Under the pieces are notes generated by a model. The model was not told where the DNA came from. It did no database searches and saw only the letters and a list, made by a program, of their open reading frames with translations. The position numbers and the translations under genes were made by a program. Shown here in pieces: positions 1-64,000 of a stretch of 64,000 nt of DNA. Numbering within the stretch: the stretch's first letter is position 1; the number at the start of each line of letters is the position of its first letter. The stretch lies in contig DKRQ01000019.1 of the NCBI GenBank assembly GCA_002472275.1, forward strand, positions 140,279 to 204,278, given 5' to 3'. This DNA comes from Bacillales bacterium UBA7278 (lineage in GTDB: Bacteria > Bacillota_I > Bacilli_A > RFN20 > CAG-826).

Positions 1-1
1 C

Positions 2-1159
2 GGCGCTTCCGAAGGTTACTTCTATGTCCGTGCCGAATACCCGATCGCCGTCGAAAGGCTTCAAAACGCGATCAAGGACATGGAGGCCGCTGGCTTGCTC
101 GGCGACAACATCCTTGGCACCGACTTCTCCTTCCGCGCCCATCTCCGTCTTGGTGCCGGCGCGTTCGTCTGCGGCGAAGAGACCGCCTTGCTTAACTCCA
201 TCGAGGGTAAGCGCGGCATGCCTCGTCCCCGTCCGCCCTTCCCGGCCATCAAAGGCCTCTGGGGCAAGCCGACCTGCGTCAACAATGTCGAAACCCTCTC
301 CCAGATTCCGTTCATCATCCGCGAAGGCGCTTCCGCCTTCAATTCCATCGGCACCGAAGGCTCCAAAGGCACGAAGGTCTTCGCCCTCGGCGGCAAGATC
401 AACAATGTCGGCCTCGTTGAGGTCCCGATGGGAACGACCCTCCGCCAGCTCATCTATGAAATCGGCGGTGGCATCCCTGGTGGCAAGAAGTTCAAGGCCA
501 TTCAGACCGGCGGTCCTTCCGGCGGCTGCTTGACCGAAAAGGACCTCGATACCCCGATCGACTATGACACCCTCGTCGCCCGTGGCTCCATGATGGGCTC
601 CGGCGGCGCCATCGTCATGGACGAGGACAACTGCGCCGTCGACGTCGCGCACTTCTATATGTCCTTCATCTGCGACGAATCCTGCGGTAAGTGCTCTCCC
701 TGCCGTATCGGCACCAAGAGGCTCTACGAGATGCTCACCTTGGTCACCGAGGGCAAGGGCACCGAGCAGACCCTCAAGGACATGGAAGAGCTCGCCAACG
801 TCATCAAGGCCGGCTCGCTATGCGCCCTCGGCCAGACCGCGGCCAACCCGATTCTCTCGACGATGCATAACTTCCCCGAGGAGTACATCGCCCACGTCAC
901 CGAGAAGAAGTGCCCCGCCCACGTCTGCAAGAACCTGATGTCCTATCAGATCATCAAAGACAAGTGCGTCGGCTGCACCCTCTGTGCGCGTAACTGCCCC
1001 GTCTCCTGCATCAGCGCTAGCGACGTCCCTGCCAGACCCATGGTTCCTGGCAAGCCGGCGCTCCCGGGCAAATTCGCCCACGAAATCGACCAAAGCAAGT
1101 GCATCAAGTGCGGCTCCTGCATGGCTGGCTGCCGCTTCGGTGCCATCGTCAAACAGTGA
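2..1159 (+). CDS. hydB: NADH/FMN-binding subunit of a multimeric [FeFe]-hydrogenase (NuoF/HydB-like); 5' end lies outside the window
   Basis: The reading frame is open to the window start ([26 protein letters not shown] precedes the listed Met80). NuoF-type core ([31 protein letters not shown]). Two C-terminal CxxCxxCxxxCP ferredoxin motifs. Directly upstream of hydA. Confidence 0.85.
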
Positions 1160-1170
1160 GGTGAACGACC

Positions 1171-2970
1171 ATGGAACAAATCGAAAAGATCAACATCAAC
1201 ATCGAGGGCCGCATCTACTCGGTCCCGAAGAACATGACCGTCCTCGAAGCGGCGAGGCTCGCGGGCTACAACATCCCGACCCTCTGCTACTGGAACCACG
1301 GCCAGAACTCCCTCGCTTCCTGCCGCGTTTGCTTAGTCGAAATCGCGACCGCTAGGGGCGGAAGGCTCTTCGCCTCCTGCGTCTACCCCGTCGCCGACTG
1401 CCCGGCCGACAAGGGATTCGAGATCAAAATCTCCTCCCCGATGGCCGTCCGCGCCCGTCGCGCTTCGGTCGAACTCCTTCTCTCCAACCACTCCATGGAT
1501 TGCCAACCCTGCCCCAAAAACGGGCAGTGCGAACTCCTCCATGTCTCGCAGGTCGTCGGCGCCCGCCCCGAGCAATTCCTCGGCGCGAAGACCCCGACCA
1601 CCCTCGATGAACTCGCTCCCGGCCTCGTCCGCGACACCAGCAAGTGCATCCTCTGCGGCCGCTGCATCGAAAGGTGCAAAGACGCTCAGGGCATCGGCAT
1701 CCTTGGCTTCGAAAAGCGTGGCTTCAACACGATCGTCGCCCCGATTGGCAACCGTTCCTTCTCTGAGGTTCCTTGCCTCCAGTGCGGCCAGTGCATCGAG
1801 GTGTGCCCAACCGGCGCCTTGACTGAGCACCGCGAAATCGAGAAGATCGACGCCGCCAAAGCCGCCGGCAAGTACGTCGTCGTGCAGACCGCTCCCGCCG
1901 TTCGCGCCGCGATCGCCGAGGAATTCGGCCACCGCATTGGTGAGCAGGATGGCACCGGCCGCATGGTTGCCGCCCTCCATCGCCTTGGCTTCGACCGCGT
2001 CTTCGACACCAACTTCGGCGCCGACCTCACCATCATGGAAGAGGCGCAGGAGCTCGTGAACCGCATCACCAAGAAGCAAGTCCTCCCGCAGATCACCTCT
2101 TGCTCCCCGGGCTGGATCAACTACATGGAGTTCTTCTACAAGGACCTCATCCCGAACGTCTCCACCTGCAAATCGCCGCATGAGATGGAAGGGGCCGTCA
2201 TCAAGAGCTACTTCGCGAAATCGCATAACCTCAAACCCGAAGATATCTTCGTCGTCTCGGTCATGCCTTGCACCGCGAAGAAATACGAGGCCAAGCGCCC
2301 GCAGAACGCGGCCGTGAATGGTCTCCCCGACGTCGACGCGGTCATCACGACCCGCGAACTCGCCGTCATGATCAAACGCGCCGGTATCCTCTGGGACGAA
2401 CTCCCCGAGGAAGAATTCGACCAAGACCTCCTTGGCCAATACACCGGTGCCGGCGTCATCTTCGGCGCGACCGGTGGCGTCATGGAAGCCGCGGTCCGTA
2501 CCGCTTACCACACCCTCACGGGCAAGGAGATGAATCCCATCGAATTCAAGCCCGTCCGTGGCATGGAAGCCGTTAAGGTGGCCGAGGTCGAGGTTGCGGG
2601 CATCACCCTCAAACTCGCCGTCGCTTCCGGCATGAAGAACGCCAAACCGCTCCTAGACGAAATCAGGGCCGGCAAATCTCCCTATCACTTCATCGAGATC
2701 ATGTGCTGCCCCGGTGGCTGCGTCAATGGCGGTGGCCAACCCTTCGTCAAACCCAACCTCCTTCCCCACGAAGGACCCGACGTCCTCGACACCTATCGTC
2801 AGAAGAGGGCCGCTATCCTCTATAAGATCGACGAGGGCTTGCCGCTACGTCAATCCCACAACAACCCCGACATTCAGAAGCTCTACAAGGACTTCCTTGG
2901 CGAGCCCTGCTCCGAGGAATCCGAGGAACTCCTCCACACCACCTACGTCGCTGACCGCAAGGCCTACTAA
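1171..2970 (+). CDS. hydA: [FeFe]-hydrogenase catalytic subunit (multidomain, bifurcating-type architecture)
   Basis: N-terminal 2Fe-2S-like domain and CxxCxxCxxxCP clusters. H-cluster signatures TSCSPGW, MPCTAKKYE and EIMCCPGGCVNGGGQP. Confidence 0.93.
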   Translation: MEQIEKININIEGRIYSVPKNMTVLEAARLAGYNIPTLCYWNHGQNSLASCRVCLVEIATARGGRLFASCVYPVADCPADKGFEIKISSPMAVRARRASVELLLSNHSMDCQPCPKNGQCELLHVSQVVGARPEQFLGAKTPTTLDELAPGLVRDTSKCILCGRCIERCKDAQGIGILGFEKRGFNTIVAPIGNRSFSEVPCLQCGQCIEVCPTGALTEHREIEKIDAAKAAGKYVVVQTAPAVRAAIAEEFGHRIGEQDGTGRMVAALHRLGFDRVFDTNFGADLTIMEEAQELVNRITKKQVLPQITSCSPGWINYMEFFYKDLIPNVSTCKSPHEMEGAVIKSYFAKSHNLKPEDIFVVSVMPCTAKKYEAKRPQNAAVNGLPDVDAVITTRELAVMIKRAGILWDELPEEEFDQDLLGQYTGAGVIFGATGGVMEAAVRTAYHTLTGKEMNPIEFKPVRGMEAVKVAEVEVAGITLKLAVASGMKNAKPLLDEIRAGKSPYHFIEIMCCPGGCVNGGGQPFVKPNLLPHEGPDVLDTYRQKRAAILYKIDEGLPLRQSHNNPDIQKLYKDFLGEPCSEESEELLHTTYVADRKAY

Positions 2971-2989
2971 GCGAAAAGGAAAACAACTA

Positions 2990-3013
2990 GGGTCGCACAC
3001 GCGACCCTTTTTG
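2990..3013 (+). terminator. Rho-independent terminator after hydA
   Basis: Stem gggtcgc / loop acac / gcgaccc, followed by ttttt. Confidence 0.7.
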
Positions 3014-3043
3014 ATTGCCCCGATAACCCTTATGATTATCTCT

Positions 3044-3703
3044 ATGAGATACGACGCGATCATCTTCGATTTGGATGGCACCCTCCTCGACACGATTGAG
3101 GACATCTCCGCGGCGATCAATTCCGCGCTAGAAAAATGCGGCTATAGCCATCGTTACGATAAAGAGGGAACCAAGCACCTTATCGGCGATGGGGCGGATG
3201 CCTTGGTCAGAAGGGCACTTAAGGAAAAAAGCGGCGATTTGCAGGCGTTTAACGAGCTAAAAGGCTTCTATATGCCCATCTATCGCGAGCATAACTGCGA
3301 TAAGGCGAAACCGTTTCAGGGGCTCGTCGAGACCCTCGTTTCCCTTGAAAAGGAAGGCGTTTCCCTATTCGTGGCGACCAATAAGCCGGACGCCTTGGCC
3401 CAGGTGGTCCTCGCCAAGAAAATGGGCGAGGTCCATTTCAAGGCGATCGTCGGCGTGAAAGAAGGCGACCCCGTGAAACCCAATCCCTATAGCGTCAACC
3501 TCATCATGGACCGTTTTGGCTTAGAAAAAGAAAGAACCCTATATGTGGGGGATTCCCATGTCGACCTGGACACCGCGGCAAACGCGGGTCTAGACGCTTG
3601 CCTTTGCCTTTGGGGCTATGACTTCTATACCGATGAACTCAAGGCCCGCGCGGGCTATTTGGCCAAGGTTCCCGCCGATCTACTAGAAATCGTAAGGGGT
3701 TAA
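3044..3703 (+). CDS. HAD-superfamily phosphatase (phosphoglycolate phosphatase-like)
   Basis: MRYDAIIFDLDGTLLDT (DxDGT motif I), ATNKP, GDSHVDLDTAANAG. The listed ORF start at 2714 overlaps hydA and is rejected; an alternative start exists at 3032. Confidence 0.8.
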   Translation: MRYDAIIFDLDGTLLDTIEDISAAINSALEKCGYSHRYDKEGTKHLIGDGADALVRRALKEKSGDLQAFNELKGFYMPIYREHNCDKAKPFQGLVETLVSLEKEGVSLFVATNKPDALAQVVLAKKMGEVHFKAIVGVKEGDPVKPNPYSVNLIMDRFGLEKERTLYVGDSHVDLDTAANAGLDACLCLWGYDFYTDELKARAGYLAKVPADLLEIVRG

Positions 3704-3744
3704 GGGTTCTTTGCTAGGCAAAGAGTAAAGAGTAAGATAGGGCC

Positions 3745-5094
3745 ATGCGTAAAGTCGTTCTGTTCAATTCATTAGGCAAAAAGATGGAGGAATTCGTCCC
3801 CATAGAGCAGGGGAAGGTTTCCTTTTACGTCTGCGGCCCAACCGTCTATAACTCGCCCCATATCGGCAACATGCGTCCTGTCATCGTCTTCGACGTATGG
3901 AGGAGGCTATTCAAGGCCATCGGCTATGAGGTGACCTACGTTTCCAATTACACCGACGTCGACGATAAGATCATCAATAGGGCAAAGGAACTTGGAATCT
4001 CCGAGAAGGAGCTCACTGAAGAGGTCATCGCCGAATTCCGCGACATGGTCGAAAAAGTCGGCTCTCTGCAACCCGACATCACACCCAAGCCCACCGTCTA
4101 CATGGACGAGATGATTTCCTATATCGGCGATATGGTGAAATCGGGCGCGGCCTACGAAGCCGATAACGGCGACGTCTATTTCTCCGTGGAATCGGTAGGG
4201 GATTACGGCTCTTTGTCCGGGAACACTCCCGAAGCCCTTAACGCTGGCGCCCGTATCGAGGTTAGGGGAGCGAAACGTTCTCCGCTAGATTTCGCCCTTT
4301 GGAAGAAAACCGAAGAGGGCATCCGTTGGGATACCCCATGGAGTCAGGGACGTCCAGGATGGCACACCGAATGCTGCGTCATGATCAACTCGATCTTCAA
4401 GGAGCAGGGCGGCCTCATCGATATCCACGGCGGAGGATTCGATTTGAAGTTCCCCCATCACGAGAACGAAATCGCTCAGGCCGAGGCCCATAACCATCAC
4501 AAACTTGCCCATTATTGGATCCATAACGGTTTCATCAACATCGATAACGAGAAGATGTCCAAATCCCTTGGCAACGTTTTGCTCGCAAAAGACATCATCG
4601 CCAAATTCGGCGGCATGCCTTTCCGCCTGATGGTCCTCAACGCCCATTACAGGGCCCCGCTTTCCTTCACCGAGGAAACGATCGGGGAGGCCGAGAAATC
4701 CTATCAGAAGATCCTTTTGGCCTATAAGCAGGCCGCGGTGGCTCTTCAATTAGAAGGCATCGATCCATCTTCCTTAAAAGGAGAGGGGGAGGACAAGTTC
4801 CTCGACGCGATGTGCGACGATCTCAATACGCCTAACGCCCTCTCCGAGCTCTACGCCGAAATCAAGGTCCTTAACCAATCCCTTAGGATGCGCCCGCTTA
4901 ATCTAGACTCGGTCAAGGGTAGCCTAGGCAAGCTAAACGATTATCTGAATATCCTTGGTATCCAAGTTCCTTATCCCGTTCTTTCCGATGAGGATAAGGC
5001 CCTCTATAAAGCCTATATAGACGCGAAGGCGGCGAAGGATTTTGCCAAATCCGATGAGCTGCGCGCCCTTCTTTCCGCGAAAGGAATCCTCTAA
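3745..5094 (+). CDS. cysS: Cysteine--tRNA ligase
   Basis: Class I motifs HIGN (PHIGNMRP) and KMSKSLGN. Zinc-site context WHTECC. Conserved position before rlmB. Confidence 0.96.
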   Translation: MRKVVLFNSLGKKMEEFVPIEQGKVSFYVCGPTVYNSPHIGNMRPVIVFDVWRRLFKAIGYEVTYVSNYTDVDDKIINRAKELGISEKELTEEVIAEFRDMVEKVGSLQPDITPKPTVYMDEMISYIGDMVKSGAAYEADNGDVYFSVESVGDYGSLSGNTPEALNAGARIEVRGAKRSPLDFALWKKTEEGIRWDTPWSQGRPGWHTECCVMINSIFKEQGGLIDIHGGGFDLKFPHHENEIAQAEAHNHHKLAHYWIHNGFINIDNEKMSKSLGNVLLAKDIIAKFGGMPFRLMVLNAHYRAPLSFTEETIGEAEKSYQKILLAYKQAAVALQLEGIDPSSLKGEGEDKFLDAMCDDLNTPNALSELYAEIKVLNQSLRMRPLNLDSVKGSLGKLNDYLNILGIQVPYPVLSDEDKALYKAYIDAKAAKDFAKSDELRALLSAKGIL

Positions 5095-5107
5095 AGGGGT
5101 ATTTCAA

Positions 5108-5833
5108 ATGGAAGAGAAGCGTTATATCATTGCAGGCAGAAACGCAGCCCGGGAAACGATTCTTTCCGGGAACGCTAAGTCGGTTCTTATCAAAGAGAAC
5201 CTGCAAGGTGACCCCGTGGTCCGCTTGGCAAAGGAAAAGGGAATCCCCGTCCTCTTCCGTAGCGATTTCGAACTTACCAGACTTTGCGGTACCTCCCATC
5301 ATCAGGGTATCGCGGTCGAGGCTAAGCCTTACGAGTATTACGATCTTTCTTCCATCATCGCGTCCGCATCCGGCAAAAAGGATTCGACCGTTTTGATTTT
5401 AGACGGCATTGAGGATCCCAATAACCTCGGCGCGATCCTACGCTCCTGCGACGCTTTCGGCGTCGACGGGGTCGTCATCAAATCCAGGGGCGAAGTGGGA
5501 CTCACCCCAACCGTTGCCAAGGTCTCCACCGGCGCGATCTCCTACGTGAAGGTCGCCTGCGTTCCCAATCTCTCCCAAGCCATCTCCGAACTCAAGGACG
5601 CCGGATACTGGGTCGTCTCTAGCGACGGCTCGGCCAAGATGTCCTATGAAGACGTCGACTATTCCGGCAAGATCGCCTTGGTCGTCGGAAGCGAGGGATT
5701 CGGTATCTCCAAACTTGTGCTTTCCCGTAGCGACTTCATCGTGAAGATCCCGATGGTAGGGCATGTCAATTCGCTTAACGCCTCGGTGGCCGCCGGCATC
5801 CTAATCGCCCATATTTCCCATAAAAGATCGTAA
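5108..5833 (+). CDS. rlmB: TrmH/SpoU-family 23S rRNA 2'-O-ribose methyltransferase (RlmB/YacO-like)
   Basis: SpoU motifs (LDGIEDPNNLGAILRSCDAFG, GSEGFGIS, IPMVGHVNSLNASVA). RBS aagggg precedes ATG 5108. Synteny after cysS. Confidence 0.85.
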   Translation: MEEKRYIIAGRNAARETILSGNAKSVLIKENLQGDPVVRLAKEKGIPVLFRSDFELTRLCGTSHHQGIAVEAKPYEYYDLSSIIASASGKKDSTVLILDGIEDPNNLGAILRSCDAFGVDGVVIKSRGEVGLTPTVAKVSTGAISYVKVACVPNLSQAISELKDAGYWVVSSDGSAKMSYEDVDYSGKIALVVGSEGFGISKLVLSRSDFIVKIPMVGHVNSLNASVAAGILIAHISHKRS

Positions 5834-5869
5834 AACCCGTATATTTTGCAAAATTGCGAGGTTTTACAA

Positions 5870-6505
5870 ATGCCAAAAACAAAAGATGTTTTTCATTCCC
5901 CTTTGGAGAATCTTTCCGACGAAGAGCTGATCGTCCATCTCCGCTCAGGAGAGGAAGCGGCCCGCGCGACTTTGGTCGAACGTTACTTCCGTCAAAACGA
6001 ATTGAGGCTCCGCTCCTCCGTTCTTCCACCTACCCCTTTTCTAGCGGAATGGCAAAGGAAGGAAGTCTATTTCAGGACCCTTTGCCACGCCTCCGACACG
6101 TATCGATTCGGAAATAAAAGCACCTTCTCGACTTATTTCACGGCGTTACTGAAAAGGGAAATCGCCGAAGAGAACAGGAAGGAAAGCCACCGCGTCGAGG
6201 CGATCGCCCTTAGCCTTGACCATGATCCAACCCGTCAATTCGACGAGAGCTTGCTGCTATCGGAAGCGGTGCCCGCCTATGGAGGGAAGGACCCGGTTGT
6301 CTTAGAGGCCTACCATTCCTCTTTGGCGGATTCCCTTCGCAAGCCGCCTGCTGGCTATTCCAAAAAAGTGGTGGACGTCGTGCGTCTTCTCATCGAGGGC
6401 TTCAGCCTCCCCGAGGCGAGCCTCATGATCAAGGAAAAGCCGAACACGGTGCAGAACTGGTTCAGGCGCCTAAGGAAAGAGAAGAAGTGGCCCTTCGGGG
6501 AATAG
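5870..6505 (+). CDS. sigH: Sigma-70 family sigma factor, SigH-like by position
   Basis: Region-2-like ELIVHLRSGEEAARATLVERY and C-terminal HTH (GFSLPEASLMIKEKPNTVQNWFRRLRKE). Occupies the sigH slot between rlmB and rpmG/secE/nusG. Sequence is divergent. Confidence 0.5.
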   Translation: MPKTKDVFHSPLENLSDEELIVHLRSGEEAARATLVERYFRQNELRLRSSVLPPTPFLAEWQRKEVYFRTLCHASDTYRFGNKSTFSTYFTALLKREIAEENRKESHRVEAIALSLDHDPTRQFDESLLLSEAVPAYGGKDPVVLEAYHSSLADSLRKPPAGYSKKVVDVVRLLIEGFSLPEASLMIKEKPNTVQNWFRRLRKEKKWPFGE

Positions 6506-6531
6506 AAAAAGGCCCGCGGGATTCGCGAGCC
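6506..6531 (-). terminator. Hairpin terminator shared by the convergent sigH-like and nusG genes
   Basis: ggcccgcg / ggatt / cgcgagcc, flanked by an A-run (plus strand) and therefore a T-run on the minus strand. Confidence 0.55.
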
Positions 6532-6542
6532 TTCGATAAGCC

Positions 6543-7097
6543 TTAGATCTTCTCGATTTCGGAGAAGTCGACGTCGACCGGGGTGGAACGGCCGAAGAAG
6601 ACGGTTTCGACACGGCAGGCGCCGGTCTCTTTGTCGATGGAGACGATCTTGCCTTCGGTTCCCTCCAAGGGTCCGTGGATGACCTTGACGTTGTCGCCGA
6701 CGGCGTAACGGTCGTACATGGATTCGTCGACCATGCCCATCCTCTTGAGGACGGGTTCGATTTCCTCACGGGTGACCGGGGTCGGCTTCTGTCCGCCGCC
6801 GCCGGAACCGGCGATACCGGTGACGCCCGGGGTGTTACGGACGATGTACCAGGATTGGTCGGTCATGATCATTTCGACGAAGATGTAACCAGGGTAGAGG
6901 TTGACCATTTTGGTCTTGCCGGTGGGAAGGCCGTCTTTCATGACGGGGACTTCCTGTTCGGCAACGAGGACGCGGAGGATATAATCCTGCATCCCCATGG
7001 TTTGAATACGTTTCTTCAGGTTTTCAGCGGTCTTGGTTTCGTGCTGAGAGTAGGTATTGATGATATACCACTGTTTTTCACCGAGCTGTGCGGGCAT
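6543..7097 (-). CDS. nusG: Transcription termination/antitermination factor NusG
   Basis: KQWYIINTYSQHE NGN domain and C-terminal KOW (GDNVKVIHGPLEGTEGKIVSID). Confidence 0.95.
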   Translation of the reverse strand: MPAQLGEKQWYIINTYSQHETKTAENLKKRIQTMGMQDYILRVLVAEQEVPVMKDGLPTGKTKMVNLYPGYIFVEMIMTDQSWYIVRNTPGVTGIAGSGGGGQKPTPVTREEIEPVLKRMGMVDESMYDRYAVGDNVKVIHGPLEGTEGKIVSIDKETGACRVETVFFGRSTPVDVDFSEIEKI

Positions 7098-7098
7098 T

Positions 7099-7293
7099 TT
7101 ATTTTCCTCCGAATGCTTTCTGTAATTGGGAGATGAGGGAACCGGCGGTAAGGTCCTCGAGGGTCAGCCATAAAGCGGCGAACCCGGCGATCAAGATAAC
7201 GACGATGATGGTCGGGATGAGGACTTCCCTCTTCGGCCAACGGACGCGCTTGCCTTCCTTGACGACTTCCTTGGCGTATTTCTTAGGTGTCAT
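7099..7293 (-). CDS. secE: Preprotein translocase subunit SecE
   Basis: 64-aa protein MTPKKYAKEVVKEGKRVRWPKREV plus a single TM helix. RBS aaggag lies upstream of ATG 7293. The listed longer ORF (to 7383) overlaps rpmG. Confidence 0.85.
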   Translation of the reverse strand: MTPKKYAKEVVKEGKRVRWPKREVLIPTIIVVILIAGFAALWLTLEDLTAGSLISQLQKAFGGK

Positions 7294-7306
7294 TTCGTCT
7301 CCTTTC

Positions 7307-7456
7307 TCACTTGCTCTCCTTGTGGACGGTGTATTTTCCACAATGGGGGCAGTATTTGTTGAGCTCCAAGCGGTTTGGGTCATCGGTTCTTTTGCTGGAG
7401 GTGTAGTTCCTGTTAAGGCACTCAGAGCAAATCAAAAAAACCTTTTTCCTAGCCAT
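7307..7456 (-). CDS. rpmG: 50S ribosomal protein L33 (below the 60-aa cutoff of the ORF track)
   Basis: Manual translation of the minus strand gives MARKKVFLICSECLNRNYTSSKRTDDPNRLELNKYCPHCGKYTVHKESK*. The CxxC...CxxC L33 signature is present. Confidence 0.9.
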   Translation of the reverse strand: MARKKVFLICSECLNRNYTSSKRTDDPNRLELNKYCPHCGKYTVHKESK

Positions 7457-7505
7457 GCTTATGCTCAACTTTCGTGCAATATGCTACGCGCGCCAATAGG
7501 GGTTG

Positions 7506-8060
7506 TCAAGAGTTGTGGACGGGTCTTGGGTCGTAGGTCAAAAGAACTCGCGCTTCTTCGTTGTTCAGGGCGGAGCAAACCAAATAACCCGAATCGACTT
7601 CGGACATTGGCACCAAGGCTTTGTCCTGGGCGATGGCGTAGGTTTTCTCGATCATCGAATCCAAGGAAACGCCGGTTGGTTGAGCGATAACCCCATTGTT
7701 GACCGCGACTTCGTGGACGGAGCCACGGGTGACTTTCGCGGAAACGAATTTCCCATCCTTGATCTTCGCGATGCGGGGCCCCATGTCCAGAAGCCATAGT
7801 TCGCCCGTGTATTCGATTTCCAAAGCGTCACCGGGGACCAAACTATCGGCGCCGATGCTTTCGGGGAGGAAATCAGGGAACCGGGTGTCGCCCCAGATAA
7901 AGCCGCAGTGGGTTACGTCGGTTTGGCCATAGGTAGGCCACAAGGCAATTTCCTTGACGCAGGTTTTGGTCTCGGCCCCCCCGCAAGAAGCTAAAACGAG
8001 CAAGGGAAAAACAATGATTTTTGCAGATTTAACGTTTTTCATAAACAGATTCTCTAGCAT
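7506..8060 (-). CDS. Lipoprotein of unknown function
   Basis: Signal peptide ends in the lipobox LVLASCGG. RBS aggggat lies before ATG 8060. Confidence 0.7.
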   Translation of the reverse strand: MLENLFMKNVKSAKIIVFPLLVLASCGGAETKTCVKEIALWPTYGQTDVTHCGFIWGDTRFPDFLPESIGADSLVPGDALEIEYTGELWLLDMGPRIAKIKDGKFVSAKVTRGSVHEVAVNNGVIAQPTGVSLDSMIEKTYAIAQDKALVPMSEVDSGYLVCSALNNEEARVLLTYDPRPVHNS

Positions 8061-8230
8061 GGGTTATCCCCTTTATTAATCGAGGGCACAAGCGGCCCTT
8101 TGTTAGCCCCATTATAAACTTATCGATGTCAAAAAAACTTGAAAGTGGCGTGAATCACACGTGATTGATCATGAATGGTGTTTTGCTTTTTTGGTTCTTC
8201 TTTTAAGAAAGCTCCCGAAAAGCCTACACT

Positions 8231-9628
8231 ATGGAAGCGATGCTTAGATTCTTTTCCGCCATCAAATCGTTCTTCCTGAAAATCTTCGGGAAAAAGCAGC
8301 CGCCTCTGCTCCCGCGGCGAATCTTTTTCCATTATGCGAAAGGGTTTATAGAAGACGCAGAAGAAGACGTCTATTACACGGATTCCTACTTTTGCGAAGA
8401 TTCTTCGAAAGCCAACCCCTCCCTGGCGGTTTGTTCCCTTGGACTAGCCATGTCCGCGTTTAGCTCCAACCACCTCAAGGAAGGCTTTGAAAAACAGGCC
8501 GTCAACGTCATTGAGTTCATGGGCAAGTGCGGCTTCTCCGGCATTGAAGTCCCTCCCTATTTTTGCAAGGAAACCACGGAAGAAGGAATCGCCTATGCAA
8601 TTGGCAAAAAGACCATAAAGCACGGCAAAAAGCCCTTTATTTTGCTTTCTATCGGCGTTAGGGGAGGCAATTACGGCAAGGAATGGTCGTCCAACGCCTA
8701 CATAGGAGAAGGCAATAGGCACAAGGGCTTTGACCTTGCCGCTTCAGAAATCGTCGAGGCGACGAAAGCCTATATCCAAAAGCATCGTATCCGCGGCGAG
8801 GTCAGGGTGTGGGTAAGCGGCTTCTCCAGGGCGGCAGCGGTCAGCAATCTTTTCTCGGTTAGCCTTCCTAGACAAATCGGCAAGGCCCATATCAGCGAGG
8901 TCTACGCCTATTGCTTCGCCTGCCCCAACGTTGCCAAGGAAATCGAAGAGACCCTCACCGTCCCCCATAACTATGTTGGCTCTGCTGATTTGGTGGCGAT
9001 GCTTCCCCTAAAAAAGTGGGGATTCGCCCGCTATGGCGAGGACACGATGGTCCCGCCTTTAAGCCCCATGCCCTTTTCCTCCGTCTCGTTTAGTCCGATC
9101 CACGTTTTCAACAAGCAAAAGAGATTTGTTAGGACCGGCGGTTTGGACAAGGCGAAATTCCTCGCGGAAGCGGGCGACTATTTGGGCGAGCGCATCACGC
9201 TGCCTTTCTTCTTGGAAAACTGCCAAGACGCGGCAAGGGAGTTCTTGGCACTGGTCGACCCCACTTTGGAAAACCCCTATTCGGTCGTGGGCGGTGTCTT
9301 CGGCGAAACTTTCAAAGGGATGATCGAGGAGTATGGAATCCCCTCTTTGCTATTAAAGGCCGCTTCTAGCAAAACCAACTGGGATGAGGCGATTCGACCC
9401 GTTTTGGAAAGGGTGCTCGAAAGCAAGCCCTATTCTCTGAATTCCGATAACATCGTCCGTGGTTTGACAAGCCTCATCTTCTTGTTAAGAAAAGACGTGC
9501 TCAAAGACCATAACTTCTTTTTGACAATGTGCGACGGCGCGAACATGGCGTCGGCCTTAAACGAGCATAAAGCCGCCTTATACTTGGCGTATCTAAAAGG
9601 GCTTGACCCAAATTACAAAGCGGATTAG
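8231..9628 (+). CDS. Hypothetical protein; possible alpha/beta-hydrolase (GFSRAA nucleophile-elbow-like motif)
   Basis: Long ORF with coding-like composition. VWVSGFSRAAAVSNL resembles the GFSRGA elbow of DUF2235/Tle1-type hydrolases. No other motif was recognised. Confidence 0.3.
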   Translation: MEAMLRFFSAIKSFFLKIFGKKQPPLLPRRIFFHYAKGFIEDAEEDVYYTDSYFCEDSSKANPSLAVCSLGLAMSAFSSNHLKEGFEKQAVNVIEFMGKCGFSGIEVPPYFCKETTEEGIAYAIGKKTIKHGKKPFILLSIGVRGGNYGKEWSSNAYIGEGNRHKGFDLAASEIVEATKAYIQKHRIRGEVRVWVSGFSRAAAVSNLFSVSLPRQIGKAHISEVYAYCFACPNVAKEIEETLTVPHNYVGSADLVAMLPLKKWGFARYGEDTMVPPLSPMPFSSVSFSPIHVFNKQKRFVRTGGLDKAKFLAEAGDYLGERITLPFFLENCQDAAREFLALVDPTLENPYSVVGGVFGETFKGMIEEYGIPSLLLKAASSKTNWDEAIRPVLERVLESKPYSLNSDNIVRGLTSLIFLLRKDVLKDHNFFLTMCDGANMASALNEHKAALYLAYLKGLDPNYKAD

Positions 9629-10254
9629 TCGCCGATTTCGGAACGGATTCTCTGATTGGCCTCTTCGACCGAAAGGAAGCAAGGGGCGCTTTTCATGCCT
9701 TTGGCCTTTTCGCCGAGGATTTGCTTGTAAAAGCGGAAATAGAGGTCGATGACGTTGAGGAAGAGGAGTTCCGCGATTCTGAGTTGGGGGATGTCCTTTT
9801 CCTGTTCGACCAGAAGGTTCACGAGTTCTTCGATGGTGATGAGGGCGAGCTTGCCATAGTCGTCGTTATAGGCGGTCAAGGCATCGGGTTCGGATTCGCC
9901 GACCCATTTGACGTATTCCCTCAAAGGCGAGGTGCCGAGGCTGAAGTCGTCCCCCGACATCGCTAGGCGCATCGAGGTGGCCTTTGCCGAAAGCTTCTTT
10001 CCAGAATAGGAATTGCCCGCGTCTTCGTAGACGAGTTTGGTGATGTCCGCGCCGGCGTTCTCTTTGGCGAATAGGTTATCGAAAAGGAAGGCGGCCGCGC
10101 CGATGATCAGGCGGGATTCCTCCTCGGTGGTTTGGGTGAGTTGCATGTGGAGCCAAGAACGGCAGGTGTAGTCGAATGTGTCCTTCAGCTCTTCGTAGAA
10201 TTCGGATGCTTGTTTCATGGCAACTATTATCCCGTCCTCAAGGAAGTCCGTCAA
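9625..10254 (-). CDS. Hypothetical protein (209 aa, helical, cytoplasmic)
   Basis: ORF only. Convergent with the previous gene, overlapping it by 4 bp. Confidence 0.4.
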   Translation of the reverse strand: MTDFLEDGIIVAMKQASEFYEELKDTFDYTCRSWLHMQLTQTTEEESRLIIGAAAFLFDNLFAKENAGADITKLVYEDAGNSYSGKKLSAKATSMRLAMSGDDFSLGTSPLREYVKWVGESEPDALTAYNDDYGKLALITIEELVNLLVEQEKDIPQLRIAELLFLNVIDLYFRFYKQILGEKAKGMKSAPCFLSVEEANQRIRSEIGD

Positions 10255-10285
10255 AGAAAGGCGAACTTGCTGTATATTTTAAGCG

Positions 10286-10792
10286 ATGAAGTACTTCGTT
10301 TTCTCCGATCTTCATGGCTCTTTATCCGGAATGGAGAGGACTTTTGCGGCGATTTCGAAGGAAAAACCCGATGTGGTGGTTTGCCTAGGCGACATCCTTT
10401 ATGGCGCTTTCGACACGAATCAGGCCAAGGTCATTGAACTATTCAAATCGATCAAAGCGCCTATCATCGCGGTCAAAGGCAACTGCGATTATCCAGGCGA
10501 CGAACACGCGCTTGGCTTCGATTTGCCAGAATACTGGTCCTTCGATATCGGCATGCACACGGTCCATCTTAGCCATCGGCCGAGCTATCTTGCCTTCCCG
10601 CCGGGAGACGCGACTATATGCGGCCACACCCATATCAAAACCCTTTATCGCGAAGGCGGGGTCATCCACGGCAATCCCGGCTCCGTTTCTAGGCCTAGGG
10701 ACGACGGCCCTAGCTATATGATCATCGAGGATGGCGTCTTTTCCCTCGTGGATTTGGATAGCGGGGAAACCCTCCGTTCCTTGACTTGGTGA
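10286..10792 (+). CDS. YfcE/MJ0936-type metallophosphoesterase
   Basis: MKYFVFSDLHGS, GDILY, KGNCD, CGHTH motifs. Confidence 0.8.
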   Translation: MKYFVFSDLHGSLSGMERTFAAISKEKPDVVVCLGDILYGAFDTNQAKVIELFKSIKAPIIAVKGNCDYPGDEHALGFDLPEYWSFDIGMHTVHLSHRPSYLAFPPGDATICGHTHIKTLYREGGVIHGNPGSVSRPRDDGPSYMIIEDGVFSLVDLDSGETLRSLTW

Positions 10793-11305
10793 TCAGGAAT
10801 CGAACGAACCGATTCCGGCTACGAAAGCGCCGCCTCCGAAAACCAAACCCGAAAGCATAAAAACGAAGAATAGGGGGATGGGATAGCCTGCGAATTGTTT
10901 CGCGAGCTCACCCATGCCAACGCAAAGCAAGACGACGCCGGCGACGGCCCAAATGGCCAAAGCGGCGCCCGCGGCGACGAATAACGCGTCATAGATACGA
11001 ACGAGGACGGCGAAGAACCCTTCCATGCGGTAGCCTCTTTTCTTCCGCAAAAAGAAGAACAGCAAGGAAAGCAAGGCAACCGCGGCAAAGCCGACGATAA
11101 CCCAAATGAGGTGTTCGGAGAATAGAAGCTCCATTCCGACTGGCAATTGCTTGCCGGTCAGGAAGCTTTGGTTGTCGTTGATGATCGAACGGGAAATGAG
11201 CCACGGGATCAGCATGACGATCAAGCCAAGGAAAAGAATCCCACCTCCGATCGGCATCAAAATGGCGAATTCCTTTTTCTCCCGGAAGTCATGACGATAA
11301 CGCAT
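10793..11305 (-). CDS. Integral membrane protein (4-5 TM helices), unknown function
   Basis: Hydrophobic segments throughout; no catalytic motif. Confidence 0.5.
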   Translation of the reverse strand: MRYRHDFREKKEFAILMPIGGGILFLGLIVMLIPWLISRSIINDNQSFLTGKQLPVGMELLFSEHLIWVIVGFAAVALLSLLFFFLRKKRGYRMEGFFAVLVRIYDALFVAAGAALAIWAVAGVVLLCVGMGELAKQFAGYPIPLFFVFMLSGLVFGGGAFVAGIGSFDS

Positions 11306-11356
11306 ATCTATTCCCCCTGGTTATGAAAAAGGTAACACAGCGAATTGGCTGTTGCA

Positions 11357-11409
11357 TATATGAAAAACTATTCATATAATAACGGCGGAACATGAATCAG
11401 CGTTCATAT
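11357..11409. promoter_or_regulatory. Two ArsR/SmtB-type operator inverted repeats overlapping the arsR promoter
   Basis: IR1 is TATATGAA-N6-TTCATATA (11357-11378) and overlaps TATAAT (11375-11380). IR2 is ACATGAA-N6-TTCATAT (11390-11409). Both lie immediately upstream of the ArsR-family gene. Confidence 0.6.
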
Positions 11410-11422
11410 AAGGAGACCGTTT

Positions 11423-11719
11423 ATGCCCAATATGCCTTCCGAAGTGATCCTCGACGAAATGGAGAACCTTCTTAACATTGCCTCCGACTTCACGAGGCTC
11501 AAGATCATGTACGCGATTTCCGAACGTGAGAAATCCGTTTCCGACATCGTGGAAGAAGTGGGGGCATCCCAATCCTTGGTCTCCCATCAGCTCAAGGTTT
11601 TGAGAAAAGCGAACCTCGTCTCCACCAGGAAAGAAGGGACCCGCGTCTATTACGCGCTGGCCGACGATCACGTCATCGCCCTTTTGAACGTCGTTTACGA
11701 ACACGTTACCGAGGAGTGA
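11423..11719 (+). CDS. ArsR/SmtB-family metal-responsive repressor
   Basis: Winged HTH LKIMYAISEREKSVSDIVEEVGASQSLVSHQLKVLRKANLV. Its stop overlaps the RBS/start region of the ATPase. Confidence 0.88.
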   Translation: MPNMPSEVILDEMENLLNIASDFTRLKIMYAISEREKSVSDIVEEVGASQSLVSHQLKVLRKANLVSTRKEGTRVYYALADDHVIALLNVVYEHVTEE

Positions 11720-11721
11720 AC

Positions 11722-13686
11722 ATGGGTTGCTGCTGCCACGAAGGACATTGTGAGTGTGAAGAGGAGGAGAAACGCCTCCCCCTTATCATTCGTTGCGCCA
11801 TTTCCCTGGTTTTAGCTTTGCTAGGGAGGTTCCTTTTCTCAGAAGGCAACCTCGTTAGCTGGGGATTAAGCGAAACCGGAGCTTTGCTCGTCAATCTGGG
11901 CATTATGGCCGTGGCTTATCTAGTGGTCGCCTATGACGTCATCGTCGAAGCGGTCAAAGGAATCTTCAAAGAACACGACTTTTTCAATGAAAGAATCCTG
12001 ATGGTCCTAGCTTCCGTCGGGGCTTTCGCCCTGAGGGCGTTTGGCCCTGAGAGCAACGAGTTCCTTGAAGCGGTCCTCATCGTTTTCCTCTATCAAATCG
12101 GGGAGATGCTCGAGGACTATGCTTCGGACAAATCAAGGGATTCGATTCTAGCCTCGATCGACGTCAGGAAAGAGGTGTGCCTCGTTGAAACCCAAGGTGG
12201 GCTAGTAGAAAGAAAGCCCGAGGAACTAAGAATCGGCGACGTCTGCGTCTATGGCGTGGGAAAGAAACTGCTTTGCGATGGCGAGGTCATCGAAGGCGAG
12301 TGTTTGGTGGATGAATCCTCCTTGACGGGCGAGGCCATGCCTGTCGGTAAAAAAGTAGGGGATTCGGTCCGCTCGCTGACCCTAGTCAAAGAGGGTTCCG
12401 TCAAGGTCAAAGTAAGCAAGGAATACGAGGATTCCACCGCAGCCAAGATGCTGGAACTCATCGAGGAGTCAGGTGAGAAAAAGAGCAGGGTAAATCGCTT
12501 CATCGACTCGTTCGCGAAGGTCTATACGCCGATTGTTTTTCTTCTGGCGATACTGGTCTCCGTCTTGCCTCCTCTATTCCTAGGAATCGGGGATTCGGCG
12601 GTCTGGTCCAAATGGGTTTACGTGGGTCTATCCTTCCTCGTCGTTTCCTGCCCCTGCGCGATTGTCATATCGATTCCGTTAGCCTATTTCGCGGGTTTGG
12701 GGCTTGCCTCAAAAAACGGCATTTTGATCAAAGGAGCGGTGCATTTAGACTCGTTAATCTCCGTAAAAACCGCCTGTTTTGATAAAACCGGCACCTTGAC
12801 GACGGGCGATTTCTCTTTGTCGAAAAAGCGTTCTTCCGCGATTTCCGAAGACAGGTTCAACGAGTATCTTTGTGCCTGCGAATCCAGGAGCACGCACCCC
12901 TTAGGCAAGACGATCGTGGCCTCAATCGGCGCACCGTTCGAGGAAGAGAAAATCAGCTCTTATTTCGAGGTCGCGGGATCTGGTGTCCGCACCGTTTACG
13001 ATGGCCACGAACTGAAGGTTGGAAAAGCGGAGTTTTTAGGGGCGACCATCCCTTCAGAATATGTGTCCGAGCAGGGCACGAGCGTGTTCCTTTCCGTCGA
13101 TGGCGAGTGCGTTGGCGCGGTCACCCTCATGGACACGCCTAGAAAAGAAGTCGCCTCGTTCCTAGACAAAGCCAAAGCCCTCCGCATCAAGACCGTTTTG
13201 CTTTCGGGGGACAAGAAGGAAAACGTCTTGGCCCTTGGCGAATCTTTAGGCATTGAAAAGAGCCTCGGCGGACTTTCGCCCAAAGACAAAGTGGACGCCC
13301 TCGAAAAGGAAATCGCCCAAGCCCCGACTTTGTTCATTGGCGATGGCATCAACGACGCCGCCTCGATTCGCTTGGCTGATGTCGGCGTCGCGATGGGAGG
13401 GGTAGGAAGCGATTTGGCCCTTGAATGCGCGGACCTTGTTTTGGTCAATGACGATATCTCCAAGGCCATGACAGCGGTTCAAATCGCCAAAAAGACCAGA
13501 AGGAGGGCGATCTTCAACATCGTTTTCTCCATCGCGGTCAAAGCGGGAATCATGGTCGCTTCCTTAATCGGCGCCCTCACGGCCTCCTTTGCCTTGCCTC
13601 TATGGGTCGCGGCGATCGGCGATACCGGCGTTGCCCTTGTCTGCATCTTGTCCTCGTTCCTGATTGCAAAGGCCAAGATTGAATAG
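11722..13686 (+). CDS. Heavy-metal-translocating P1B-type ATPase (Cd/Zn/Co-type)
   Basis: SCPCAIVIS (CPC), DKTGTLT, GDGINDA. The N-terminus MGCCCHEGHCECEEEE takes the place of a classical HMA domain. ATG 11722 sits 6 nt after GAGGAG. Confidence 0.9.
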   Translation: MGCCCHEGHCECEEEEKRLPLIIRCAISLVLALLGRFLFSEGNLVSWGLSETGALLVNLGIMAVAYLVVAYDVIVEAVKGIFKEHDFFNERILMVLASVGAFALRAFGPESNEFLEAVLIVFLYQIGEMLEDYASDKSRDSILASIDVRKEVCLVETQGGLVERKPEELRIGDVCVYGVGKKLLCDGEVIEGECLVDESSLTGEAMPVGKKVGDSVRSLTLVKEGSVKVKVSKEYEDSTAAKMLELIEESGEKKSRVNRFIDSFAKVYTPIVFLLAILVSVLPPLFLGIGDSAVWSKWVYVGLSFLVVSCPCAIVISIPLAYFAGLGLASKNGILIKGAVHLDSLISVKTACFDKTGTLTTGDFSLSKKRSSAISEDRFNEYLCACESRSTHPLGKTIVASIGAPFEEEKISSYFEVAGSGVRTVYDGHELKVGKAEFLGATIPSEYVSEQGTSVFLSVDGECVGAVTLMDTPRKEVASFLDKAKALRIKTVLLSGDKKENVLALGESLGIEKSLGGLSPKDKVDALEKEIAQAPTLFIGDGINDAASIRLADVGVAMGGVGSDLALECADLVLVNDDISKAMTAVQIAKKTRRRAIFNIVFSIAVKAGIMVASLIGALTASFALPLWVAAIGDTGVALVCILSSFLIAKAKIE

Positions 13687-13726
13687 GCGAAACCGCGGCG
13701 ATTTTTATATGTGCGCACGATTTTTC

Positions 13727-13755
13727 TTGACGTGCCTCTCTCACACGTATATCAT
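13727..13755 (+). promoter_or_regulatory. Sigma-A-type promoter for the rplK-rplA operon
   Basis: TTGACG (13727-13732), 17-bp spacer, TATCAT (13750-13755). About 95 nt of leader precede rplK. Confidence 0.55.
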
Positions 13756-13850
13756 ACGCACTGCGCACATTCAGCGCGATTGCGTGGGAGGACCTTGACG
13801 AGGGTCCGGACGAACCACTGCATGAAACATTCCAAAAAGGAGGAATTTCC

Positions 13851-14261
13851 ATGAGAAAGAAGATTACCAAAGTCGTCAAAATGGAACTCCCGGGCGGCGA
13901 CGCCCATCCGGGACCGAAGCTGGCTTCCGCCGGCGTCAACATGGCCAAATTCTGCACCGACTTCAACGCGAAGACCGGTGACAGGAGGGGCCAAGTCGTT
14001 CCAGTCATCATCACGGCCTATGAGGACAAGTCCTACGACTTCGTCATCAAGACCACCCCGGTTGCTCCGTTGCTTCTAAAGGCCGCGGGCATCGAAAAAG
14101 GATCCGGCAACTCGAAGAAGATCGTTGGACACATCTCTGACGCTCAGCTCACCGAGATCGCCCAGTACAAGCTCCCTGACCTCAACACCGAGGACATCGA
14201 AGCCGCGAAAAAGGTCATCGCCGGTACCTGCAAGCAGATGGGCATCGCCATCGACAAATAA
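13851..14261 (+). CDS. rplK: 50S ribosomal protein L11
   Basis: PGPKLASAGVNMAKFCTDFNAKT and overall L11 sequence. Confidence 0.97.
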   Translation: MRKKITKVVKMELPGGDAHPGPKLASAGVNMAKFCTDFNAKTGDRRGQVVPVIITAYEDKSYDFVIKTTPVAPLLLKAAGIEKGSGNSKKIVGHISDAQLTEIAQYKLPDLNTEDIEAAKKVIAGTCKQMGIAIDK

Positions 14262-14276
14262 GGAGGTTAGCGAATC

Positions 14277-14969
14277 ATGAAAAAAGTTTCCAAGAAATAC
14301 GCGGCCGCCGTTAAGAAAGTCGATGCGACCAAGCTCTACACCCTCGAGGAGGCCGTCTCCCTCGTCAAAGAGACCTCCGTCACCAAGTTCGACGCTTCTG
14401 TTGACATCTCGTTCAACCTCAACGTCAACCCCACCCTCGCCGATCAACTCATCCGCGGCACCATCACCCTTCCCCACGGCAACGGCAAGACCAAGAAGGT
14501 CCTCGTCGTCACCAACACGAAGCTAGATGACGCCAAAGAGTCCGGCGCCGACTTCTTCGGCGGCAAGGACATGCTCGAGAAGATCCAGCGCGAGAACTGG
14601 TTCGACTTCGACATCATCGTCGCCACTCCCGACATGATGGGCGAACTCGGCAAAATGGGCCGTGTCCTCGGCCCCAAAGGCTTGATGCCTAACCCCAAGA
14701 CCGGCACCGTCACCATGGACGTCAAAACCGCCGTCAAGGAAATCAAGGCTGGCAAGGTCGCCTACCGCGTCGACCGCGATGGCAACCTCTCCATGGGCAT
14801 CGGAAGGGTTTCCTTCTCCGAAGCCGACCTACTCGACAATCTCAAGGCCATCACCGACCAGATCGTCAAATCCCGTCCCTCTACCGTCAAGGGCACCTTC
14901 ATCAAGAACGCTGCCATTGCCTCTACCATGGGACCCGCCGTCCACATCACCTTCGCTGGACGCAACTAA
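14277..14969 (+). CDS. rplA: 50S ribosomal protein L1
   Basis: Typical L1 sequence (GTITLPHGNGKTKKVLV, ATPDMMGELGKMGRVLGPKGLMPNPK). Confidence 0.97.
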   Translation: MKKVSKKYAAAVKKVDATKLYTLEEAVSLVKETSVTKFDASVDISFNLNVNPTLADQLIRGTITLPHGNGKTKKVLVVTNTKLDDAKESGADFFGGKDMLEKIQRENWFDFDIIVATPDMMGELGKMGRVLGPKGLMPNPKTGTVTMDVKTAVKEIKAGKVAYRVDRDGNLSMGIGRVSFSEADLLDNLKAITDQIVKSRPSTVKGTFIKNAAIASTMGPAVHITFAGRN

Positions 14970-15110
14970 TCACCATTGGTGAATCGCTTCATATTCCTAA
15001 GATAGCCGGGGGCAAGTGCCTTAATAGATACACCCTGCTGAGGTAACAAACATTCACACTTCACTAGTTATATCGAAGCATCACATATACACAGAAAGGA
15101 GGTACATACC
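14970..15110 (+). promoter_or_regulatory. Probable L10(L12)4 autoregulatory leader upstream of rplJ
   Basis: A 141-nt untranslated gap between rplA and rplJ, at the position of the Firmicute L10 leader. The structure was not verified by folding. Confidence 0.4.
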
Positions 15111-15620
15111 ATGAACCAGCAAGTTCTCGAAGCTAAGAAGGAATTGGTCAAACAGATTGGCGAAAGCATCTCTAAAGCCGGCTCCCTCACGGTCGTCTCC
15201 TACCAAGGTCTCACCGTCGCCGAAACCCAGGAACTCCGCAGGACCCTCGAAAAGGCCGACTCCACGTTCACCGTTTACAAAAACACCCTCGTGCGCCGCG
15301 CTCTTGAAGAAGGCAAGCATCCGGATCTAGGCGAATTGCTCAATGGTGCCAACGGATTCGTCTTCTCCACCGAAGTCTCCGCCGGCCCCAAGGCGCTTGT
15401 CAAATTCGCCCGTACCCACGAAGCCCTCGTCCTCAAAGGCGGTCTCGTGGAAGGCAAGGTCCTCGACGCCCAAGGCATCAAGGACGTGAGCAAGCTCCCG
15501 GACAAAAACGGCCTCATCGCTATGTTCCTATCGTGCCTCAACGCACCCATCACCAAGTTCGCCGCCACCGTCAAGGCCATCGCGGACAAAGCCCCGGCTG
15601 CCCAGCCGGCTGCCAACTGA
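15111..15620 (+). CDS. rplJ: 50S ribosomal protein L10
   Basis: Typical L10 sequence and position. Confidence 0.96.
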   Translation: MNQQVLEAKKELVKQIGESISKAGSLTVVSYQGLTVAETQELRRTLEKADSTFTVYKNTLVRRALEEGKHPDLGELLNGANGFVFSTEVSAGPKALVKFARTHEALVLKGGLVEGKVLDAQGIKDVSKLPDKNGLIAMFLSCLNAPITKFAATVKAIADKAPAAQPAAN

Positions 15621-15641
15621 TCAATTAAGGAGGATCAAACA

Positions 15642-16028
15642 ATGGCTAAACTCACCAACGAAGAGATCATCGCCTCCCTTAAGGAGATGACCATCATCGA
15701 GCTCTCTGAGCTCGTCAAGGCCGTCGAGGCCGAATTCGGCGTCACCGCCGCCGTCGCCGCCGCTGGCCCGGCCGCCGCTCCCGCCGAGGACGAAGCCCCC
15801 GTCGATAAGGGACCCTCTGAAGTCTCCCTCATCCTCAAGGGTCTTGGCACCGGCTCCAAGGTCGCCATCATCAAAGCCGTCCAGGCCATCACCGGCCTTG
15901 GCTTGATGGATGCCAAGAAGCTCGTCGACGCCTGCCCCGCTCCCGTCAAAGAGCACATCAGCCCCGTCGAAGCCGAAGAACACAAGAAGGCTCTCGTCGC
16001 CGCCGGCGCCGAAGTCGAGATCAAGTAA
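15642..16028 (+). CDS. rplL: 50S ribosomal protein L7/L12
   Basis: Ala/Pro hinge plus the C-terminal domain [20 protein letters not shown]...AGAEVEIK. Confidence 0.97.
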
Positions 16029-16050
16029 TCTCACTCAAATCGCTTCTCTT

Positions 16051-16085
16051 CCCGCCCTGGGTTTTTCCTGGGGCGGGGTTTGCTC
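16051..16085 (+). terminator. Terminator/attenuator after rplL
   Basis: cccgccc ... gggcggg stem followed by gtttg. Confidence 0.5.
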
Positions 16086-16107
16086 GCTTATAGGAGGGTA
16101 GAAATCC

Positions 16108-16704
16108 ATGGGCCAATACTTCGATAACGACGAGACTTTGCCTCACGAAGACATCGTCTACTCGTTCTCGGTCCTAGGCAAAAACTACACCTTCGTAAGC
16201 GATGCAGGGGTCTTCTCCAAAGATGGCCTCGACGATGGTAGCAGATTGCTGCTTGAAACCATCGCCAAGACCGACCTTGGGAGAAACATACTCGACCTGG
16301 GTTGTGGCATTGGGCCGATTGGCCTCGTGCTCGCCGACGTTGATAGCAGTAGGGAGGTAACTCTCTCCGATGTCAACGAACGCGCCCTGGAATGCTGCAG
16401 GAAAAACGCCTCGAACCTCGGGCTGCAGTCTCGGGTCTCCATCCTACAATCCGATGTTTACGACAACATCACCGCATCCTTCTCCACAATCGTAACCAAT
16501 CCGCCCATTCGCGCGGGAAAGAAGGTTACGTACGCGATGTACGCGGGCGCGGTCAGCCATCTTAATGAAGGTGGCTCGCTGATCCTAGTCATCCGAAAGC
16601 AGCAGGGGGCCGCCTCCTGCCAGGACTACCTAAAGACCCTCTTCCAGAAGGTCGAATGCGTGGCCCAACACAAGGGATATCGCATCCTCATCGCGACAAA
16701 ATAA
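16108..16704 (+). CDS. Class I SAM-dependent rRNA methyltransferase (RsmC/YbxB-like)
   Basis: ILDLGCGIGPIG SAM motif and VTNPPIRAGK. Sits in the ybxB position between rplL and rpoB. Confidence 0.8.
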   Translation: MGQYFDNDETLPHEDIVYSFSVLGKNYTFVSDAGVFSKDGLDDGSRLLLETIAKTDLGRNILDLGCGIGPIGLVLADVDSSREVTLSDVNERALECCRKNASNLGLQSRVSILQSDVYDNITASFSTIVTNPPIRAGKKVTYAMYAGAVSHLNEGGSLILVIRKQQGAASCQDYLKTLFQKVECVAQHKGYRILIATK

Positions 16705-16714
16705 GGAGTCAACC

Positions 16715-19700
16715 ATGCCTCAAGAAGACAATTTCATCCCCATGACCGACTATAAGGATCCTAACGGCAAACCTTATCCTGTTGGCATCAACGGCCGTAT
16801 CGACTTCTCCAAGATCTCCGGCCATCTGGATCTTCCCTACATGATCGAGATCCAAATCGAATCGTATAAGTGGTTCCTCGAAAAAGGCATCGACGAAGTC
16901 CTCCGCGAGGTCTTCCCGATCGCCAACTACTCCCAGACCCTCTTCATCGATTACGTTTCCTGCCGTTTGGAGGAACCAAAATACACTCCTTTGGAGTGTA
17001 AAGAAGGTGACTTGAATTATTCAAGCAAACTCAAGGCCACCCTTCGCCTCCGCTTTAAGAACTCTGGCGAAATCAAGGAAGCCGAGGTCTTCATGGGCGA
17101 TTTGCCCAGAATGACCGACTCCGGCACCTTCATTTTTAACGGTGCAGAAAGGGTCATCGTCTCCCAGATCGTCCGTTCTCCGGGCGCTTACTTCCAAGAC
17201 ACCTTGGATAAGTCCGGCGAGCACATCTATAACGGCGAGATCATCCCCACCCGCGGCACCTGGCTCCAGTTCGAGTCCGACACCAAGCACATCCTCTACG
17301 TCCGCATCGACCGTCAGAGGAAGATGCCCGCGACCACCTTCTTCAAGGCCCTCGGCATTGAATCCGACAAGGTCTTGGTCGATCTTTTCGGCGAACAGGT
17401 CGAATCCACGATCAAGAAGGACGAGGAGAACCTCAACAAGCTCCGCAGCTACATCGAGCAGATCATGCCCGCCCTCAAGAAGGACGAGACCGTCTCCGAT
17501 GGCACCGTCGCCCTCACCGACATCTTCAGGAAACTGAAGCCCGGCGAACCCGTCACCCCCGATGGCATCATCACCTTCCTCGTCCAGAAGTTCTTCGACG
17601 ACAAGAGGTATGACCTCGGCAGGGCCGGCCGTTTCAAATACACCCAGAAGCTTGGCATCTACGATCGTTTGGTCGGCCGCGTCCTCGCGGAAGACTTGGT
17701 CTCCGCCGATGGCGAAATCCGTTTCCAGAAGGACCATGTCCTCTCTAAAGAGGACGTCAAAGCCCTCCGTGACGAGGAATTCTTCGAAGCCGGCGCCCAC
17801 CAGAAGACCATCAAGATCAACTCCAAGCTCGACATGGTCATCGGCGAAGACGGCAAACCCATGCCCTATCCTTGCCGTGTCAACATCGTCAAGGTCTACG
17901 CCAATGACAAGAAGGGCGCCAAGAAGTGCGCGATCGTCGGCAACGACATCAACTGCCCGCTTTCCCGCGTCACCGTGTCCGACATGGTCGCTTGCTTCTC
18001 CTATTTCTGCAACATCATGGACGGCATCGGCCAGACCGACGACATCGACCACCTCGGCAATCGTCGCATCCGCTGCGTCGGCGAGCTTCTCCAGACCCAG
18101 TTCCGCATCGGCCTCACCAAGATGAGCAAGACGGTTCAGCAGAAGATGTCCATCTCCGACCTCGAATCGGTGACCCCGCAGCTTCTGGTCAATACCCGTC
18201 CCCTCACCTCCTCCATCCGCGAGTTCTTCGCGACCAGCCAGCTCTCGCAGTTCATGGACCAGGTGAACCCCCTCGCCGAACTCACCAACAAGCGCCGTAT
18301 CTCCGCGCTAGGCCCCGGCGGTCTAACCCGCGACCGCGCTTCCATGGAAGTCCGCGACGTCCACTATACCCACTATGGCCGTATCTGCCCGATCGAATCT
18401 CCTGAAGGCCAGAACATCGGTCTAATCAACAACCTTTGCACCTACGCGAAGGTGAATCCTTATGGATTCATCATGACCCCGTACCGCCTTGTTTATAACA
18501 TCGGTGGCAAGACCTACGTCTCCGAGACGAGGACCGAATACCTCTCCGCCGACGACGAAAGGGGCCATTACATCGCCGAAGCCAACATCAGCCTTGGCGA
18601 ACCCATCAAGCTTTGCACCCTCGATCCGAAGGCCGACCCCGAGGAGATCGTCAAAGAGGTCCTCGACCGCGAAATCGTCACCCGTCACGATGACGACAAC
18701 GTCATGGTCGCCAAGGAACTCATCGACTATGTCGACGTCTCTCCGAAGCAGGTCGTCTCCATCGCCGCGGCTTGCATTCCCTTCCTCGCCCACGACGACG
18801 CGACCCGTGCTCTTATGGGCGCGAACATGCAACGTCAGGCCCTTCCGCTTCTTCGTCCCTCGATCCCCTATGTCGGCACCGGCATGGAGCAGATCATCGC
18901 CAAGGACTCCGGTTTGGCCGTCGTCGCTTCCGCCGACGGTATCGTCAAGACGGTCGATTCCTCGACCATCACGGTCCGCGAGGGCAAGGACAACCACGTC
19001 TATCACCTGCAGAAGTTCCATCGTTCCAACCAGGGAACCTGCATCAACCACACCCCGATCGTGAAGCCCGGGGACGAAATCAAAGCCGGCCAGATCATCG
19101 CCGACGGTCCCGCCATGCGCAATGGCGAGCTTGCCCTTGGGCAAAACGTCCTCATCGCCTACATGACCTGGAACGGTTATAACTACGAAGACGCCGTCAT
19201 CATGTCCGAGAGGATGGTCAAAGACGACGTGTTCACCTCCATCCACATCGAGAAATACGAGTGCGAATGCCGCGAGACCAAGCTCGGTCCCGAGGAAATC
19301 ACCCGTGATATCCCCAACGTTGGCGAAGACGCCAAGGCCTTCCTCGACGAGAACGGCATCATTGTGCCGGGCGCCGAGGTCAAAGAAGGCGACATCCTCG
19401 TCGGCAAAGTGACCCCGAAGGGCCAGACCGAACCCACCCCTGAGGAGAAACTCCTCATGGCCATCTTCGCCGAAAAGGCGAAAGAGGGTAAGGACAGCTC
19501 CCTCCGCGTCCCCCATGGCGGCGCTGGCATCGTCCACGCGGTCAAGATCTTCTCCCGCAAGAAGAAAGATCCGCTCCCGCCTGGCGTCAACATGGTCATC
19601 CACGTTTACATCGTCCAGAAGAGGAAGATCTCCGAAGGCGACAAGATGTCCGGCCGTCACGGCAACAAGGGCGTCATCTCCAAGATCCTACCGATCGAGG

Positions 19701-32264: not shown

Positions 32265-34814
32265 ATGAAAAAGAACGTATCCATTAGGTTGGCCGCATTG
32301 TTGCTGGCCTTTGCTCTTCCTTCGTGTGGTGCCCCAAACTCATCGCAGAGCAGCTTTTCGATTTCCTCGGATCAACCCAGCGAATCCTCTTCCATTGATT
32401 CCTCTGCGCAGTCTGGGGAGAAAGACGAGATCCAGAAAGTTTATGACTTGTATGTAAAAAACGTTTCCGCAAGCGGGGAAGTTCCGCTTTCATACGAGGA
32501 GTGGCTCGCGACCATCAAAGGCGAAAAAGGGGATACTGGACCAAAAGGTGATTCGGGTGCTTCGGTTTTGACTGGCGAAGGCGCCCCTTTATCCACAAAA
32601 GGAAAGGACGGAGATTCTTATATCGATCTCCTTACTTGGGATTTCTATATCAAGGTCAACGGGGTCTGGGCAAAGACGGGCAATATTTCTGGCCAGTCTT
32701 CTTCCTCCCCCGATGAAAACCCACAAGGCTTGAAGTTTTACCCTCTTGATGATGGCACTTATGGGGTTAGTTTGGATGCCGCTTTATATTTAAGCGAAAT
32801 AACGGTGCCCGCCACCTATAGAGGTAAAGAGGTTACTCGGTTTTTGTGTGGAACCCCCGCAAGTCTACACGGCTTTTCAGCTATTGCAGTAAAAAAGGTA
32901 GTTCTCCCTGACACCATTACTTCAGTCGAGAAAGAAGCCTTTTATGATTGGGACTTGCTGGAATCTGTAACAATTCCTTCTGGCGAAATCGGCCCGAACG
33001 CGTTTTACGGGTGTAAAAAGTTAAGTAACGTTATTCTTGGTCACAAAGTCACCAGCATCGGATATTATGCTTTTTCAAATTGTGCTTCCCTGAAAGAGCT
33101 GGTTGTTCCCGAGGGCGTAGCATCAATCGGGGATGGGGCTTTCGCCGGCACCAGTTTGCTCTTTTTGAGCCTCCCAGATAGTTTGATTACGATTGACGGT
33201 ACCCTATTTTCGTCCATCGGCGGGCTAAGCTCTTTGCAAACATTGGTCCAAAAAGATGGGCTGTATTACATCGGTAATTCCGCAAATCCATATGTTTATT
33301 TGGCAGGGGTTGATAACAGGTCAATGGTGTCTGCTCAAATCGCTCCAGGTTGTCGGATTGTTGGAAAACGGGCTTTTGCTGGGTGCTATAACTTACGCAA
33401 CGTCGTTCTCCCATCTACGGTTGTTTCGATTGGCGAGGAGCCTTTTTCGGAATGTTCTTCGCTTTCATTTATTCAAATTCCATCCGGGGTTGTTTCTATT
33501 GCAAACGGCGCCATCGGCAATGGCGTGACCGTTTCCTTTGGCGGAACTATGAGCGAATGGGCGTTGCTTGCTGAGTTTGTTTCCGCAATCTGCTCGGACG
33601 GCTTTTACGAGGCCCCTACGCCGCCGCAGCCCGCACCGCCTGCATATCCTGACCTCAGCAACGGTGCCTCCATCACCTACTGGTGCCCGAACACCGACAC
33701 CGACCTCTTCGCCCAAAAGGTCGCGGCTTTCAAACTCCTCCACCCGGAGTACAAGGGCAGCATCACCCAGCTCGCTATCCTCGGCGAAGGCGACGTCAGA
33801 AGCGAATTGAGCAAGGACGCCGAAATCGCCGCCGACGTCTTCGAGATCGCCGACCACGACGTCGCCGATTGCGTCGATTGGCGCGCCATGACCTCCTTTG
33901 GCAAGGCCTCCGAAGTCCAGTGGATCAAGGACATCTATGGCGAAACCGCCGTCGCCGCCGTCACGATCAAAGGCCAGGTCTATGGCCTTCCCTATCGTAA
34001 CGATAACGGCTACGTCCTAACCTACGACAAGGCCATCGTCTCTGACGAGCAGGCCAAGACCGTCGAGGGCATCATCGCCGCTTGCAAAGCCAAGAACGCC
34101 GTCTTCGGATTCGACCTCGCCAACTCCTGGTACGCCTTTGCCCCCGTTTGGGGTGCCGGTGGCAAGACCTACACCGATGCCGAAGGCGTCTTCCACTCCG
34201 AAATCGCCACTGACGCGGTCGCCAAGGCCGTCGGCGGATTCGGCAAGATCGTCAAGGATGCCGGTTCCACCTGGGTCCACAGCGACGCCGATGACAAGAT
34301 GGGCGTCGAAGGCGCTGGCCGCGTTGGCGCCGTCGTCAAGTGGAACAACTACAACGCCGAGAAGAAAGCGCTTGGCGATAACCTCGGCGTCGCCCCGCTT
34401 CCTTCCTTCTCCGTCGACGGAACCTCCTACGCCCTCAAGGGCTTCCAGGGCTACAAGGCCCTCGGCATGAGGAGGGCCGCCGCCTTCACCGAAGAGAAGA
34501 GGATCGTCGCCGTCGAATTCGCGAAGTTCATGGGCTCCGACGAAGTCTCCGAAGCTCGTTTGACCCAGCTTGGCCAGGGTGTCTCCAACAAGGCCGTCAT
34601 CGCCAAGACCGAACTCTGGACCAGCCCCTGGATCGCCGCTCTCACCAAGATGAGTTCCGCCGGCAACACCGTTTCTCAGGCCAACGGCTCCTCTGGCACC
34701 TTCTGGGATCCCGCCAAGGCTCTCGGCAACGCCATCAAGGGTGGCACCATCATCAATCAGCAGTCTGCCAAAGAAGCGCTTCAGCTTTGCCAGCAGGCAC
34801 AGATGAGCCAGTAG
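32265..34814 (+). CDS. Chimeric surface lipoprotein: collagen-like triplets + BspA-type LRR + C-terminal family-1 solute-binding-protein-like domain
   Basis: RBS aaggagg. Lipobox FALPSCGA. GEKGDTGPKGDSGAS at 32520-32564. LRR units (VTSIGYYAFSNCASLKELVVPEGVASIGDGAF). From ~33670 onward an SBP-like domain (ITYWCPNTDTDLFAQKVAAFKLLHPEYKG...). Confidence 0.6.
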   Translation: MKKNVSIRLAALLLAFALPSCGAPNSSQSSFSISSDQPSESSSIDSSAQSGEKDEIQKVYDLYVKNVSASGEVPLSYEEWLATIKGEKGDTGPKGDSGASVLTGEGAPLSTKGKDGDSYIDLLTWDFYIKVNGVWAKTGNISGQSSSSPDENPQGLKFYPLDDGTYGVSLDAALYLSEITVPATYRGKEVTRFLCGTPASLHGFSAIAVKKVVLPDTITSVEKEAFYDWDLLESVTIPSGEIGPNAFYGCKKLSNVILGHKVTSIGYYAFSNCASLKELVVPEGVASIGDGAFAGTSLLFLSLPDSLITIDGTLFSSIGGLSSLQTLVQKDGLYYIGNSANPYVYLAGVDNRSMVSAQIAPGCRIVGKRAFAGCYNLRNVVLPSTVVSIGEEPFSECSSLSFIQIPSGVVSIANGAIGNGVTVSFGGTMSEWALLAEFVSAICSDGFYEAPTPPQPAPPAYPDLSNGASITYWCPNTDTDLFAQKVAAFKLLHPEYKGSITQLAILGEGDVRSELSKDAEIAADVFEIADHDVADCVDWRAMTSFGKASEVQWIKDIYGETAVAAVTIKGQVYGLPYRNDNGYVLTYDKAIVSDEQAKTVEGIIAACKAKNAVFGFDLANSWYAFAPVWGAGGKTYTDAEGVFHSEIATDAVAKAVGGFGKIVKDAGSTWVHSDADDKMGVEGAGRVGAVVKWNNYNAEKKALGDNLGVAPLPSFSVDGTSYALKGFQGYKALGMRRAAAFTEEKRIVAVEFAKFMGSDEVSEARLTQLGQGVSNKAVIAKTELWTSPWIAALTKMSSAGNTVSQANGSSGTFWDPAKALGNAIKGGTIINQQSAKEALQLCQQAQMSQ

Positions 34815-34898
34815 CCCAAATTCTTTCTCTATCGATGAGGCACAATCTGGAAAGCTATATCCATGTTTTTTGTTGTTCGGCCCCAGCAAAAAACTTTG

Positions 34899-34927
34899 TT
34901 GACACCGCTTTCCTATACGCGTATAGT
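34899..34927 (+). promoter_or_regulatory. Sigma-A promoter of the rpsL-rpsG-fusA-tuf operon
   Basis: TTGACA (34899-34904), 17-bp spacer, TATAGT (34922-34927). A 12-bp perfect palindrome TATACGCGTATA (34914-34925) overlaps the -10. Confidence 0.75.
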
Positions 34928-35019
34928 CTCCCTCGGACATAAGTAAAGAGGCTTTCGCCCGCTTTATTTAACCCGGTGGTTGATACACCGGGGCATGTGT
35001 GAATTAAGGAGAACACAAA

Positions 35020-35439
35020 ATGCCAACCATTAACCAACTAGTTCGGCAGGGTCGCCAGTCCGCGGCCAAGAAGTCCAAAACCCCTGCTCTAGGCAAGAGG
35101 TGGAACTCGCTGAACAAACGCTCCTCGGATCAGCCCTCCGCTCAAAAGCGCGGCGTCTGCACCCGTGTGGGCACCATGACCCCGAAGAAACCGAACTCGG
35201 CTCTTCGCAAATACGCTCGTGTCCGTCTTAGCAACGGTTACGAAGTCACCGCCTACATCGGCGGCGAAGGACACAACCTACAGGAGCACTCGACCGTTAT
35301 GATCCGCGGCGGCCGTGTCAAAGACCTCCCTGGTGTCCGTTACCACATCATCCGCGGAACCCTCGACTGCGCCGGCATCGACGCCCGTCGTCAGGGACGC
35401 TCCCTCTACGGCACCAAGAAGCCGAAGGCGAGCAAATAA
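35020..35439 (+). CDS. rpsL: 30S ribosomal protein S12
   Basis: [12 protein letters not shown]...KKPNSALRK. Confidence 0.98.
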
Positions 35440-35457
35440 GGAAAGGAGAACTAGACC

Positions 35458-35928
35458 ATGCCAAGAAAAGGTGCTGTCGAGAAACGTGATGTTCTTCCCG
35501 ACCCAGTATATAACTCCAAACTCGTCACCCGCTTGATCAACCGCGTCATGTACGACGGCAAGAGGGGCACTGCGCAGACCATCATCTACAAGGCCTTCAA
35601 GCAGATCGAGGACAAGACCGGCAAACCCGCCATCGACGTGTTCGCCACCGCCATCAACAACATCATGCCCGAAGTCGAACTCAAGGTTCGCCGCATCGGC
35701 GCCGCCAACTACCAGGTCCCCGTCGAGGTCTCTCCCGCCAGGAAGCAGACCCTTGGCCTCCGCTGGCTCGTCACCTATTCCCGCCTCCGTGGCGAGAAGA
35801 CGATGGAAGACAAGCTCGCCAACGAGATCATCGATGCCGCCAACGGCGTCGGCGCTTCCGTCAAGAAGAAACAAGACGTCCACAAAATGGCCGAAGCCAA
35901 CAAGGCTTACGCCCACTATCGCTGGTAA
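35458..35928 (+). CDS. rpsG: 30S ribosomal protein S7
   Basis: [28 protein letters not shown]... Confidence 0.98.
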
Positions 35929-35943
35929 TAAGGAGAAAAGACC

Positions 35944-38046
35944 ATGGCTGAAAACGAAATCAACATCAAAGAAGCTGAGTCTTACGACCTCCCTCATACC
36001 CGCAACATCGGCATCATGGCCCACATCGACGCGGGCAAGACCACCACGACCGAGCGTATCCTCTATTACACCGGCCGTTCGCACAAAATCGGCGAAGTCC
36101 ACGAAGGCACCGCCACCATGGACTGGATGGCCCAAGAGCAGGAGAGGGGTATCACCATCACCTCTTCCGCGACCACTTGCTTCTGGAAGGGCAACCGCTT
36201 CAACATCATCGACACTCCGGGGCACGTCGACTTCACCGTCGAAGTCGAGCGTTCCCTCCGCGTCCTTGACGGCGCGGTGACCGTCCTCGACTCCAAAAAC
36301 GGCGTCGAGCCCCAGACCGAAACCGTCTGGCGCCAGGGCACCAAGTACAATGTCCCCCGTATCGTCTTCTGCAACAAGATGGACGCTACCGGCGCTGACT
36401 TCGACATGTGCGTCGCCTCCCTCCATGAGAGGCTCGCCGCCAACGCCGCCGCCATCCAATACCCGATCGGCAAGGAATCCTATCTCAAGGGTTGCTGCGA
36501 CATCATCGAGCGCAAAGCCTACATCTATGGCGACGATAAGGCCGATGCCCCGACGATCACCGACATCCCGGCCGAGTACAAAGACAAGTGCGAAGAGCTC
36601 CGTGGCATCCTCCTCGAGAAGCTCGCCGCCTTCGACGATGACCTCATGATGATGGTCCTCGAAGGGGAAGAACCCTCCGTCGAACTCATCAAGGCCACCA
36701 TCCGCAAAGCCGTTTTGACCGGCACGTTCTTCCCGGTCCTCTGCGGTTCCGCTTACAAGAACAAATGCATCCAGCCGCTCCTCGACGCGGTCGTCGACTA
36801 CCTCCCCTCTCCGCTAGACATCGCGGGTGAGAAGGGAACCTTGGATGGCGAACCCTACGTCTGCGAGGCGGATGACAAGAAGCCGTTCGTCGGTCTTGCC
36901 TTCAAGATCGCGACCGACCCCTTCATCGGACGTCTTGCTTACGTCCGTGTCTACCAGGGCGTCCTCCGCTCTGGCTCCTACGTCCTCAACTCCTCCAAAG
37001 GAGGCAAGGAACGTATCGCCCGTTTGGTTCTTATGCACGCCAACCACCGTCAGGAGGTCGAATCCCTCCACGCCGGTGAGATCGGCGCTGTCGTCGGCCT
37101 CAAGAACACGACCACCGGTGACTCTCTAACCGATGAGAATTGCCCGGTCATCCTCGAGTCCCTCTCCTTCCCCGAACCCGTTTTGGAGGAAGCGGTGGAA
37201 CCCAAGACCAAAGCCGACCAAGAAAAGATGACGGCTGCGCTTCTAAAGCTAGCCGAAGAAGACCCGACCTTCCGCGTCCACACCGATCCCGACTCCGGCC
37301 AGACCATCATCGCCGGCGTTGGCGAGCTCCAGCTCGACATCCTCGTCGATCGTATGCGCCGCGAATTCAAGGTCGACGTCAACGTGGGCGCCCCGCAGGT
37401 CAACTACCGCGAGACGATCCGCAAGACCGGCGAGGCCCAGGGCCGCTATGTCAAGCAGTCTGGTGGCCATGGTCAGTACGGTGACGTCTGGGTTCGTTTC
37501 GAACCCAACCCCGGCAAGGGCTTCGAGTTCGTCGATGCCATCGTCGGCGGCGCCGTTCCGAAGGAGTTCATCAAGCCGACCCAACAGGGTCTAGAGGACT
37601 CCATGAACCGCGGTCTCATCGCCGGTTACCCCGCGATCGACATCAAGTGCACCCTCTTCGACGGGTCCTACCACGATGTTGACTCCTCGGAAGCCGCTTA
37701 TAAGATCGCCGCGTCCTTGGCCCTCAAAGAGGCCGCCAAGAAATGCGACCCCGTCATCCTCGAACCGATCATGAAGGTCGAGATCACCGTTCCCGAACAG
37801 TACTACGGTGACGTCATCGGCGACGTGGCCCGTCGTCGTGGCATCATGACCGGCGAAACCCAACGCGGCAACGCCAAGCAAGTCGACTGCGAAATCCCCC
37901 TCTCTGAGATGTTCGGCTACGTCACCGACCTCCGTTCTCTCACCCAGGGTCGTGGAAACTTCACGATGCAGTTCGACCACTATGGCGAATGCCCGCGCTT
38001 CATCCAGGACGAGATCATCAAGAAGTCGTCCATGAGCAATCGGTAA
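35944..38046 (+). CDS. fusA: Elongation factor G
   Basis: [27 protein letters not shown]. 700 aa. Confidence 0.98.
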
Positions 38047-38133
38047 TACCTACTTAAAGTAGGATTGCCAAACCAAAGCGATTGCCCTATCATAACTACG
38101 CCAATCTAGAAACCAATTGGAGGAAAACTACTC

Positions 38134-39327
38134 ATGGCAAAAGAAAAATTCAACCGTGACCGCGTCCACATTAACGTTGGTACCATCGGCCACGTTGACC
38201 ACGGCAAGACCACCCTTACCGCGGCCATCACCCACGTCCTCTCCCTCAAGGGCCTAGCCAAGGATATGGCTTACGGCGCCATCGACGCCACCCCTGAAGA
38301 AAGGGCTCGTGGTATCACGATCAACTCGGCCCACGTCGAGTACGCGACCGAAAAGCGTCACTACGCTCACGTCGACTGCCCGGGGCACGCCGACTACATC
38401 AAGAACATGATCACCGGCGCCGCCCAGATGGACGCTGCCATCCTCGTCGTCGCCGCTACCGACGGCGTCATGCCGCAGACCAAAGAGCACGTCTTGCTCG
38501 CCCGTCAGGTCGGTGTTCCTCAGATCATCGTCTTCCTCAACAAGTGCGATATGGTCGATGACCCCGAACTCATTGACCTCGTCGAAATGGACGTCCGCGA
38601 ACTCCTCAACTCCTATGACTTCCCTGGTGATGAAATCCCCGTCATCCGCGGTTCCGCCCTCAAGGCCGGCCAGGCCACTTCCGCCGATGCTCCTGAAGCC
38701 AAGTGCATCATCGAGCTCATGGAAGCCCTCGACACCTATGTCAAGGAACCCGTCCGCGACGATGCGAAGCCCTTCCTTCTCCCGATCGAAGACGTCATGA
38801 CCATCTCCGGCCGTGGCACCGTCGTCACCGGCCGTGTCGAGCGTGGTGTCATCAAGCTCAACGACGAAGCCGAAATCGTCGGTATCCGTCCGACCCAGAA
38901 GACCGTCGTCACCGGCCTCGAAATGTTCCGCAAGACCCTCGACTTCGCTCAGGGCGGCGACAACATCGGTGCCCTTCTCCGTGGTATCACCCATGACCAG
39001 GTCGAGCGTGGCCAAGTCCTCGCCAAGCCGGGCTCCATCGTCCCCCACGACAAGTTCACCGCTACCACCTACATCCTCAAGAAGGAAGAAGGTGGCCGTC
39101 ACACTCACTTCCTCAACGGTTATCGTCCTCAGTTCTTCTTCAGGACCACTGACATCACTGGCACCATCACCCTCCCCGCTGGGACCGACATGGTCATGCC
39201 TGGTGACAACGTCACCTTCACCGTCGAACTCATCCACCCCATCGCCATGGAAAAGGGAACCAAGTTCTCCATCCGTGAAGGTGGTAGGACCGTCGGCGCC
39301 GGCACCGTTGCCGAAATTCTCCACTGA
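38134..39327 (+). CDS. tuf: Elongation factor Tu
   Basis: [22 protein letters not shown]. 397 aa. Confidence 0.99.
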
Positions 39328-39347
39328 TCATCCTAATCATTGGATAC

Positions 39348-39378
39348 AGCCTCATTCCTTCGGGAGTGGGGCTTTTTC
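39348..39378 (+). terminator. Rho-independent terminator after tuf
   Basis: agcctcattcc / loop ttcg / ggagtggggct (with G-U pairs), followed by ttttt. Confidence 0.75.
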
Positions 39379-39856
39379 TATCGATTCTCCAAACTCTATG
39401 GTGGCTAAAAGCGGTCAAAAAGAAAGCATTGTCCTTTTTTCGATATTGAACTGCTTTCCTCCGTTTTACCCATATAATAAAAACGCCTCCTTTGGGTATG
39501 GATATTTAGTTCTGGGGAGAACCATGAATACCATACTTCGAAAGAGGCTTTTCCAACTAAAAGCAGTTTTCGACTACAAAGTTGCATTTAGTTTGTCAGT
39601 TGGCGGGTTTTTTCTTGCTTGATCATATGAGGAAGAACTCATCCTTTTTTCTCACCAATGAATGAAATGAGGCCTATAATATTCCGCAGGAGAATGATCC
39701 GTATCATTGTCCACCAAATCAAATCGATTCTTGCGGGTTCCCAATGCTTAACGGCATTCCCGGAGATAGCAAGCCCTTGATTAAAGCCGATGGCTTTACT
39801 GGTTGGGATCAGTTAGGGCTTGCGATAAGACTCCTTCGCGGAGTTTTTTGATGAAA

Positions 39857-39925
39857 GGCTCTCTAAACTCTAAGGTGGTTAGCCAGAAAAGCCAACCACC
39901 TTAGAGTTTAGAGAACCGCTTTTTT
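39857..39925 (+). terminator. Very long hairpin plus T6 (orphan terminator-like element)
   Basis: 27-nt arms ggctctctaaactctaaggtggttagc / gccaaccaccttagagtttagagaacc with a 21-bp perfect core and two mismatches. Loop cagaaaa. Followed by gc tttttt. Confidence 0.5.
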
Positions 39926-40046
39926 CTACGGGGCGACGAGAAAAACGCCTTTTTCGTAGGAATTTACCGGATATTTCGGTCAATTTCCGCCAAGAAATGC
40001 GCCTCAAATTCGAAGAGGCGATTATGAAAGATAACCGCGCACAGGC

Positions 40047-41735
40047 TTAAAAGGTCCGTAAGTTGGAAGTGTTCGTGGCGAAGATGGAGAGTTGGGCAAG
40101 CGGGTCGTCGAAGAAAGGCTGTTGTTCGTCGATTCGATAGATGACCCCGTTCTTTTCGGGGTATTGGCTATAAAAGTCGCCATAGTATTGGGATGGAATT
40201 TTGGCCGGGACAAAGAACTCCTCGTAGCCTTTCCTGGCCTCGTTCAACGCTGAAAAGAAGGCTTCCGACCTCGGGTCGGGATAATCCTTGGAAAGGTAGA
40301 CGAAGGGGAAGGGGACGTTGACGGGTTCGGAGAAGAACGACGCGCCTAGCGCCTCCTTTGCCTTCTCGAAGTGGGCTTTCGCGGCGCCTTCCTTCCAGAT
40401 GTCGGTGGTCCGCATCGCCCTCACGAGGTCGGCGTAAGGGGTGCCTTCCTTAAACGAATGGCCATCCCATTCACGTTTTTCGGAGAGAGAAGCCCCGCCT
40501 TGGTAGACGCAGTCGAAACCCTTGTCGAACTTCGGCGTCAGCGACCCGCCATAGAAGGTCCTTGTTTGTTCTAGCAGCGCGAGAAGGCCGAGTCGGAAGT
40601 TCCTGTTGTTGAGGGCCTCACAGGAACGTCTGTCGCCCTTGCCGTTTTGCAGAGCCCTCAGAAAGCCGGGCGCGGGCAAGGCGGGGATCAGGTACTCGTC
40701 ATATTCTACGGGGCTTTCCCTTCCTGAGAACTTGAAGAAGCGATCCACCTTGCCATCGAGGAAATCGCTGAACTCGCCCCCTCCCTCCTGGAGTTCCTTG
40801 ATTTCGTGGATGACGTCCTCGCCCTTGGCGTCCTCGCGGGCCGTGCGGGTCCAGTGTGTGGCGTCGGTTTTCTCTTGATAGAAGCCGGTGCAGATCCCGG
40901 GCTCATAAGCGTAGTTGAGCCCCGTGTTGAAGATATCGCCCTTAAGCGGGGAGTCGAAGAGGGCGCTGTATCGGAACAATTTGTCGTCGGCGACGTCGAT
41001 TTGCCCCGCGTAATCGATCCCTCCTATCGGCAGCCGGTCCTTGCAAAGGATCTTGCAATAGCTGGAATTGTTGAAGGAGCCGACGAAGTCCTTCGCGGTG
41101 ATCTTCTGGTAGGGCTCGCCGGTTTCAGAATGGTAAATCCAGCAGTCCTTGATCCGCACGATATAATCCATGTTCTTTTCGTCGTATTCGACGGATTCTG
41201 CCAAGTCGAGGATCGGCTCATCCCCATCCCACCCTTTGAAAAGGCCGCGGGAATTGGAAAAGGTGGTGCAAACGGCCCCGTTCACGGTGACCGTGTCCTT
41301 GATGGTGTAGCCAAAGCCTTGCAATGCGTCCACGACTTCCTGCCTTCGCTTTGGTTTTTGCTTTCTGATTGCGAGGTAGTGGTCCCGTTTGATAGGTTCG
41401 GTCACACAGACTGCGTCGGAAAGGTTGTCCCATACGAACTCTCCCGCGTATTCTTTTTCACGGTTGATGGAGTAGAAGCGGGTCATGAACGGACTTCCGG
41501 AAAGCCGGTCGGTCAGGGAGAAATAGCCCTCGTCCTGGAGCCAAGCCTCGAGCTTTGCGGTTTCCAAAAGCCTTTCGTCGCCGCTGAGTCTCATCACCTT
41601 TTGGAAAGAGTCGCAGAAATCGAGGTAGGCCTTCCGAGTGGGGACGTATGGCTCCTCCGATGCTGCCGGGGTTTGCCCACAGGAAAAGCAAAGGAGGAAG
41701 GCGAACGCGAAAATAGGGGCCTTGGCTTCGTTCAT
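40047..41735 (-). CDS. Large lipoprotein, possibly peptide/oligopeptide-binding (SBP family 5-like)
   Basis: Lipobox LLCFSCGQ. 562 aa. Weak SBP5-like segment (ITAKDFVGSFNNS). The start overlaps the stop of the upstream protease gene (ATGA). Confidence 0.4.
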   Translation of the reverse strand: MNEAKAPIFAFAFLLCFSCGQTPAASEEPYVPTRKAYLDFCDSFQKVMRLSGDERLLETAKLEAWLQDEGYFSLTDRLSGSPFMTRFYSINREKEYAGEFVWDNLSDAVCVTEPIKRDHYLAIRKQKPKRRQEVVDALQGFGYTIKDTVTVNGAVCTTFSNSRGLFKGWDGDEPILDLAESVEYDEKNMDYIVRIKDCWIYHSETGEPYQKITAKDFVGSFNNSSYCKILCKDRLPIGGIDYAGQIDVADDKLFRYSALFDSPLKGDIFNTGLNYAYEPGICTGFYQEKTDATHWTRTAREDAKGEDVIHEIKELQEGGGEFSDFLDGKVDRFFKFSGRESPVEYDEYLIPALPAPGFLRALQNGKGDRRSCEALNNRNFRLGLLALLEQTRTFYGGSLTPKFDKGFDCVYQGGASLSEKREWDGHSFKEGTPYADLVRAMRTTDIWKEGAAKAHFEKAKEALGASFFSEPVNVPFPFVYLSKDYPDPRSEAFFSALNEARKGYEEFFVPAKIPSQYYGDFYSQYPEKNGVIYRIDEQQPFFDDPLAQLSIFATNTSNLRTF

Positions 41736-43279
41736 AGAACCACCCCGTTTAAAAGATCGTTCAGTAAGCTGAAATTTGACGGATTGACGGCGGAAAGGTA
41801 ATTATAGGAACCGGATTGATCGTTTTTGCTTCCAGAAACAATCCCTTGGGCATAATATGAGCCGCTATCAGCGATAACAGAAGGGGCTCCCGATTGCCCG
41901 GCGGTGAAATCGACATGGCACCGGAAGGCTCCGTTGTAACTGTAGAGGGTGCCTGAGGACACAACATTCTTATAAGAACCCGGATTCCTATCCTCTTCCC
42001 GTTCATCCGGAAGGCCCTTATTGCTTGGGCTGTCGGTACTGTAGTAGGCGGGGAAACCCAAAATCGAATTGTTTGTTGAATTGGTCGACGTGTTGTAGGA
42101 CAACCCTAAATAGCCGTGGCTATAATTCGAGGGGGAAGAGGAATTGGCCACTCGCAATATCCCCCAATCATAAGCCCGTTCGTGATAAAGGTAGTATCGA
42201 TAAGGAAAATAGCCCGTAAGAGCAGTGTCCGTATATCGATGGGTGGATTGAGTCCCAACCCGAACGGTCATTCCTTTTAGGAACAAGCCGTTTTCATGGT
42301 TATACAGACCGTGCCCAGCAGTGAATATGTATTCGTTATCCACGAAAAAGCCAGAACCTCTTGCGAGGTTATTTGAGTTGCCATCAAAATTCGCAAGAGT
42401 TTGGACAACGGCGCTCGCAGGATAGGAATCGTGTGCGTTCAAAAACATTCTGTCGTCGTCGTTCGTGCTTGATGCGGGGTTCCCGTTGCTATCATAGATT
42501 CCGCCAAGCGGAGGGAATTCCTCGACTGCAGCTCCGTAGTAATAAATCCCCTCTGATATTTGCGAGCGAACATAGCCCGAACCCGTAAGACTAGTTGGCA
42601 GATTGACGCCGTTTTCCGATGAAACAAGCCCGCTTTTGGTTCCGCTTGTTGGGGCGTTCGAATAATCTTCTTGCACAATCGAGAGGGCTGTCACGCCACT
42701 GCTGGTGTATCTTTCCCGGATATAGTAATAGTCAGCATCTACGCTGGCGATCGTGGTGCGCAAGCACGCGAAGGAGTAATTGCCTGTGCCCGTTCCGGAA
42801 AAAACGAAACAATAGTTGGCCGATGTGGGGAAAAAGATCCTCTCGGTGGGGGCGGTTGTCTCTGGGTAGAAGCAATCCCACGTTCCACCAGTGTTTTGGC
42901 GGAAAACCGATACTTTAATAGATACAGAAGAAAAGAAGAAAAGCGCGGTTTGGCCCGCGGTCATCCAGCAAGAAAAGTAATCGTGGTCACCGGAAAACTG
43001 GAACCTCCTAGCGATATAAGTGCTGAAATACATGGGTTCAGCATCCGAAAAGCCGGTCGACTCGTCAGGATCTTCCAGGCCTTTTCCACCTCCCTCGTCT
43101 TCCTCTATGCAGGAGGCAGAGGAACCATCGGGCTCTGTCTCGTGACCTTCCTTGGCTAGCGAGTAAAAGTCGGCCGAAATCGAGGCGGCGTCCTCTGTGG
43201 GGCAAAGATTCCCCTGGGAAGAAAAAAGACCCTGAGACAGTAAAACGGCAAAACCGGAAACTATGATAGGAATTTTCAT
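41732..43279 (-). CDS. Secreted trypsin-fold serine protease (S1B/glutamyl-endopeptidase-like)
   Basis: RBS aggagg before ATG 43279 (MKIPIIVSGFAVLLSQG signal peptide). Catalytic triad contexts TAGHGL, DWGILRV, TAGQSGAPS. The listed ORF start at 43447 is rejected. Confidence 0.7.
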   Translation of the reverse strand: MKIPIIVSGFAVLLSQGLFSSQGNLCPTEDAASISADFYSLAKEGHETEPDGSSASCIEEDEGGGKGLEDPDESTGFSDAEPMYFSTYIARRFQFSGDHDYFSCWMTAGQTALFFFSSVSIKVSVFRQNTGGTWDCFYPETTAPTERIFFPTSANYCFVFSGTGTGNYSFACLRTTIASVDADYYYIRERYTSSGVTALSIVQEDYSNAPTSGTKSGLVSSENGVNLPTSLTGSGYVRSQISEGIYYYGAAVEEFPPLGGIYDSNGNPASSTNDDDRMFLNAHDSYPASAVVQTLANFDGNSNNLARGSGFFVDNEYIFTAGHGLYNHENGLFLKGMTVRVGTQSTHRYTDTALTGYFPYRYYLYHERAYDWGILRVANSSSPSNYSHGYLGLSYNTSTNSTNNSILGFPAYYSTDSPSNKGLPDEREEDRNPGSYKNVVSSGTLYSYNGAFRCHVDFTAGQSGAPSVIADSGSYYAQGIVSGSKNDQSGSYNYLSAVNPSNFSLLNDLLNGVVL

Positions 43280-43611
43280 GGGTGTTCCTCCTGCCTGATA
43301 TTTAGCACGCTTTTGAAAAAAAACAAGAAAATGGGCGTGAATCACATGTGAATGGGGAAAAGCAGACAAGATGCCCGGTCGATTGCGAGCCAAAAGTTTA
43401 ATCCATATCGTCCCTAGACAAACTTCCGGCCGCCTTACCAACTTCAATCGACGGTTCGCCTTAAGGATTGTCTTTTTAACTATTTATAAGGTTTTAGATA
43501 GTTTTACAGACACTACGGGTGTGAAGCCCCATAATCTAACCGACAAAAATGTAGAATTCTACAAAAAAAGAGATTAGAAAACCCTTACGACTCTCTTTTG
43601 ACTTGTGTGGG

Positions 43612-44490
43612 CTATTCTCCCTTCACGGGGTCGAGTTCGTATTTGCCGTCCTTTTCGTTACCGTCGCATAGGCAGGGGAAGAACGCCTCTTTGCCGTCTA
43701 TTTCCCTGAAGGTGGCCTTACGGCCCATAGAAACGTCCTCTAAGACGATTTCTTTGTTTACCCCGAAGAAGATGTGGCAATGGGTGACCATGAGCAAAGC
43801 AGGGGGGTTAGGCTGGCTCATGAGGTCCTTGATTTCGTTATTGAGGATTTTCTTGTTGTTCTTATCGAGGTTATTCAAGGGTTCATCCATCAGGATGAGA
43901 CGGCTGCCTAGGATCCTGGCCTGGAGGATGGCCGTGACGATTTGGCACATCTTGCGTTGGCCGCCAGAGCAAGAATAGATGGAACGGAGGTGGGGGTTAG
44001 TGAAGAAGCCGTTTCCTTTCCTCTCATCGAAGAGGCCGATTTTCCTGAAATGGGCCAAATAGTCCTCGACCGCCTTGCGGCATTCCTTCTTTTTCTCCTT
44101 CTTCTCGGAATAACTCATCTTCTGGTTATATTCGATCGTGAGCTTTAGATTTTGGTAGATCGCCGAGAAGATGGAGGAGGTAGGCAGGAAATCGTCTTCC
44201 TGAGGGACGTAGGCGATGGAGTTGCGTAGATGGGCGAGTTCTCTATCGGAGAAGCTATTCATGGCCTTTTCGCCGAAAAGGAAGGGGAATTGCACCTTTC
44301 CCTTGGTGGCTTTGACCGAGACGTCTTTGCCTACGAGCATCTTGAGGAAGGAACTTTTGCCATAGCCGTTCCTGCCCTTGATGAGGACGAAGTCGCCTCC
44401 TCTGATTTGCAGATCGTCGAAATCCACGGGTGTCCCGTGCACGTCGATCGTCGCCTTTTGGGTTTGAAGCAATATCTCTTCCATGGTCAT
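43612..44490 (-). CDS. ABC transporter ATP-binding protein
   Basis: Walker A GRNGYGKSS, Q-loop YVPQED, signature CSGGQRKM, Walker B LILMDEPL, H-loop MVTHC. ATGA overlap with the upstream permease gene. Confidence 0.85.
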   Translation of the reverse strand: MTMEEILLQTQKATIDVHGTPVDFDDLQIRGGDFVLIKGRNGYGKSSFLKMLVGKDVSVKATKGKVQFPFLFGEKAMNSFSDRELAHLRNSIAYVPQEDDFLPTSSIFSAIYQNLKLTIEYNQKMSYSEKKEKKKECRKAVEDYLAHFRKIGLFDERKGNGFFTNPHLRSIYSCSGGQRKMCQIVTAILQARILGSRLILMDEPLNNLDKNNKKILNNEIKDLMSQPNPPALLMVTHCHIFFGVNKEIVLEDVSMGRKATFREIDGKEAFFPCLCDGNEKDGKYELDPVKGE

Positions 44491-45449
44491 TTCCTCCACG
44501 TCAAAACGGATGATTGCAGATAAATGGACACTAGTAGCGATAACCCCATCGCTAGAAGCATCGACGCTCCCGCGAGGGGATAGGTTAGGTTCATGAGGAA
44601 GAAGATGAGGACGATGAGGAACGGGGGCAAGAAGCGGTAGAGGCCCTTTTCCAGTAGGAAACGGTAGAAGACGCCCCACCTGGAGGAACCGCTTGTTATG
44701 AGCTGCCTCTTTTTCCTTTGGTCGTCTTTTAGGAAGACGAGCCCCACGGCGATGGGGGCGAGGAGGCACACGAGCACCCCGGCCGCAAAGCGGGGCCATG
44801 ATTCTTGGGCCGCTTTTTCGATTTCGACGTTTTTGAGGCGGATATTGCCCTCGATCTGCATGGGGCCGAAGGTGCCAAATTTCTTGGAGAAGCTAACGTA
44901 TCTAGGCTTCACGGAGCGGAGATATTCCTCCATATGCGCGTTGTGCCCGAGCAAGACGATGCCGTAATGCTCATGCTCAAAACCCTTCATCGCGGGGAGT
45001 TCCCCGACGATTTTGAAGGTTCCGTCGTCTTTGTCGTTGGTGAGTAAGGTGTCGCCAACTTTGAGTCTTCTCATCCCCATGACGTTTTTACTCACCATGG
45101 CTTCGCCCGGATTAAGCGAATTCATCGCGGAGACGTAGAAGGGCAACACCTCGGTATAGGTGAATCCAGGGAGCACCATGAGGATATCGGAGGAAAGAGA
45201 GTATTTGCCCGTCTTAACGATGCTTACTCCTGCAAAGTCCGCGAAGGCGTCTTTCTTCTCACCCGTAGAGGGATTTTCATAAGGCAAATCGGCGTAGACC
45301 TTCTCCTGGAATTCGCATTTGCGGAGGACGCTATATTGGTTAAGCGAAGCCGAAACGGGGCCAAAGGAATAAAGACAGAAAACCAATACCCCGAGCATGA
45401 TCAAAAGGGAGGGAAGGTAATCGTGGATGAACTTCCGGAAGAAGAGCAT
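44487..45449 (-). CDS. MacB/FtsX-type ABC permease-like membrane protein
   Basis: N-terminal TM helix, ~190-aa extracytoplasmic domain (GEAMVSKNVMGMRRLKVGDTLL as in MacB periplasmic domains), three C-terminal TM helices. Confidence 0.55.
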   Translation of the reverse strand: MLFFRKFIHDYLPSLLIMLGVLVFCLYSFGPVSASLNQYSVLRKCEFQEKVYADLPYENPSTGEKKDAFADFAGVSIVKTGKYSLSSDILMVLPGFTYTEVLPFYVSAMNSLNPGEAMVSKNVMGMRRLKVGDTLLTNDKDDGTFKIVGELPAMKGFEHEHYGIVLLGHNAHMEEYLRSVKPRYVSFSKKFGTFGPMQIEGNIRLKNVEIEKAAQESWPRFAAGVLVCLLAPIAVGLVFLKDDQRKKRQLITSGSSRWGVFYRFLLEKGLYRFLPPFLIVLIFFLMNLTYPLAGASMLLAMGLSLLVSIYLQSSVLTWRK

Positions 45450-46687
45450 TATTCCTCCGGTTTTTCGACGTTGAGGGGTTCTTCGGCAGGGATTTCCTGG
45501 GTCTCGGGGGCTAACTCGCGCCTACCATAGACGAGGTTACTATAGACCATGCCGATGGGGAGCGCGATCGCCAGTGCGGCGAGGACGGGCAGGCTATAGA
45601 TCAGGAGCGAATCCACGAAGATATGGCCGCGGATCGCGGAGTAGATAAGCGTGCCTCCAAGGGAGACCACAAGGGCCGCTCCGACGGCGATCAAATCGAA
45701 AATAATGATGGTTTTGCGGAGAATTTCTTTGGTTTTGCCGTTTGTTTTCTCGGCTTCATCGCGGTTACGGCCAAGGAAATCAAAGGCGATTAAGCCGCCC
45801 GCTAGTCCTAACGGAACGAGGATGGAGAAGAGCATCGTGAGCTGGAAGCCACGGTCTTTGCGGGTGGATACGGTGTCCTCGGCGCCTTGCATGTAAACGG
45901 CCTTGGCTTGCACCGCGTTGACGAAATCCTGCTTAAGCCAATTGGTCTTCATGGCTTCGTAGCCAGCCTGCAGTTTGGCTTCCCATTCTTCGTCGGTGTA
46001 TTCACCGGGTTGGCGTTGCGCGTCCCATCCCGCTTTATATTCCTCATAGGTCATGAGCTGGCCCATCGGCTTATAGCCTTCCAGCATCTGGGTGCATTTG
46101 GTGATATCCTTCGCGGCGATGAAGGCCAATTCGTAGGTCTTGGGTCCTTTGCCTTCGCCCCAAGACGCCGCCATCGCGGGGGTAAATTTGGCCATGGCGA
46201 TGCCGGTGGCCATCGTCTGGTAGTTGACCGCGGAATAGATGACGGAGACGGGCAAGGTGAATTTGGAGGCGCCTAAGGTGAAGGAAACCTGCGTGCCAAC
46301 TTGGGCCCCGATTTTCTGGGCGGCCACTTCATCTAGCATCAGGCCATTTTCCTTGTAGTCGCCCTTAACGACGCGCTTAGGGTTGAAGAAGGAGATGTCA
46401 TAGTCCGCCATTTGGTCGGAGAGGAGCAGGTGGATTTTGGCTGATGTGCCAGCCGCCACGGAGATTTCGTAATGATAGGTGGGGAAAAGCCCGCTGACCG
46501 CTTCCGTATTGGCCTTAAAGGTCGTCAGCTGGTCGTTAGAAGGCTGAGTGATGATGTAATCGAAGGTCGACTTGGTGAAAGTGGAGGTCGCTTGATCGAT
46601 GGCGATATTCGTCTCGACCGACATGGCTCCACCGACAAGAAGCAAAGCACCTGCGACGATGCCGAGTGCGATTTTGGCAAGTTTCAT
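45449..46687 (-). CDS. MacB/FtsX-type ABC permease-like membrane protein (second copy)
   Basis: Same topology: TM1, ~270-aa external domain, three C-terminal TM helices. One-base overlap with the next gene. Confidence 0.5.
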   Translation of the reverse strand: MKLAKIALGIVAGALLLVGGAMSVETNIAIDQATSTFTKSTFDYIITQPSNDQLTTFKANTEAVSGLFPTYHYEISVAAGTSAKIHLLLSDQMADYDISFFNPKRVVKGDYKENGLMLDEVAAQKIGAQVGTQVSFTLGASKFTLPVSVIYSAVNYQTMATGIAMAKFTPAMAASWGEGKGPKTYELAFIAAKDITKCTQMLEGYKPMGQLMTYEEYKAGWDAQRQPGEYTDEEWEAKLQAGYEAMKTNWLKQDFVNAVQAKAVYMQGAEDTVSTRKDRGFQLTMLFSILVPLGLAGGLIAFDFLGRNRDEAEKTNGKTKEILRKTIIIFDLIAVGAALVVSLGGTLIYSAIRGHIFVDSLLIYSLPVLAALAIALPIGMVYSNLVYGRRELAPETQEIPAEEPLNVEKPEE

Positions 46688-46702
46688 ATCTATTCCCCCC
46701 GA

Positions 46703-47608
46703 TTAGATGGTCACTAGGACGGCGTTGGAATTCCCAGAATCCGTGAAGCCCGCCTTTTTGGAGCAAGCGGAAACGGTCACGGAATAGGGGCCGCCGTAGT
46801 AGTTGCGTTTTTCAAATTCTAGGGTGGAAATGGAGCACTCGTCATCCACGAGGGTTCCTTCTTCGGGGACGAACTGATATTCGGTGCCGTCGAGGTTCTT
46901 CATGGGAGCGCCGTCGATGTTGACTTTGTAGTAATCGGCGCCTTTGACGTGCTTCCAAGCGAGTTTGTTCTCGAAGCTGACCGTGGGCTTGAGGATGTTG
47001 TATTTGTCGACGATCATCGGGATGGTGCATCCGGAAGCGCCCGAGCCGATGACCTCGACTCCGGATTGGTCTTCGGGATAGAAATTCATCTTCATCGTGG
47101 ACTGACCGACGACGGAGGGAGTGATTTTGAAGACGATGCGTTGGGATTCCGTGACATCCGGTTCCGCGGGCACGCGGAAAGCCTGCTCGATCTTGTTCAT
47201 CTGCTTATTGGTGACGGGGTCGCGGTAGGGAATTGGGGTGCCGTCGGTGCCAGAGTCGGACTTCATCAAGAAGGCATCGAAGATCGTGATGGCCTCGAAT
47301 TCGAGAGCGGCTTTCAAAAGGAGATGGCCGCTGGTTTCGGCGCGGGAATAGTAGTCGAACTCGTAGACCAAATAGTATTGGTCAGCGATGCAAAGGCTCG
47401 CCAAATCGGCGTATTTGCTGTAATCGACAACTTCGTTAGGCTTTCCGGTGGAGACGATGAAACCGCGTTTGATCTTAGTCACGTTGACGGTGGTGGTCAG
47501 CTCGATGGAACGGGTGCCGGTGGAGAGTCCGCCGATATGGCTAGATTCACCTCCACAGGAGGCGAGACAGGCGACGATGGCCGGAATCAGAATGAGTTTC
47601 TTCTTCAT
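46703..47608 (-). CDS. Lipoprotein with a C-terminal FN3/Ig-like module
   Basis: Lipobox ACLASCGG. PTVSFENKLAWKHVKGADYYKVNIDGA resembles the repeats of the upstream 621-aa protein. Confidence 0.55.
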   Translation of the reverse strand: MKKKLILIPAIVACLASCGGESSHIGGLSTGTRSIELTTTVNVTKIKRGFIVSTGKPNEVVDYSKYADLASLCIADQYYLVYEFDYYSRAETSGHLLLKAALEFEAITIFDAFLMKSDSGTDGTPIPYRDPVTNKQMNKIEQAFRVPAEPDVTESQRIVFKITPSVVGQSTMKMNFYPEDQSGVEVIGSGASGCTIPMIVDKYNILKPTVSFENKLAWKHVKGADYYKVNIDGAPMKNLDGTEYQFVPEEGTLVDDECSISTLEFEKRNYYGGPYSVTVSACSKKAGFTDSGNSNAVLVTI

Positions 47609-47620
47609 AAAGATTGCTCC

Positions 47621-49486
47621 TTAGTAGTCTAACCCTAGGGTTTCGTAGGTCCTTTCGAAGACTTTGATGGTGGATTCGGGGTCGGTTGAATAAGTGACCT
47701 CTTCGATCGTGAATTCGATGCGATTCGCTTCACGGAAGGTTAGCGGGCGTAGGCCTGGAGTAACCCCATCGCGATAAACTGTCCAGTCGGCGTAGGTTTG
47801 TGTATTCACGTGATCGGAGTAAATCCATTTGACCTCGACCTTGGCGTTGATGTTCCTGTTCACGCCAGGAATGGAGTGATGGAGGACAAAATGGGCGAGT
47901 TTTTGGCCGCTTTCCTTGTCAATTGAGGTGCTCGGTTCATCCCAAGAAATGTTCGGAATGAGGAAGGTGACACGGTTAGAATCCGCGGAACGGAGAATGT
48001 CGTTGCCATTGCCGAGGTTGACGGTCCTCACCGCGTATTGGCCCGCGGCGAATCCATTGAGAGTAGTCTCGGAAAGATCCGTCAAATCCGTCCTCTTTTG
48101 GTCGTTAATGTAAATCGTGAAAGAAGAAGGATCGGCATTATCGAACGTGAAACTCTTGCCATCAAAGGAGATGGTGGGAGCACCGAGTTTGGTGAGTGTT
48201 ACCTCGTTGGAGAACTCCGAGGAAATCTGATTGGTGTTGCCAACGGCCTTGGCGGTAACCTTGTGGGCACCGACCGCGGTGATACCGTTAAGATTGGCGT
48301 CCCATTCGGCTCCGTCTAGATAGTATTGGACCGAATTCTCGCTGCTGACGTTGCTCGCATGGAGGACTCCTTCGGAAATGGAGATGAGGGGGCTATCGAG
48401 TTTGGTCAAAACCAAAGGCGCGGACATCGCGGAATCGATTTCTCCCGCGTTTCTCGCCGCGTTTTTGGCGGTGATGCTGTAGCTGCCGACTTCGGTGATG
48501 GTCTTCACGTCGCCGGTGAACTCAACGCCATCGCGATACCATATGAGGTTTTCGCCATCCGCGGCGGTGAGCGCTCCATTGACCAAGGAAAGCTTGGGAG
48601 TGGGCATCCTGCGGATTTCGGCTTCCACGGGGGTGGCGTAATCGACTTCGGCGTTAGGCCCAATGGTGCGGATGGAAATGTTATAGACGCCAGGGTTAGT
48701 GGTGTCGAAGGCGATTTCGGGTGCGGTCGGGGAGAATGTGGAGCCGTTGATGCGGACATCATATCCAGAAGCATCGGTCGCGGCGGTCCATTTGAATTTG
48801 CCGTCGGTGGCGTCGTAATGGATGTCGGAGACGCCCGGCATCTTCCTTAGTTTCACCGCGGCGGATTCGTCGCTGGGGGAGTAGGCGGAGACGCCGTTGC
48901 TGCCCTTTTTGTCGCTTCCCGCGATGACGTAGGTCTCGAATTGGCTGAAGAAGGCGATCGAGTTGAAATCGTAGGTGGTGGTTTCGGTGTTGTAGTTGGT
49001 GATGGCCGCCTTGGTCTCGGGGTTGCGGAGATAAACGGTGTAGAAAGTGGCATTCTCGATGGGCTCCCAGTTCAAAACGCCGGTAGTGAAGTTGAATTTG
49101 GGGGCAGGGGTGAGGAGTTTTTTCGGGGAAGTGGTGACCTTGATGACCTTTTTGAAGTTCAAATAAGTCAAGGTGACCTCTTGGGTGCCGACGTAAAGCG
49201 GGTCATAACCCGTCACGGTGAACTTGTCGCCGGAAATCCATTGTCCGACGGAATCGAAGGCGTTGCCGACGTGAATTTTGGCGTTGGATAAATCCAAGGT
49301 GCCGCCATAGACGATGGGGTATTCTTCCTGGAGTTCTTTGACTTCGGTGACCACGTTGGTTCCCATGTTGATAAGAACGGGGGCGGTGGCGCCACCGGCG
49401 ACGCCCAAAGCAACGAGGGCGACGCTGCCGATCATGATGGATTGGGCCAGTTTGAGCCTGGCCACTGCGCGAAGCATGTGTGCCAT
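47621..49486 (-). CDS. Membrane-anchored surface protein with multiple FN3/Ig-like repeats
   Basis: N-terminal TM anchor (IMIGSVALVALGVAGG). Repeats such as PAPKFNFTTGVLNWEPIENATFYTVYL and VSDIHYDATDGKFKWTAATDASGYDVRI. Confidence 0.55.
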   Translation of the reverse strand: MAHMLRAVARLKLAQSIMIGSVALVALGVAGGATAPVLINMGTNVVTEVKELQEEYPIVYGGTLDLSNAKIHVGNAFDSVGQWISGDKFTVTGYDPLYVGTQEVTLTYLNFKKVIKVTTSPKKLLTPAPKFNFTTGVLNWEPIENATFYTVYLRNPETKAAITNYNTETTTYDFNSIAFFSQFETYVIAGSDKKGSNGVSAYSPSDESAAVKLRKMPGVSDIHYDATDGKFKWTAATDASGYDVRINGSTFSPTAPEIAFDTTNPGVYNISIRTIGPNAEVDYATPVEAEIRRMPTPKLSLVNGALTAADGENLIWYRDGVEFTGDVKTITEVGSYSITAKNAARNAGEIDSAMSAPLVLTKLDSPLISISEGVLHASNVSSENSVQYYLDGAEWDANLNGITAVGAHKVTAKAVGNTNQISSEFSNEVTLTKLGAPTISFDGKSFTFDNADPSSFTIYINDQKRTDLTDLSETTLNGFAAGQYAVRTVNLGNGNDILRSADSNRVTFLIPNISWDEPSTSIDKESGQKLAHFVLHHSIPGVNRNINAKVEVKWIYSDHVNTQTYADWTVYRDGVTPGLRPLTFREANRIEFTIEEVTYSTDPESTIKVFERTYETLGLDY

Positions 49487-50319
49487 TATTTCTGACTCCT
49501 TTCCAGGCGTTTGCTAAAGCCCTTATAGGCTTTGTTGAGAACCTTGATGTGCTTGCGTTTCCTGCGGCTGAAGATGAGGGTCTTCAGGGGATAGACGCTC
49601 GTGACGAAATCCTCGTCGTTGAGGGTGTCGTTGATGAAGGCGACGTAGAACTTCAATTGTTCATCGGTCTTCGCGGTCTTCATGAGGAATTCGGCAAATT
49701 CATAGAAGGCCACTTCGTCATAGTTGCCGAACTTGTCGGAAAGGGATTGCTTGATCTTCGAAACGGAAAGCAAGGTGGTTAGGTCGCCGCCTTTTCCGGA
49801 AACGGAGAAATAGTTCTGATAAAGCTGGCCCCAGAAATGGGGATTGATGGCGTCGCATTCCTTGATGTCCGCCACGATTTGGGCAACGGTGTCGAAGTCG
49901 CCGAAAAGCGAACGGCAGAAGACGACGCGGAGGACGACCTCGGCCAAGCGGTTCCAGGTTTTGCCTTTGTTCGGATATGCGCCGAGTTCACCGGCAAGAC
50001 CTTGAATCTCGATCTTGATGGTGCTCGCGGATTGCTGATCGATGGATTGGATTTCGGCTTCCAGGTTGACCGGGAATGCCTTATTGAGTTCGTTGGCGGC
50101 CTCTAATAGATCTTGATCGGTGCCGGCATTTTTGACGGCCTTATGGATGGCTTTCCATTGGTCCTCACTAGGCAAAACGATGAGGGAACTTTCGTCCTCA
50201 CCTTGGCTTAGCACAATGCTTCCGCAGAACTTGCACTTATAGCGGCCGAGCGACTCTTTGACCAAGCCAGAGCTCTCGCCGCAATGGGGGCATTTGAGCG
50301 CCTGAAGTTCGATTGCCAT
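49486..50319 (-). CDS. Cytoplasmic zinc-ribbon protein, first gene of the divergent operon
   Basis: RBS aggagg before ATG 50319. MAIELQALKCPHCGESSGLVKESLGRYKCKFCGS (CxxC-x15-CxxC). The rest is helical with no recognised domain. Confidence 0.5.
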   Translation of the reverse strand: MAIELQALKCPHCGESSGLVKESLGRYKCKFCGSIVLSQGEDESSLIVLPSEDQWKAIHKAVKNAGTDQDLLEAANELNKAFPVNLEAEIQSIDQQSASTIKIEIQGLAGELGAYPNKGKTWNRLAEVVLRVVFCRSLFGDFDTVAQIVADIKECDAINPHFWGQLYQNYFSVSGKGGDLTTLLSVSKIKQSLSDKFGNYDEVAFYEFAEFLMKTAKTDEQLKFYVAFINDTLNDEDFVTSVYPLKTLIFSRRKRKHIKVLNKAYKGFSKRLERSQK

Positions 50320-50552
50320 GCTCTTCCTCCTTGGGTAGTGGCAGGGGGAGTGAGTGCTCAAAACACTATTTTCCCCCGTTCCTATGGAACATCTTATTAC
50401 ACGAGACTCTTTTATTCTATAAAAAAATACCCAGTTCCAATTCGAATGCGGAAACCATACATTTTTGCAAAGATTTTTCACATTTTTGAGGTGTGAGGAA
50501 TCTCACAAAAACCCTGCAAAAACCCCATATTTTTTGGAACTAAAACCCATAA

Positions 50553-50591
50553 TTAGCGCATTTTTAGCGCTGTCTTAGCGCTTCTTTAGCG
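50553..50591. promoter_or_regulatory. Four direct TTAGCG repeats at exact 11-bp spacing (putative transcription-factor array)
   Basis: TTAGCG occurs at 50553, 50564, 50575 and 50586 (aTTAGCGCatt tTTAGCGCtgt cTTAGCGCttc tTTAGCGGatg), in the 377-bp divergent intergenic region. Confidence 0.6.
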
Positions 50592-50640
50592 GATGCCCAA
50601 AGGGCAGGAAACGAAAAAATCTCGATATATGGAAACCGCA

Positions 50641-50649
50641 TGTTATAAT
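50641..50649 (+). promoter_or_regulatory. Extended -10 promoter element (TGtTATAAT) for the ESCRT-III/Vps4-like operon
   Basis: TG-n-TATAAT lies 48 nt upstream of ATG 50697. RBS aaggggga at 50681-50688. Confidence 0.6.
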
Positions 50650-50696
50650 TGCCTAAACTTCGCCTTTAAGGCGCCATACGAAGGGGGACAAAAATC

Positions 50697-51644
50697 ATGT
50701 CACTATTCACTGATAAGGTCGACTTAGGGATGGCGGATTCCCGCGAACACTTGATTGAGAAGTATGTTTTCGACGTCAAGAAAGGAACCATCCAAATCCA
50801 CGTCAAACCCGGCTATGAAGCCATCATCAACGGCTACGACAAAATCGGGCCGAACCAAACCAACACCTACAACAAGAAGACGATCGGCACCACGCTCACT
50901 GCTTTCGTCTACCAGAAGGGCAGCATCGCCAAGCCGATCATCGTTCCCTTCTTCGCCGGTCAGCACACCATTTCGCTAGACGCCCATAAGACCGCCAAGG
51001 CCACGTTCGCCCTTGTCGGCACGGCCAAGATCGAGATCGATGACTACAAGGCGCTTGCTCGTTATTTCGACAGCACCGTGACCTATGCCGATGTCGAGAA
51101 AGAACTCCACGAGAACTTCAAGGACGCGTTCTCAATCCACATGACCGCAGCCGCGAAAACCTATATCTCTTCTTCCTCCACCGATGTCTCGATCCACTCG
51201 GATCTCAAAAACATCGCCAAGGCCGGTATCCAGGGCTCTTCCCTCCAGAACACCCTCATCGACATGGGCATGTCCCTTATGTCTTCCGGCATCAGCCTGA
51301 GGCTCAACCCGGTCGGCAACTCCGAGGAGATCATCGCCGCCATCAACGCCAAATTCAACGAAGCCGCCTTCGATGAATTCGACGAGGCCAAAGCCGATAA
51401 GCAGCGTCAAAGGGAAATCGAAGACAAGAAGTTGGACTACCAGCACGAAATCGACGTCATCAACGCTCAGAACACCGATACCCAGAACCGCAACAACAGC
51501 TATGCCTACTCGGGCAATGTCCCAAAGTATCCTCACGGCGCTCCCGCCGCCCCCGATACCGGCAAGAGGTTCTGCTCGCATTGCGGCAGGGAACTCGCCC
51601 CCCGCGACGAATATTGCCCGTCCTGTGGCACCAAGACCCGCTAA
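50697..51644 (+). CDS. SPFH/band-7-like (YdjI-type) protein with a C-terminal zinc ribbon
   Basis: MSLFTDK N-terminus. Beta-rich then helical SPFH-like layout. Coiled segment KADKQRQREIEDKKLDYQHEID. C-terminal CSHCG-x9-CPSCG. Internal acidic AAFDEFDE motif. Confidence 0.45.
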   Translation: MSLFTDKVDLGMADSREHLIEKYVFDVKKGTIQIHVKPGYEAIINGYDKIGPNQTNTYNKKTIGTTLTAFVYQKGSIAKPIIVPFFAGQHTISLDAHKTAKATFALVGTAKIEIDDYKALARYFDSTVTYADVEKELHENFKDAFSIHMTAAAKTYISSSSTDVSIHSDLKNIAKAGIQGSSLQNTLIDMGMSLMSSGISLRLNPVGNSEEIIAAINAKFNEAAFDEFDEAKADKQRQREIEDKKLDYQHEIDVINAQNTDTQNRNNSYAYSGNVPKYPHGAPAAPDTGKRFCSHCGRELAPRDEYCPSCGTKTR

Positions 51645-51669
51645 TCACCACCGATAAGGAGAATCAACA

Positions 51670-52635
51670 ATGGGACTTTTCAAAAGCAAAGAGCAGAAGG
51701 CCGCTGAGGCCGCTGCAAAGCAGAGGCAGCAGCAGCAAGCCGCCATCAACAAGGGTCTACAAGACAGCATGACCCCGAAAGACGATGTTACCCCCTACGC
51801 CAACGAAAAAAAGCGCAGGCAGGAAGAGCAAGCCGCGGCCCAGCACCAAGAAGCCAACCGCGACGAGATCGACGAAATCCTCAGGAACCTCTCCAGGGAA
51901 ATCTCGCTGAGCTTCCCCGACGCCGAAGACGACGCCCAGGAAATCCGCGACCTTTCCGTCAGGGTCAGGAGGATGAACCTTGGCAAGAACCAAGGTGCCA
52001 CCGACGCCATCATGACCTTCATCCGCGCCAAAGCGCAGGACATGATCGTCAAGGCCCACGCCGGCAACTACGCCGCCATCATCGGCTTCTTCGAAGAGCT
52101 TAGGAGCCTCATTAACGACGCGGAGAATCCACAAAAGGCCAAACTTATGGCCGATCCCGCCTACGTCAAGCGTCGTATCCGCGTCGCCGAGCTTTCCGCC
52201 CTCAAGGAAGACCTCCAAGGCCAGAAACAGGCTTTGTATCGCCAACGCGACAAACTCAAATCCAGGATGGAAGCCGGCCTCATTGACCAACGTGAAGCCG
52301 TCTCCAGGGTCGGCGACATCCGCGCTCAAGTCGAAGACTTGGAACGTTCCCTCCAGAACGCCCAGAGCGATTTGAGGGATGCCCAGACCGTCCTCACCGA
52401 GCAGGAGACCCAGATCCGCAACTCCGCGAAAGCCAAGGCCGAGGACATCAACGACTACACCGCGATCGCCGACCAGAAGGCCGACGCCGAGGCGCTTTCC
52501 TCCGAGAAAAACGACGTCATGTCGCAGATCCGTCAGAACAGCACCGATGTTTCGATGGATGACATGCATATGCATGCCAGCACCGGCAAGACCGAACTCA
52601 GCCAAGAACAGGTCGACAACGCCTTCGACTTCTAA
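51670..52635 (+). CDS. Long coiled-coil protein, possible PspA/ESCRT-III-superfamily member or adaptor
   Basis: MGLFKSKEQK N-terminus. Heptad-rich helices over 321 aa. C-terminal acidic peptide ELSQEQVDNAFDF. Confidence 0.35.
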   Translation: MGLFKSKEQKAAEAAAKQRQQQQAAINKGLQDSMTPKDDVTPYANEKKRRQEEQAAAQHQEANRDEIDEILRNLSREISLSFPDAEDDAQEIRDLSVRVRRMNLGKNQGATDAIMTFIRAKAQDMIVKAHAGNYAAIIGFFEELRSLINDAENPQKAKLMADPAYVKRRIRVAELSALKEDLQGQKQALYRQRDKLKSRMEAGLIDQREAVSRVGDIRAQVEDLERSLQNAQSDLRDAQTVLTEQETQIRNSAKAKAEDINDYTAIADQKADAEALSSEKNDVMSQIRQNSTDVSMDDMHMHASTGKTELSQEQVDNAFDF

Positions 52636-52649
52636 GGAGAGAGACGAAC

Positions 52650-53228
52650 ATGTTTGGTAAGAAACCCGCTCAGATGCCTAACCGCACCGACATCAACCTC
52701 AAGTTTTCGTCGAGCCTGCGCCAGTTGAAGCGCTCCATCGACCAGCTCGACCAAAAGATCGAGGCCGAAGTGGCCGCCGCGATTTCCTATAGGAAATCCG
52801 GCAACATCGACGAGGAACATCGTTCCCTCGCCAAGATCCAACGCTACCTCGCCCAGAAGATCCAAAAGGAACGTTTCTATGACAGCGTCGAAGGCGTCAA
52901 AGCCAAAATCGACGATATCCTCGACAAAGTCGAGGTTTCCCGCAACCTCTCCGAGACCTTGGGCAGCATCGGCCAACTCGTCGATTCCAAGGAACTCAAA
53001 TCCATCGTCGGCGAACTCGACACGTTCAACAAGAACTTCGCCAAGACCAACAACATGATGGACGCCTTCATGGGCTCGATGGACGCAACCGTCGGCGAAA
53101 TGAGCGTCGATCCTAGCCTCACCGCCTCCGTTCAGGCGATGGTCGGCGAAAGAATGAAGGGGTACGAGACTCGCATTGAGGAGCAGGCCGAGGCCGACCT
53201 CGATGAGAGCGCGTTCAATTTTCAATAA
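52650..53228 (+). CDS. ESCRT-III (Snf7/CHMP)-like protein 1
   Basis: 192 aa. MFGKKP N-terminus. Basic alpha1-alpha2 hairpin (LRQLKRSIDQLDQKIEAEVAAAISYRKSGNIDEEHRSLAKIQRYLAQKIQ). LSETLGSIGQLV...IVGELDTFNKNF...MMDAFMGSMD parallels CHMP alpha3-alpha5. Acidic tail EEQAEADLDESAFNFQ. Confidence 0.6.
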   Translation: MFGKKPAQMPNRTDINLKFSSSLRQLKRSIDQLDQKIEAEVAAAISYRKSGNIDEEHRSLAKIQRYLAQKIQKERFYDSVEGVKAKIDDILDKVEVSRNLSETLGSIGQLVDSKELKSIVGELDTFNKNFAKTNNMMDAFMGSMDATVGEMSVDPSLTASVQAMVGERMKGYETRIEEQAEADLDESAFNFQ

Positions 53229-54505
53229 TGGAAAGCATCAACTCCGTCAAAAACCGTTTCTTAGCCGAGAAGAAAGAGGCGGAATACCGCCTCACAGTCA
53301 AGGACTACCAAGGGGCCATGCCTCATCTAGAGAAGGCCGCCGAACTCCTTGGCGAGGTTTATCGTCGCGACATTAACGTGCAAAGGCGCGAGCAGTATAA
53401 GCGTATCCGCGAAGAACTTCGCGACAAATACGACGAGTGCAAGCAGGAACTAGGCATGGCGCCTTCCTCCTCTTCCAAGCCCCGTCAGAGCACCCAGCGT
53501 CCCGCTGGCCCCCGTCCCGCCGCTGGCGGTGCCTCCCAAGCCAAGGGCGGCGCGCCCGCAAAAGGCGGCGACCAGAAGGGCAAAGGCAAGCAAGCCGAGG
53601 AAGACGATGGCATCAACTACGTCGTCAACGGCATCGACCTGAAGCAATTCCTCGCTTCCGAATCCCGTGAGAAAGATGTCATGTTCGACGACGTCATCGG
53701 CATGGAGAGGGAGAAGCGCACGGTCAAAGGCGAACTGTTCCTCTCAGAGGAAGAGAAAGCCTACAAAGCCCAAATCGGCCTCAAGAACAAGAACTTCATC
53801 CTCCTCTATGGTCTTCCCGGCACCGGTAAGACCTACTTCGCGATGGCCCTTTCCAATGAGCTCCGCGAATTCTCGGGCGAGGACATCCCGTTCTTCTCCG
53901 TCGTGTGCACGCATTTGAAATCGTCCCACGTCGGCCAAACCGAGAACAACATCATCGCCCTCTTCGAGTTCACGAAGCAGTTCGACCGTTGCGTCCTCTT
54001 CATGGACGAATTCGACGCGATCGGTCAATCCAGACAGAAGAACTCGGGCGACCCGACCGCCGTCACGGTTGTCAACACGTTGCTCACCCAACTCGGTGGC
54101 TTCGATTCCAACCCGAACCTCCTCTTCATCGCCGCGACCAACTGCCCCTATAACCTAGACGGTGCGTTGCTCTCCCGCGCCTCCCCCAAGATCGAGGTGC
54201 CTCTTCCCGGCGCCGAGGTCCTCTATGGGACTCTTAAGAGGAAGTTAGGGGATCTAGTCGCCCCCGACGTCGACCTCTCCGCGGTGGCCAACAGGCTTGC
54301 CAAAAGCAAGTTCTCCAACCGCGACGCCTCCAACCTGATCGACGAAATCAAGAGGAAGCTATTCGAAGCCCATAGGGCGGACGATATGATCGACAAAGTC
54401 GATACCTCGATGATCACCACCGCGCTGAAGGAGGTTAAGTCCTCCGTCAAGCGCGATGAGGAAATCGCCTTGGAGGAATTCAAGGCGCAATTTGCAGAAA
54501 ACTGA
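53228..54505 (+). CDS. Vps4-like MIT-linker-AAA+ ATPase, paralog 1 (degenerate arginine-finger region)
   Basis: Helical N-domain (KDYQGAMPHLEKAAELLGEVY). G/P/K/A-rich linker. Walker A GLPGTGKT, Walker B LFMDEFD, sensor-1 AATNCPYNLD. The SRH region reads LLSRASPKIEV. Confidence 0.6.
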   Translation: MESINSVKNRFLAEKKEAEYRLTVKDYQGAMPHLEKAAELLGEVYRRDINVQRREQYKRIREELRDKYDECKQELGMAPSSSSKPRQSTQRPAGPRPAAGGASQAKGGAPAKGGDQKGKGKQAEEDDGINYVVNGIDLKQFLASESREKDVMFDDVIGMEREKRTVKGELFLSEEEKAYKAQIGLKNKNFILLYGLPGTGKTYFAMALSNELREFSGEDIPFFSVVCTHLKSSHVGQTENNIIALFEFTKQFDRCVLFMDEFDAIGQSRQKNSGDPTAVTVVNTLLTQLGGFDSNPNLLFIAATNCPYNLDGALLSRASPKIEVPLPGAEVLYGTLKRKLGDLVAPDVDLSAVANRLAKSKFSNRDASNLIDEIKRKLFEAHRADDMIDKVDTSMITTALKEVKSSVKRDEEIALEEFKAQFAEN

Positions 54506-54526
54506 TATCAATAAGGAGATATAACC

Positions 54527-55114
54527 ATGAACGACATCAAACGCCGCATGAAGATGATGGAAGAGAAGCAGCAAGCCAAAGACATCATCAAGCAATTCGA
54601 TTCCGTCATCGTCAATTTGGACAATGGCATCGCCAAGTGCCGCGAGAAGGCCAAGGAAGCCTTGGTCAAGCGCAACGACATGGCCGGTTTCAAGATGTTC
54701 GGCCGTTCCATGAAGTACTACCAGAACATGAAGAACTCGATCGAGGCCATCAAGTGCCAGTTCGAGAACTACCTGATCCAAGTCGAGGTCGCCAACACCT
54801 TCGTCGGTTTGAAGGACGTCCTTGGCAAAACCGCCAAGATGATGGACTCCATGCCCTCTTTGCAGAAGAACAACCGCGACTTCATGAAGTTCAAGAAGTC
54901 CATCATGAAAGGCCAGCTCTCCATGGATTCCATCAACTCCATGATGAGCAACCTGGATCCCTCCGCGGATTCCGAACTCACCCCCGCCGAACTCGACAGC
55001 CTCAAGGACGAGATCCTCATGACCTCCGGCGCGAGCCAGACCACGATCGGCGCGACCGAAGGCGACAAGGCCTCCCAGTCCTCGGGCGACTTCTTCTCCG
55101 AACTCGACATCTAA
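54527..55114 (+). CDS. ESCRT-III (Snf7/CHMP)-like protein 2
   Basis: 195 aa. KAKEALVKRNDMAGFKMFGRSMKYYQNMKNSIEAIKCQFEN...GLKDVLGKTAKMMDSM...MKFKKSIMKG...MDSINSMMSNL. Acidic tail GDFFSELDI. Confidence 0.55.
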   Translation: MNDIKRRMKMMEEKQQAKDIIKQFDSVIVNLDNGIAKCREKAKEALVKRNDMAGFKMFGRSMKYYQNMKNSIEAIKCQFENYLIQVEVANTFVGLKDVLGKTAKMMDSMPSLQKNNRDFMKFKKSIMKGQLSMDSINSMMSNLDPSADSELTPAELDSLKDEILMTSGASQTTIGATEGDKASQSSGDFFSELDI

Positions 55115-55123
55115 TCCAAAACC

Positions 55124-56308
55124 ATGGCCTTTGATTACCCGGGGAAAAATAGAGCCTACGAAGCGGCCCTTCAAAGAACGAAGGAATGCCTTTCTAACGG
55201 CGACGTCGAAAACGGCACCCTCTACCTAGACAAAGCGATTACCCTGTCCGCCGAGCTCGCCGCAAACGCGGCGATCCCGGAGTTTCAGGCGCGCTTCAAA
55301 AAGGAGAACGCCCAGCTCCTCAAAATCAAGGGCATGCTCGGCAAGGGCGAGAACCCCTTCCGGAAGAAAGCCACCGTTTCTAACGGAGACGGGGCAAAAG
55401 GAGGGGATGGCAAAGCCCAAAAGCCCGAGGAAGGGGAAAACGTCAGCGGCTTCTTCTCCACGGAGATCCCGACGACCACCCTCGCCGACGTCGCGGGCCT
55501 AGAGGAGGTCAAGGAGCAGATTCGCATCAACGTCTTGCTCCCTCTAAAGGACCCCGAGGTTTTCTATAACTATAAAAAGGACGCAGGTGCGCGAATCATC
55601 ATGTACGGCCCGCCGGGATGTGGCAAAAGCTTCGTCGCCGAAGCGATCGCCGGCGAGCTCAAGTGCCATTACGCGGTCATCACCTCCGACCAAATCCTCG
55701 ACAAGTATGTAGGCGTCGCCTCCAAAAGGATCAAGGCCGTCTTCGACGAAGCCGAGAAATACGACAACGTCCTTCTCTTCTTCGACGAAATCGACGCGCT
55801 TTGCGCTTCCCGCGACTCCGACGATTCCGCTCACACGAAGGACATTTTGACGACCTTCCTCACCTGCATGTCGGGTTTCAAACCCAAAGACAAATCCTTG
55901 AAGGTCATCATCGGCGCGACCAACAGGCCGTGGGCGATCGACTCCGCTTTGGTCCGTGGCCAGCGTTTGGACACCGCGATCTACGTCCGCCTGCCCGACC
56001 GCAAGGCCAGGGAATTCTTCGTGAAGAAGGAGTGGGAGAAGTTCGCCAACATCTACGAAGGCAGCGACCTCACGATGGATTACGCGATCGACGCCCTCGA
56101 TGGGTTCTCCGGCGCGGATATCAAGACGATCCTCGACCAAGCAAAGACCAAGACATTGACCCGTGTTTTGCAGGACAATTTGCCAAAAGGGCAATATTAC
56201 AAGGTGTCCAAGGCGGATTTCGACTCCGCTTTGGCGGCCCACCATAACCCCGTCACCGCCGAAATGCTACTTAGATACGAAGCCTTCGGGAAAGGAATGA
56301 CCGAATGA
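55124..56308 (+). CDS. Vps4-like MIT-linker-AAA+ ATPase, paralog 2
   Basis: Helical N-domain (LSNGDVENGTLYLDKAITLSAELA). G/K-rich linker. Walker A GPPGCGKS, pore loop KYVG, Walker B LLFFDEID, sensor-1 GATNRPWAID (compare Vps4 GATNIPWQLD). Confidence 0.65.
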   Translation: MAFDYPGKNRAYEAALQRTKECLSNGDVENGTLYLDKAITLSAELAANAAIPEFQARFKKENAQLLKIKGMLGKGENPFRKKATVSNGDGAKGGDGKAQKPEEGENVSGFFSTEIPTTTLADVAGLEEVKEQIRINVLLPLKDPEVFYNYKKDAGARIIMYGPPGCGKSFVAEAIAGELKCHYAVITSDQILDKYVGVASKRIKAVFDEAEKYDNVLLFFDEIDALCASRDSDDSAHTKDILTTFLTCMSGFKPKDKSLKVIIGATNRPWAIDSALVRGQRLDTAIYVRLPDRKAREFFVKKEWEKFANIYEGSDLTMDYAIDALDGFSGADIKTILDQAKTKTLTRVLQDNLPKGQYYKVSKADFDSALAAHHNPVTAEMLLRYEAFGKGMTE

Positions 56309-57876
56309 TCAACAACGCAGACATCCTCCGCGAAGCCAAAGCCGCGATCGTCCGTGGCGATTACCGCACCGCGACCAAGCACATCGAAAAACTGATGACC
56401 CTTCTCAAGTTCGACTTTGAGAACGGCATCGACCGTGAGAAGAATGGCAGGGCCTTCAACGCCCTGGCCAAAGTCAGGAGGGAACTGATTGCCGGAAGTC
56501 TCAGCGAGTCTTCCTATGCCCTTTTGAAGATCCCTTCCCCGAAGCCGAAATACGAGGCCCCCTCCGCGCCGAAGCCCGCGGCCCCCAAAGAGGATCCCTT
56601 CGCCGGCTATAATCCCGACGCGAAGCCGATCGGCGGAAAACCTGCTCCCGCGCCAAAACCAGAACCCAAGCCGGAGCCCAAGGACGAAGAACCCGAAAAG
56701 CTCTCCCCCGAGGACGCCGCGCTTGCAGCCAAACCCGAAACCCAGTTCCACTGGGATGAGATCCCGACCGTCACCTTTGAGGACATCGCGGGCCTAGACG
56801 AATGCAAAGCCCTCGTCGAAAGGAAGGTTTTGCTTCCCTTGCTCCACCCCGAGATGCTAGAAGGCTACGTCGCCGGCGGCGGCGGAGGCGTTTGCCTCTA
56901 TGGCCCTCCGGGCACCGGCAAAACCATGATCTCCGCGGCCATCGCCAACAGGATCAACGCTAAATTCTGCTCCATCACCCCCTCCGATTTGCTTCAGCAG
57001 GGGTTAGGCAACACCGAGAAGGCCGTCAAAGCCCTCTTTGCGGAAGCCCGTTCCTATCCCTGCGCGGTCATCTATTTCGACGAAATGGACTCAATCGCCC
57101 CGAAGAACACCAAATCGACCGCGGCCAGGCAACTTCGTTCCGAGTTCCTCGCCCAACTTCAAGGCGTTTCTAGCTATGGCAAGAAGAGCAAGAACATCCT
57201 CTTCCTCATCTGCGCGACCAACAAACCATGGGATATCGATTCCGCCTTCTTACGTCCGGGCCGTTTCGGCACGAAGATCTACGTCGGCTTGCCCGATGAC
57301 GCGGCGAGGCGTTACATCATCACCCACCGTTTGGACAAGATCAAATCCAAGCGCACCGTCGAGATCAGGCCCGACATCGACATCGACATGATCGTCGAGA
57401 AGACGAACGGCTTCAACTGCGCCGACGTCTCGAACTTCCTCAATTCCGTCGAGGAGGTATCCCTTGTCCGTGCGATGAAGACCGGCGAGAAATACATCGC
57501 CAACCACGACTTTGTCCTCGTTCTTAAGAAAGCCGTCTCCTCCGTCCAGGCCGACGACATCATCAAACTCGATGCCTGGCGTAAGGAAAACGATGCGCCG
57601 ATTAGCTTCGATGACGACGAACTTGCCGGCAAACCCAAGGAAGAACCGGCCCCGACCGAACCCGCGGCACCCGCTCCTGAGCCAGCGCCTGCCCCTGCAC
57701 CCGCTCCGGCATCCGAGCCCGCCCCCGAACCTGCACCAGCACCCGAACCGGCCCCGGCACCTGAGCCTGCTCCAAGTGGAGAACCCGCCGCCCCGACGGA
57801 GGGCGATTCCTCATCTTCCGCGTTCGACGATTTCCTCTCCGGAATCGACGATTCGCTACCAAAAGACGGCGAATAA
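56305..57876 (+). CDS. Vps4-like MIT-linker-AAA+ ATPase, paralog 3, with a (PAPE)n tail
   Basis: Helical N-domain (IVRGDYRTATKHIEKLMTLL). P/K/A linker. Walker A GPPGTGKT, Walker B IYFDEMD, CATNKPWDID, canonical FLRPGRFG. C-terminal ~50-aa Pro/Ala/Glu repeat ending SSAFDDFLSGIDD. ATGA overlap with paralog 2. Confidence 0.65.
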   Translation: MINNADILREAKAAIVRGDYRTATKHIEKLMTLLKFDFENGIDREKNGRAFNALAKVRRELIAGSLSESSYALLKIPSPKPKYEAPSAPKPAAPKEDPFAGYNPDAKPIGGKPAPAPKPEPKPEPKDEEPEKLSPEDAALAAKPETQFHWDEIPTVTFEDIAGLDECKALVERKVLLPLLHPEMLEGYVAGGGGGVCLYGPPGTGKTMISAAIANRINAKFCSITPSDLLQQGLGNTEKAVKALFAEARSYPCAVIYFDEMDSIAPKNTKSTAARQLRSEFLAQLQGVSSYGKKSKNILFLICATNKPWDIDSAFLRPGRFGTKIYVGLPDDAARRYIITHRLDKIKSKRTVEIRPDIDIDMIVEKTNGFNCADVSNFLNSVEEVSLVRAMKTGEKYIANHDFVLVLKKAVSSVQADDIIKLDAWRKENDAPISFDDDELAGKPKEEPAPTEPAAPAPEPAPAPAPAPASEPAPEPAPAPEPAPAPEPAPSGEPAAPTEGDSSSSAFDDFLSGIDDSLPKDGE

Positions 57877-57941
57877 GCGGGAAATCGCCGCAAAACCATT
57901 AGATTTCCTAAATTGCGATACCCAAGAAAGGAGTAGCGATC

Positions 57942-58889
57942 ATGAAAGAAAAACCCGAAATCTGCCCCGTTTGCAAAGGAAGGCTCTTCCTCACCAATCG
58001 CGACGGGACCAAGACCTGCGCGAGCTGCGGTCATACCCTAGGCACCCCATCCGCGCATGGCGGACGTTCCGCTGCCGCCCCCGTCAGGCCCTCTCCCTCC
58101 AAGACGGAGAAGTGTCCTTCCTGTGGCTCCGTGGCCAACTACGTCAGTACCGACGCCGACGGCAAGGAGATCTACGCTTGCTCCTTCTGCGGCTCGAAGT
58201 TCACCCCTAAGCCGCGCGTCGAGGCCAAACCCAAAGAACCAGAACCCGAAAAACCCGCGGCCCCCCTCAAAGACGAGCTAGACGGCAGGGAAATCTTCGC
58301 CCTTGCCAAAGCCAATACGGTCGAGATCTTCTGCCGCAGTGGCTCCGGCGCCTCGGCGGGATCCGGCTTCTTCATCGCCGATAACTTCGTGATGACCAAC
58401 GCCCACGTCGTCTTCGATGACTTCGGCGGGGCAAACCCGACCCCGTCCTCCTACATCGCCGTTTGCTTCAAAGGAGGCAAGCAACATGGCGCGGAAATCC
58501 TCGCGGCCAACCTCGACGAGGACATGGCGATCCTAGCGACTGACCTCTCTTGCTCCGCCATCGCCGAAATCGCGAAGGAGATGCCCGAGACCGGCGAGAC
58601 CATCTACGCGGTCGGCAACTCTGCGGGACAAGGCATGTGCATCATGGAAGGACTCGTGGCCGACCAACTCCGCGAGATCGCCGACAACGACTACATGATG
58701 ATCTCCGCGAACATCGTCGGCGGCAACTCCGGCGGCCCGATCTTCAATAAGCACGGCAAAGTCGTCGGCATCGTCACCCTCGGTTCCAACGAGGCGGTCG
58801 CGATGAACTATGGCATCCCCGTTCCCCGCATCGAGAGATTCATCAAGTCGGTGGAACAAAAAGTCGGCAAGAAATTCGCCCGTAAGTAA
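57942..58889 (+). CDS. Double zinc-ribbon / trypsin-like (S1C, HtrA-type core, no PDZ) serine protease
   Basis: CPVCKG-x12-CASCGH and CPSCGS-x16-CSFCGS. Triad contexts MTNAHVV, DMAILA, GNSGGPIFN. Confidence 0.7.
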   Translation: MKEKPEICPVCKGRLFLTNRDGTKTCASCGHTLGTPSAHGGRSAAAPVRPSPSKTEKCPSCGSVANYVSTDADGKEIYACSFCGSKFTPKPRVEAKPKEPEPEKPAAPLKDELDGREIFALAKANTVEIFCRSGSGASAGSGFFIADNFVMTNAHVVFDDFGGANPTPSSYIAVCFKGGKQHGAEILAANLDEDMAILATDLSCSAIAEIAKEMPETGETIYAVGNSAGQGMCIMEGLVADQLREIADNDYMMISANIVGGNSGGPIFNKHGKVVGIVTLGSNEAVAMNYGIPVPRIERFIKSVEQKVGKKFARK

Positions 58890-58900
58890 ACAAGGAATGA

Positions 58901-58930
58901 ACCGGTAGGGGCTCCCTATCGGTTTTTCTT
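58901..58930 (+). terminator. Rho-independent terminator after the protease gene
   Basis: accggtagg / loop ggctc / cctatcggt, followed by ttttctt. Confidence 0.7.
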
Positions 58931-58963
58931 AATGTTCGCGTGCAAACGCGATAAAGTAATTCC

Positions 58964-64000: not shown

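What the first reader, a model, noticed from the sequence alone, without database searches (positions are those of the whole stretch)
43612..50319. Divergent six-gene envelope operon (Zn-ribbon protein, FN3/Ig proteins, two MacB/FtsX-type permeases, ABC ATPase) paired with the ESCRT-like operon
All six genes are on the minus strand and linked by 1-4-bp overlaps or gaps of 15 bp or less. In order they encode a 277-aa cytoplasmic CxxC-x15-CxxC zinc-ribbon protein, a 621-aa TM-anchored protein of FN3/Ig-like repeats, a 301-aa lipoprotein with the same repeat type, two FtsX/MacB-like permeases with large external domains, and an ABC ATPase. MacB/FtsEX-type transporters act as mechanotransmitters that drive extracytoplasmic partners rather than importing substrates. 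Here the likely partners are the two FN3/Ig envelope proteins. The operon shares its 377-bp control region, including the TTAGCG x4 array, with the ESCRT-III/Vps4-like operon. Like that operon, it starts with a zinc-ribbon protein. This may be the outward-facing half of one membrane/envelope-remodelling system.
Basis: inference. Interest (0 to 1): 0.55.

Follow-up and report, generated by a model that had tools for sequence, protein, structure and literature searches.

The report
Divergent MacB-type ABC operon beside Snf7/AAA operon
Six tightly packed genes in an uncultured rumen/gut Bacilli bacterium encode a very divergent MacB/LolCDE/FtsEX-type ABC machine with its own surface proteins and a zinc-ribbon protein, and this block stays next to a eukaryote-like Snf7/AAA membrane-remodelling operon in related genomes even after rearrangement, which suggests but does not prove that the two work together.

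Summary
Structure prediction shows that both membrane proteins have the type VII ABC permease fold (MacB/LolC-E/FtsX/HrtB), although neither matches a Pfam or NCBIfam family. They are non-identical, as in LolC/LolE. The ATPase has every catalytic motif and is closest to the LolD/FtsE/MJ0796 group. The 621-aa protein has a Big_3 domain followed by at least four tandem beta modules. Only the last ~100 residues of the lipoprotein resemble one of those modules.

The block is confined to a small clade of uncultured Bacilli: 18 permease clusters against 26 Snf7-like clusters among 5.8 billion. In all seven lineages where the second operon could be located, the two operons lie within about 4 kb of each other. 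Five are divergent and two convergent, one of the latter with a LysR/MatE insertion. Outer flanking genes differ. No locus with ample flanks on both sides lacks the partner, but several short contigs are uninformative.

The TTAGCG x4 array is real but not conserved. Physical coupling, the partner roles of the Ig/FN3 proteins and co-regulation remain inference. I call it a new variant of a known kind with an undescribed association. Interest about 0.6.

The parts
49486..50319 (-). ZnR277: soluble 277-aa protein with an N-terminal CxxC-x15-CxxC zinc ribbon, an unassigned domain of about 240 residues that matches no known family, and a basic tail. It is one of the two best-conserved proteins of the six.
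   Evidence: There is no TM segment. Only weak zinc-ribbon Pfam hits were found. An exhaustive phmmer search of 1.84 billion representatives found only its own family plus one unrelated repeat protein. Identity to orthologues is 51-68%.
47621..49486 (-). Ig621: 621-aa protein with an N-terminal signal-anchor or signal peptide, a Big_3 Ig-like domain, FN3-like modules and four tandem ~75-aa beta modules. It is the fastest-evolving member.
   Evidence: One hydrophobic segment at residues 21-39. Big_3 at 5.6e-6, present in 7 of 7 orthologues; fn3 and Ig_J are weak hits in two orthologues each. Internal repeats were detected by hhalign. Identity to orthologues is 40-49%.
46703..47608 (-). Lipo301: 301-aa lipoprotein (lipobox LASC) with an unassigned N-terminal domain and a C-terminal FN3-like module related to Ig621 residues 119-211.
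   Evidence: It has no Pfam or NCBIfam hit.
45449..46687 (-). Perm412: type VII ABC permease (TM1, a ~250-aa external domain, then TM2-4).
   Evidence: AlphaFold2 model with pLDDT 78.9. All 50 best Foldseek PDB hits are type VII permeases or their periplasmic domains: LolE 1.1e-12, HrtB, MacB, LolC, YbbP, BceB, YtrF, FtsX. Four TM segments. No Pfam hit. Only 18 homologous clusters exist.
44487..45449 (-). Perm320: a second, non-identical type VII ABC permease (TM1, a ~190-aa external domain, then TM2-4).
43612..44490 (-). ABC292: ABC ATPase with all catalytic motifs, an enlarged helical subdomain and a ~45-aa C-terminal extension.
   Evidence: PF00005 at 1.3e-15. Best NCBIfam models are lactococcin-972 ABC, FtsE, LolD and DevA, all far below their cut-offs. 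Best full-length PDB matches are MJ0796, PsdA, LolD, FtsE and YtrE. Motif positions are given.
50320..50696 (.). 377-bp divergent control region between ZnR277 and the first gene of the Snf7/AAA operon.
50553..50591 (+). TTAGCG x4 array with an exact 11-bp period, lying just upstream of a promoter-like site for the + strand operon.
   Evidence: It is not conserved in the other divergent regions. Two copies occur on the opposite strand in L008/L009.
50514..50526 (+). Motif CTGCAAAAACCCC. It is conserved in the same orientation in all five divergent intergenic regions.
   Evidence: It is absent upstream of the six-gene operon in L002, L019 and L017.
50622..50649 (+). Promoter-like site TCGATA-16-(TG)TATAAT in front of the Snf7/AAA operon.
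   Evidence: This is a consensus match only.
50697..58889 (+). Partner operon of eight genes: ZnR315 (C-terminal zinc ribbon), a 321-aa unknown, Snf7-like 192, AAA 425, Snf7-like 195, AAA 394, AAA 523 and a 2x zinc-ribbon trypsin-like protease.

Best explanation
The six genes form one operon for a lineage-specific type VII (MacB/LolCDE/FtsEX-fold) ABC machine. A dimer of ABC292 on the cytoplasmic face powers a heterodimer of Perm412 and Perm320. As in other type VII systems, ATP binding and hydrolysis are transmitted through the long TM1/TM2 helices to the external domains. Those domains do work on something outside the membrane rather than carrying a solute across it. The most likely external clients are the operon's own surface proteins, the lipoprotein Lipo301 and the multi-Ig/FN3 protein Ig621. 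The soluble zinc-ribbon protein ZnR277 is proposed to gate the ATPase or connect it to the neighbouring Snf7-like/AAA machinery. Surface and lipoprotein handling outside would then be coordinated with membrane deformation or repair inside.

Shown here: the operon structure, the fold of both permeases, an intact ATPase, a lipoprotein and an exported Ig-like protein, restriction to one small clade, and conserved neighbourhood with the Snf7/AAA operon.

Inferred: the heterodimer, the identity of the clients, the role of ZnR277, and any physical or regulatory coupling to the Snf7/AAA operon.
For: - Operon. Overlaps or gaps of 15 bp or less. The same six genes occur in the same order in L002, L003/L004, L005, L017 and L019, and as far as the contig reaches in L010/L011 and L018.
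- ATPase. All motifs are intact and the closest relatives are type VII-partner ATPases.
- Exported partners. Lipobox, signal-anchor and Big_3/fn3-like modules.
- Link to the Snf7/AAA operon. The two are divergent neighbours in the window, L003/L004, L005, L010/L011 and L018. They are convergent neighbours in L002 (48 bp apart) and in L014/L019 (3.7 kb, with LysR and MatE inserted). Outer flanks differ in every lineage.
- Both families are about equally rare and come from the same kind of uncultured Bacilli MAGs and metagenome samples.
- Neither family was found in viral contigs.
- The Snf7/AAA operon itself encodes large LRR_5 lipoproteins in L002, L010 and L014, so that operon also has an outward-facing component.
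- Cytoplasmic members (ZnR277 51-68%, ABC292 60-65% identity) are more conserved than external ones (Ig621 40-49%).
Against: - All evidence for the link is gene neighbourhood within one narrow clade, and only two arrangement types are seen.
- L008/L009 have zinc-ribbon-TIR and LRR_5 genes, not the six-gene operon, upstream of the Snf7/AAA operon.
- L017 has unrelated genes upstream of the six-gene operon.
- In L007 and L020 nothing related lies downstream of the Snf7/AAA operon, and the upstream side is cut off.
- The control region is not conserved, and the separated six-gene operons lack the conserved motif.
- ZnR277 shares only a generic zinc ribbon with the other ribbon proteins of the locus.
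- No interaction was modelled. The external domain of Perm320 is modelled with low confidence.
Confidence: 0.5

Rival explanations
1. It is a stand-alone envelope-stress or resistance pump of the type VII kind, like BceAB, YtrEF, HrtBA or Spr0693-0695. It would remove or sense a membrane- or wall-active compound. It sits near an ESCRT-III-superfamily membrane-repair operon only because both belong to an envelope-stress neighbourhood, with no physical coupling.
For: The structural neighbours include HrtB, YtrF and BceB. The ATPase's best NCBIfam model is a bacteriocin-export ABC. ESCRT-III-superfamily proteins of bacteria (PspA) act in envelope stress, and ABC components have been noted near PspA/Snf7-AAA+ operons elsewhere (PMC11237479). 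The six-gene operon has its own upstream region where it is separated from the Snf7/AAA operon.
Against: No sensor kinase or regulator is encoded in the operon. Three dedicated accessory proteins (ZnR277, Ig621, Lipo301) are strictly conserved with the transporter. All subfamily models score far below their cut-offs. The neighbourhood survived an inversion and an insertion.
Confidence: 0.2
2. It is a LolCDE-like lipoprotein extractor of a single-membrane (monoderm) bacterium. The heterodimeric permease would pull Lipo301, and the LRR_5 lipoproteins encoded in the Snf7/AAA operon of some relatives, out of the outer leaflet. The lipoproteins would then be released, handed to Ig621, or loaded onto vesicles.
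For: The best Foldseek hits are LolE for Perm412 and LolC for Perm320. It has two different permeases and one ATPase, as in LolCDE. A lipoprotein is encoded in the operon. Lipoprotein LRR_5 genes lie inside the partner operon in L002, L010 and L014.
Confidence: 0.12
3. It is part of a conflict or anti-phage island. The surface Ig/FN3 proteins and the ABC machine would act as a sensor or exclusion device. The Snf7/AAA, trypsin-like and (in relatives) TIR proteins would be the response arm.
For: Zinc-ribbon-TIR proteins occupy the position of ZnR277 in L008/L009. Trypsin-like proteases flank the locus. AAA425 hits IetA models in PADLOC. Ig621 evolves fastest.
Against: None of the five non-ATPase proteins has a convincing PADLOC hit; ZnR277 gives only two weak hits, LmuB at E 0.001 and PDC-S64 at E 0.0075, the latter over the zinc ribbon. 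The ATPase and AAA hits are generic P-loop/AAA similarity. The locus lies in a chromosomal region with rpoBC and tuf nearby, and neither family is in viral contigs. The gene set is stable rather than patchy among close relatives.
Confidence: 0.08
4. It is an FtsEX-like regulator of cell-wall hydrolysis for division or separation.
For: FtsX structures are among the matches, and FtsE is among the best ATPase models. FtsEX systems use extracytoplasmic partners.
Against: The FtsE score is 56 bits against a cut-off of 265. There are two different permeases instead of an FtsX homodimer. No hydrolase, LytM, CHAP/NlpC or coiled-coil activator is detectable in Ig621 or Lipo301. FtsX ranks well below Lol, MacB and HrtB.
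Confidence: 0.05
5. The neighbourhood is inherited gene order with no functional meaning.
For: All lineages belong to one small clade. Several contigs are too short to test.
Against: Outer flanks are completely different between lineages at 45-65% protein identity, while the pair persists, including after inversion and an insertion.
Confidence: 0.05

Closest known systems
LolCDE (lipoprotein release, Gram-negative bacteria)
   Same: It has two different 4-TM permeases with large external domains plus one ATPase type. LolE and LolC are the best Foldseek matches. A lipoprotein is involved.
   Different: Only 9-15% identity. The LolD model scores far below its cut-off. The host is a Bacilli MAG with no outer membrane and no LolA/LolB. 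Extra ZnR277 and Ig621 subunits are present.
FtsEX with EnvC/PcsB/CwlO (and SweCD in B. subtilis; PMC7668044, PMC6705773)
   Same: A type VII ABC that acts as a mechanotransmitter on extracytoplasmic partner proteins, with accessory proteins encoded nearby.
   Different: FtsX is a homodimer. Its partners are coiled-coil hydrolase activators or hydrolases, and none is detectable here. The FtsE model scores far below its cut-off.
MacB family, HrtBA, YtrEF, BceAB, YbbAP-TesA (PMC5985334, PMC12646458)
   Same: The same permease fold. They extract substrates from the outer face or outer leaflet of the membrane.
   Different: There is no fused ATPase (MacB), no 10-TM architecture (BceB, YbbP) and no adaptor or kinase partner. 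It has a different accessory set and no Pfam FtsX or MacB_PCD match.
PspA/Snf7 plus AAA+ operons extended by ABC ATPase and permease genes (Ravi et al. 2024, PMC11237479)
   Same: A previously noted association of ESCRT-III-superfamily and AAA+ genes with ABC transporter genes in prokaryotes.
   Different: Those examples carry a solute- and peptidoglycan-binding PBPB-OmpA protein, which implies importer-like logic. Here the transporter is type VII, with Ig/FN3 surface proteins and a zinc-ribbon protein, in a separate operon.
Archaeal and eukaryotic ESCRT-III/Vps4
   Same: The partner operon has two Snf7-like proteins interleaved with classical AAA ATPases.
   Different: Reviews state that Snf7-type ESCRT-III with Vps4 is not found in bacteria (PMC10936438, PMC7619361). 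The AAA proteins here are nearer VAT/Cdc48-D2 than Vps4 or katanin. No MIT domain was shown.

Membership tests
Type VII ABC transporters (MacB/FtsX superfamily) | Permease with four TM helices: TM1, then a large extracytoplasmic domain, then TM2-4, in the MacB/FtsX fold. | tested here: met
Type VII ABC transporters (MacB/FtsX superfamily) | External domain of the Porter/Sabre type. | tested here: inconclusive
   Perm412 matches isolated periplasmic domains of LolE, LolC and MacB (E 1.8e-7 to 2.5e-4, TM-score about 0.4-0.57 on the target). The Perm320 external domain is modelled at pLDDT below 50. One orthologue hits MacB_PCD at E 0.037.
Type VII ABC transporters (MacB/FtsX superfamily) | Sequence match to Pfam FtsX (PF02687) or MacB_PCD (PF12704). 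| tested here: not met
   No hit for either permease at E 0.1 or below. For the nine Perm320-family sequences scanned at E 10 or below, the only hit was the single 0.037 MacB_PCD match. Profile searches against PDB sequences were negative.
Type VII ABC transporters (MacB/FtsX superfamily) | Partner ATPase of the MJ0796/LolD/FtsE/MacB group with intact catalytic motifs. | tested here: met
   Best NCBIfam and PDB matches belong to this group, at weak scores. Motifs: Walker A GRNGYGKS, VPQ, SGGQ, LILMDEP, TH.
Type VII ABC transporters (MacB/FtsX superfamily) | ATP-driven mechanotransmission to the outside, without transmembrane passage of substrate. | not testable with these tools
   This needs biochemistry or structures of the complex.
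LolCDE | LolD/LolC/LolE equivalog-level sequence similarity, and LolA/LolB acceptors in a bacterium with an outer membrane. | tested here: not met
   TIGR02211 LolD scores 55 bits against a cut-off of 307.75. The host is annotated as Erysipelotrichaceae/Bacilli MAGs. No LolA-like gene is in the operon.
FtsEX | FtsE equivalog, a single FtsX, and a hydrolase or coiled-coil activator partner. | tested here: not met
   TIGR02673 FtsE scores 56 bits against a cut-off of 264.85. There are two different permeases. No hydrolase or activator domain is found in Ig621 or Lipo301.
Lactococcin-972-type bacteriocin export ABC | TIGR03608 subfamily membership of the ATPase. | tested here: not met
   63 bits against a cut-off of 254.85.
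BceAB-type | A 10-TM BceB permease and an associated BceRS-like two-component system. | tested here: not met
   The permeases have four TM helices each. No kinase or regulator is present in the operon in any locus.
ESCRT-III/Vps4 system (partner operon) | A Snf7-family ESCRT-III subunit. | tested here: inconclusive
   PF03357 scores 23.3 and 22.8 bits against a cut-off of 27.3. The profile's best PDB hit is CHMP1B, nearly full length, at E 0.045. Some orthologues are annotated Snf7.
ESCRT-III/Vps4 system (partner operon) | A Vps4-type AAA ATPase (MIT domain, Vps4_C). | tested here: inconclusive
   A classical AAA domain is clear. The best PDB matches are VAT/Cdc48-D2 at about 1e-74; the katanin-like protein is at 1e-39. 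Vps4_C is only a faint hit. The MIT domain was not examined.

The most novel reading that the evidence does not exclude
The six-gene block is the outward-facing half of a bacterial ESCRT-like machine. A type VII ABC mechanotransducer, docked through the zinc-ribbon protein ZnR277 to a Snf7-like/AAA polymer system, would couple membrane scission, budding or repair on the cytoplasmic face to extraction or rearrangement of surface lipoproteins and Ig/FN3 proteins on the outer face. One example would be vesicle release or division in a bacterium. This would be the first case of an ABC mechanotransmitter working with an ESCRT-III-type system.
Probability: 0.3. Interest if true: 0.8.

Novelty: new variant of a known kind. 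Interest (0 to 1): 0.6.

Why it matters
Type VII ABC machines are known to drive a handful of envelope processes: lipoprotein release, septal wall hydrolysis, efflux, and heme or peptide removal. This operon adds a branch so divergent that no family model sees it. It has a new accessory set (zinc-ribbon protein, multi-Ig protein, lipoprotein) and a conserved partnership with a Snf7-like/AAA operon in bacteria. Current reviews say Snf7-type ESCRT-III with a dedicated AAA ATPase is missing from bacteria. If the partnership is functional, it gives a concrete, testable model for how membrane remodelling inside a cell is coordinated with events on the cell surface. It would also provide a handle for studying an ESCRT-like system in a bacterial background.

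Tried and rejected
1. The genome-contig scan with the ZnR277 alignment found only a zinc-ribbon-only hit in a Patescibacteria MAG. No species-level co-occurrence census could be made, and the reason for the miss is unknown, since NCBI MAGs do carry the genes.
2. The metagenome-contig scan with the Snf7-like alignment gave only five loci.
It returned nothing.
The last job was then used for Perm320, so ZnR277, Ig621 and Lipo301 have no models.
5. The afdb50 fold library was unavailable.
6. Sequence-profile searches of Perm412, Perm320, ZnR277 and ZnR315 against PDB chains gave nothing meaningful.
7. hhalign of Perm412 against Perm320 gave no signal.
8. PADLOC gave nothing specific for the six proteins.
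9. Viral contigs contained neither family.
10. The TTAGCG array as a conserved shared operator is rejected. It is absent from the other divergent regions.
11. The idea that ZnR277 shares more than the ribbon with the zinc-ribbon-trypsin or zinc-ribbon-TIR proteins is rejected.
12. L014 first looked like a counter-example, a Snf7/AAA operon without the partner. A 65,467-bp contig from another sample (L019), taken to be the same contig because of its identical length and matching layout, carries the six-gene operon convergent to the trypsin-like gene across a 3.7-kb gap.
13. P0155, the only non-family hit of ZnR277, is an uninformative 1509-aa repeat/EF-hand protein.


Full report
OBSERVATION. 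The window is a bacterial chromosome segment. It carries rpoB/rpoC at 16715-24560 and fusA/tuf at 35944-39327, and has no tRNA or Rfam hits. Exact-sequence look-ups place its proteins in NCBI MAGs labelled 'Erysipelotrichaceae bacterium' or 'Bacilli bacterium'. In one MAG the genes of both operons carry accessions that fall in one consecutive run, MBE6135153-62. The related sequences come from metagenome assemblies whose sample names suggest a rumen or gut origin; that origin is my inference.

The six minus-strand genes are as described. They are ZnR277 (49486-50319), Ig621 (47621-49486), Lipo301 (46703-47608), Perm412 (45449-46687), Perm320 (44487-45449) and ABC292 (43612-44490). The junctions are -1, +12, +15, -1 and -4 bp. 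The start of ZnR277 at 50319 has an AGGAGG ribosome-binding site, and orthologues start at the same residue. The start of ABC292 at 44490 is preceded by GGAGGAA. Both starts are supported by the sequence and by orthologue alignments. The control region is 377 bp. TTAGCG occurs four times with an exact 11-bp period, which is 4 of only 13 copies in 64 kb.

WHAT THE PROTEINS ARE.
- ABC292 is a bona fide ABC ATPase (PF00005, 1.3e-15). It has Walker A, Q-loop, SGGQ signature, Walker B/catalytic Glu and H-loop. Its best family and PDB matches are the ATPases that partner type VII permeases: lactococcin-972 ABC, FtsE, LolD, DevA, MJ0796, PsdA and YtrE. All score far below the curated cut-offs.
- Neither permease matches any Pfam or NCBIfam model or any PDB sequence profile.
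- An AlphaFold2 model of Perm412 (18-sequence alignment, pLDDT 78.9) matches only type VII permeases in its top 50 PDB hits. These run from LolE at 1.1e-12 through HrtB, MacB, LolC, YbbP, BceB and YtrF to FtsX, and include isolated periplasmic domains of LolE, LolC and MacB.
- The two permeases show no detectable sequence-profile similarity to each other. With one ATPase gene, the simplest architecture is a LolC/LolE-like heterodimer with an ABC292 dimer. This is inference.
- Ig621 has one N-terminal hydrophobic segment and a Big_3 domain found in all seven orthologues. It also has two W-x(n)-A-x-x-Y-x-V FN3-like modules and four mutually related ~75-residue modules between about residues 215 and 520.
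- Lipo301 has a lipobox (LASC). Only its last ~100 residues resemble an Ig621 module (hhalign 42%, E 2.6e-4). Its N-terminal ~175 residues match nothing.
- ZnR277 is soluble, with a CxxC-x15-CxxC ribbon followed by an unassigned domain. An exhaustive phmmer search over 1.84 billion representatives found only its own family.
- ZnR277 and ABC292 are the best-conserved members (ZnR277 51-68%, ABC292 60-65% identity). Ig621 is the least conserved (40-49%).

DISTRIBUTION AND NEIGHBOURHOOD. Perm412 has only 18 homologous clusters among 5.8 billion. The Snf7-like protein of the partner operon has 26. Neither family was found in viral contigs. The genome-representative scan found nothing real, so no species census was possible.

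From contig look-ups and local tblastn, the six genes always occur together and in the same order. The relationship to the Snf7/AAA operon is as follows.
- Divergent neighbours: the window, L003/L004, L005, L010/L011 and L018.
- Convergent neighbours: L002, where the ABC292 stop lies 48 bp from the stop of the zinc-ribbon-trypsin gene. Also L014/L019, treated as the same 65,467-bp contig recovered from two samples on the basis of identical length and matching layout, where LysR, MatE and two small ORFs (3.7 kb) are inserted between the operons.
- Outer flanking genes differ in every lineage. Examples are S41 peptidases, TruB and RibF; Vut_1; LRR_5; TyrRS; RDD; GGDEF-EAL; and WhiA with GAPDH.
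- In every lineage where the second operon could be located, it lies within about 4 kb. The intervening sequence plus a further ~5 kb could be inspected in those cases.
- Uninformative or partly negative cases are these. L008/L009 have zinc-ribbon-TIR and Sel1/LRR_5 genes in the position upstream of the Snf7/AAA operon, and only 1.3 kb downstream is visible. L015 and L016 show only 1.1-1.6 kb upstream. L007 and L020 are cut off on the upstream side and have unrelated genes downstream. L017 is a six-gene operon with unrelated upstream genes and only 670 bp visible downstream.

So the neighbourhood is conserved beyond what flank conservation explains. It is not shown to be obligatory, and all of the data come from one small clade.

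REGULATION. A promoter-like site (TCGATA-16-TGTTATAAT) lies between the TTAGCG array and the first gene of the Snf7/AAA operon. The array is not present in the other divergent regions. L008/L009 have two copies on the other strand. A different motif, CTGCAAAAACCCC, is conserved in the same orientation in all five divergent regions. It is absent upstream of the six-gene operon where that operon is separated, in L002, L019 and L017. Co-regulation through a shared operator is therefore unproven and not conserved.

THE PARTNER OPERON. It encodes ZnR315 (C-terminal ribbon), a fast-evolving 321-aa protein, two Snf7-like proteins, three paralogous classical AAA ATPases and a double-ribbon trypsin-like protease.
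- The Snf7-like proteins score 23 bits on Pfam Snf7 against a cut-off of 27.3. Their profile's best PDB hit is CHMP1B over nearly the full length, at E 0.045.
- The AAA ATPases are closest to VAT/Cdc48-D2, not Vps4.
- In L002, L010 and L014 the operon also encodes 915-950-aa LRR_5 lipoproteins, so it has surface components of its own.
- Zinc ribbons recur in ZnR277, ZnR315, the protease and the TIR proteins of L008/L009. Beyond the ribbon there is no detectable similarity.

MECHANISM. The best-supported reading is a type VII ABC mechanotransmitter. ATP-driven closure of the ABC292 dimer is transmitted by the Perm412/Perm320 helices to their external domains. Those domains act on Lipo301 and/or Ig621. 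ZnR277 acts on the cytoplasmic side, possibly as the connection to the Snf7/AAA machinery. The fold, the operon, the intact ATPase, the exported partners and the conserved neighbourhood are shown. The heterodimer, the clients, the role of ZnR277 and the coupling are inferred.

The rivals are a stand-alone resistance or stress pump, a Lol-like lipoprotein extractor, a conflict system, an FtsEX-like wall-hydrolysis regulator, and meaningless inherited synteny. They are listed with their evidence in the Rival explanations section. None is excluded, but each lacks a defining feature that was tested (cut-offs; no kinase, hydrolase or acceptor genes; PADLOC negative).

COMPARISON WITH WHAT IS KNOWN. 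By fold this is a type VII ABC system (PMC5985334, PMC12646458). By sequence it belongs to no curated subfamily. An association of PspA/Snf7 and AAA+ genes with ABC ATPase and permease genes has been noted before, in other lineages and with a PBPB-OmpA binding protein (PMC11237479). Reviews state that Snf7-type ESCRT-III with Vps4 is absent from bacteria (PMC10936438, PMC7619361). Searches of the held literature found no description of this locus.

I therefore rate it a new variant of a known kind (type VII ABC) with an undescribed and potentially important partnership. Interest is 0.6. The most novel reading not excluded is an ABC mechanotransmitter acting as the external arm of a bacterial ESCRT-like machine. 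I give that a probability of about 0.3.

Noticed in passing
L008:445-2427 (-); L009:109-1749 (+) and 3187-4128 (-): In a more distant relative, the position diverging from the Snf7/AAA operon is occupied by proteins with an N-terminal CxxC zinc ribbon, a linker of roughly 150 residues and a TIR_2 domain. One is fused to Sel1/LRR_5 and one has a C-terminal TM segment. In the window that position holds ZnR277. Only the ribbon aligns with ZnR277.
   Followed up: partly
L002:14042-16882 (-); L010:11833-14580 (+); L014:15199-18051 (+): Large LRR_5 (BspA-type) proteins are encoded inside the Snf7/AAA operon, between the third AAA gene and the zinc-ribbon-trypsin gene. They carry lipoprotein signal peptides, so that operon also encodes surface proteins. 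The window lacks this gene.
   Followed up: partly
window 53228-54505, 55124-56308, 56305-57876 (+): The three AAA ATPases are paralogues of one another. Among solved structures they are closest to VAT/Cdc48 D2 domains (about 1e-74) rather than to Vps4 or katanin (1e-39). 'Vps4-like' is an analogy, not a demonstrated family membership.
   Followed up: partly
window 41732-43447 (-) and 40047-41735 (-): A 571-aa protein with one TM segment and a C-terminal trypsin-like domain starts 164 bp downstream of the ABC gene on the same strand, with no clear terminator between them. A 562-aa protein with no family match follows. Neither is conserved next to the operon in the other loci.
   Followed up: partly
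window 50514-50526 (+): The motif CTGCAAAAACCCC is conserved in the same orientation in all five divergent intergenic regions, and on the other strand in L008. It may be an operator or promoter element of the Snf7/AAA operon.
   Followed up: partly
window 25231-25908 (-) and 60498-61349 (+): Two DUF3990 proteins lie in the same window. The first overlaps an HTH_3 gene at 24612-25250 by 20 bp, and the second overlaps a 159-aa ORF by 4 bp. They look like small two-gene modules of unknown function.
   Followed up: no
window 26008-34814 (+): A run of likely surface proteins: two LRR_5 proteins, one of them fused to an SBP_bac_8 solute-binding domain, and a protein with Dockerin_1 and EF-hand domains. 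Dockerin is unusual in a Bacilli MAG.
   Followed up: no
window 80-2970 (+): NADH-dehydrogenase-like (Nuo51/4Fe-4S) and [FeFe]-hydrogenase large-subunit genes. This suggests an anaerobic, hydrogen-producing organism, which would suit the rumen or gut origin inferred from the metagenome sample names.
   Followed up: no
window 43612-44490 (-): The ABC ATPase has about 35 extra residues between the Walker A and signature motifs and a ~45-residue C-terminal extension containing a CxC pair. These may be docking sites for ZnR277 or other partners.
   Followed up: no

What the first reader, a model, noticed from the sequence alone, without database searches (positions are those of the whole stretch)
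52650..55114. Two divergent Snf7/CHMP-like paralogs, each immediately followed by its own ATPase
The gene order is ESCRT-III-like 1 (52650-53228), then ATPase 1 (its start overlaps that stop by 1 nt), then ESCRT-III-like 2 (54527-55114), then ATPase 2 (9-nt gap), then ATPase 3 (ATGA overlap). The two small proteins are only distantly similar to each other, but they share the same segment order. That order is a basic N-terminal hairpin, '(R)K(S/R)(G/N)(N/D)...' at the hairpin tip, 'L(S/K)(E/D)(T/V)LG(S/K)...' (alpha3), an M/F-rich helix (MMDAFMGSMD versus MDSINSMMSNL) and an acidic tail. Eukaryotic ESCRT-III works as hetero-polymers of specialised subunits (nucleator/filament/cap) that are recycled by Vps4. 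The paired subunit-ATPase layout hints at a similar division of labour, with dedicated subunit-ATPase cognate pairs.
Basis: partly seen in the sequence, partly recalled or inferred. Interest (0 to 1): 0.7.

Follow-up and report, generated by a model that had tools for sequence, protein, structure and literature searches.

The report
Bacterial ESCRT-III-like operon with three ATPases
A gut or rumen bacterium carries an eight-gene operon with two proteins of the Snf7/ESCRT-III membrane-remodelling family and three AAA ATPases, a pairing that recent reviews say is confined to archaea and eukaryotes.

Summary
The gene order, overlaps and shared motifs are as described.

- **Small proteins.** Both belong to the Snf7/CHMP/CdvB branch of ESCRT-III, not to PspA/Vipp1. 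A profile built only from bacterial relatives of paralog 1 matches yeast Vps24 end to end (E=4e-7), then CHMP1B and CHMP2A. 25 of 27 relatives of paralog 2 hit Pfam Snf7. The AlphaFold models show the long α1-α2 hairpin, and their best Foldseek matches are CdvB and CHMP1B.
- **ATPases.** All three are classic-clade AAA proteins with intact Walker motifs. Each has a ~78-residue helical N-domain and a low-complexity linker, which is the Vps4 layout. MIT identity and Vps4-clade membership stay unresolved, and the second-region-of-homology arginine signature differs from Vps4.
- **Operon.** The pairs sit in a promoter-to-terminator operon (50697-58889) that also encodes a zinc-ribbon protein, a coiled-coil protein and a trypsin-like protease. 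This order is conserved in Bacilli, Acholeplasmatales and Clostridia MAGs.
- **Cognate pairs.** Conserved acidic-aromatic C-terminal tails, translational coupling and co-displacement are consistent with cognate pairing. None of these shows it.

I found no paper describing this architecture. I rate it a new variant of a known kind, interest about 0.7.

The parts
50622..50649 (+). Promoter-like site (TCGATA, 16-nt spacer, TATAAT with TG extension) ahead of the first operon gene
   Evidence: Consensus scan, 10 of 12 matches. Sequence read. This is a consensus match only, and the number of such sites is not above the shuffled expectation.
50697..51644 (+). Gene 1: 315-aa protein with a conserved N-terminal domain of unknown fold, a charged helical stretch and a C-terminal zinc ribbon. 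The N-terminus is 'M(G/S)LFT'.
   Evidence: Zn_Ribbon_1 E=1.3e-6. In 11 orthologues only the zinc ribbon is recognised by Pfam. It is always the gene two positions upstream of paralog 1.
51670..52635 (+). Gene 2: 321-aa helical/coiled-coil protein with an 'MGLF..K' N-terminus and an acidic-aromatic C-terminal tail (…NAFDF)
   Evidence: No Pfam family in any of 9 orthologues. Not related to either Snf7-like profile. Position conserved. Tails listed.
52650..53228 (+). ESCRT-III-like paralog 1 (192 aa), with an 'MFGKK' N-terminus and an acidic tail ending …SAFNFQ
   Evidence: Pfam Snf7 E=5.6e-5, 23.3 bits, below the 27.3 cut-off. Profile of the bacterial family against PDB: Vps24 E=4.4e-7, CHMP1B 1e-4, CHMP2A 6e-3. 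AF2 pLDDT 77.6 with helices 12-50, 53-108, 114-150, 159-188. Foldseek top hits are CdvB and CHMP1B, probability 0.99-1.0.
53228..54505 (+). AAA ATPase 1 (425 aa): ~78-aa TPR-like three-helix N-domain, low-complexity linker, one AAA domain. The pore loop is non-aromatic and there is a single SRH (second region of homology) arginine.
   Evidence: PF00004 E=4e-31. Motifs. N-domain: TPR hits; hhalign to the ATPase 2 N-domain 88%. The start overlaps the stop of paralog 1 by 1 nt.
54527..55114 (+). ESCRT-III-like paralog 2 (195 aa), with a variable linker and an invariant C-terminal 'DFFxE(L/I)(D/N)' tail
   Evidence: Pfam Snf7 E=7.9e-5, 22.8 bits. 25 of 27 family members hit Snf7 at E<=0.01, best 1e-7. 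AF2 pLDDT 71.7 with helices 2-48, 52-108, 110-127, 133-143, 153-167. Foldseek top hits are CdvB, CHMP1B and CdvB2. Tail conservation.
55124..56308 (+). AAA ATPase 2 (394 aa): three-helix N-domain ending in a conserved 'NPF', a linker and an AAA domain with a canonical K-Y-V-G pore loop
   Evidence: PF00004 E=5e-34. NCBIfam CdvC 160.6 bits and CDC48 167.5 bits. KYVG in 118 of 118 relatives, Walker A/B intact. More than 117 full-length relatives in Bacilli and Clostridia MAGs.
56305..57876 (+). AAA ATPase 3 (523 aa): helical N-domain, Pro/Ala/Lys-rich linker, AAA domain with a 'QGLG' pore loop and an 'RPGRF' SRH, and a long Pro/Ala/Glu-rich C-terminal extension ending …AFDDFLSGIDD
   Evidence: PF00004 E=2e-31, weak Vps4_C E=0.033. 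CdvC 159.9 bits and CDC48 161.2 bits. Motifs. ATGA overlap with ATPase 2. Replaced by a RuvB_N/WHD_RuvB-type AAA+ in L013-L015.
57942..58889 (+). Two N-terminal zinc ribbons plus a trypsin-like serine protease (315 aa). His/Asp/Ser motifs are present (TNAHV, DMAIL, GNSGGP).
   Evidence: Trypsin_2 E=1.9e-24, Zn_Ribbon_TF E=1.8e-6. Sequence. A homologous protease is the last or the first gene of the cluster in 9 other loci: L005, L006, L009, L012-L015 and L017.
58899..58925 (+). Intrinsic-terminator-like hairpin (12-bp stem, 6 GC pairs, T-rich tail) closing the operon
   Evidence: Strongest hit of the terminator scan. It lies 10 nt after the protease stop codon.
43612..49486 (-). Linked envelope module, divergently placed. 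It encodes a TM-anchored Big_3 protein (47621-49486), a lipoprotein (46703-47608), two proteins with a 1TM-loop-3TM topology (45449-46687 and 44487-45449) and an ABC ATPase (43612-44799).
   Evidence: Big_3 E=5.6e-6 and ABC_tran E=2.6e-15. Hydropathy and the lipobox were read. All five have collinear homologues directly downstream of the ESCRT-like operon in L015 (E from 1e-13 to 4e-38). Membership in the system is inferred from this recurrence only.

Best explanation
The locus is an eight-gene bacterial operon (50697-58889) that encodes an ESCRT-III-type membrane-remodelling polymer together with its own AAA ATPase machinery.

**Shown**
- Two divergent Snf7/CHMP/CdvB-type subunits with a basic hairpin core and an acidic C-terminal half.
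- Three classic-clade AAA ATPases with intact ATP-binding and hydrolysis motifs, each with a small helical N-domain on a flexible linker.
- A gene order conserved across Bacilli and Clostridia, together with a zinc-ribbon protein, a coiled-coil protein and a trypsin-like protease.

**Inferred mechanism**
- The two subunits assemble, probably as a co-polymer, on the cytoplasmic face of the membrane. Paralog 1 would be helped by its CHMP3-like 'MFGKK' N-terminus.
- Their conserved acidic-aromatic C-terminal peptides (…F-x-L, …DFFxELD), and perhaps those of the coiled-coil protein and ATPase 3, are docking motifs for the TPR/MIT-like N-domains of the ATPases.
- ATPase 2 is the only one with an aromatic pore loop. 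It would thread and extract subunits to remodel or disassemble the polymer, as Vps4/CdvC does.
- ATPases 1 and 3 would be specialised or regulatory partners. ATPase 1 is coupled to paralog 1.
- The zinc-ribbon and coiled-coil proteins would act as nucleators or adaptors. The protease would process or clear components.

**Likely biological role.** Membrane scission, vesiculation or repair at the envelope of thin-walled or wall-less gut Bacillota. The system may work with the neighbouring ABC-transporter, lipoprotein and Ig-like surface protein module.
For: **ESCRT-III identity**
- Pfam Snf7 is the best family for both proteins and for 25 of 27 relatives of paralog 2.
- The bacterial-only profile of the paralog 1 family matches Vps24 over residues 8-185 against 16-198 at E=4.4e-7, then CHMP1B and CHMP2A. 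No PspA or Vipp1 appears.
- Against sequence-verified references, the scores are 33.0, 24.8 and 23.0 bits. The maximum over 500 composition-matched decoys is 5.9 bits.
- The AF2 models show the hairpin plus α3-α5. Their top Foldseek hits are CdvB, CHMP1B, CdvB2 and CHMP2A/3.
- Charge polarity fits.

**ATPases**
- PF00004 E<=4e-31 for all three.
- CdvC, CDC48 and PAN are among the top NCBIfam models for all three (FtsH leads for ATPase 1). ATPases 2 and 3 give the same ranking that authentic Vps4 proteins give.
- Walker A/B are conserved in all orthologues. KYVG is present in 118 of 118 ATPase 2 relatives.
- The architecture is collinear with Vps4: helical N-domain, linker, AAA domain, C-terminal helix.

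**Operon**
- Promoter-like site, terminator and coupled starts.
- Conservation of the order in 13 loci from rumen and gut MAGs of two classes.

**Tails and N-domains**
- Conserved tail motifs behind variable linkers.
- The N-domains of ATPases 1 and 2 are homologous (hhalign 88%, E=3e-6), and the N-domain of ATPase 1 is TPR-like.

**Pairing**
- Co-divergence of paralog 1 and ATPase 1 in L009 and L004.
- Highest matrix correlations for the cognate pairs.

**Envelope link**
- A collinear five-gene module recurs next to the operon in L015.
Against: - Nothing shows polymerisation, membrane binding or ATPase-driven disassembly. All mechanism steps are inferred by analogy.
- The window proteins themselves score below Pfam's Snf7 gathering threshold (23.3 and 22.8 bits against 27.3).
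- The N-domains are not demonstrably MIT. There is no Pfam MIT hit and only TPR hits in the PDB. hhalign to verified Vps4 MIT domains gives 12.6% probability.
- The C-terminal tails do not match the MIM1 or MIM2 consensus (from my own knowledge of those motifs).
- The SRH of ATPases 2 and 3 (RGxR, RPGRF) is of the Cdc48/FtsH/PAN type rather than the Vps4 'RRRF' type. ATPases 1 and 3 lack an aromatic pore loop.
- The pair-specific co-evolution signal is small once L009 is removed.
- Flanking genes differ even between close relatives. LRR/TIR-like and AAA_14/DUF4143 genes are frequent neighbours. That pattern would also fit an accessory island.
Confidence: 0.6

Rival explanations
1. An anti-phage or abortive-infection defence system. 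AAA ATPases and a serine protease would act as sensor and effector, and the helical proteins would damage or seal the membrane on infection.
For: - The AAA ATPases give their best PADLOC hits to IetA (108-116 bits), and the protease hits RT-Protease, LmuA and Avs1b protease domains. IetAS is an AAA-plus-protease defence pair.
- Flanking genes vary between relatives and include LRR_5 with weak TIR_2, AAA_14/DUF4143 and Imm_superinfect.
- A DUF3990 gene pair recurs nearby.
- The taxonomic distribution looks patchy.
Against: - The PADLOC hits are generic domain matches. They are weaker than the same proteins' hits to CdvC and CDC48 for ATPases 2 and 3 (about 160 bits) and about equal to the FtsH hit for ATPase 1 (108 bits).
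- No PADLOC model matches genes 1 or 2 at all, and the weak hits of the Snf7-like proteins (NsnC E=6e-4, Csn2) are not specific.
- The family is absent from viral contigs.
- Paralog 2 is very strongly conserved (69-83% identity across the Bacilli and Acholeplasmatales MAGs, except L010 at 49%, where its ATPase drops to about 50%). That is more typical of a structural or housekeeping polymer.
- The recurring neighbour is an ABC-transporter, lipoprotein and Ig-like envelope module.
- Operon composition is the same as the rest of the window.
Confidence: 0.12
2. A cytoplasmic unfoldase-protease (protein quality control or regulated proteolysis) module. The small helical proteins would be adaptors or substrates of the AAA ATPases, not membrane polymers.
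For: - There are three classic AAA unfoldase-type ATPases plus a trypsin-like protease in one operon.
- None of the eight operon proteins has a predicted transmembrane segment.
- NCBIfam similarity to FtsH, PAN and Cdc48 is as high as to CdvC.
Against: - The small proteins are specifically ESCRT-III-like, with full-length collinear matches to Vps24, CHMP1B and CHMP2A. They also show the family's charge polarity and a CHMP3-like N-terminal motif.
- ESCRT-III proteins also lack transmembrane segments.
- The protease is a separate soluble protein without an obvious docking element for an AAA ring.
- The operon is linked to an envelope module.
Confidence: 0.12
3. A PspA-like envelope-stress and repair system. 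The proteins would work like bacterial PspA/Vipp1, stabilising damaged membrane, rather than like archaeal or eukaryotic scission machines.
For: - ESCRT-III and PspA are one superfamily with a shared repair function (PMC8281802; PMC7619361).
- Bacterial PspA and Snf7 homologues are known to associate with AAA+ ATPases, band-7 proteins and ABC transporters (PMC11237479).
- Nothing in the window points specifically to division.
Against: - This rival differs from the best explanation in biological role, not in molecular mechanism.
- By sequence the proteins fall on the Snf7/CHMP side. There is no PspA_IM30 Pfam hit and no PspA or Vipp1 in the profile search of the PDB. PspA is only rank 13 in Foldseek.
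- No PspF, PspB/C or LiaI/F-type partner is present.
Confidence: 0.12
4. The Snf7 resemblance is a coiled-coil or compositional artefact, and the small proteins are unrelated helical proteins.
For: - The window proteins are below Pfam's gathering score.
- The paralog 2 profile finds nothing in the PDB by sequence.
Against: - Composition-preserving shuffles of the references never exceed 5.9 bits, against 33.0, 24.8 and 23.0 bits for Vps24, CHMP1B and CHMP2A.
- The matches are full-length and collinear.
- The weakest hit of the family profile in 1.84 billion representatives is a CHMP1-like protein with an MIM1-like tail.
- ESCRT-III structures fill the top Foldseek ranks for both models.
Confidence: 0.04

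Closest known systems
Archaeal ESCRT-III/Vps4 systems (CdvB paralogs with CdvC; euryarchaeal 'Main' and 'Meth_adaptin' loci of Makarova et al. 2024, PMC10936438)
   Same: - Several ESCRT-III paralogs are encoded next to a single-domain classic AAA ATPase with a small helical N-domain.
- The best structural matches of both models are S. islandicus CdvB and CdvB2.
- No eukaryote-type β-domain insertion is seen.
- Accessory proteins with coiled coils and zinc ribbons occur in some archaeal loci.
   Different: - The host is bacterial (Bacillota).
- There are three ATPases instead of one, and two of them lack an aromatic pore loop.
- The SRH is not of the Vps4 type.
- No CdvA, winged-helix (ESCRT-II-like) or adaptin-like protein was detected.
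- A trypsin-like protease is part of the operon.
- The MIT domain and MIM motifs are not demonstrable.
Eukaryotic Vps2/Vps24/Did2-group ESCRT-III subunits (Vps24/CHMP3, CHMP1B, CHMP2A) recycled by Vps4
   Same: - These give the best sequence matches for both bacterial families.
- They share the hairpin core, the basic-then-acidic polarity and a C-terminal docking peptide on a flexible linker.
- The 'MFGKK' N-terminus of paralog 1 resembles CHMP3 'MGLFGK' and CHMP2A 'MDLLFGRRK' (reference sequences verified).
   Different: - Identity is about 13-20%.
- No Snf7/Vps20-group (B-type) partner is detectable. Both paralogs lean to the same group.
- The tails lack the MIM1 or MIM2 consensus.
- No ESCRT-I, ESCRT-II or ubiquitin link is present.
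Bacterial PspA/Vipp1/LiaH systems
   Same: They belong to the same superfamily, occur in a bacterial host, act at the cytoplasmic face of the membrane, and are sometimes linked with AAA+ ATPases and ABC transporters (PMC11237479).
   Different: - The proteins here match Snf7, not PspA_IM30.
- The partners are classic single-domain AAA ATPases, not PspF or a double-AAA protein.
- None of the Psp or Lia partner domains was found in the operon.
Bacterial Snf7 and Vps4-like contexts listed in the PSP survey (PMC11237479, Text S2.2 and Table S3)
   Same: That survey shows that divergent Snf7 domains and Vps4-like ATPases do occur sporadically in bacteria, sometimes with ABC ATPases and permeases.
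   Different: - The listed cases are a signal-peptide/TM-anchored Snf7 with an inactive-AAA plus AAA fusion (Handelsmanbacteria, myxobacteria), and MIT+Vps4 with a TPR-6TM protein and no Snf7 (Verrucomicrobia and others).
- Soluble paired Snf7 paralogs, each with its own single AAA ATPase, plus a third ATPase, a zinc-ribbon protein, a coiled-coil protein and a protease in Bacillota, are not among them.
IetAS anti-phage system (AAA ATPase IetA plus protease IetS)
   Same: An AAA ATPase and a serine protease are encoded together. IetA is the best PADLOC match of all three ATPases.
   Different: - The match is at generic AAA level (about 110 bits, against about 160 bits to CdvC and CDC48 for ATPases 2 and 3).
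- The protease here is trypsin-like. From my own knowledge, IetS is subtilisin-like.
- IetAS has no ESCRT-III-like components.

Membership tests
ESCRT-III (Snf7/CHMP/CdvB; Pfam PF03357) | Significant sequence-profile similarity to family members over the core (α1-α5) | tested here: met
   - Paralog 1 family profile (bacterial sequences only) against PDB: Vps24 E=4.4e-7 full length, CHMP1B 1e-4, CHMP2A 6e-3.
- The scores are 33.0, 24.8 and 23.0 bits, against a decoy maximum of 5.9 bits.
- Paralog 2 family: 25 of 27 members hit PF03357 at E<=0.01, best 1e-7.
- Caveat: the two window proteins alone score 23.3 and 22.8 bits, below the 27.3-bit gathering cut-off.
ESCRT-III (Snf7/CHMP/CdvB; Pfam PF03357) | Long α1-α2 helical hairpin followed by shorter helices α3-α5 | tested here: met
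   - AF2 with family alignments: paralog 1 helices 12-50, 53-108, 114-150, 159-188 (pLDDT 77.6). Paralog 2 helices 2-48, 52-108, 110-127, 133-143, 153-167 (pLDDT 71.7).
- Top Foldseek hits are CdvB, CHMP1B, CdvB2 and CHMP2A/3.
ESCRT-III (Snf7/CHMP/CdvB; Pfam PF03357) | Basic N-terminal core and acidic C-terminal half | tested here: met
   Family mean net charge is +2.4 and +8.0 for residues 1-105, and -6.6 and -6.5 for the remainder.
ESCRT-III (Snf7/CHMP/CdvB; Pfam PF03357) | C-terminal MIT-interacting motif (MIM1 or MIM2) that recruits Vps4 | tested here: inconclusive
   - Conserved terminal peptides sit behind variable linkers: paralog 2 'DFFxE(L/I)(D/N)' in all 12 loci, paralog 1 acidic plus 'F-x-L-x'.
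- They do not fit the MIM1 or MIM2 consensus as I know it.
- Binding was not tested.
ESCRT-III (Snf7/CHMP/CdvB; Pfam PF03357) | Polymerises into filaments, spirals or tubes on membranes | not testable with these tools
   Needs purified protein, liposomes and EM.
Vps4/CdvC (ESCRT AAA ATPase) | Single classic-clade AAA domain with functional Walker A/B, encoded next to ESCRT-III genes | tested here: met
   - PF00004 E<=4e-31 for all three.
- Walker A/B are conserved in orthologues.
- Adjacency is conserved in 13 loci.
Vps4/CdvC (ESCRT AAA ATPase) | N-terminal MIT domain (three-helix bundle, PF04212) | tested here: inconclusive
   - All three have a conserved helical N-domain of about 78 aa followed by a low-complexity linker.
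- There is no Pfam MIT hit at E<=10.
- The ATPase 1 N-domain profile hits only TPR repeats in the PDB.
- hhalign to verified VPS4A, VPS4B and Vps4 MIT domains gives probability 12.6% and score 20.6. Column-shuffled controls give 10.3±2.0, maximum 14.6.
Vps4/CdvC (ESCRT AAA ATPase) | Aromatic pore-loop-1 motif (K-W/Y-Φ-G) for substrate threading | tested here: inconclusive
   - Met by ATPase 2 (KYVG in 118 of 118 relatives).
- Not met by ATPase 1 (H/K/L/T-V/P-G, variable) or ATPase 3 (Q-G-L/V/Q-G).
Vps4/CdvC (ESCRT AAA ATPase) | Meiotic-clade second region of homology (…RRRF…, no Pro-Gly insertion) | tested here: not met
   - In the alignment with verified yeast Vps4, ATPase 1 has 'LLSRA' (one Arg), ATPase 2 has 'VRGQRL' and ATPase 3 has 'LRPGRF', the Cdc48/FtsH/PAN-type motif.
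- The assignment of these motifs to clades rests on my own knowledge.
Vps4/CdvC (ESCRT AAA ATPase) | Placement inside the Vps4 clade in an AAA phylogeny | not tested
   - No reference set was available for a tree.
- NCBIfam scores cannot discriminate. ATPases 2 and 3 give CdvC ≈ CDC48 > PAN > FtsH, which is the same ranking that authentic yeast and human Vps4 give.
PspA/Vipp1 (PF04012) | Profile match to PspA_IM30 or to solved PspA/Vipp1 structures | tested here: not met
   - No PspA_IM30 hit at E<=1.
- The TIGR02977 hit of paralog 2 (E=0.0097) is out of register.
- No PspA or Vipp1 appears in the PDB profile searches.
- PspA is only rank 13, E=0.55, in Foldseek.
Catalogued anti-phage defence systems (PADLOC-DB 2.0) | Specific match of the system's signature proteins | tested here: not met
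   Only generic AAA (IetA, TRIP13) and trypsin-domain hits were found. Nothing matched genes 1 or 2 or the RDD protein, and the Snf7-like hits were weak and non-specific.

The most novel reading that the evidence does not exclude
Uncultured gut and rumen Bacillota (Bacilli/Acholeplasmatales-like and Clostridia such as Ca. Coproplasma) possess a genuine ESCRT-III/Vps4-type membrane-scission machine. It has Snf7-type rather than PspA-type subunits, tail-to-N-domain recruitment of dedicated AAA ATPases, and ATP-driven polymer remodelling. It would be used for cell division, vesicle budding or envelope repair in thin-walled or wall-less cells, and coupled to an ABC-transporter and surface-protein module. 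[quoted passage not shown] It would also give a bacterial model for ESCRT mechanics.
Probability: 0.35. Interest if true: 0.85.

Novelty: new variant of a known kind. Interest (0 to 1): 0.72.

Why it matters
Current syntheses state that bacteria have only PspA/Vipp1-type ESCRT-III relatives and lack a Vps4-like partner (PMC7615534, PMC7619361). [quoted passage not shown]

This operon puts Snf7-type subunits, in two paralogs, beside three classic AAA ATPases with the Vps4 layout. The host is bacterial, and the arrangement is conserved across two classes of Bacillota.

If it works as inferred, three things follow:
- It widens the phyletic range of ESCRT-type machines.
- It bears on whether the Snf7 branch and its ATPase coupling are older, or more mobile, than assumed.
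- It offers a compact, soluble, eight-protein system for dissecting how several subunits and several ATPases divide the work.

It would also point to an unrecognised membrane-remodelling process in abundant but uncultured rumen and gut bacteria, some of whose relatives are predicted to lack peptidoglycan (PMC10868615).

Tried and rejected
1. **Single-sequence PDB searches.** Paralog 1 gave only CHMP1B at E=0.05, and paralog 2 gave nothing. They became informative only with a deeper bacterial-only profile.
2. **A circular first version.** The first deep alignment (A3) contained P0223, itself a CHMP1-like protein, and gave CHMP1B E=1e-13. I discarded this as circular and repeated the search without it.
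3. **A-type versus B-type split.** I tested the idea that paralog 1 is 'A-type' and paralog 2 'B-type'. It is rejected. Both score best on Vps24/CHMP3, and B-type references score at or below zero for paralog 2.
4. **Gene 2 as a third ESCRT-III paralog.** hhalign probability is below 1% against both families.
5. **Gene 1 as an SPFH/band-7 protein,** as in the archaeal Meth_adaptin loci. No Pfam support in 11 orthologues. Left open.
6. **MIT domain.**
   - Pfam on isolated N-domains gave nothing.
   - The PDB profile search gave TPR only.
That sequence proved not to be exact.
   - With verified sequences only, the value fell to 12.6%.
7. **Vps4 versus Cdc48 assignment from HMM scores.** Uninformative, because real Vps4 proteins give the same ranking. 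Whole-chain PDB rankings are inflated by two-domain Cdc48 chains.
9. **Phage or plasmid origin.** There are no relatives in viral contigs. A second scan could not be run because the alignment was too divergent.
10. **afdb50 fold library.** Not available.
11. **FtsX/MacB identity of the two membrane proteins of the linked module.** No Pfam hit even at E<=1. Only the topology supports it.
12. **RDD membrane protein.** It lies after the terminator and is not conserved elsewhere, so I excluded it from the system.

Full report
**1. The observation**

The junctions were read from the sequence:
- TAATG, a 1-nt overlap, between small protein 1 and ATPase 1.
- A 21-nt spacer with an AAGGAG ribosome-binding site before small protein 2.
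- A 9-nt gap before ATPase 2.
- An ATGA overlap between ATPases 2 and 3.

The shared motifs are real and are aligned to each other by BLASTP (29% over 83 residues, E=7e-5). The 'RKSGN' and 'KRND' segments fall at the turn between the two long predicted helices. The family profiles of the two proteins are distantly but detectably related (hhalign E=6.7e-5, probability 64%).

**2. What the small proteins are**

- **Pfam.** Snf7 is the best Pfam family for both (E=5.6e-5 and 7.9e-5). Both are below the gathering score (23.3 and 22.8 bits against 27.3).
- **Family size.** Homologues are few. There are 26 and 55 clusters, all from Bacilli, Erysipelotrichaceae and Acholeplasmatales MAGs, and a few are already auto-named 'Snf7 family protein'. 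An exhaustive profile search of 1.84 billion representatives finds only 24 members of the paralog 1 family. Its weakest hit is a CHMP1-like protein with an MIM1-like tail.
- **Paralog 1 by sequence.** A profile built only from the bacterial members matches yeast Vps24 over nearly its whole length (E=4.4e-7). It then matches CHMP1B (1e-4), CHMP2A (6e-3) and CHMP1A (0.01). No PspA or Vipp1 appears. Against ten ESCRT-III references, nine confirmed exact to the named proteins by look-up and the tenth an exact sequence within the CHMP3 cluster, it scores 33.0, 24.8 and 23.0 bits on Vps24, CHMP1B and CHMP2A. Five hundred composition-matched shuffles never exceed 5.9 bits.
- **Paralog 2 by sequence.** 25 of 27 family members hit Pfam Snf7 at E<=0.01, best 1e-7. 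The family profile scores 15.4 and 9.9 bits on Vps24 and CHMP3, against a decoy maximum of 8.1 bits.
- **Charge.** Both families have a basic N-terminal half and an acidic C-terminal half.
- **Conclusion.** Both proteins are divergent members of the Snf7/CHMP/CdvB branch. Both lean to the Vps2/Vps24/Did2 group, so an A-type/B-type split is not supported.

**3. The ATPases**

- All three have one classic AAA domain (PF00004, E<=4e-31). Walker A and B are conserved in every orthologue.
- Each begins with a conserved helical domain of about 78 residues followed by a variable low-complexity linker. This is collinear with yeast Vps4, whose sequence was verified. There is no eukaryote-type β-domain insertion.
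- The N-domains of ATPases 1 and 2 are homologous (hhalign 88%, E=3e-6).
- MIT identity could not be established:
  - There is no Pfam MIT hit.
  - The PDB profile search gives only TPR hits.
  - hhalign to verified Vps4 MIT domains gives 12.6% probability, although the score is well above column-shuffled controls.
- NCBIfam ranks CdvC ≈ CDC48 > PAN > FtsH for ATPases 2 and 3. Authentic Vps4 proteins give the same ranking, so this is compatible with Vps4 but not discriminating.
- The second region of homology differs from Vps4. ATPase 3 has RPGRF, ATPase 2 has RGxR and ATPase 1 has a single Arg.
- Only ATPase 2 keeps an aromatic pore loop (KYVG in 118 of 118 relatives). ATPases 1 and 3 do not. 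The three enzymes are therefore unlikely to be equivalent.

**4. The unit is larger than the finding**

- A promoter-like site (50622-50649) and the strongest terminator of the region (58899-58925) bracket eight genes:
  - a 315-aa protein with an unrecognised N-domain and a C-terminal zinc ribbon;
  - a 321-aa coiled-coil protein;
  - paralog 1 and ATPase 1;
  - paralog 2, ATPase 2 and ATPase 3;
  - a trypsin-like protease with two zinc ribbons.
- The same order recurs in every related locus long enough to show it. These come from rumen and gut MAGs labelled Bacilli, Erysipelotrichaceae, Acholeplasmatales, Firmicutes, Clostridia and Ca. Coproplasma.
- The ATPase 2 family alone has more than 117 full-length relatives.
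- There are variations on the theme:
  - The protease moves to the front in L009 and L012-L015.
  - ATPase 1 is replaced by a SpoVK/CbbX-type AAA in L009 and L016.
  - ATPase 3 is replaced by a RuvB_N/WHD_RuvB-type AAA+ in L013-L015.
  - L008 has an extra short AAA.
- The RDD membrane protein downstream lies behind the terminator and is not conserved elsewhere.

**5. Tails, N-domains and 'cognate pairs'**

- Paralog 2 ends in an invariant 'DFFxE(L/I)(D/N)' behind a variable linker. Paralog 1 ends in an acidic stretch plus 'F-x-L-x'. The coiled-coil protein and some ATPase 3 orthologues end in similar acidic-aromatic peptides.
- Paralog 1 ('MFGKK') and genes 1 and 2 ('MGLF…') have N-termini that resemble CHMP3 'MGLFGK' and CHMP2A 'MDLLFGRRK'.
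- This is the anatomy expected for tail-mediated recruitment of ATPases, but the tails are not canonical MIMs.
- Evidence for specific pairing:
  - There is translational coupling.
  - Paralog 1 and ATPase 1 diverge or are displaced together in L009 and L004, while the second pair stays conserved.
  - Distance-matrix correlations are highest for the cognate pairs (0.81 and 0.76, against 0.74 and 0.41).
  - The margin narrows without L009 (0.91 and 0.83, against 0.79 and 0.72). Pairing is plausible, not shown.

**6. Context and rivals**

- **Linked module.** Upstream on the other strand (43612-49486) lie five genes: a TM-anchored Big_3 protein, a lipoprotein, two proteins with a 1TM-loop-3TM topology and an ABC ATPase. 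All five have collinear homologues directly downstream of the operon in the distantly related locus L015. That argues for a functional link to the envelope. The FtsX/MacB-like assignment rests on topology only.
- **Defence reading.** It has some support. The best PADLOC hits are IetA and protease domains. The flanks vary and often contain LRR_5 with weak TIR_2 and AAA_14/DUF4143 genes. These hits are generic, however. The family is absent from viral contigs, and paralog 2 is unusually well conserved.
- **Unfoldase-protease reading.** A purely cytoplasmic module of this kind does not explain the specific ESCRT-III identity of the small proteins.
- **PspA-like repair role.** This differs from the preferred explanation in biology rather than in mechanism. 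It cannot be excluded.

**7. Comparison with what is known**

- Reviews state that bacteria lack a clear Vps4 homologue (PMC7615534; PMC7619361). [quoted passage not shown]
- The PSP survey (PMC11237479) lists bacterial exceptions of other architectures:
  - MIT+Vps4 with a TPR-6TM protein and no Snf7;
  - a membrane-anchored divergent Snf7 with a double-AAA protein.
- Five full-text searches found no description of the present arrangement.
- I therefore class it as a new variant of a known kind. It works like an ESCRT-III/AAA system. [quoted passage not shown] Its ATPases cannot yet be filed as Vps4.

**8. Limits**

- No polymerisation, membrane binding or ATPase activity can be tested here.
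- The origin of the system is unresolved. The profile search showed no link to named archaeal ESCRT-III families, and the operon's composition matches the rest of the window.
- Whether the hosts are wall-less is unknown. Related orders include predicted peptidoglycan-deficient families (PMC10868615).

Noticed in passing
window 43612-49486 (minus strand); L015 12703-19726: A five-gene envelope module recurs next to the ESCRT-like operon. It encodes a TM-anchored Big_3 protein, a lipoprotein (lipobox LASC), two proteins with a 1TM-loop-3TM topology and an ABC ATPase. In the distantly related locus L015 it lies collinear and directly downstream of the operon. No Pfam FtsX or MacB hit supports the topology-based guess.
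   Followed up: partly
window 60498-61349 and 61346-61825; L016 1-1574: A DUF3990 gene and an overlapping 159-aa gene lie just downstream of the locus. Homologues of both (36% and 31% identity) lie about 4-5 kb upstream of the operon in L016.
   Followed up: no
window 41732-43447 (minus strand): A second trypsin-like protein (571 aa, protease domain at residues 364-549, one TM-like segment) sits next to the ABC module.
   Followed up: no
window 58964-60400: An RDD-family membrane protein with four hydrophobic segments and a long, very acidic C-terminal tail. It lies after the operon terminator and is not found next to the operon in other loci.
   Followed up: partly
L009 8803-9960; L016 8230-9375; L013 10125-11582; L014 10169-11635; L015 11197-12678; L008 7991-8881: ATPases are displaced non-orthologously within an otherwise conserved operon. 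A SpoVK/CbbX-type AAA (AAA_lid_6) fills the ATPase 1 slot in L009 and L016. A RuvB_N/WHD_RuvB-type AAA+ fills the ATPase 3 slot in L013-L015. L008 has an extra 296-aa AAA.
   Followed up: partly
window 55124-55370 (ATPase 2 residues 1-82) and its relatives: The N-domain of ATPase 2 ends in a nearly invariant 'NPF' tripeptide across 42 diverse relatives. Its role is unknown.
   Followed up: no
L013 6276-8303, 11619-15784; L014 11648-14368; L015 19897-21197; L017 2094-3758: Large LRR_5 proteins, some with weak or faint TIR_2 hits, repeatedly flank or even interrupt the operon in Clostridia-type and some Bacilli-type loci.
   Followed up: no
window 49486-50481 (minus strand): A 331-aa zinc-ribbon protein is divergently transcribed from the operon promoter region. 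It has no homologue next to the operon in the other loci.
   Followed up: partly
window 51757-52605, 52632-53225, 54359-55174 and others (minus strand): Long antisense ORFs (197-282 aa) overlap the operon genes. They have no supporting evidence and are most simply by-products of the composition of the coding strand (the strong AT and GC skew is).
   Followed up: no

What the first reader, a model, noticed from the sequence alone, without database searches (positions are those of the whole stretch)
53228..57876. Three Vps4-like paralogs with systematically different pore loops and arginine fingers (possible hetero-hexamer with inactive subunits)
All three keep the Walker A and B motifs (GLPGTGKT/LFMDEFD, GPPGCGKS/LLFFDEID, GPPGTGKT/IYFDEMD) but differ at functional hot spots. 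At the pore-loop-1 position (Vps4 K-W-M-G) they read S-H-V-G (paralog 1), K-Y-V-G (paralog 2) and Q-G-L-G (paralog 3, no aromatic residue). The second region of homology reads LLSRASPKIEV (paralog 1, Arg fingers largely lost), LVRGQRLDTAIYV (paralog 2) and FLRPGRFGTKIYV (paralog 3, canonical). Only paralog 2 therefore combines an aromatic pore loop with partial Arg fingers. Paralog 3 has canonical fingers but a non-aromatic pore loop. Paralog 1 looks catalytically compromised in trans. This complementary degeneration is what one expects for an obligate mixed ring or for regulator/adaptor pseudo-ATPases. Paralog 3 also carries a ~50-residue (P-A-P-E)n tail (about 57640-57800).
Basis: partly seen in the sequence, partly recalled or inferred. 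Interest (0 to 1): 0.7.

Follow-up and report, generated by a model that had tools for sequence, protein, structure and literature searches.

The report
Bacterial ESCRT-III-like operon with three ATPases
The three ATPase genes are real and differ as described, but they are ancient, individually conserved parts of an eight-gene membrane-remodelling operon in gut Firmicutes that resembles the archaeal/eukaryotic ESCRT-III/Vps4 machinery, which recent reviews say bacteria lack.

Summary
Three single-cassette AAA ATPases (P1 53228-54505, P2 55124-56308, P3 56305-57876) keep Walker A/B and sensor 1. Their pore-loop-1 residues are S-H-V-G, K-Y-V-G and Q-G-L-G. One point is wrong: P2 keeps both arginine fingers (R-G-Q-R), so it is fully canonical. 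Only P1 lacks one finger (S-R).

These deviations are not decay. They are fixed across about 100 P1 orthologues and more than 120 P3-type cassettes.

The genes sit in an eight-gene operon conserved in Erysipelotrichaceae, Acholeplasmatales and Clostridia MAGs. It encodes an SPFH-like zinc-ribbon protein, a helical protein, two ESCRT-III-like proteins interleaved with the ATPases, and a trypsin-like protease.

A three-way mixed ring is unlikely. The ATPases are no closer to each other than to yeast Vps4 or p97. In many genomes P3 is replaced by a RuvB-family motor carrying the same N-terminal domain. The P3-type cassette also occurs as the second ring of tandem AAA proteins.

Best reading: a bacterial ESCRT-III/Vps4-like system. 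P2 is the translocase, and P1 and P3 are specialised partners, each targeted through its own MIT-like N-domain. I found no description of this module in the searchable literature.

The parts
50622..50649 (+). promoter-like site (TCGATA-16-TATAAT with TG extension) upstream of the first gene
   Evidence: This is a consensus match only. Overall, 4 promoter-like sites were found against 3.9 expected, so it is weak on its own, but the position fits the start of the operon.
50697..51644 (+). G1: SPFH/Band-7-like domain + coiled coil + C-terminal zinc ribbon (315 aa)
   Evidence: Zn_Ribbon_1 E 1.3e-6. The profile of 8 orthologues aligns to Band_7_1-positive relatives from sister systems at hhalign probability 98%, E 1.5e-13 over 238 columns. 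Those relatives hit Band_7_1 down to 1.2e-18.
51670..52635 (+). G2: 321-aa helical protein with a conserved N-terminal MGLF-x-x-KKK motif and an acidic-aromatic C-terminal tail (..AFDF)
   Evidence: No Pfam hit. Orthologue alignment A9. No hhalign link to SnfA or SnfB. Fold unresolved.
52650..53228 (+). SnfA: ESCRT-III-like protein (192 aa); its stop codon overlaps the P1 start (TAATG)
   Evidence: Pfam Snf7 E 5.6e-5, profile positions 4-134 of 171, below the gathering score. 5 of 9 orthologues hit Snf7 as the top family. hhalign to SnfB: probability 66%, E 5.5e-5. Gene junction.
53228..54505 (+). P1: MIT-like three-helix N-domain + linker + classical AAA cassette. Pore loop S-H-V-G; single Arg finger (S316-R317).
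   Evidence: AF2 pLDDT 87.8, with helices 4-23, 27-47 and 51-74 at pLDDT 93-98. Foldseek best hits are p97, Cdc48, NVL and AFG2.
54527..55114 (+). SnfB: ESCRT-III-like protein (195 aa) with an invariant C-terminal D-F-F tail motif
55124..56308 (+). P2: canonical member. Helical N-domain with an invariant NPF, AAA cassette with pore loop K-Y-V-G and both Arg fingers (R-G-Q-R). Its stop overlaps the P3 start (ATGA).
56305..57876 (+). P3: helical N-domain + linker + 'P3-type' AAA cassette (pore loop Q-G-L-G, fingers R-P-G-R) + PAPE linker + acidic-aromatic tail (SSAFDDFLSGIDD)
57640..57805 (+). Pro/Ala/Glu low-complexity linker inside P3, variable in length between strains
57942..58889 (+). G8: two N-terminal zinc ribbons + trypsin-like (HtrA/DegP-type) serine protease. 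A trypsin-like protease is present in 8 of the 13 related loci checked; where it is absent the contig ends at the module edge or was not fully sampled.
   Evidence: Trypsin_2 E 1.9e-24. Orthologues or paralogues appear in L002, L003, L007, L167-L170 and L171-L173.
58899..58925 (+). terminator-like hairpin (12-bp stem) directly after the protease gene; likely operon end
   Evidence: consensus scan only

Best explanation
The three genes are the ATPase components of an eight-gene chromosomal operon (50697-58889) of an uncultured Erysipelotrichaceae bacterium. The operon encodes a bacterial counterpart of the ESCRT-III/Vps4 membrane-remodelling machinery.

Two small ESCRT-III-fold proteins (SnfA, SnfB), and probably the helical protein G2, are inferred to polymerise at the inner face of the membrane. 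An SPFH-like zinc-ribbon protein (G1) would organise them there. Each of these three proteins ends in a short acidic-aromatic tail.

Each of the three ATPases has Vps4 architecture: a three-helix MIT-like N-domain, a flexible linker, one classical AAA cassette and a C-terminal helix. They are inferred to be recruited through their N-domains to such tails and to remodel or disassemble the polymer using ATP.

P2 has an aromatic pore loop and both Arg fingers, so it is the substrate-threading motor. P1 (non-aromatic pore loop, one Arg finger) and P3 (glycine at the aromatic position, intact fingers) are specialised ATPases kept by selection, not decaying copies.

P3 most likely acts as a partner or second-tier ring for a canonical motor. 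Its gene overlaps the end of P2, and the same cassette is the C-terminal ring of tandem AAA proteins in sister systems. P1 is coupled to SnfA.

Shown: sequence features, conservation, operon structure, fold predictions and gene-context variants. Inferred: polymerisation, tail-to-N-domain recognition, ring composition, and the biological role. That role is probably membrane repair or remodelling under envelope stress or phage attack, given the protease, TIR, TerD and LRR neighbours in sister loci.
For: Module conservation:
- The gene order is the same in L001, L002 and L007 (Erysipelotrichaceae), L005 (Acholeplasmatales), L003 and L004 (Clostridia MAG), and L006, L167, L169 and L170 (metagenome contigs of unnamed origin).

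ATPase conservation:
- P1 family, 103 sequences: Walker A, Walker B D-E and sensor-1 N are invariant. The S-R of the SRH is 102/103 and 103/103. The pore-loop position is K74/H9/L8/A4/Y4.
- P2 family, 117 sequences: 'DKYVGE' and R-G-[KQ]-R are nearly invariant.
- P3 and P3-type cassettes: G at the aromatic position in 37/37 and 84/88, with RPGRFG kept.

ESCRT-III evidence:
- Snf7 is the top Pfam family for 9 of 18 SnfA/SnfB orthologues, with near full-length profile coverage.
- The AF2 model of SnfB gives CdvB, Asgard ESCRT-IIIB, CHMP2A-CHMP3, Snf7 and Loki CHMP4-7 as top Foldseek hits.

Other components:
- SPFH link for G1.
- P1 N-domain is a confident three-helix bundle with weak profile hits to the MIT domains of MITD1 and CdvC.
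- The N-domains of P1, P2 and P3 are mutually related (hhalign 79-87%).
- Conserved C-terminal tails on G2, SnfA and SnfB.

Coupling and fusions:
- Overlapping stop/start codons for SnfA-P1 and P2-P3.
- Rosetta-stone fusions: MIT + AAA (pore loop SKWVGESE) + P3-type cassette, and a helical N-region + P3-type cassette.
Against: - phmmer of SnfB against 1.84 billion representatives reaches only 13 relatives, none a recognised Snf7 or PspA.
- Pfam MIT is not detected in the N-domains of P1, P2 or P3.
- NCBIfam CdvC scores (82-161 bits) are far below its 650-bit cut-off and no better than CDC48, PAN or FtsH.
- G2 has no detectable relation to ESCRT-III.
- Nothing here tests oligomeric state, ATPase activity or membrane binding.
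- A serine protease plus an SPFH protein could equally point to a proteolytic quality-control machine.
Confidence: 0.55

Rival explanations
1. One reading: P1, P2 and P3 co-assemble into one obligate hetero-hexamer. Only some subunits grip substrate or activate hydrolysis, as in Rpt1-6, Pex1/Pex6 or Yta10/Yta12.
For: - The three genes are adjacent and co-transcribed, and P2 and P3 overlap by ATGA.
- P1 and P2 co-occur in every complete locus examined.
- P1 lacks one trans-acting arginine and an aromatic pore residue. P3 lacks the aromatic residue.
Against: - P2 is fully canonical, so there is no complementarity to explain.
- The three are only 27-32% identical, no closer to each other than to Vps4, VAT or p97.
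- In L003, L006, L167, L169 and L170 the third ATPase is a true RuvB-family protein (RuvB_N 125-140 bits, AAA_lid_4, RuvB_C) whose N-domain is homologous to that of P3. A RuvB module is unlikely to fit into a classical AAA ring.
- P3-type cassettes work in single-ATPase and tandem architectures elsewhere.
- Each ATPase has its own targeting domain.
Confidence: 0.12
2. Split type-II AAA machine. P2 and P3 form two stacked rings, equivalent to D1 and D2 of Cdc48/p97 or NSF. P2 translocates, while P3 serves as the assembly or power ring without substrate-gripping aromatics. P1 is a separate SnfA-specific ATPase or a regulator.
For: - Sister systems encode one polypeptide with an MIT-like domain, a canonical AAA (pore loop SKWVG[DE]SE) and a P3-type cassette. 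Others have an MIT-like domain, a SpoVK-like AAA and a P3-type cassette.
- P2 and P3 are translationally coupled.
- p97 D1 also lacks an aromatic pore-loop residue (K-L-A-G in the alignment).
Against: - D1 of the fused proteins is not specifically P2-like (35% to P2, 36% to P3).
- P3 has its own N-domain and linker, which a mere second ring would not need.
- P3 is replaced by a RuvB-type motor in many loci.
Confidence: 0.2
3. Proteolytic quality-control or defence machine analogous to HflK/C-FtsH or IetA-IetS. The AAA ATPases unfold membrane-associated substrates for the trypsin-like protease inside an SPFH microdomain. The small helical proteins are adaptors or substrates rather than ESCRT-III polymers.
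For: - A trypsin-like protease and an SPFH-like protein accompany the ATPases in the window and in most related loci examined.
- P1's best NCBIfam hit is FtsH_fam, and the IetA/IteA anti-phage ATPase models score 100-116 bits.
- Sister loci carry TIR_2, TerD, LRR_5 and Sel1 genes, which are typical of conflict systems.
Against: - The ATPase scores to FtsH and IetA are generic AAA scores far below the family cut-offs, and PADLOC finds no system-level match.
- HtrA-type proteases are not known to dock on AAA rings (my own knowledge).
- The Snf7 signal and the ESCRT-III fold hits are left unexplained.
Confidence: 0.13

Closest known systems
Vps4 / CdvC with ESCRT-III (Snf7, CdvB) of eukaryotes and archaea
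   Same: - Architecture: N-terminal helical (MIT-like) domain, flexible linker, single classical AAA cassette, C-terminal helix.
- The genes are interleaved with small ESCRT-III-fold genes that carry C-terminal tails.
- P2 has a Vps4-type pore loop and both Arg fingers.
- P3 is 41% identical to yeast Vps4 over 186 residues.
   Different: - The host is bacterial.
- There are three distinct ATPases instead of one.
- There is no beta-domain.
- P2 and P3 have the longer R-x-x-R SRH of Cdc48/PAN rather than Vps4's R-R.
- P1 and P3 lack the aromatic pore residue.
- The curated CdvC model cut-off is not reached, and the MIT Pfam model is not hit.
- Extra SPFH-like and trypsin-like partners are present.
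Archaeal 'Meth_adaptin' ESCRT loci and bacterial PspA-YdjI loci (Makarova et al. 2024, PMC10936438)
   Same: An ESCRT-III-superfamily gene is linked to an SPFH protein. [quoted passage not shown]
   Different: - Those archaeal loci have one Vps4 plus adaptin-like proteins.
- B. subtilis PspA-YdjI has no Vps4-like ATPase.
- Here there are three ATPases and a protease.
Bacterial PspA/Snf7 + AAA+ associations listed by Ravi and colleagues (mSystems 2024, PMC11237479)
   Same: Precedent that some bacteria link PspA or divergent Snf7 genes with classical AAA ATPases, including a tandem protein with one inactive cassette.
   Different: - The described contexts are MIT+Vps4 with a TPR-6TM protein and no Snf7, or PspA / membrane-anchored Snf7 with one tandem AAA and ABC transporter genes.
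- The eight-gene module with three separate ATPases, an SPFH-like zinc-ribbon protein and a trypsin-like protease is not among them, in the main text or in the supplement that I searched.
Type-II AAA proteins (Cdc48/p97, NSF) and hetero-hexameric AAA rings (Rpt1-6, Pex1/Pex6, Yta10/Yta12, SPATA5/SPATA5L1)
   Same: Division of labour between AAA cassettes. One ring or subunit type lacks an aromatic pore loop or full catalytic residues. p97 D1 has K-L-A-G at the pore loop.
   Different: Here the cassettes are on separate polypeptides, each with its own targeting domain. One of them is exchangeable for a RuvB-type motor.
HflK/C-FtsH and IetA-IetS
   Same: SPFH protein plus classical AAA ATPase plus protease activity at the membrane, or AAA ATPase plus serine protease in phage defence.
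   Different: No metalloprotease domain is fused to the ATPases. The protease is trypsin/HtrA-like, not subtilisin-like. Scores to the FtsH and IetA models are generic.

Membership tests
Vps4/CdvC (ESCRT-IV ATPase) | N-terminal MIT domain | tested here: inconclusive
   The P1 N-domain is a confident three-helix bundle. It gives weak profile hits to the MITD1 MIT domain (E 0.18), the CdvC MIT region (E 0.56) and TPR motifs. Pfam MIT is not hit by the N-domains of P1, P2 or P3; only 2 of 37 scanned N-termini matched it (best E 2.2e-4), and the output does not say which. The P2 and P3 N-domains are linked to P1's only by hhalign at 79-87%.
Vps4/CdvC (ESCRT-IV ATPase) | Single classical AAA cassette with Walker A, Walker B and sensor 1 | tested here: met
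Vps4/CdvC (ESCRT-IV ATPase) | Aromatic pore loop 1 (K-W-M-G) | tested here: not met
   Met by P2 only (K-Y-V-G). P1 has S-H-V-G (Lys in most orthologues). P3 has Q-G-L-G, with Gly fixed.
Vps4/CdvC (ESCRT-IV ATPase) | Two adjacent arginine fingers in the SRH (R288, R289) | tested here: inconclusive
   P2 and P3 have two arginines, but with the Cdc48/PAN spacing R-x-x-R. P1 has the Vps4 length but only the second arginine (S-R).
Vps4/CdvC (ESCRT-IV ATPase) | Beta-domain insertion in the small subdomain (Vta1 binding) | tested here: not met
   All three have a gap opposite Vps4 residues ~350-399. The AF2 model of P1 has no such strands.
Vps4/CdvC (ESCRT-IV ATPase) | C-terminal helix after the lid domain | tested here: met
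   Aligned 'S-V-x-x-x-[DE]..[FW]' segment. P1 helix 409-423. Weak Vps4_C hits for P3 and its L005 orthologue.
Vps4/CdvC (ESCRT-IV ATPase) | Score above the curated family model (NCBIfam NF041006 CdvC, cut-off 650 bits) | tested here: not met
   81.7, 160.6 and 159.9 bits. The CDC48, PAN and FtsH models score similarly.
Vps4/CdvC (ESCRT-IV ATPase) | Genetic linkage to ESCRT-III genes | tested here: met
   SnfA and SnfB are interleaved with the ATPases in all complete loci.
ESCRT-III superfamily (Snf7 PF03357 / PspA) | Profile match above the Pfam gathering score | tested here: not met
   22.8 and 23.3 bits against a 27.3 cut-off. Even so, Snf7 is the top family for 9 of 18 orthologues, with near full-length coverage.
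ESCRT-III superfamily (Snf7 PF03357 / PspA) | Fold: long alpha1-alpha2 hairpin followed by shorter helices and a flexible C-terminal tail | tested here: met
ESCRT-III superfamily (Snf7 PF03357 / PspA) | Membrane-bound polymerisation | not testable with these tools
   Needs biochemistry or imaging.
Hetero-hexameric AAA ring | Strict co-inheritance of all subunit types | tested here: not met
   P1 and P2 always co-occur. P3 is present in only ~37 clusters and is replaced by a RuvB-family ATPase elsewhere.
Hetero-hexameric AAA ring | Physical co-assembly in one ring | not testable with these tools
   No multimer prediction or biochemistry was available.
SPFH/Band-7 (for G1) | Band_7 / Band_7_1 profile match | tested here: inconclusive
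   The window protein and its close orthologues do not hit the Pfam models. Their profile does align at 98% probability to relatives that hit them.

The most novel reading that the evidence does not exclude
Gut Firmicutes (Erysipelotrichaceae, Acholeplasmatales, Clostridia) possess a genuine ESCRT-III/Vps4-type membrane-remodelling machine. It has several ESCRT-III-like subunits, each served by its own MIT-like-domain ATPase, and the ATPases have divided the labour: one threads substrate and the others have altered pores. The machine is coupled to an SPFH scaffold and a protease, and it is used for membrane repair or abortive defence. ATP-driven ESCRT-III remodelling would then not be confined to archaea and eukaryotes.
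Probability: 0.45. Interest if true: 0.85.

Novelty: new variant of a known kind. Interest (0 to 1): 0.72.

Why it matters
A 2024 survey states that ESCRT components are not found in bacteria (PMC10936438). A 2025 review states that a Vps4-like ATPase 'appears absent in bacteria', which leaves open how bacterial ESCRT-III polymers are disassembled (PMC7619361).

A conserved bacterial operon that pairs ESCRT-III-fold proteins with Vps4-architecture ATPases would give that question a directly testable system. The three ATPases have naturally separated features: aromatic versus non-aromatic pore loops, and one versus two Arg fingers. The module is also a natural experiment in how AAA motors divide labour, and in how a motor cassette can be swapped (classical AAA versus RuvB-type) behind a constant targeting domain.

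The links to TIR, TerD, LRR and protease genes suggest a role in envelope stress or phage defence in abundant but uncultured gut and rumen bacteria.

Tried and rejected
- Metagenome scan with the P1 profile: only 3 true relatives among 80 loci; the rest were generic AAA genes.
- Viral-contig scan: no close relative (38% identity or less, AAA core only). The module is not evidently phage-borne.
- PADLOC: only generic IetA/TRIP13 ATPase and protease hits. No known defence system matched.
- Pfam MIT on 37 N-termini: only 2 hits (best E 2.2e-4), and none of P1, P2 or P3 hits MIT in whole-protein scans. A profile of the tandem-AAA relatives' N-termini against the PDB found nothing useful, and its hhalign links to the P1, P2 and P3 N-domains are weak (67%, 21%, 16%).
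- G2 against SnfA and SnfB by hhalign: no relation. Pfam on G2 orthologues and on the small helical proteins of sister loci: essentially nothing. My visual impression that those proteins look ESCRT-III-like, with MIM1-like ends, therefore remains unverified.
- phmmer of SnfB against 1.84 billion representatives: 13 hits, with no bridge to known Snf7 or PspA.
The AFDB library was unavailable.
- Foldseek of the P1 model only says 'classical AAA, Cdc48-like' and does not resolve the clade.
- I made no proper phylogeny against katanin, spastin, FtsH or PAN references, because verified reference sequences were not at hand. Clade placement is left open.
- Literature searches for this module found no description.

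Full report
**Observation.** The region holds three ORFs: 53228-54505 (P1, 425 aa), 55124-56308 (P2, 394 aa) and 56305-57876 (P3, 523 aa). Each matches Pfam AAA PF00004 at E 4e-31 to 5e-34.

I checked residue equivalence in two ways. The first was HMMER alignment to solved p97, Cdc48, VAT and Afg2 chains. The second was a MAFFT alignment with yeast Vps4, whose recalled sequence I first verified as identical to PDB 5uie_A over all 437 residues.

- Walker A, Walker B (D-E) and the sensor-1 Asn are present in all three.
- The Arg-finger reading needs correction. Vps4 R288/R289 (p97 R-P-G-R) align with P1 S316/R317, so one finger is kept. They align with P2 R-G-Q-R, so both are kept and P2 is not 'partial'. 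They align with P3 R-P-G-R.
- The Pro/Ala/Glu tail of P3 is real, and it varies in length between this window and a 95-99% identical metagenome contig.

**The locus.** The three genes lie in a run of eight same-strand genes. A promoter-like site sits at 50622-50649 and a strong terminator-like hairpin at 58899-58925. The genes are, in order:

- G1, with a zinc ribbon at its C-terminus
- G2, helical, with no Pfam hit
- SnfA, weak Snf7 hit
- P1
- SnfB, weak Snf7 hit
- P2
- P3
- G8, with two zinc ribbons plus a trypsin-like protease

The SnfA stop overlaps the P1 start (TAATG), and the P2 stop overlaps the P3 start (ATGA). Exact-sequence look-up places these proteins in Erysipelotrichaceae MAGs, where they are annotated only as 'AAA family ATPase' or 'ATP-binding protein'. 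The nearest loci in reference genomes are also uncultured Erysipelotrichaceae.

**Conservation.** The same gene order recurs in other Erysipelotrichaceae, an Acholeplasmatales MAG, a Clostridia MAG and several metagenome contigs of unnamed origin.

- In 103 P1 orthologues, Walker A, Walker B, sensor 1 and the single arginine are invariant. The preceding Ser is 102/103. The pore-loop position is Lys, His, Leu or Ala in 95 and Tyr in only 4.
- In 117 P2 orthologues, 'DKYVGE' and R-G-[KQ]-R are nearly invariant.
- In 37 P3 orthologues, the Gly at the aromatic position and RPGRFG are invariant.

The unusual residues are therefore fixed family traits under selection, not degeneration. P2 is an ordinary, complete AAA motor, so there is no complementary loss pattern to explain.

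**The three are not close paralogues.** Pairwise BLAST gives 27-32% identity (74-159 bits) among them. Against yeast Vps4 they score 91-139 bits, and against VAT, p97 or Afg2 cassettes 72-150 bits. NCBIfam's CdvC, CDC48, PAN and FtsH models all score similarly, far below their cut-offs. The P1 model's nearest structures are p97, Cdc48, NVL and AFG2. I could not resolve the clade.

**The third slot is exchangeable.** In L003, L006, L167 and L170, the gene after P2 is a true RuvB-family ATPase (RuvB_N 125-140 bits, AAA_lid_4, RuvB_C) with a ~135-residue N-extension. In L169 the RuvB-family gene lies upstream. In L168 it is fused to a TnsA-like domain. That N-extension is homologous to the N-domain of P3 (hhalign 95.8%, E 7.7e-9 over 81 columns). 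The same targeting domain therefore carries either a classical AAA or a RuvB-type motor.

Conversely, the P3-type cassette (57-67% identical, Gly fixed in 84 of 88) is widespread in Clostridia in other architectures:

- behind a ~200-300-residue helical region
- as the second cassette after an MIT-like domain plus a canonical AAA whose pore loop is SKWVG[DE]SE
- after an MIT-like domain plus a SpoVK-like AAA

Those genes sit in loci with Band_7_1 + zinc-ribbon proteins, small helical proteins, trypsin-like proteases, TIR_2-TPR/LRR proteins and TerD paralogues. These facts argue against an obligate three-way mixed ring. They favour separate or stacked assemblies.

**Partners.**

- Snf7 is the most frequent Pfam family among SnfA and SnfB orthologues (5/9 and 4/9; best E 1.9e-5 and 4.9e-6) with near full-length coverage, though always below the gathering score.
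- SnfA and SnfB profiles align to each other at 66% probability, E 5.5e-5.
- An AF2 model of SnfB (pLDDT 67) shows a long hairpin, shorter helices and a disordered tail ending in a short helix.
- Foldseek ranks CdvB, Asgard ESCRT-IIIB, CHMP2A-CHMP3, Snf7 and Loki CHMP4-7 at the top, with Vipp1, PspA and Ist1 further down.
- G1's profile aligns at 98% probability to Band_7_1-positive relatives. That gives an SPFH + coiled coil + zinc ribbon layout, the same as described for archaeal 'Meth_adaptin' ESCRT loci and reminiscent of B. subtilis YdjI next to PspA (PMC10936438).

**N-domains and tails.**

- The AF2 model of P1 (pLDDT 87.8) has a three-helix bundle at pLDDT 93-98, a disordered linker and the AAA domain.
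- Its profile gives only weak hits to the MIT domains of MITD1 and CdvC, plus TPR motifs.
- The N-domains of P1, P2 and P3 are related to one another.
- G2, SnfA and SnfB each end in a conserved acidic-aromatic peptide..FDF..F-x-[FL] and an invariant D-F-F respectively. P3 itself ends in SSAFDDFLSGIDD.
- Three tails and three N-domains suggest one-to-one recruitment, as with MIM-MIT pairs. This is inference only.

**Mechanism.** I propose that SnfA, SnfB and perhaps G2 form a membrane-bound polymer organised by G1, and that the ATPases are recruited by the tails.

- P2 threads and extracts subunits.
- P3 acts as a partner or second-tier ring. The support is gene overlap with P2, the tandem fusions, and p97 D1 as a precedent for a non-aromatic ring.
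- P1, coupled to SnfA, is a specialised ATPase with an altered pore, whose neighbour-activating finger is reduced.
- The protease, and in sister loci the TIR, TerD and LRR genes, point to an envelope-stress or anti-phage role.

The rivals are a three-way mixed ring, a strictly split type-II machine, and an HflK/C-FtsH-like or IetAS-like proteolytic system. None can be excluded without biochemistry.

**Comparison with what is known.**

- A 2025 review states that a Vps4-like ATPase appears absent in bacteria (PMC7619361).
- Makarova et al. 2024 state that ESCRT homologues are not identifiable in bacteria (PMC10936438).
- The mSystems 2024 survey lists bacterial MIT+Vps4 genes without Snf7, and PspA or membrane-anchored Snf7 with a tandem AAA protein. 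It does not list this module.
- Further searches found nothing.

I therefore rate it a new variant of a known kind. Membership in the Vps4/CdvC family proper is not established, because several defining features are unmet. The working analogy is well supported by architecture and context.

**Verdict.** The mixed-ring interpretation is mostly not supported. The underlying locus is more interesting than the finding suggested.

Noticed in passing
L003:13171-14739, L170:12948-14282, L167:15252-16709, L006:5531-6871, L169:5300-6751: In many related loci the third ATPase is a RuvB-family protein (RuvB_N, AAA_lid_4, RuvB_C winged helix). Its N-terminal ~80 residues are homologous to the N-domain of P3, so this is a motor-cassette swap behind a constant targeting domain.
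   Followed up: yes
L168:13117-15294: Here the RuvB-like third ATPase is fused to a TnsA-like endonuclease N-terminal domain (Pfam E 1.4e-6). An SNF2-type helicase gene lies downstream. This hints at a DNA-directed effector arm.
   Followed up: partly
L009:2879-5674: A P1-like protein (47% identical over the AAA part) is fused to a long C-terminal region that, by eye, resembles an FtsK/SpoIIIE-type ATPase (no domain scan was run). In this variant the pore loop reads D-K-F-V-G, so the aromatic residue is present.
   Followed up: partly
L002:11179-13344; proteins P0256, P0258: Some P3 orthologues carry a C-terminal LRR_5 (BspA-type leucine-rich repeat) extension in place of the PAPE tail. Separate LRR_5 genes flank the module in L005, L167 and L173.
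   Followed up: partly
L003:1-6616; L171:1829-6271 and 16175-17668; L172:4789-7368 and 10144-13017; L173:11060-15607: Sister loci sit next to four or five TerD paralogues, Ter-linked biosynthesis genes (ATPgrasp_Ter, PRTase_2/TRSP/PELOTA_1, C-C_Bond_Lyase) and large TIR_2-TPR/Sel1/LRR proteins. This suggests a stress or conflict context.
   Followed up: partly
proteins P0283, P0294, P0299 (L171:8001-9668): These proteins have a ~200-300-residue helical N-terminal region fused through a Pro/Ala-rich linker to a P3-type AAA cassette. The helical part looks similar to SnfB by eye, but Pfam finds nothing.
   Followed up: partly
window 55124-55380 (P2 residues 1-85): The P2 N-domain ends in an invariant Asn-Pro-Phe (N77-P78-F79 in alignment A5) across 17 diverse orthologues. 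Its function is unknown.
   Followed up: no
window 57640-57805 versus L007:5638-7248: The Pro/Ala/Glu linker of P3 differs by about 13 residues between this window and a 95-99% identical contig (523 vs 536 aa). It is a repeat-driven length polymorphism.
   Followed up: yes
window 58964-60400: An RDD-family membrane protein (478 aa) with a very acidic C-terminal tail lies just after the terminator-like hairpin. No orthologue was found next to the module in the other loci, so it is probably not part of the system.
   Followed up: partly
window 40047-50481 (minus strand): A divergently transcribed cluster of eight genes. It includes a Big_3 protein, an ABC-type ATPase, a 571-aa protein with a trypsin domain, a 331-aa protein with a CxxC...CxxC motif, and four proteins with no Pfam hit. 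Any relation to the operon is untested.
   Followed up: no
window 16715-24560 and 35944-39327: ORFs of 1264 and 1343 aa, and of 700 and 397 aa, have the sizes and order expected for rpoB-rpoC and fusA-tuf, which suggests a chromosomal core region. This was not verified with any search.
   Followed up: no
window 60498-61349: A DUF3990 protein (E 4.7e-26) with a weak sigma-70 region-4-like N-terminus lies downstream of the RDD gene.
   Followed up: no
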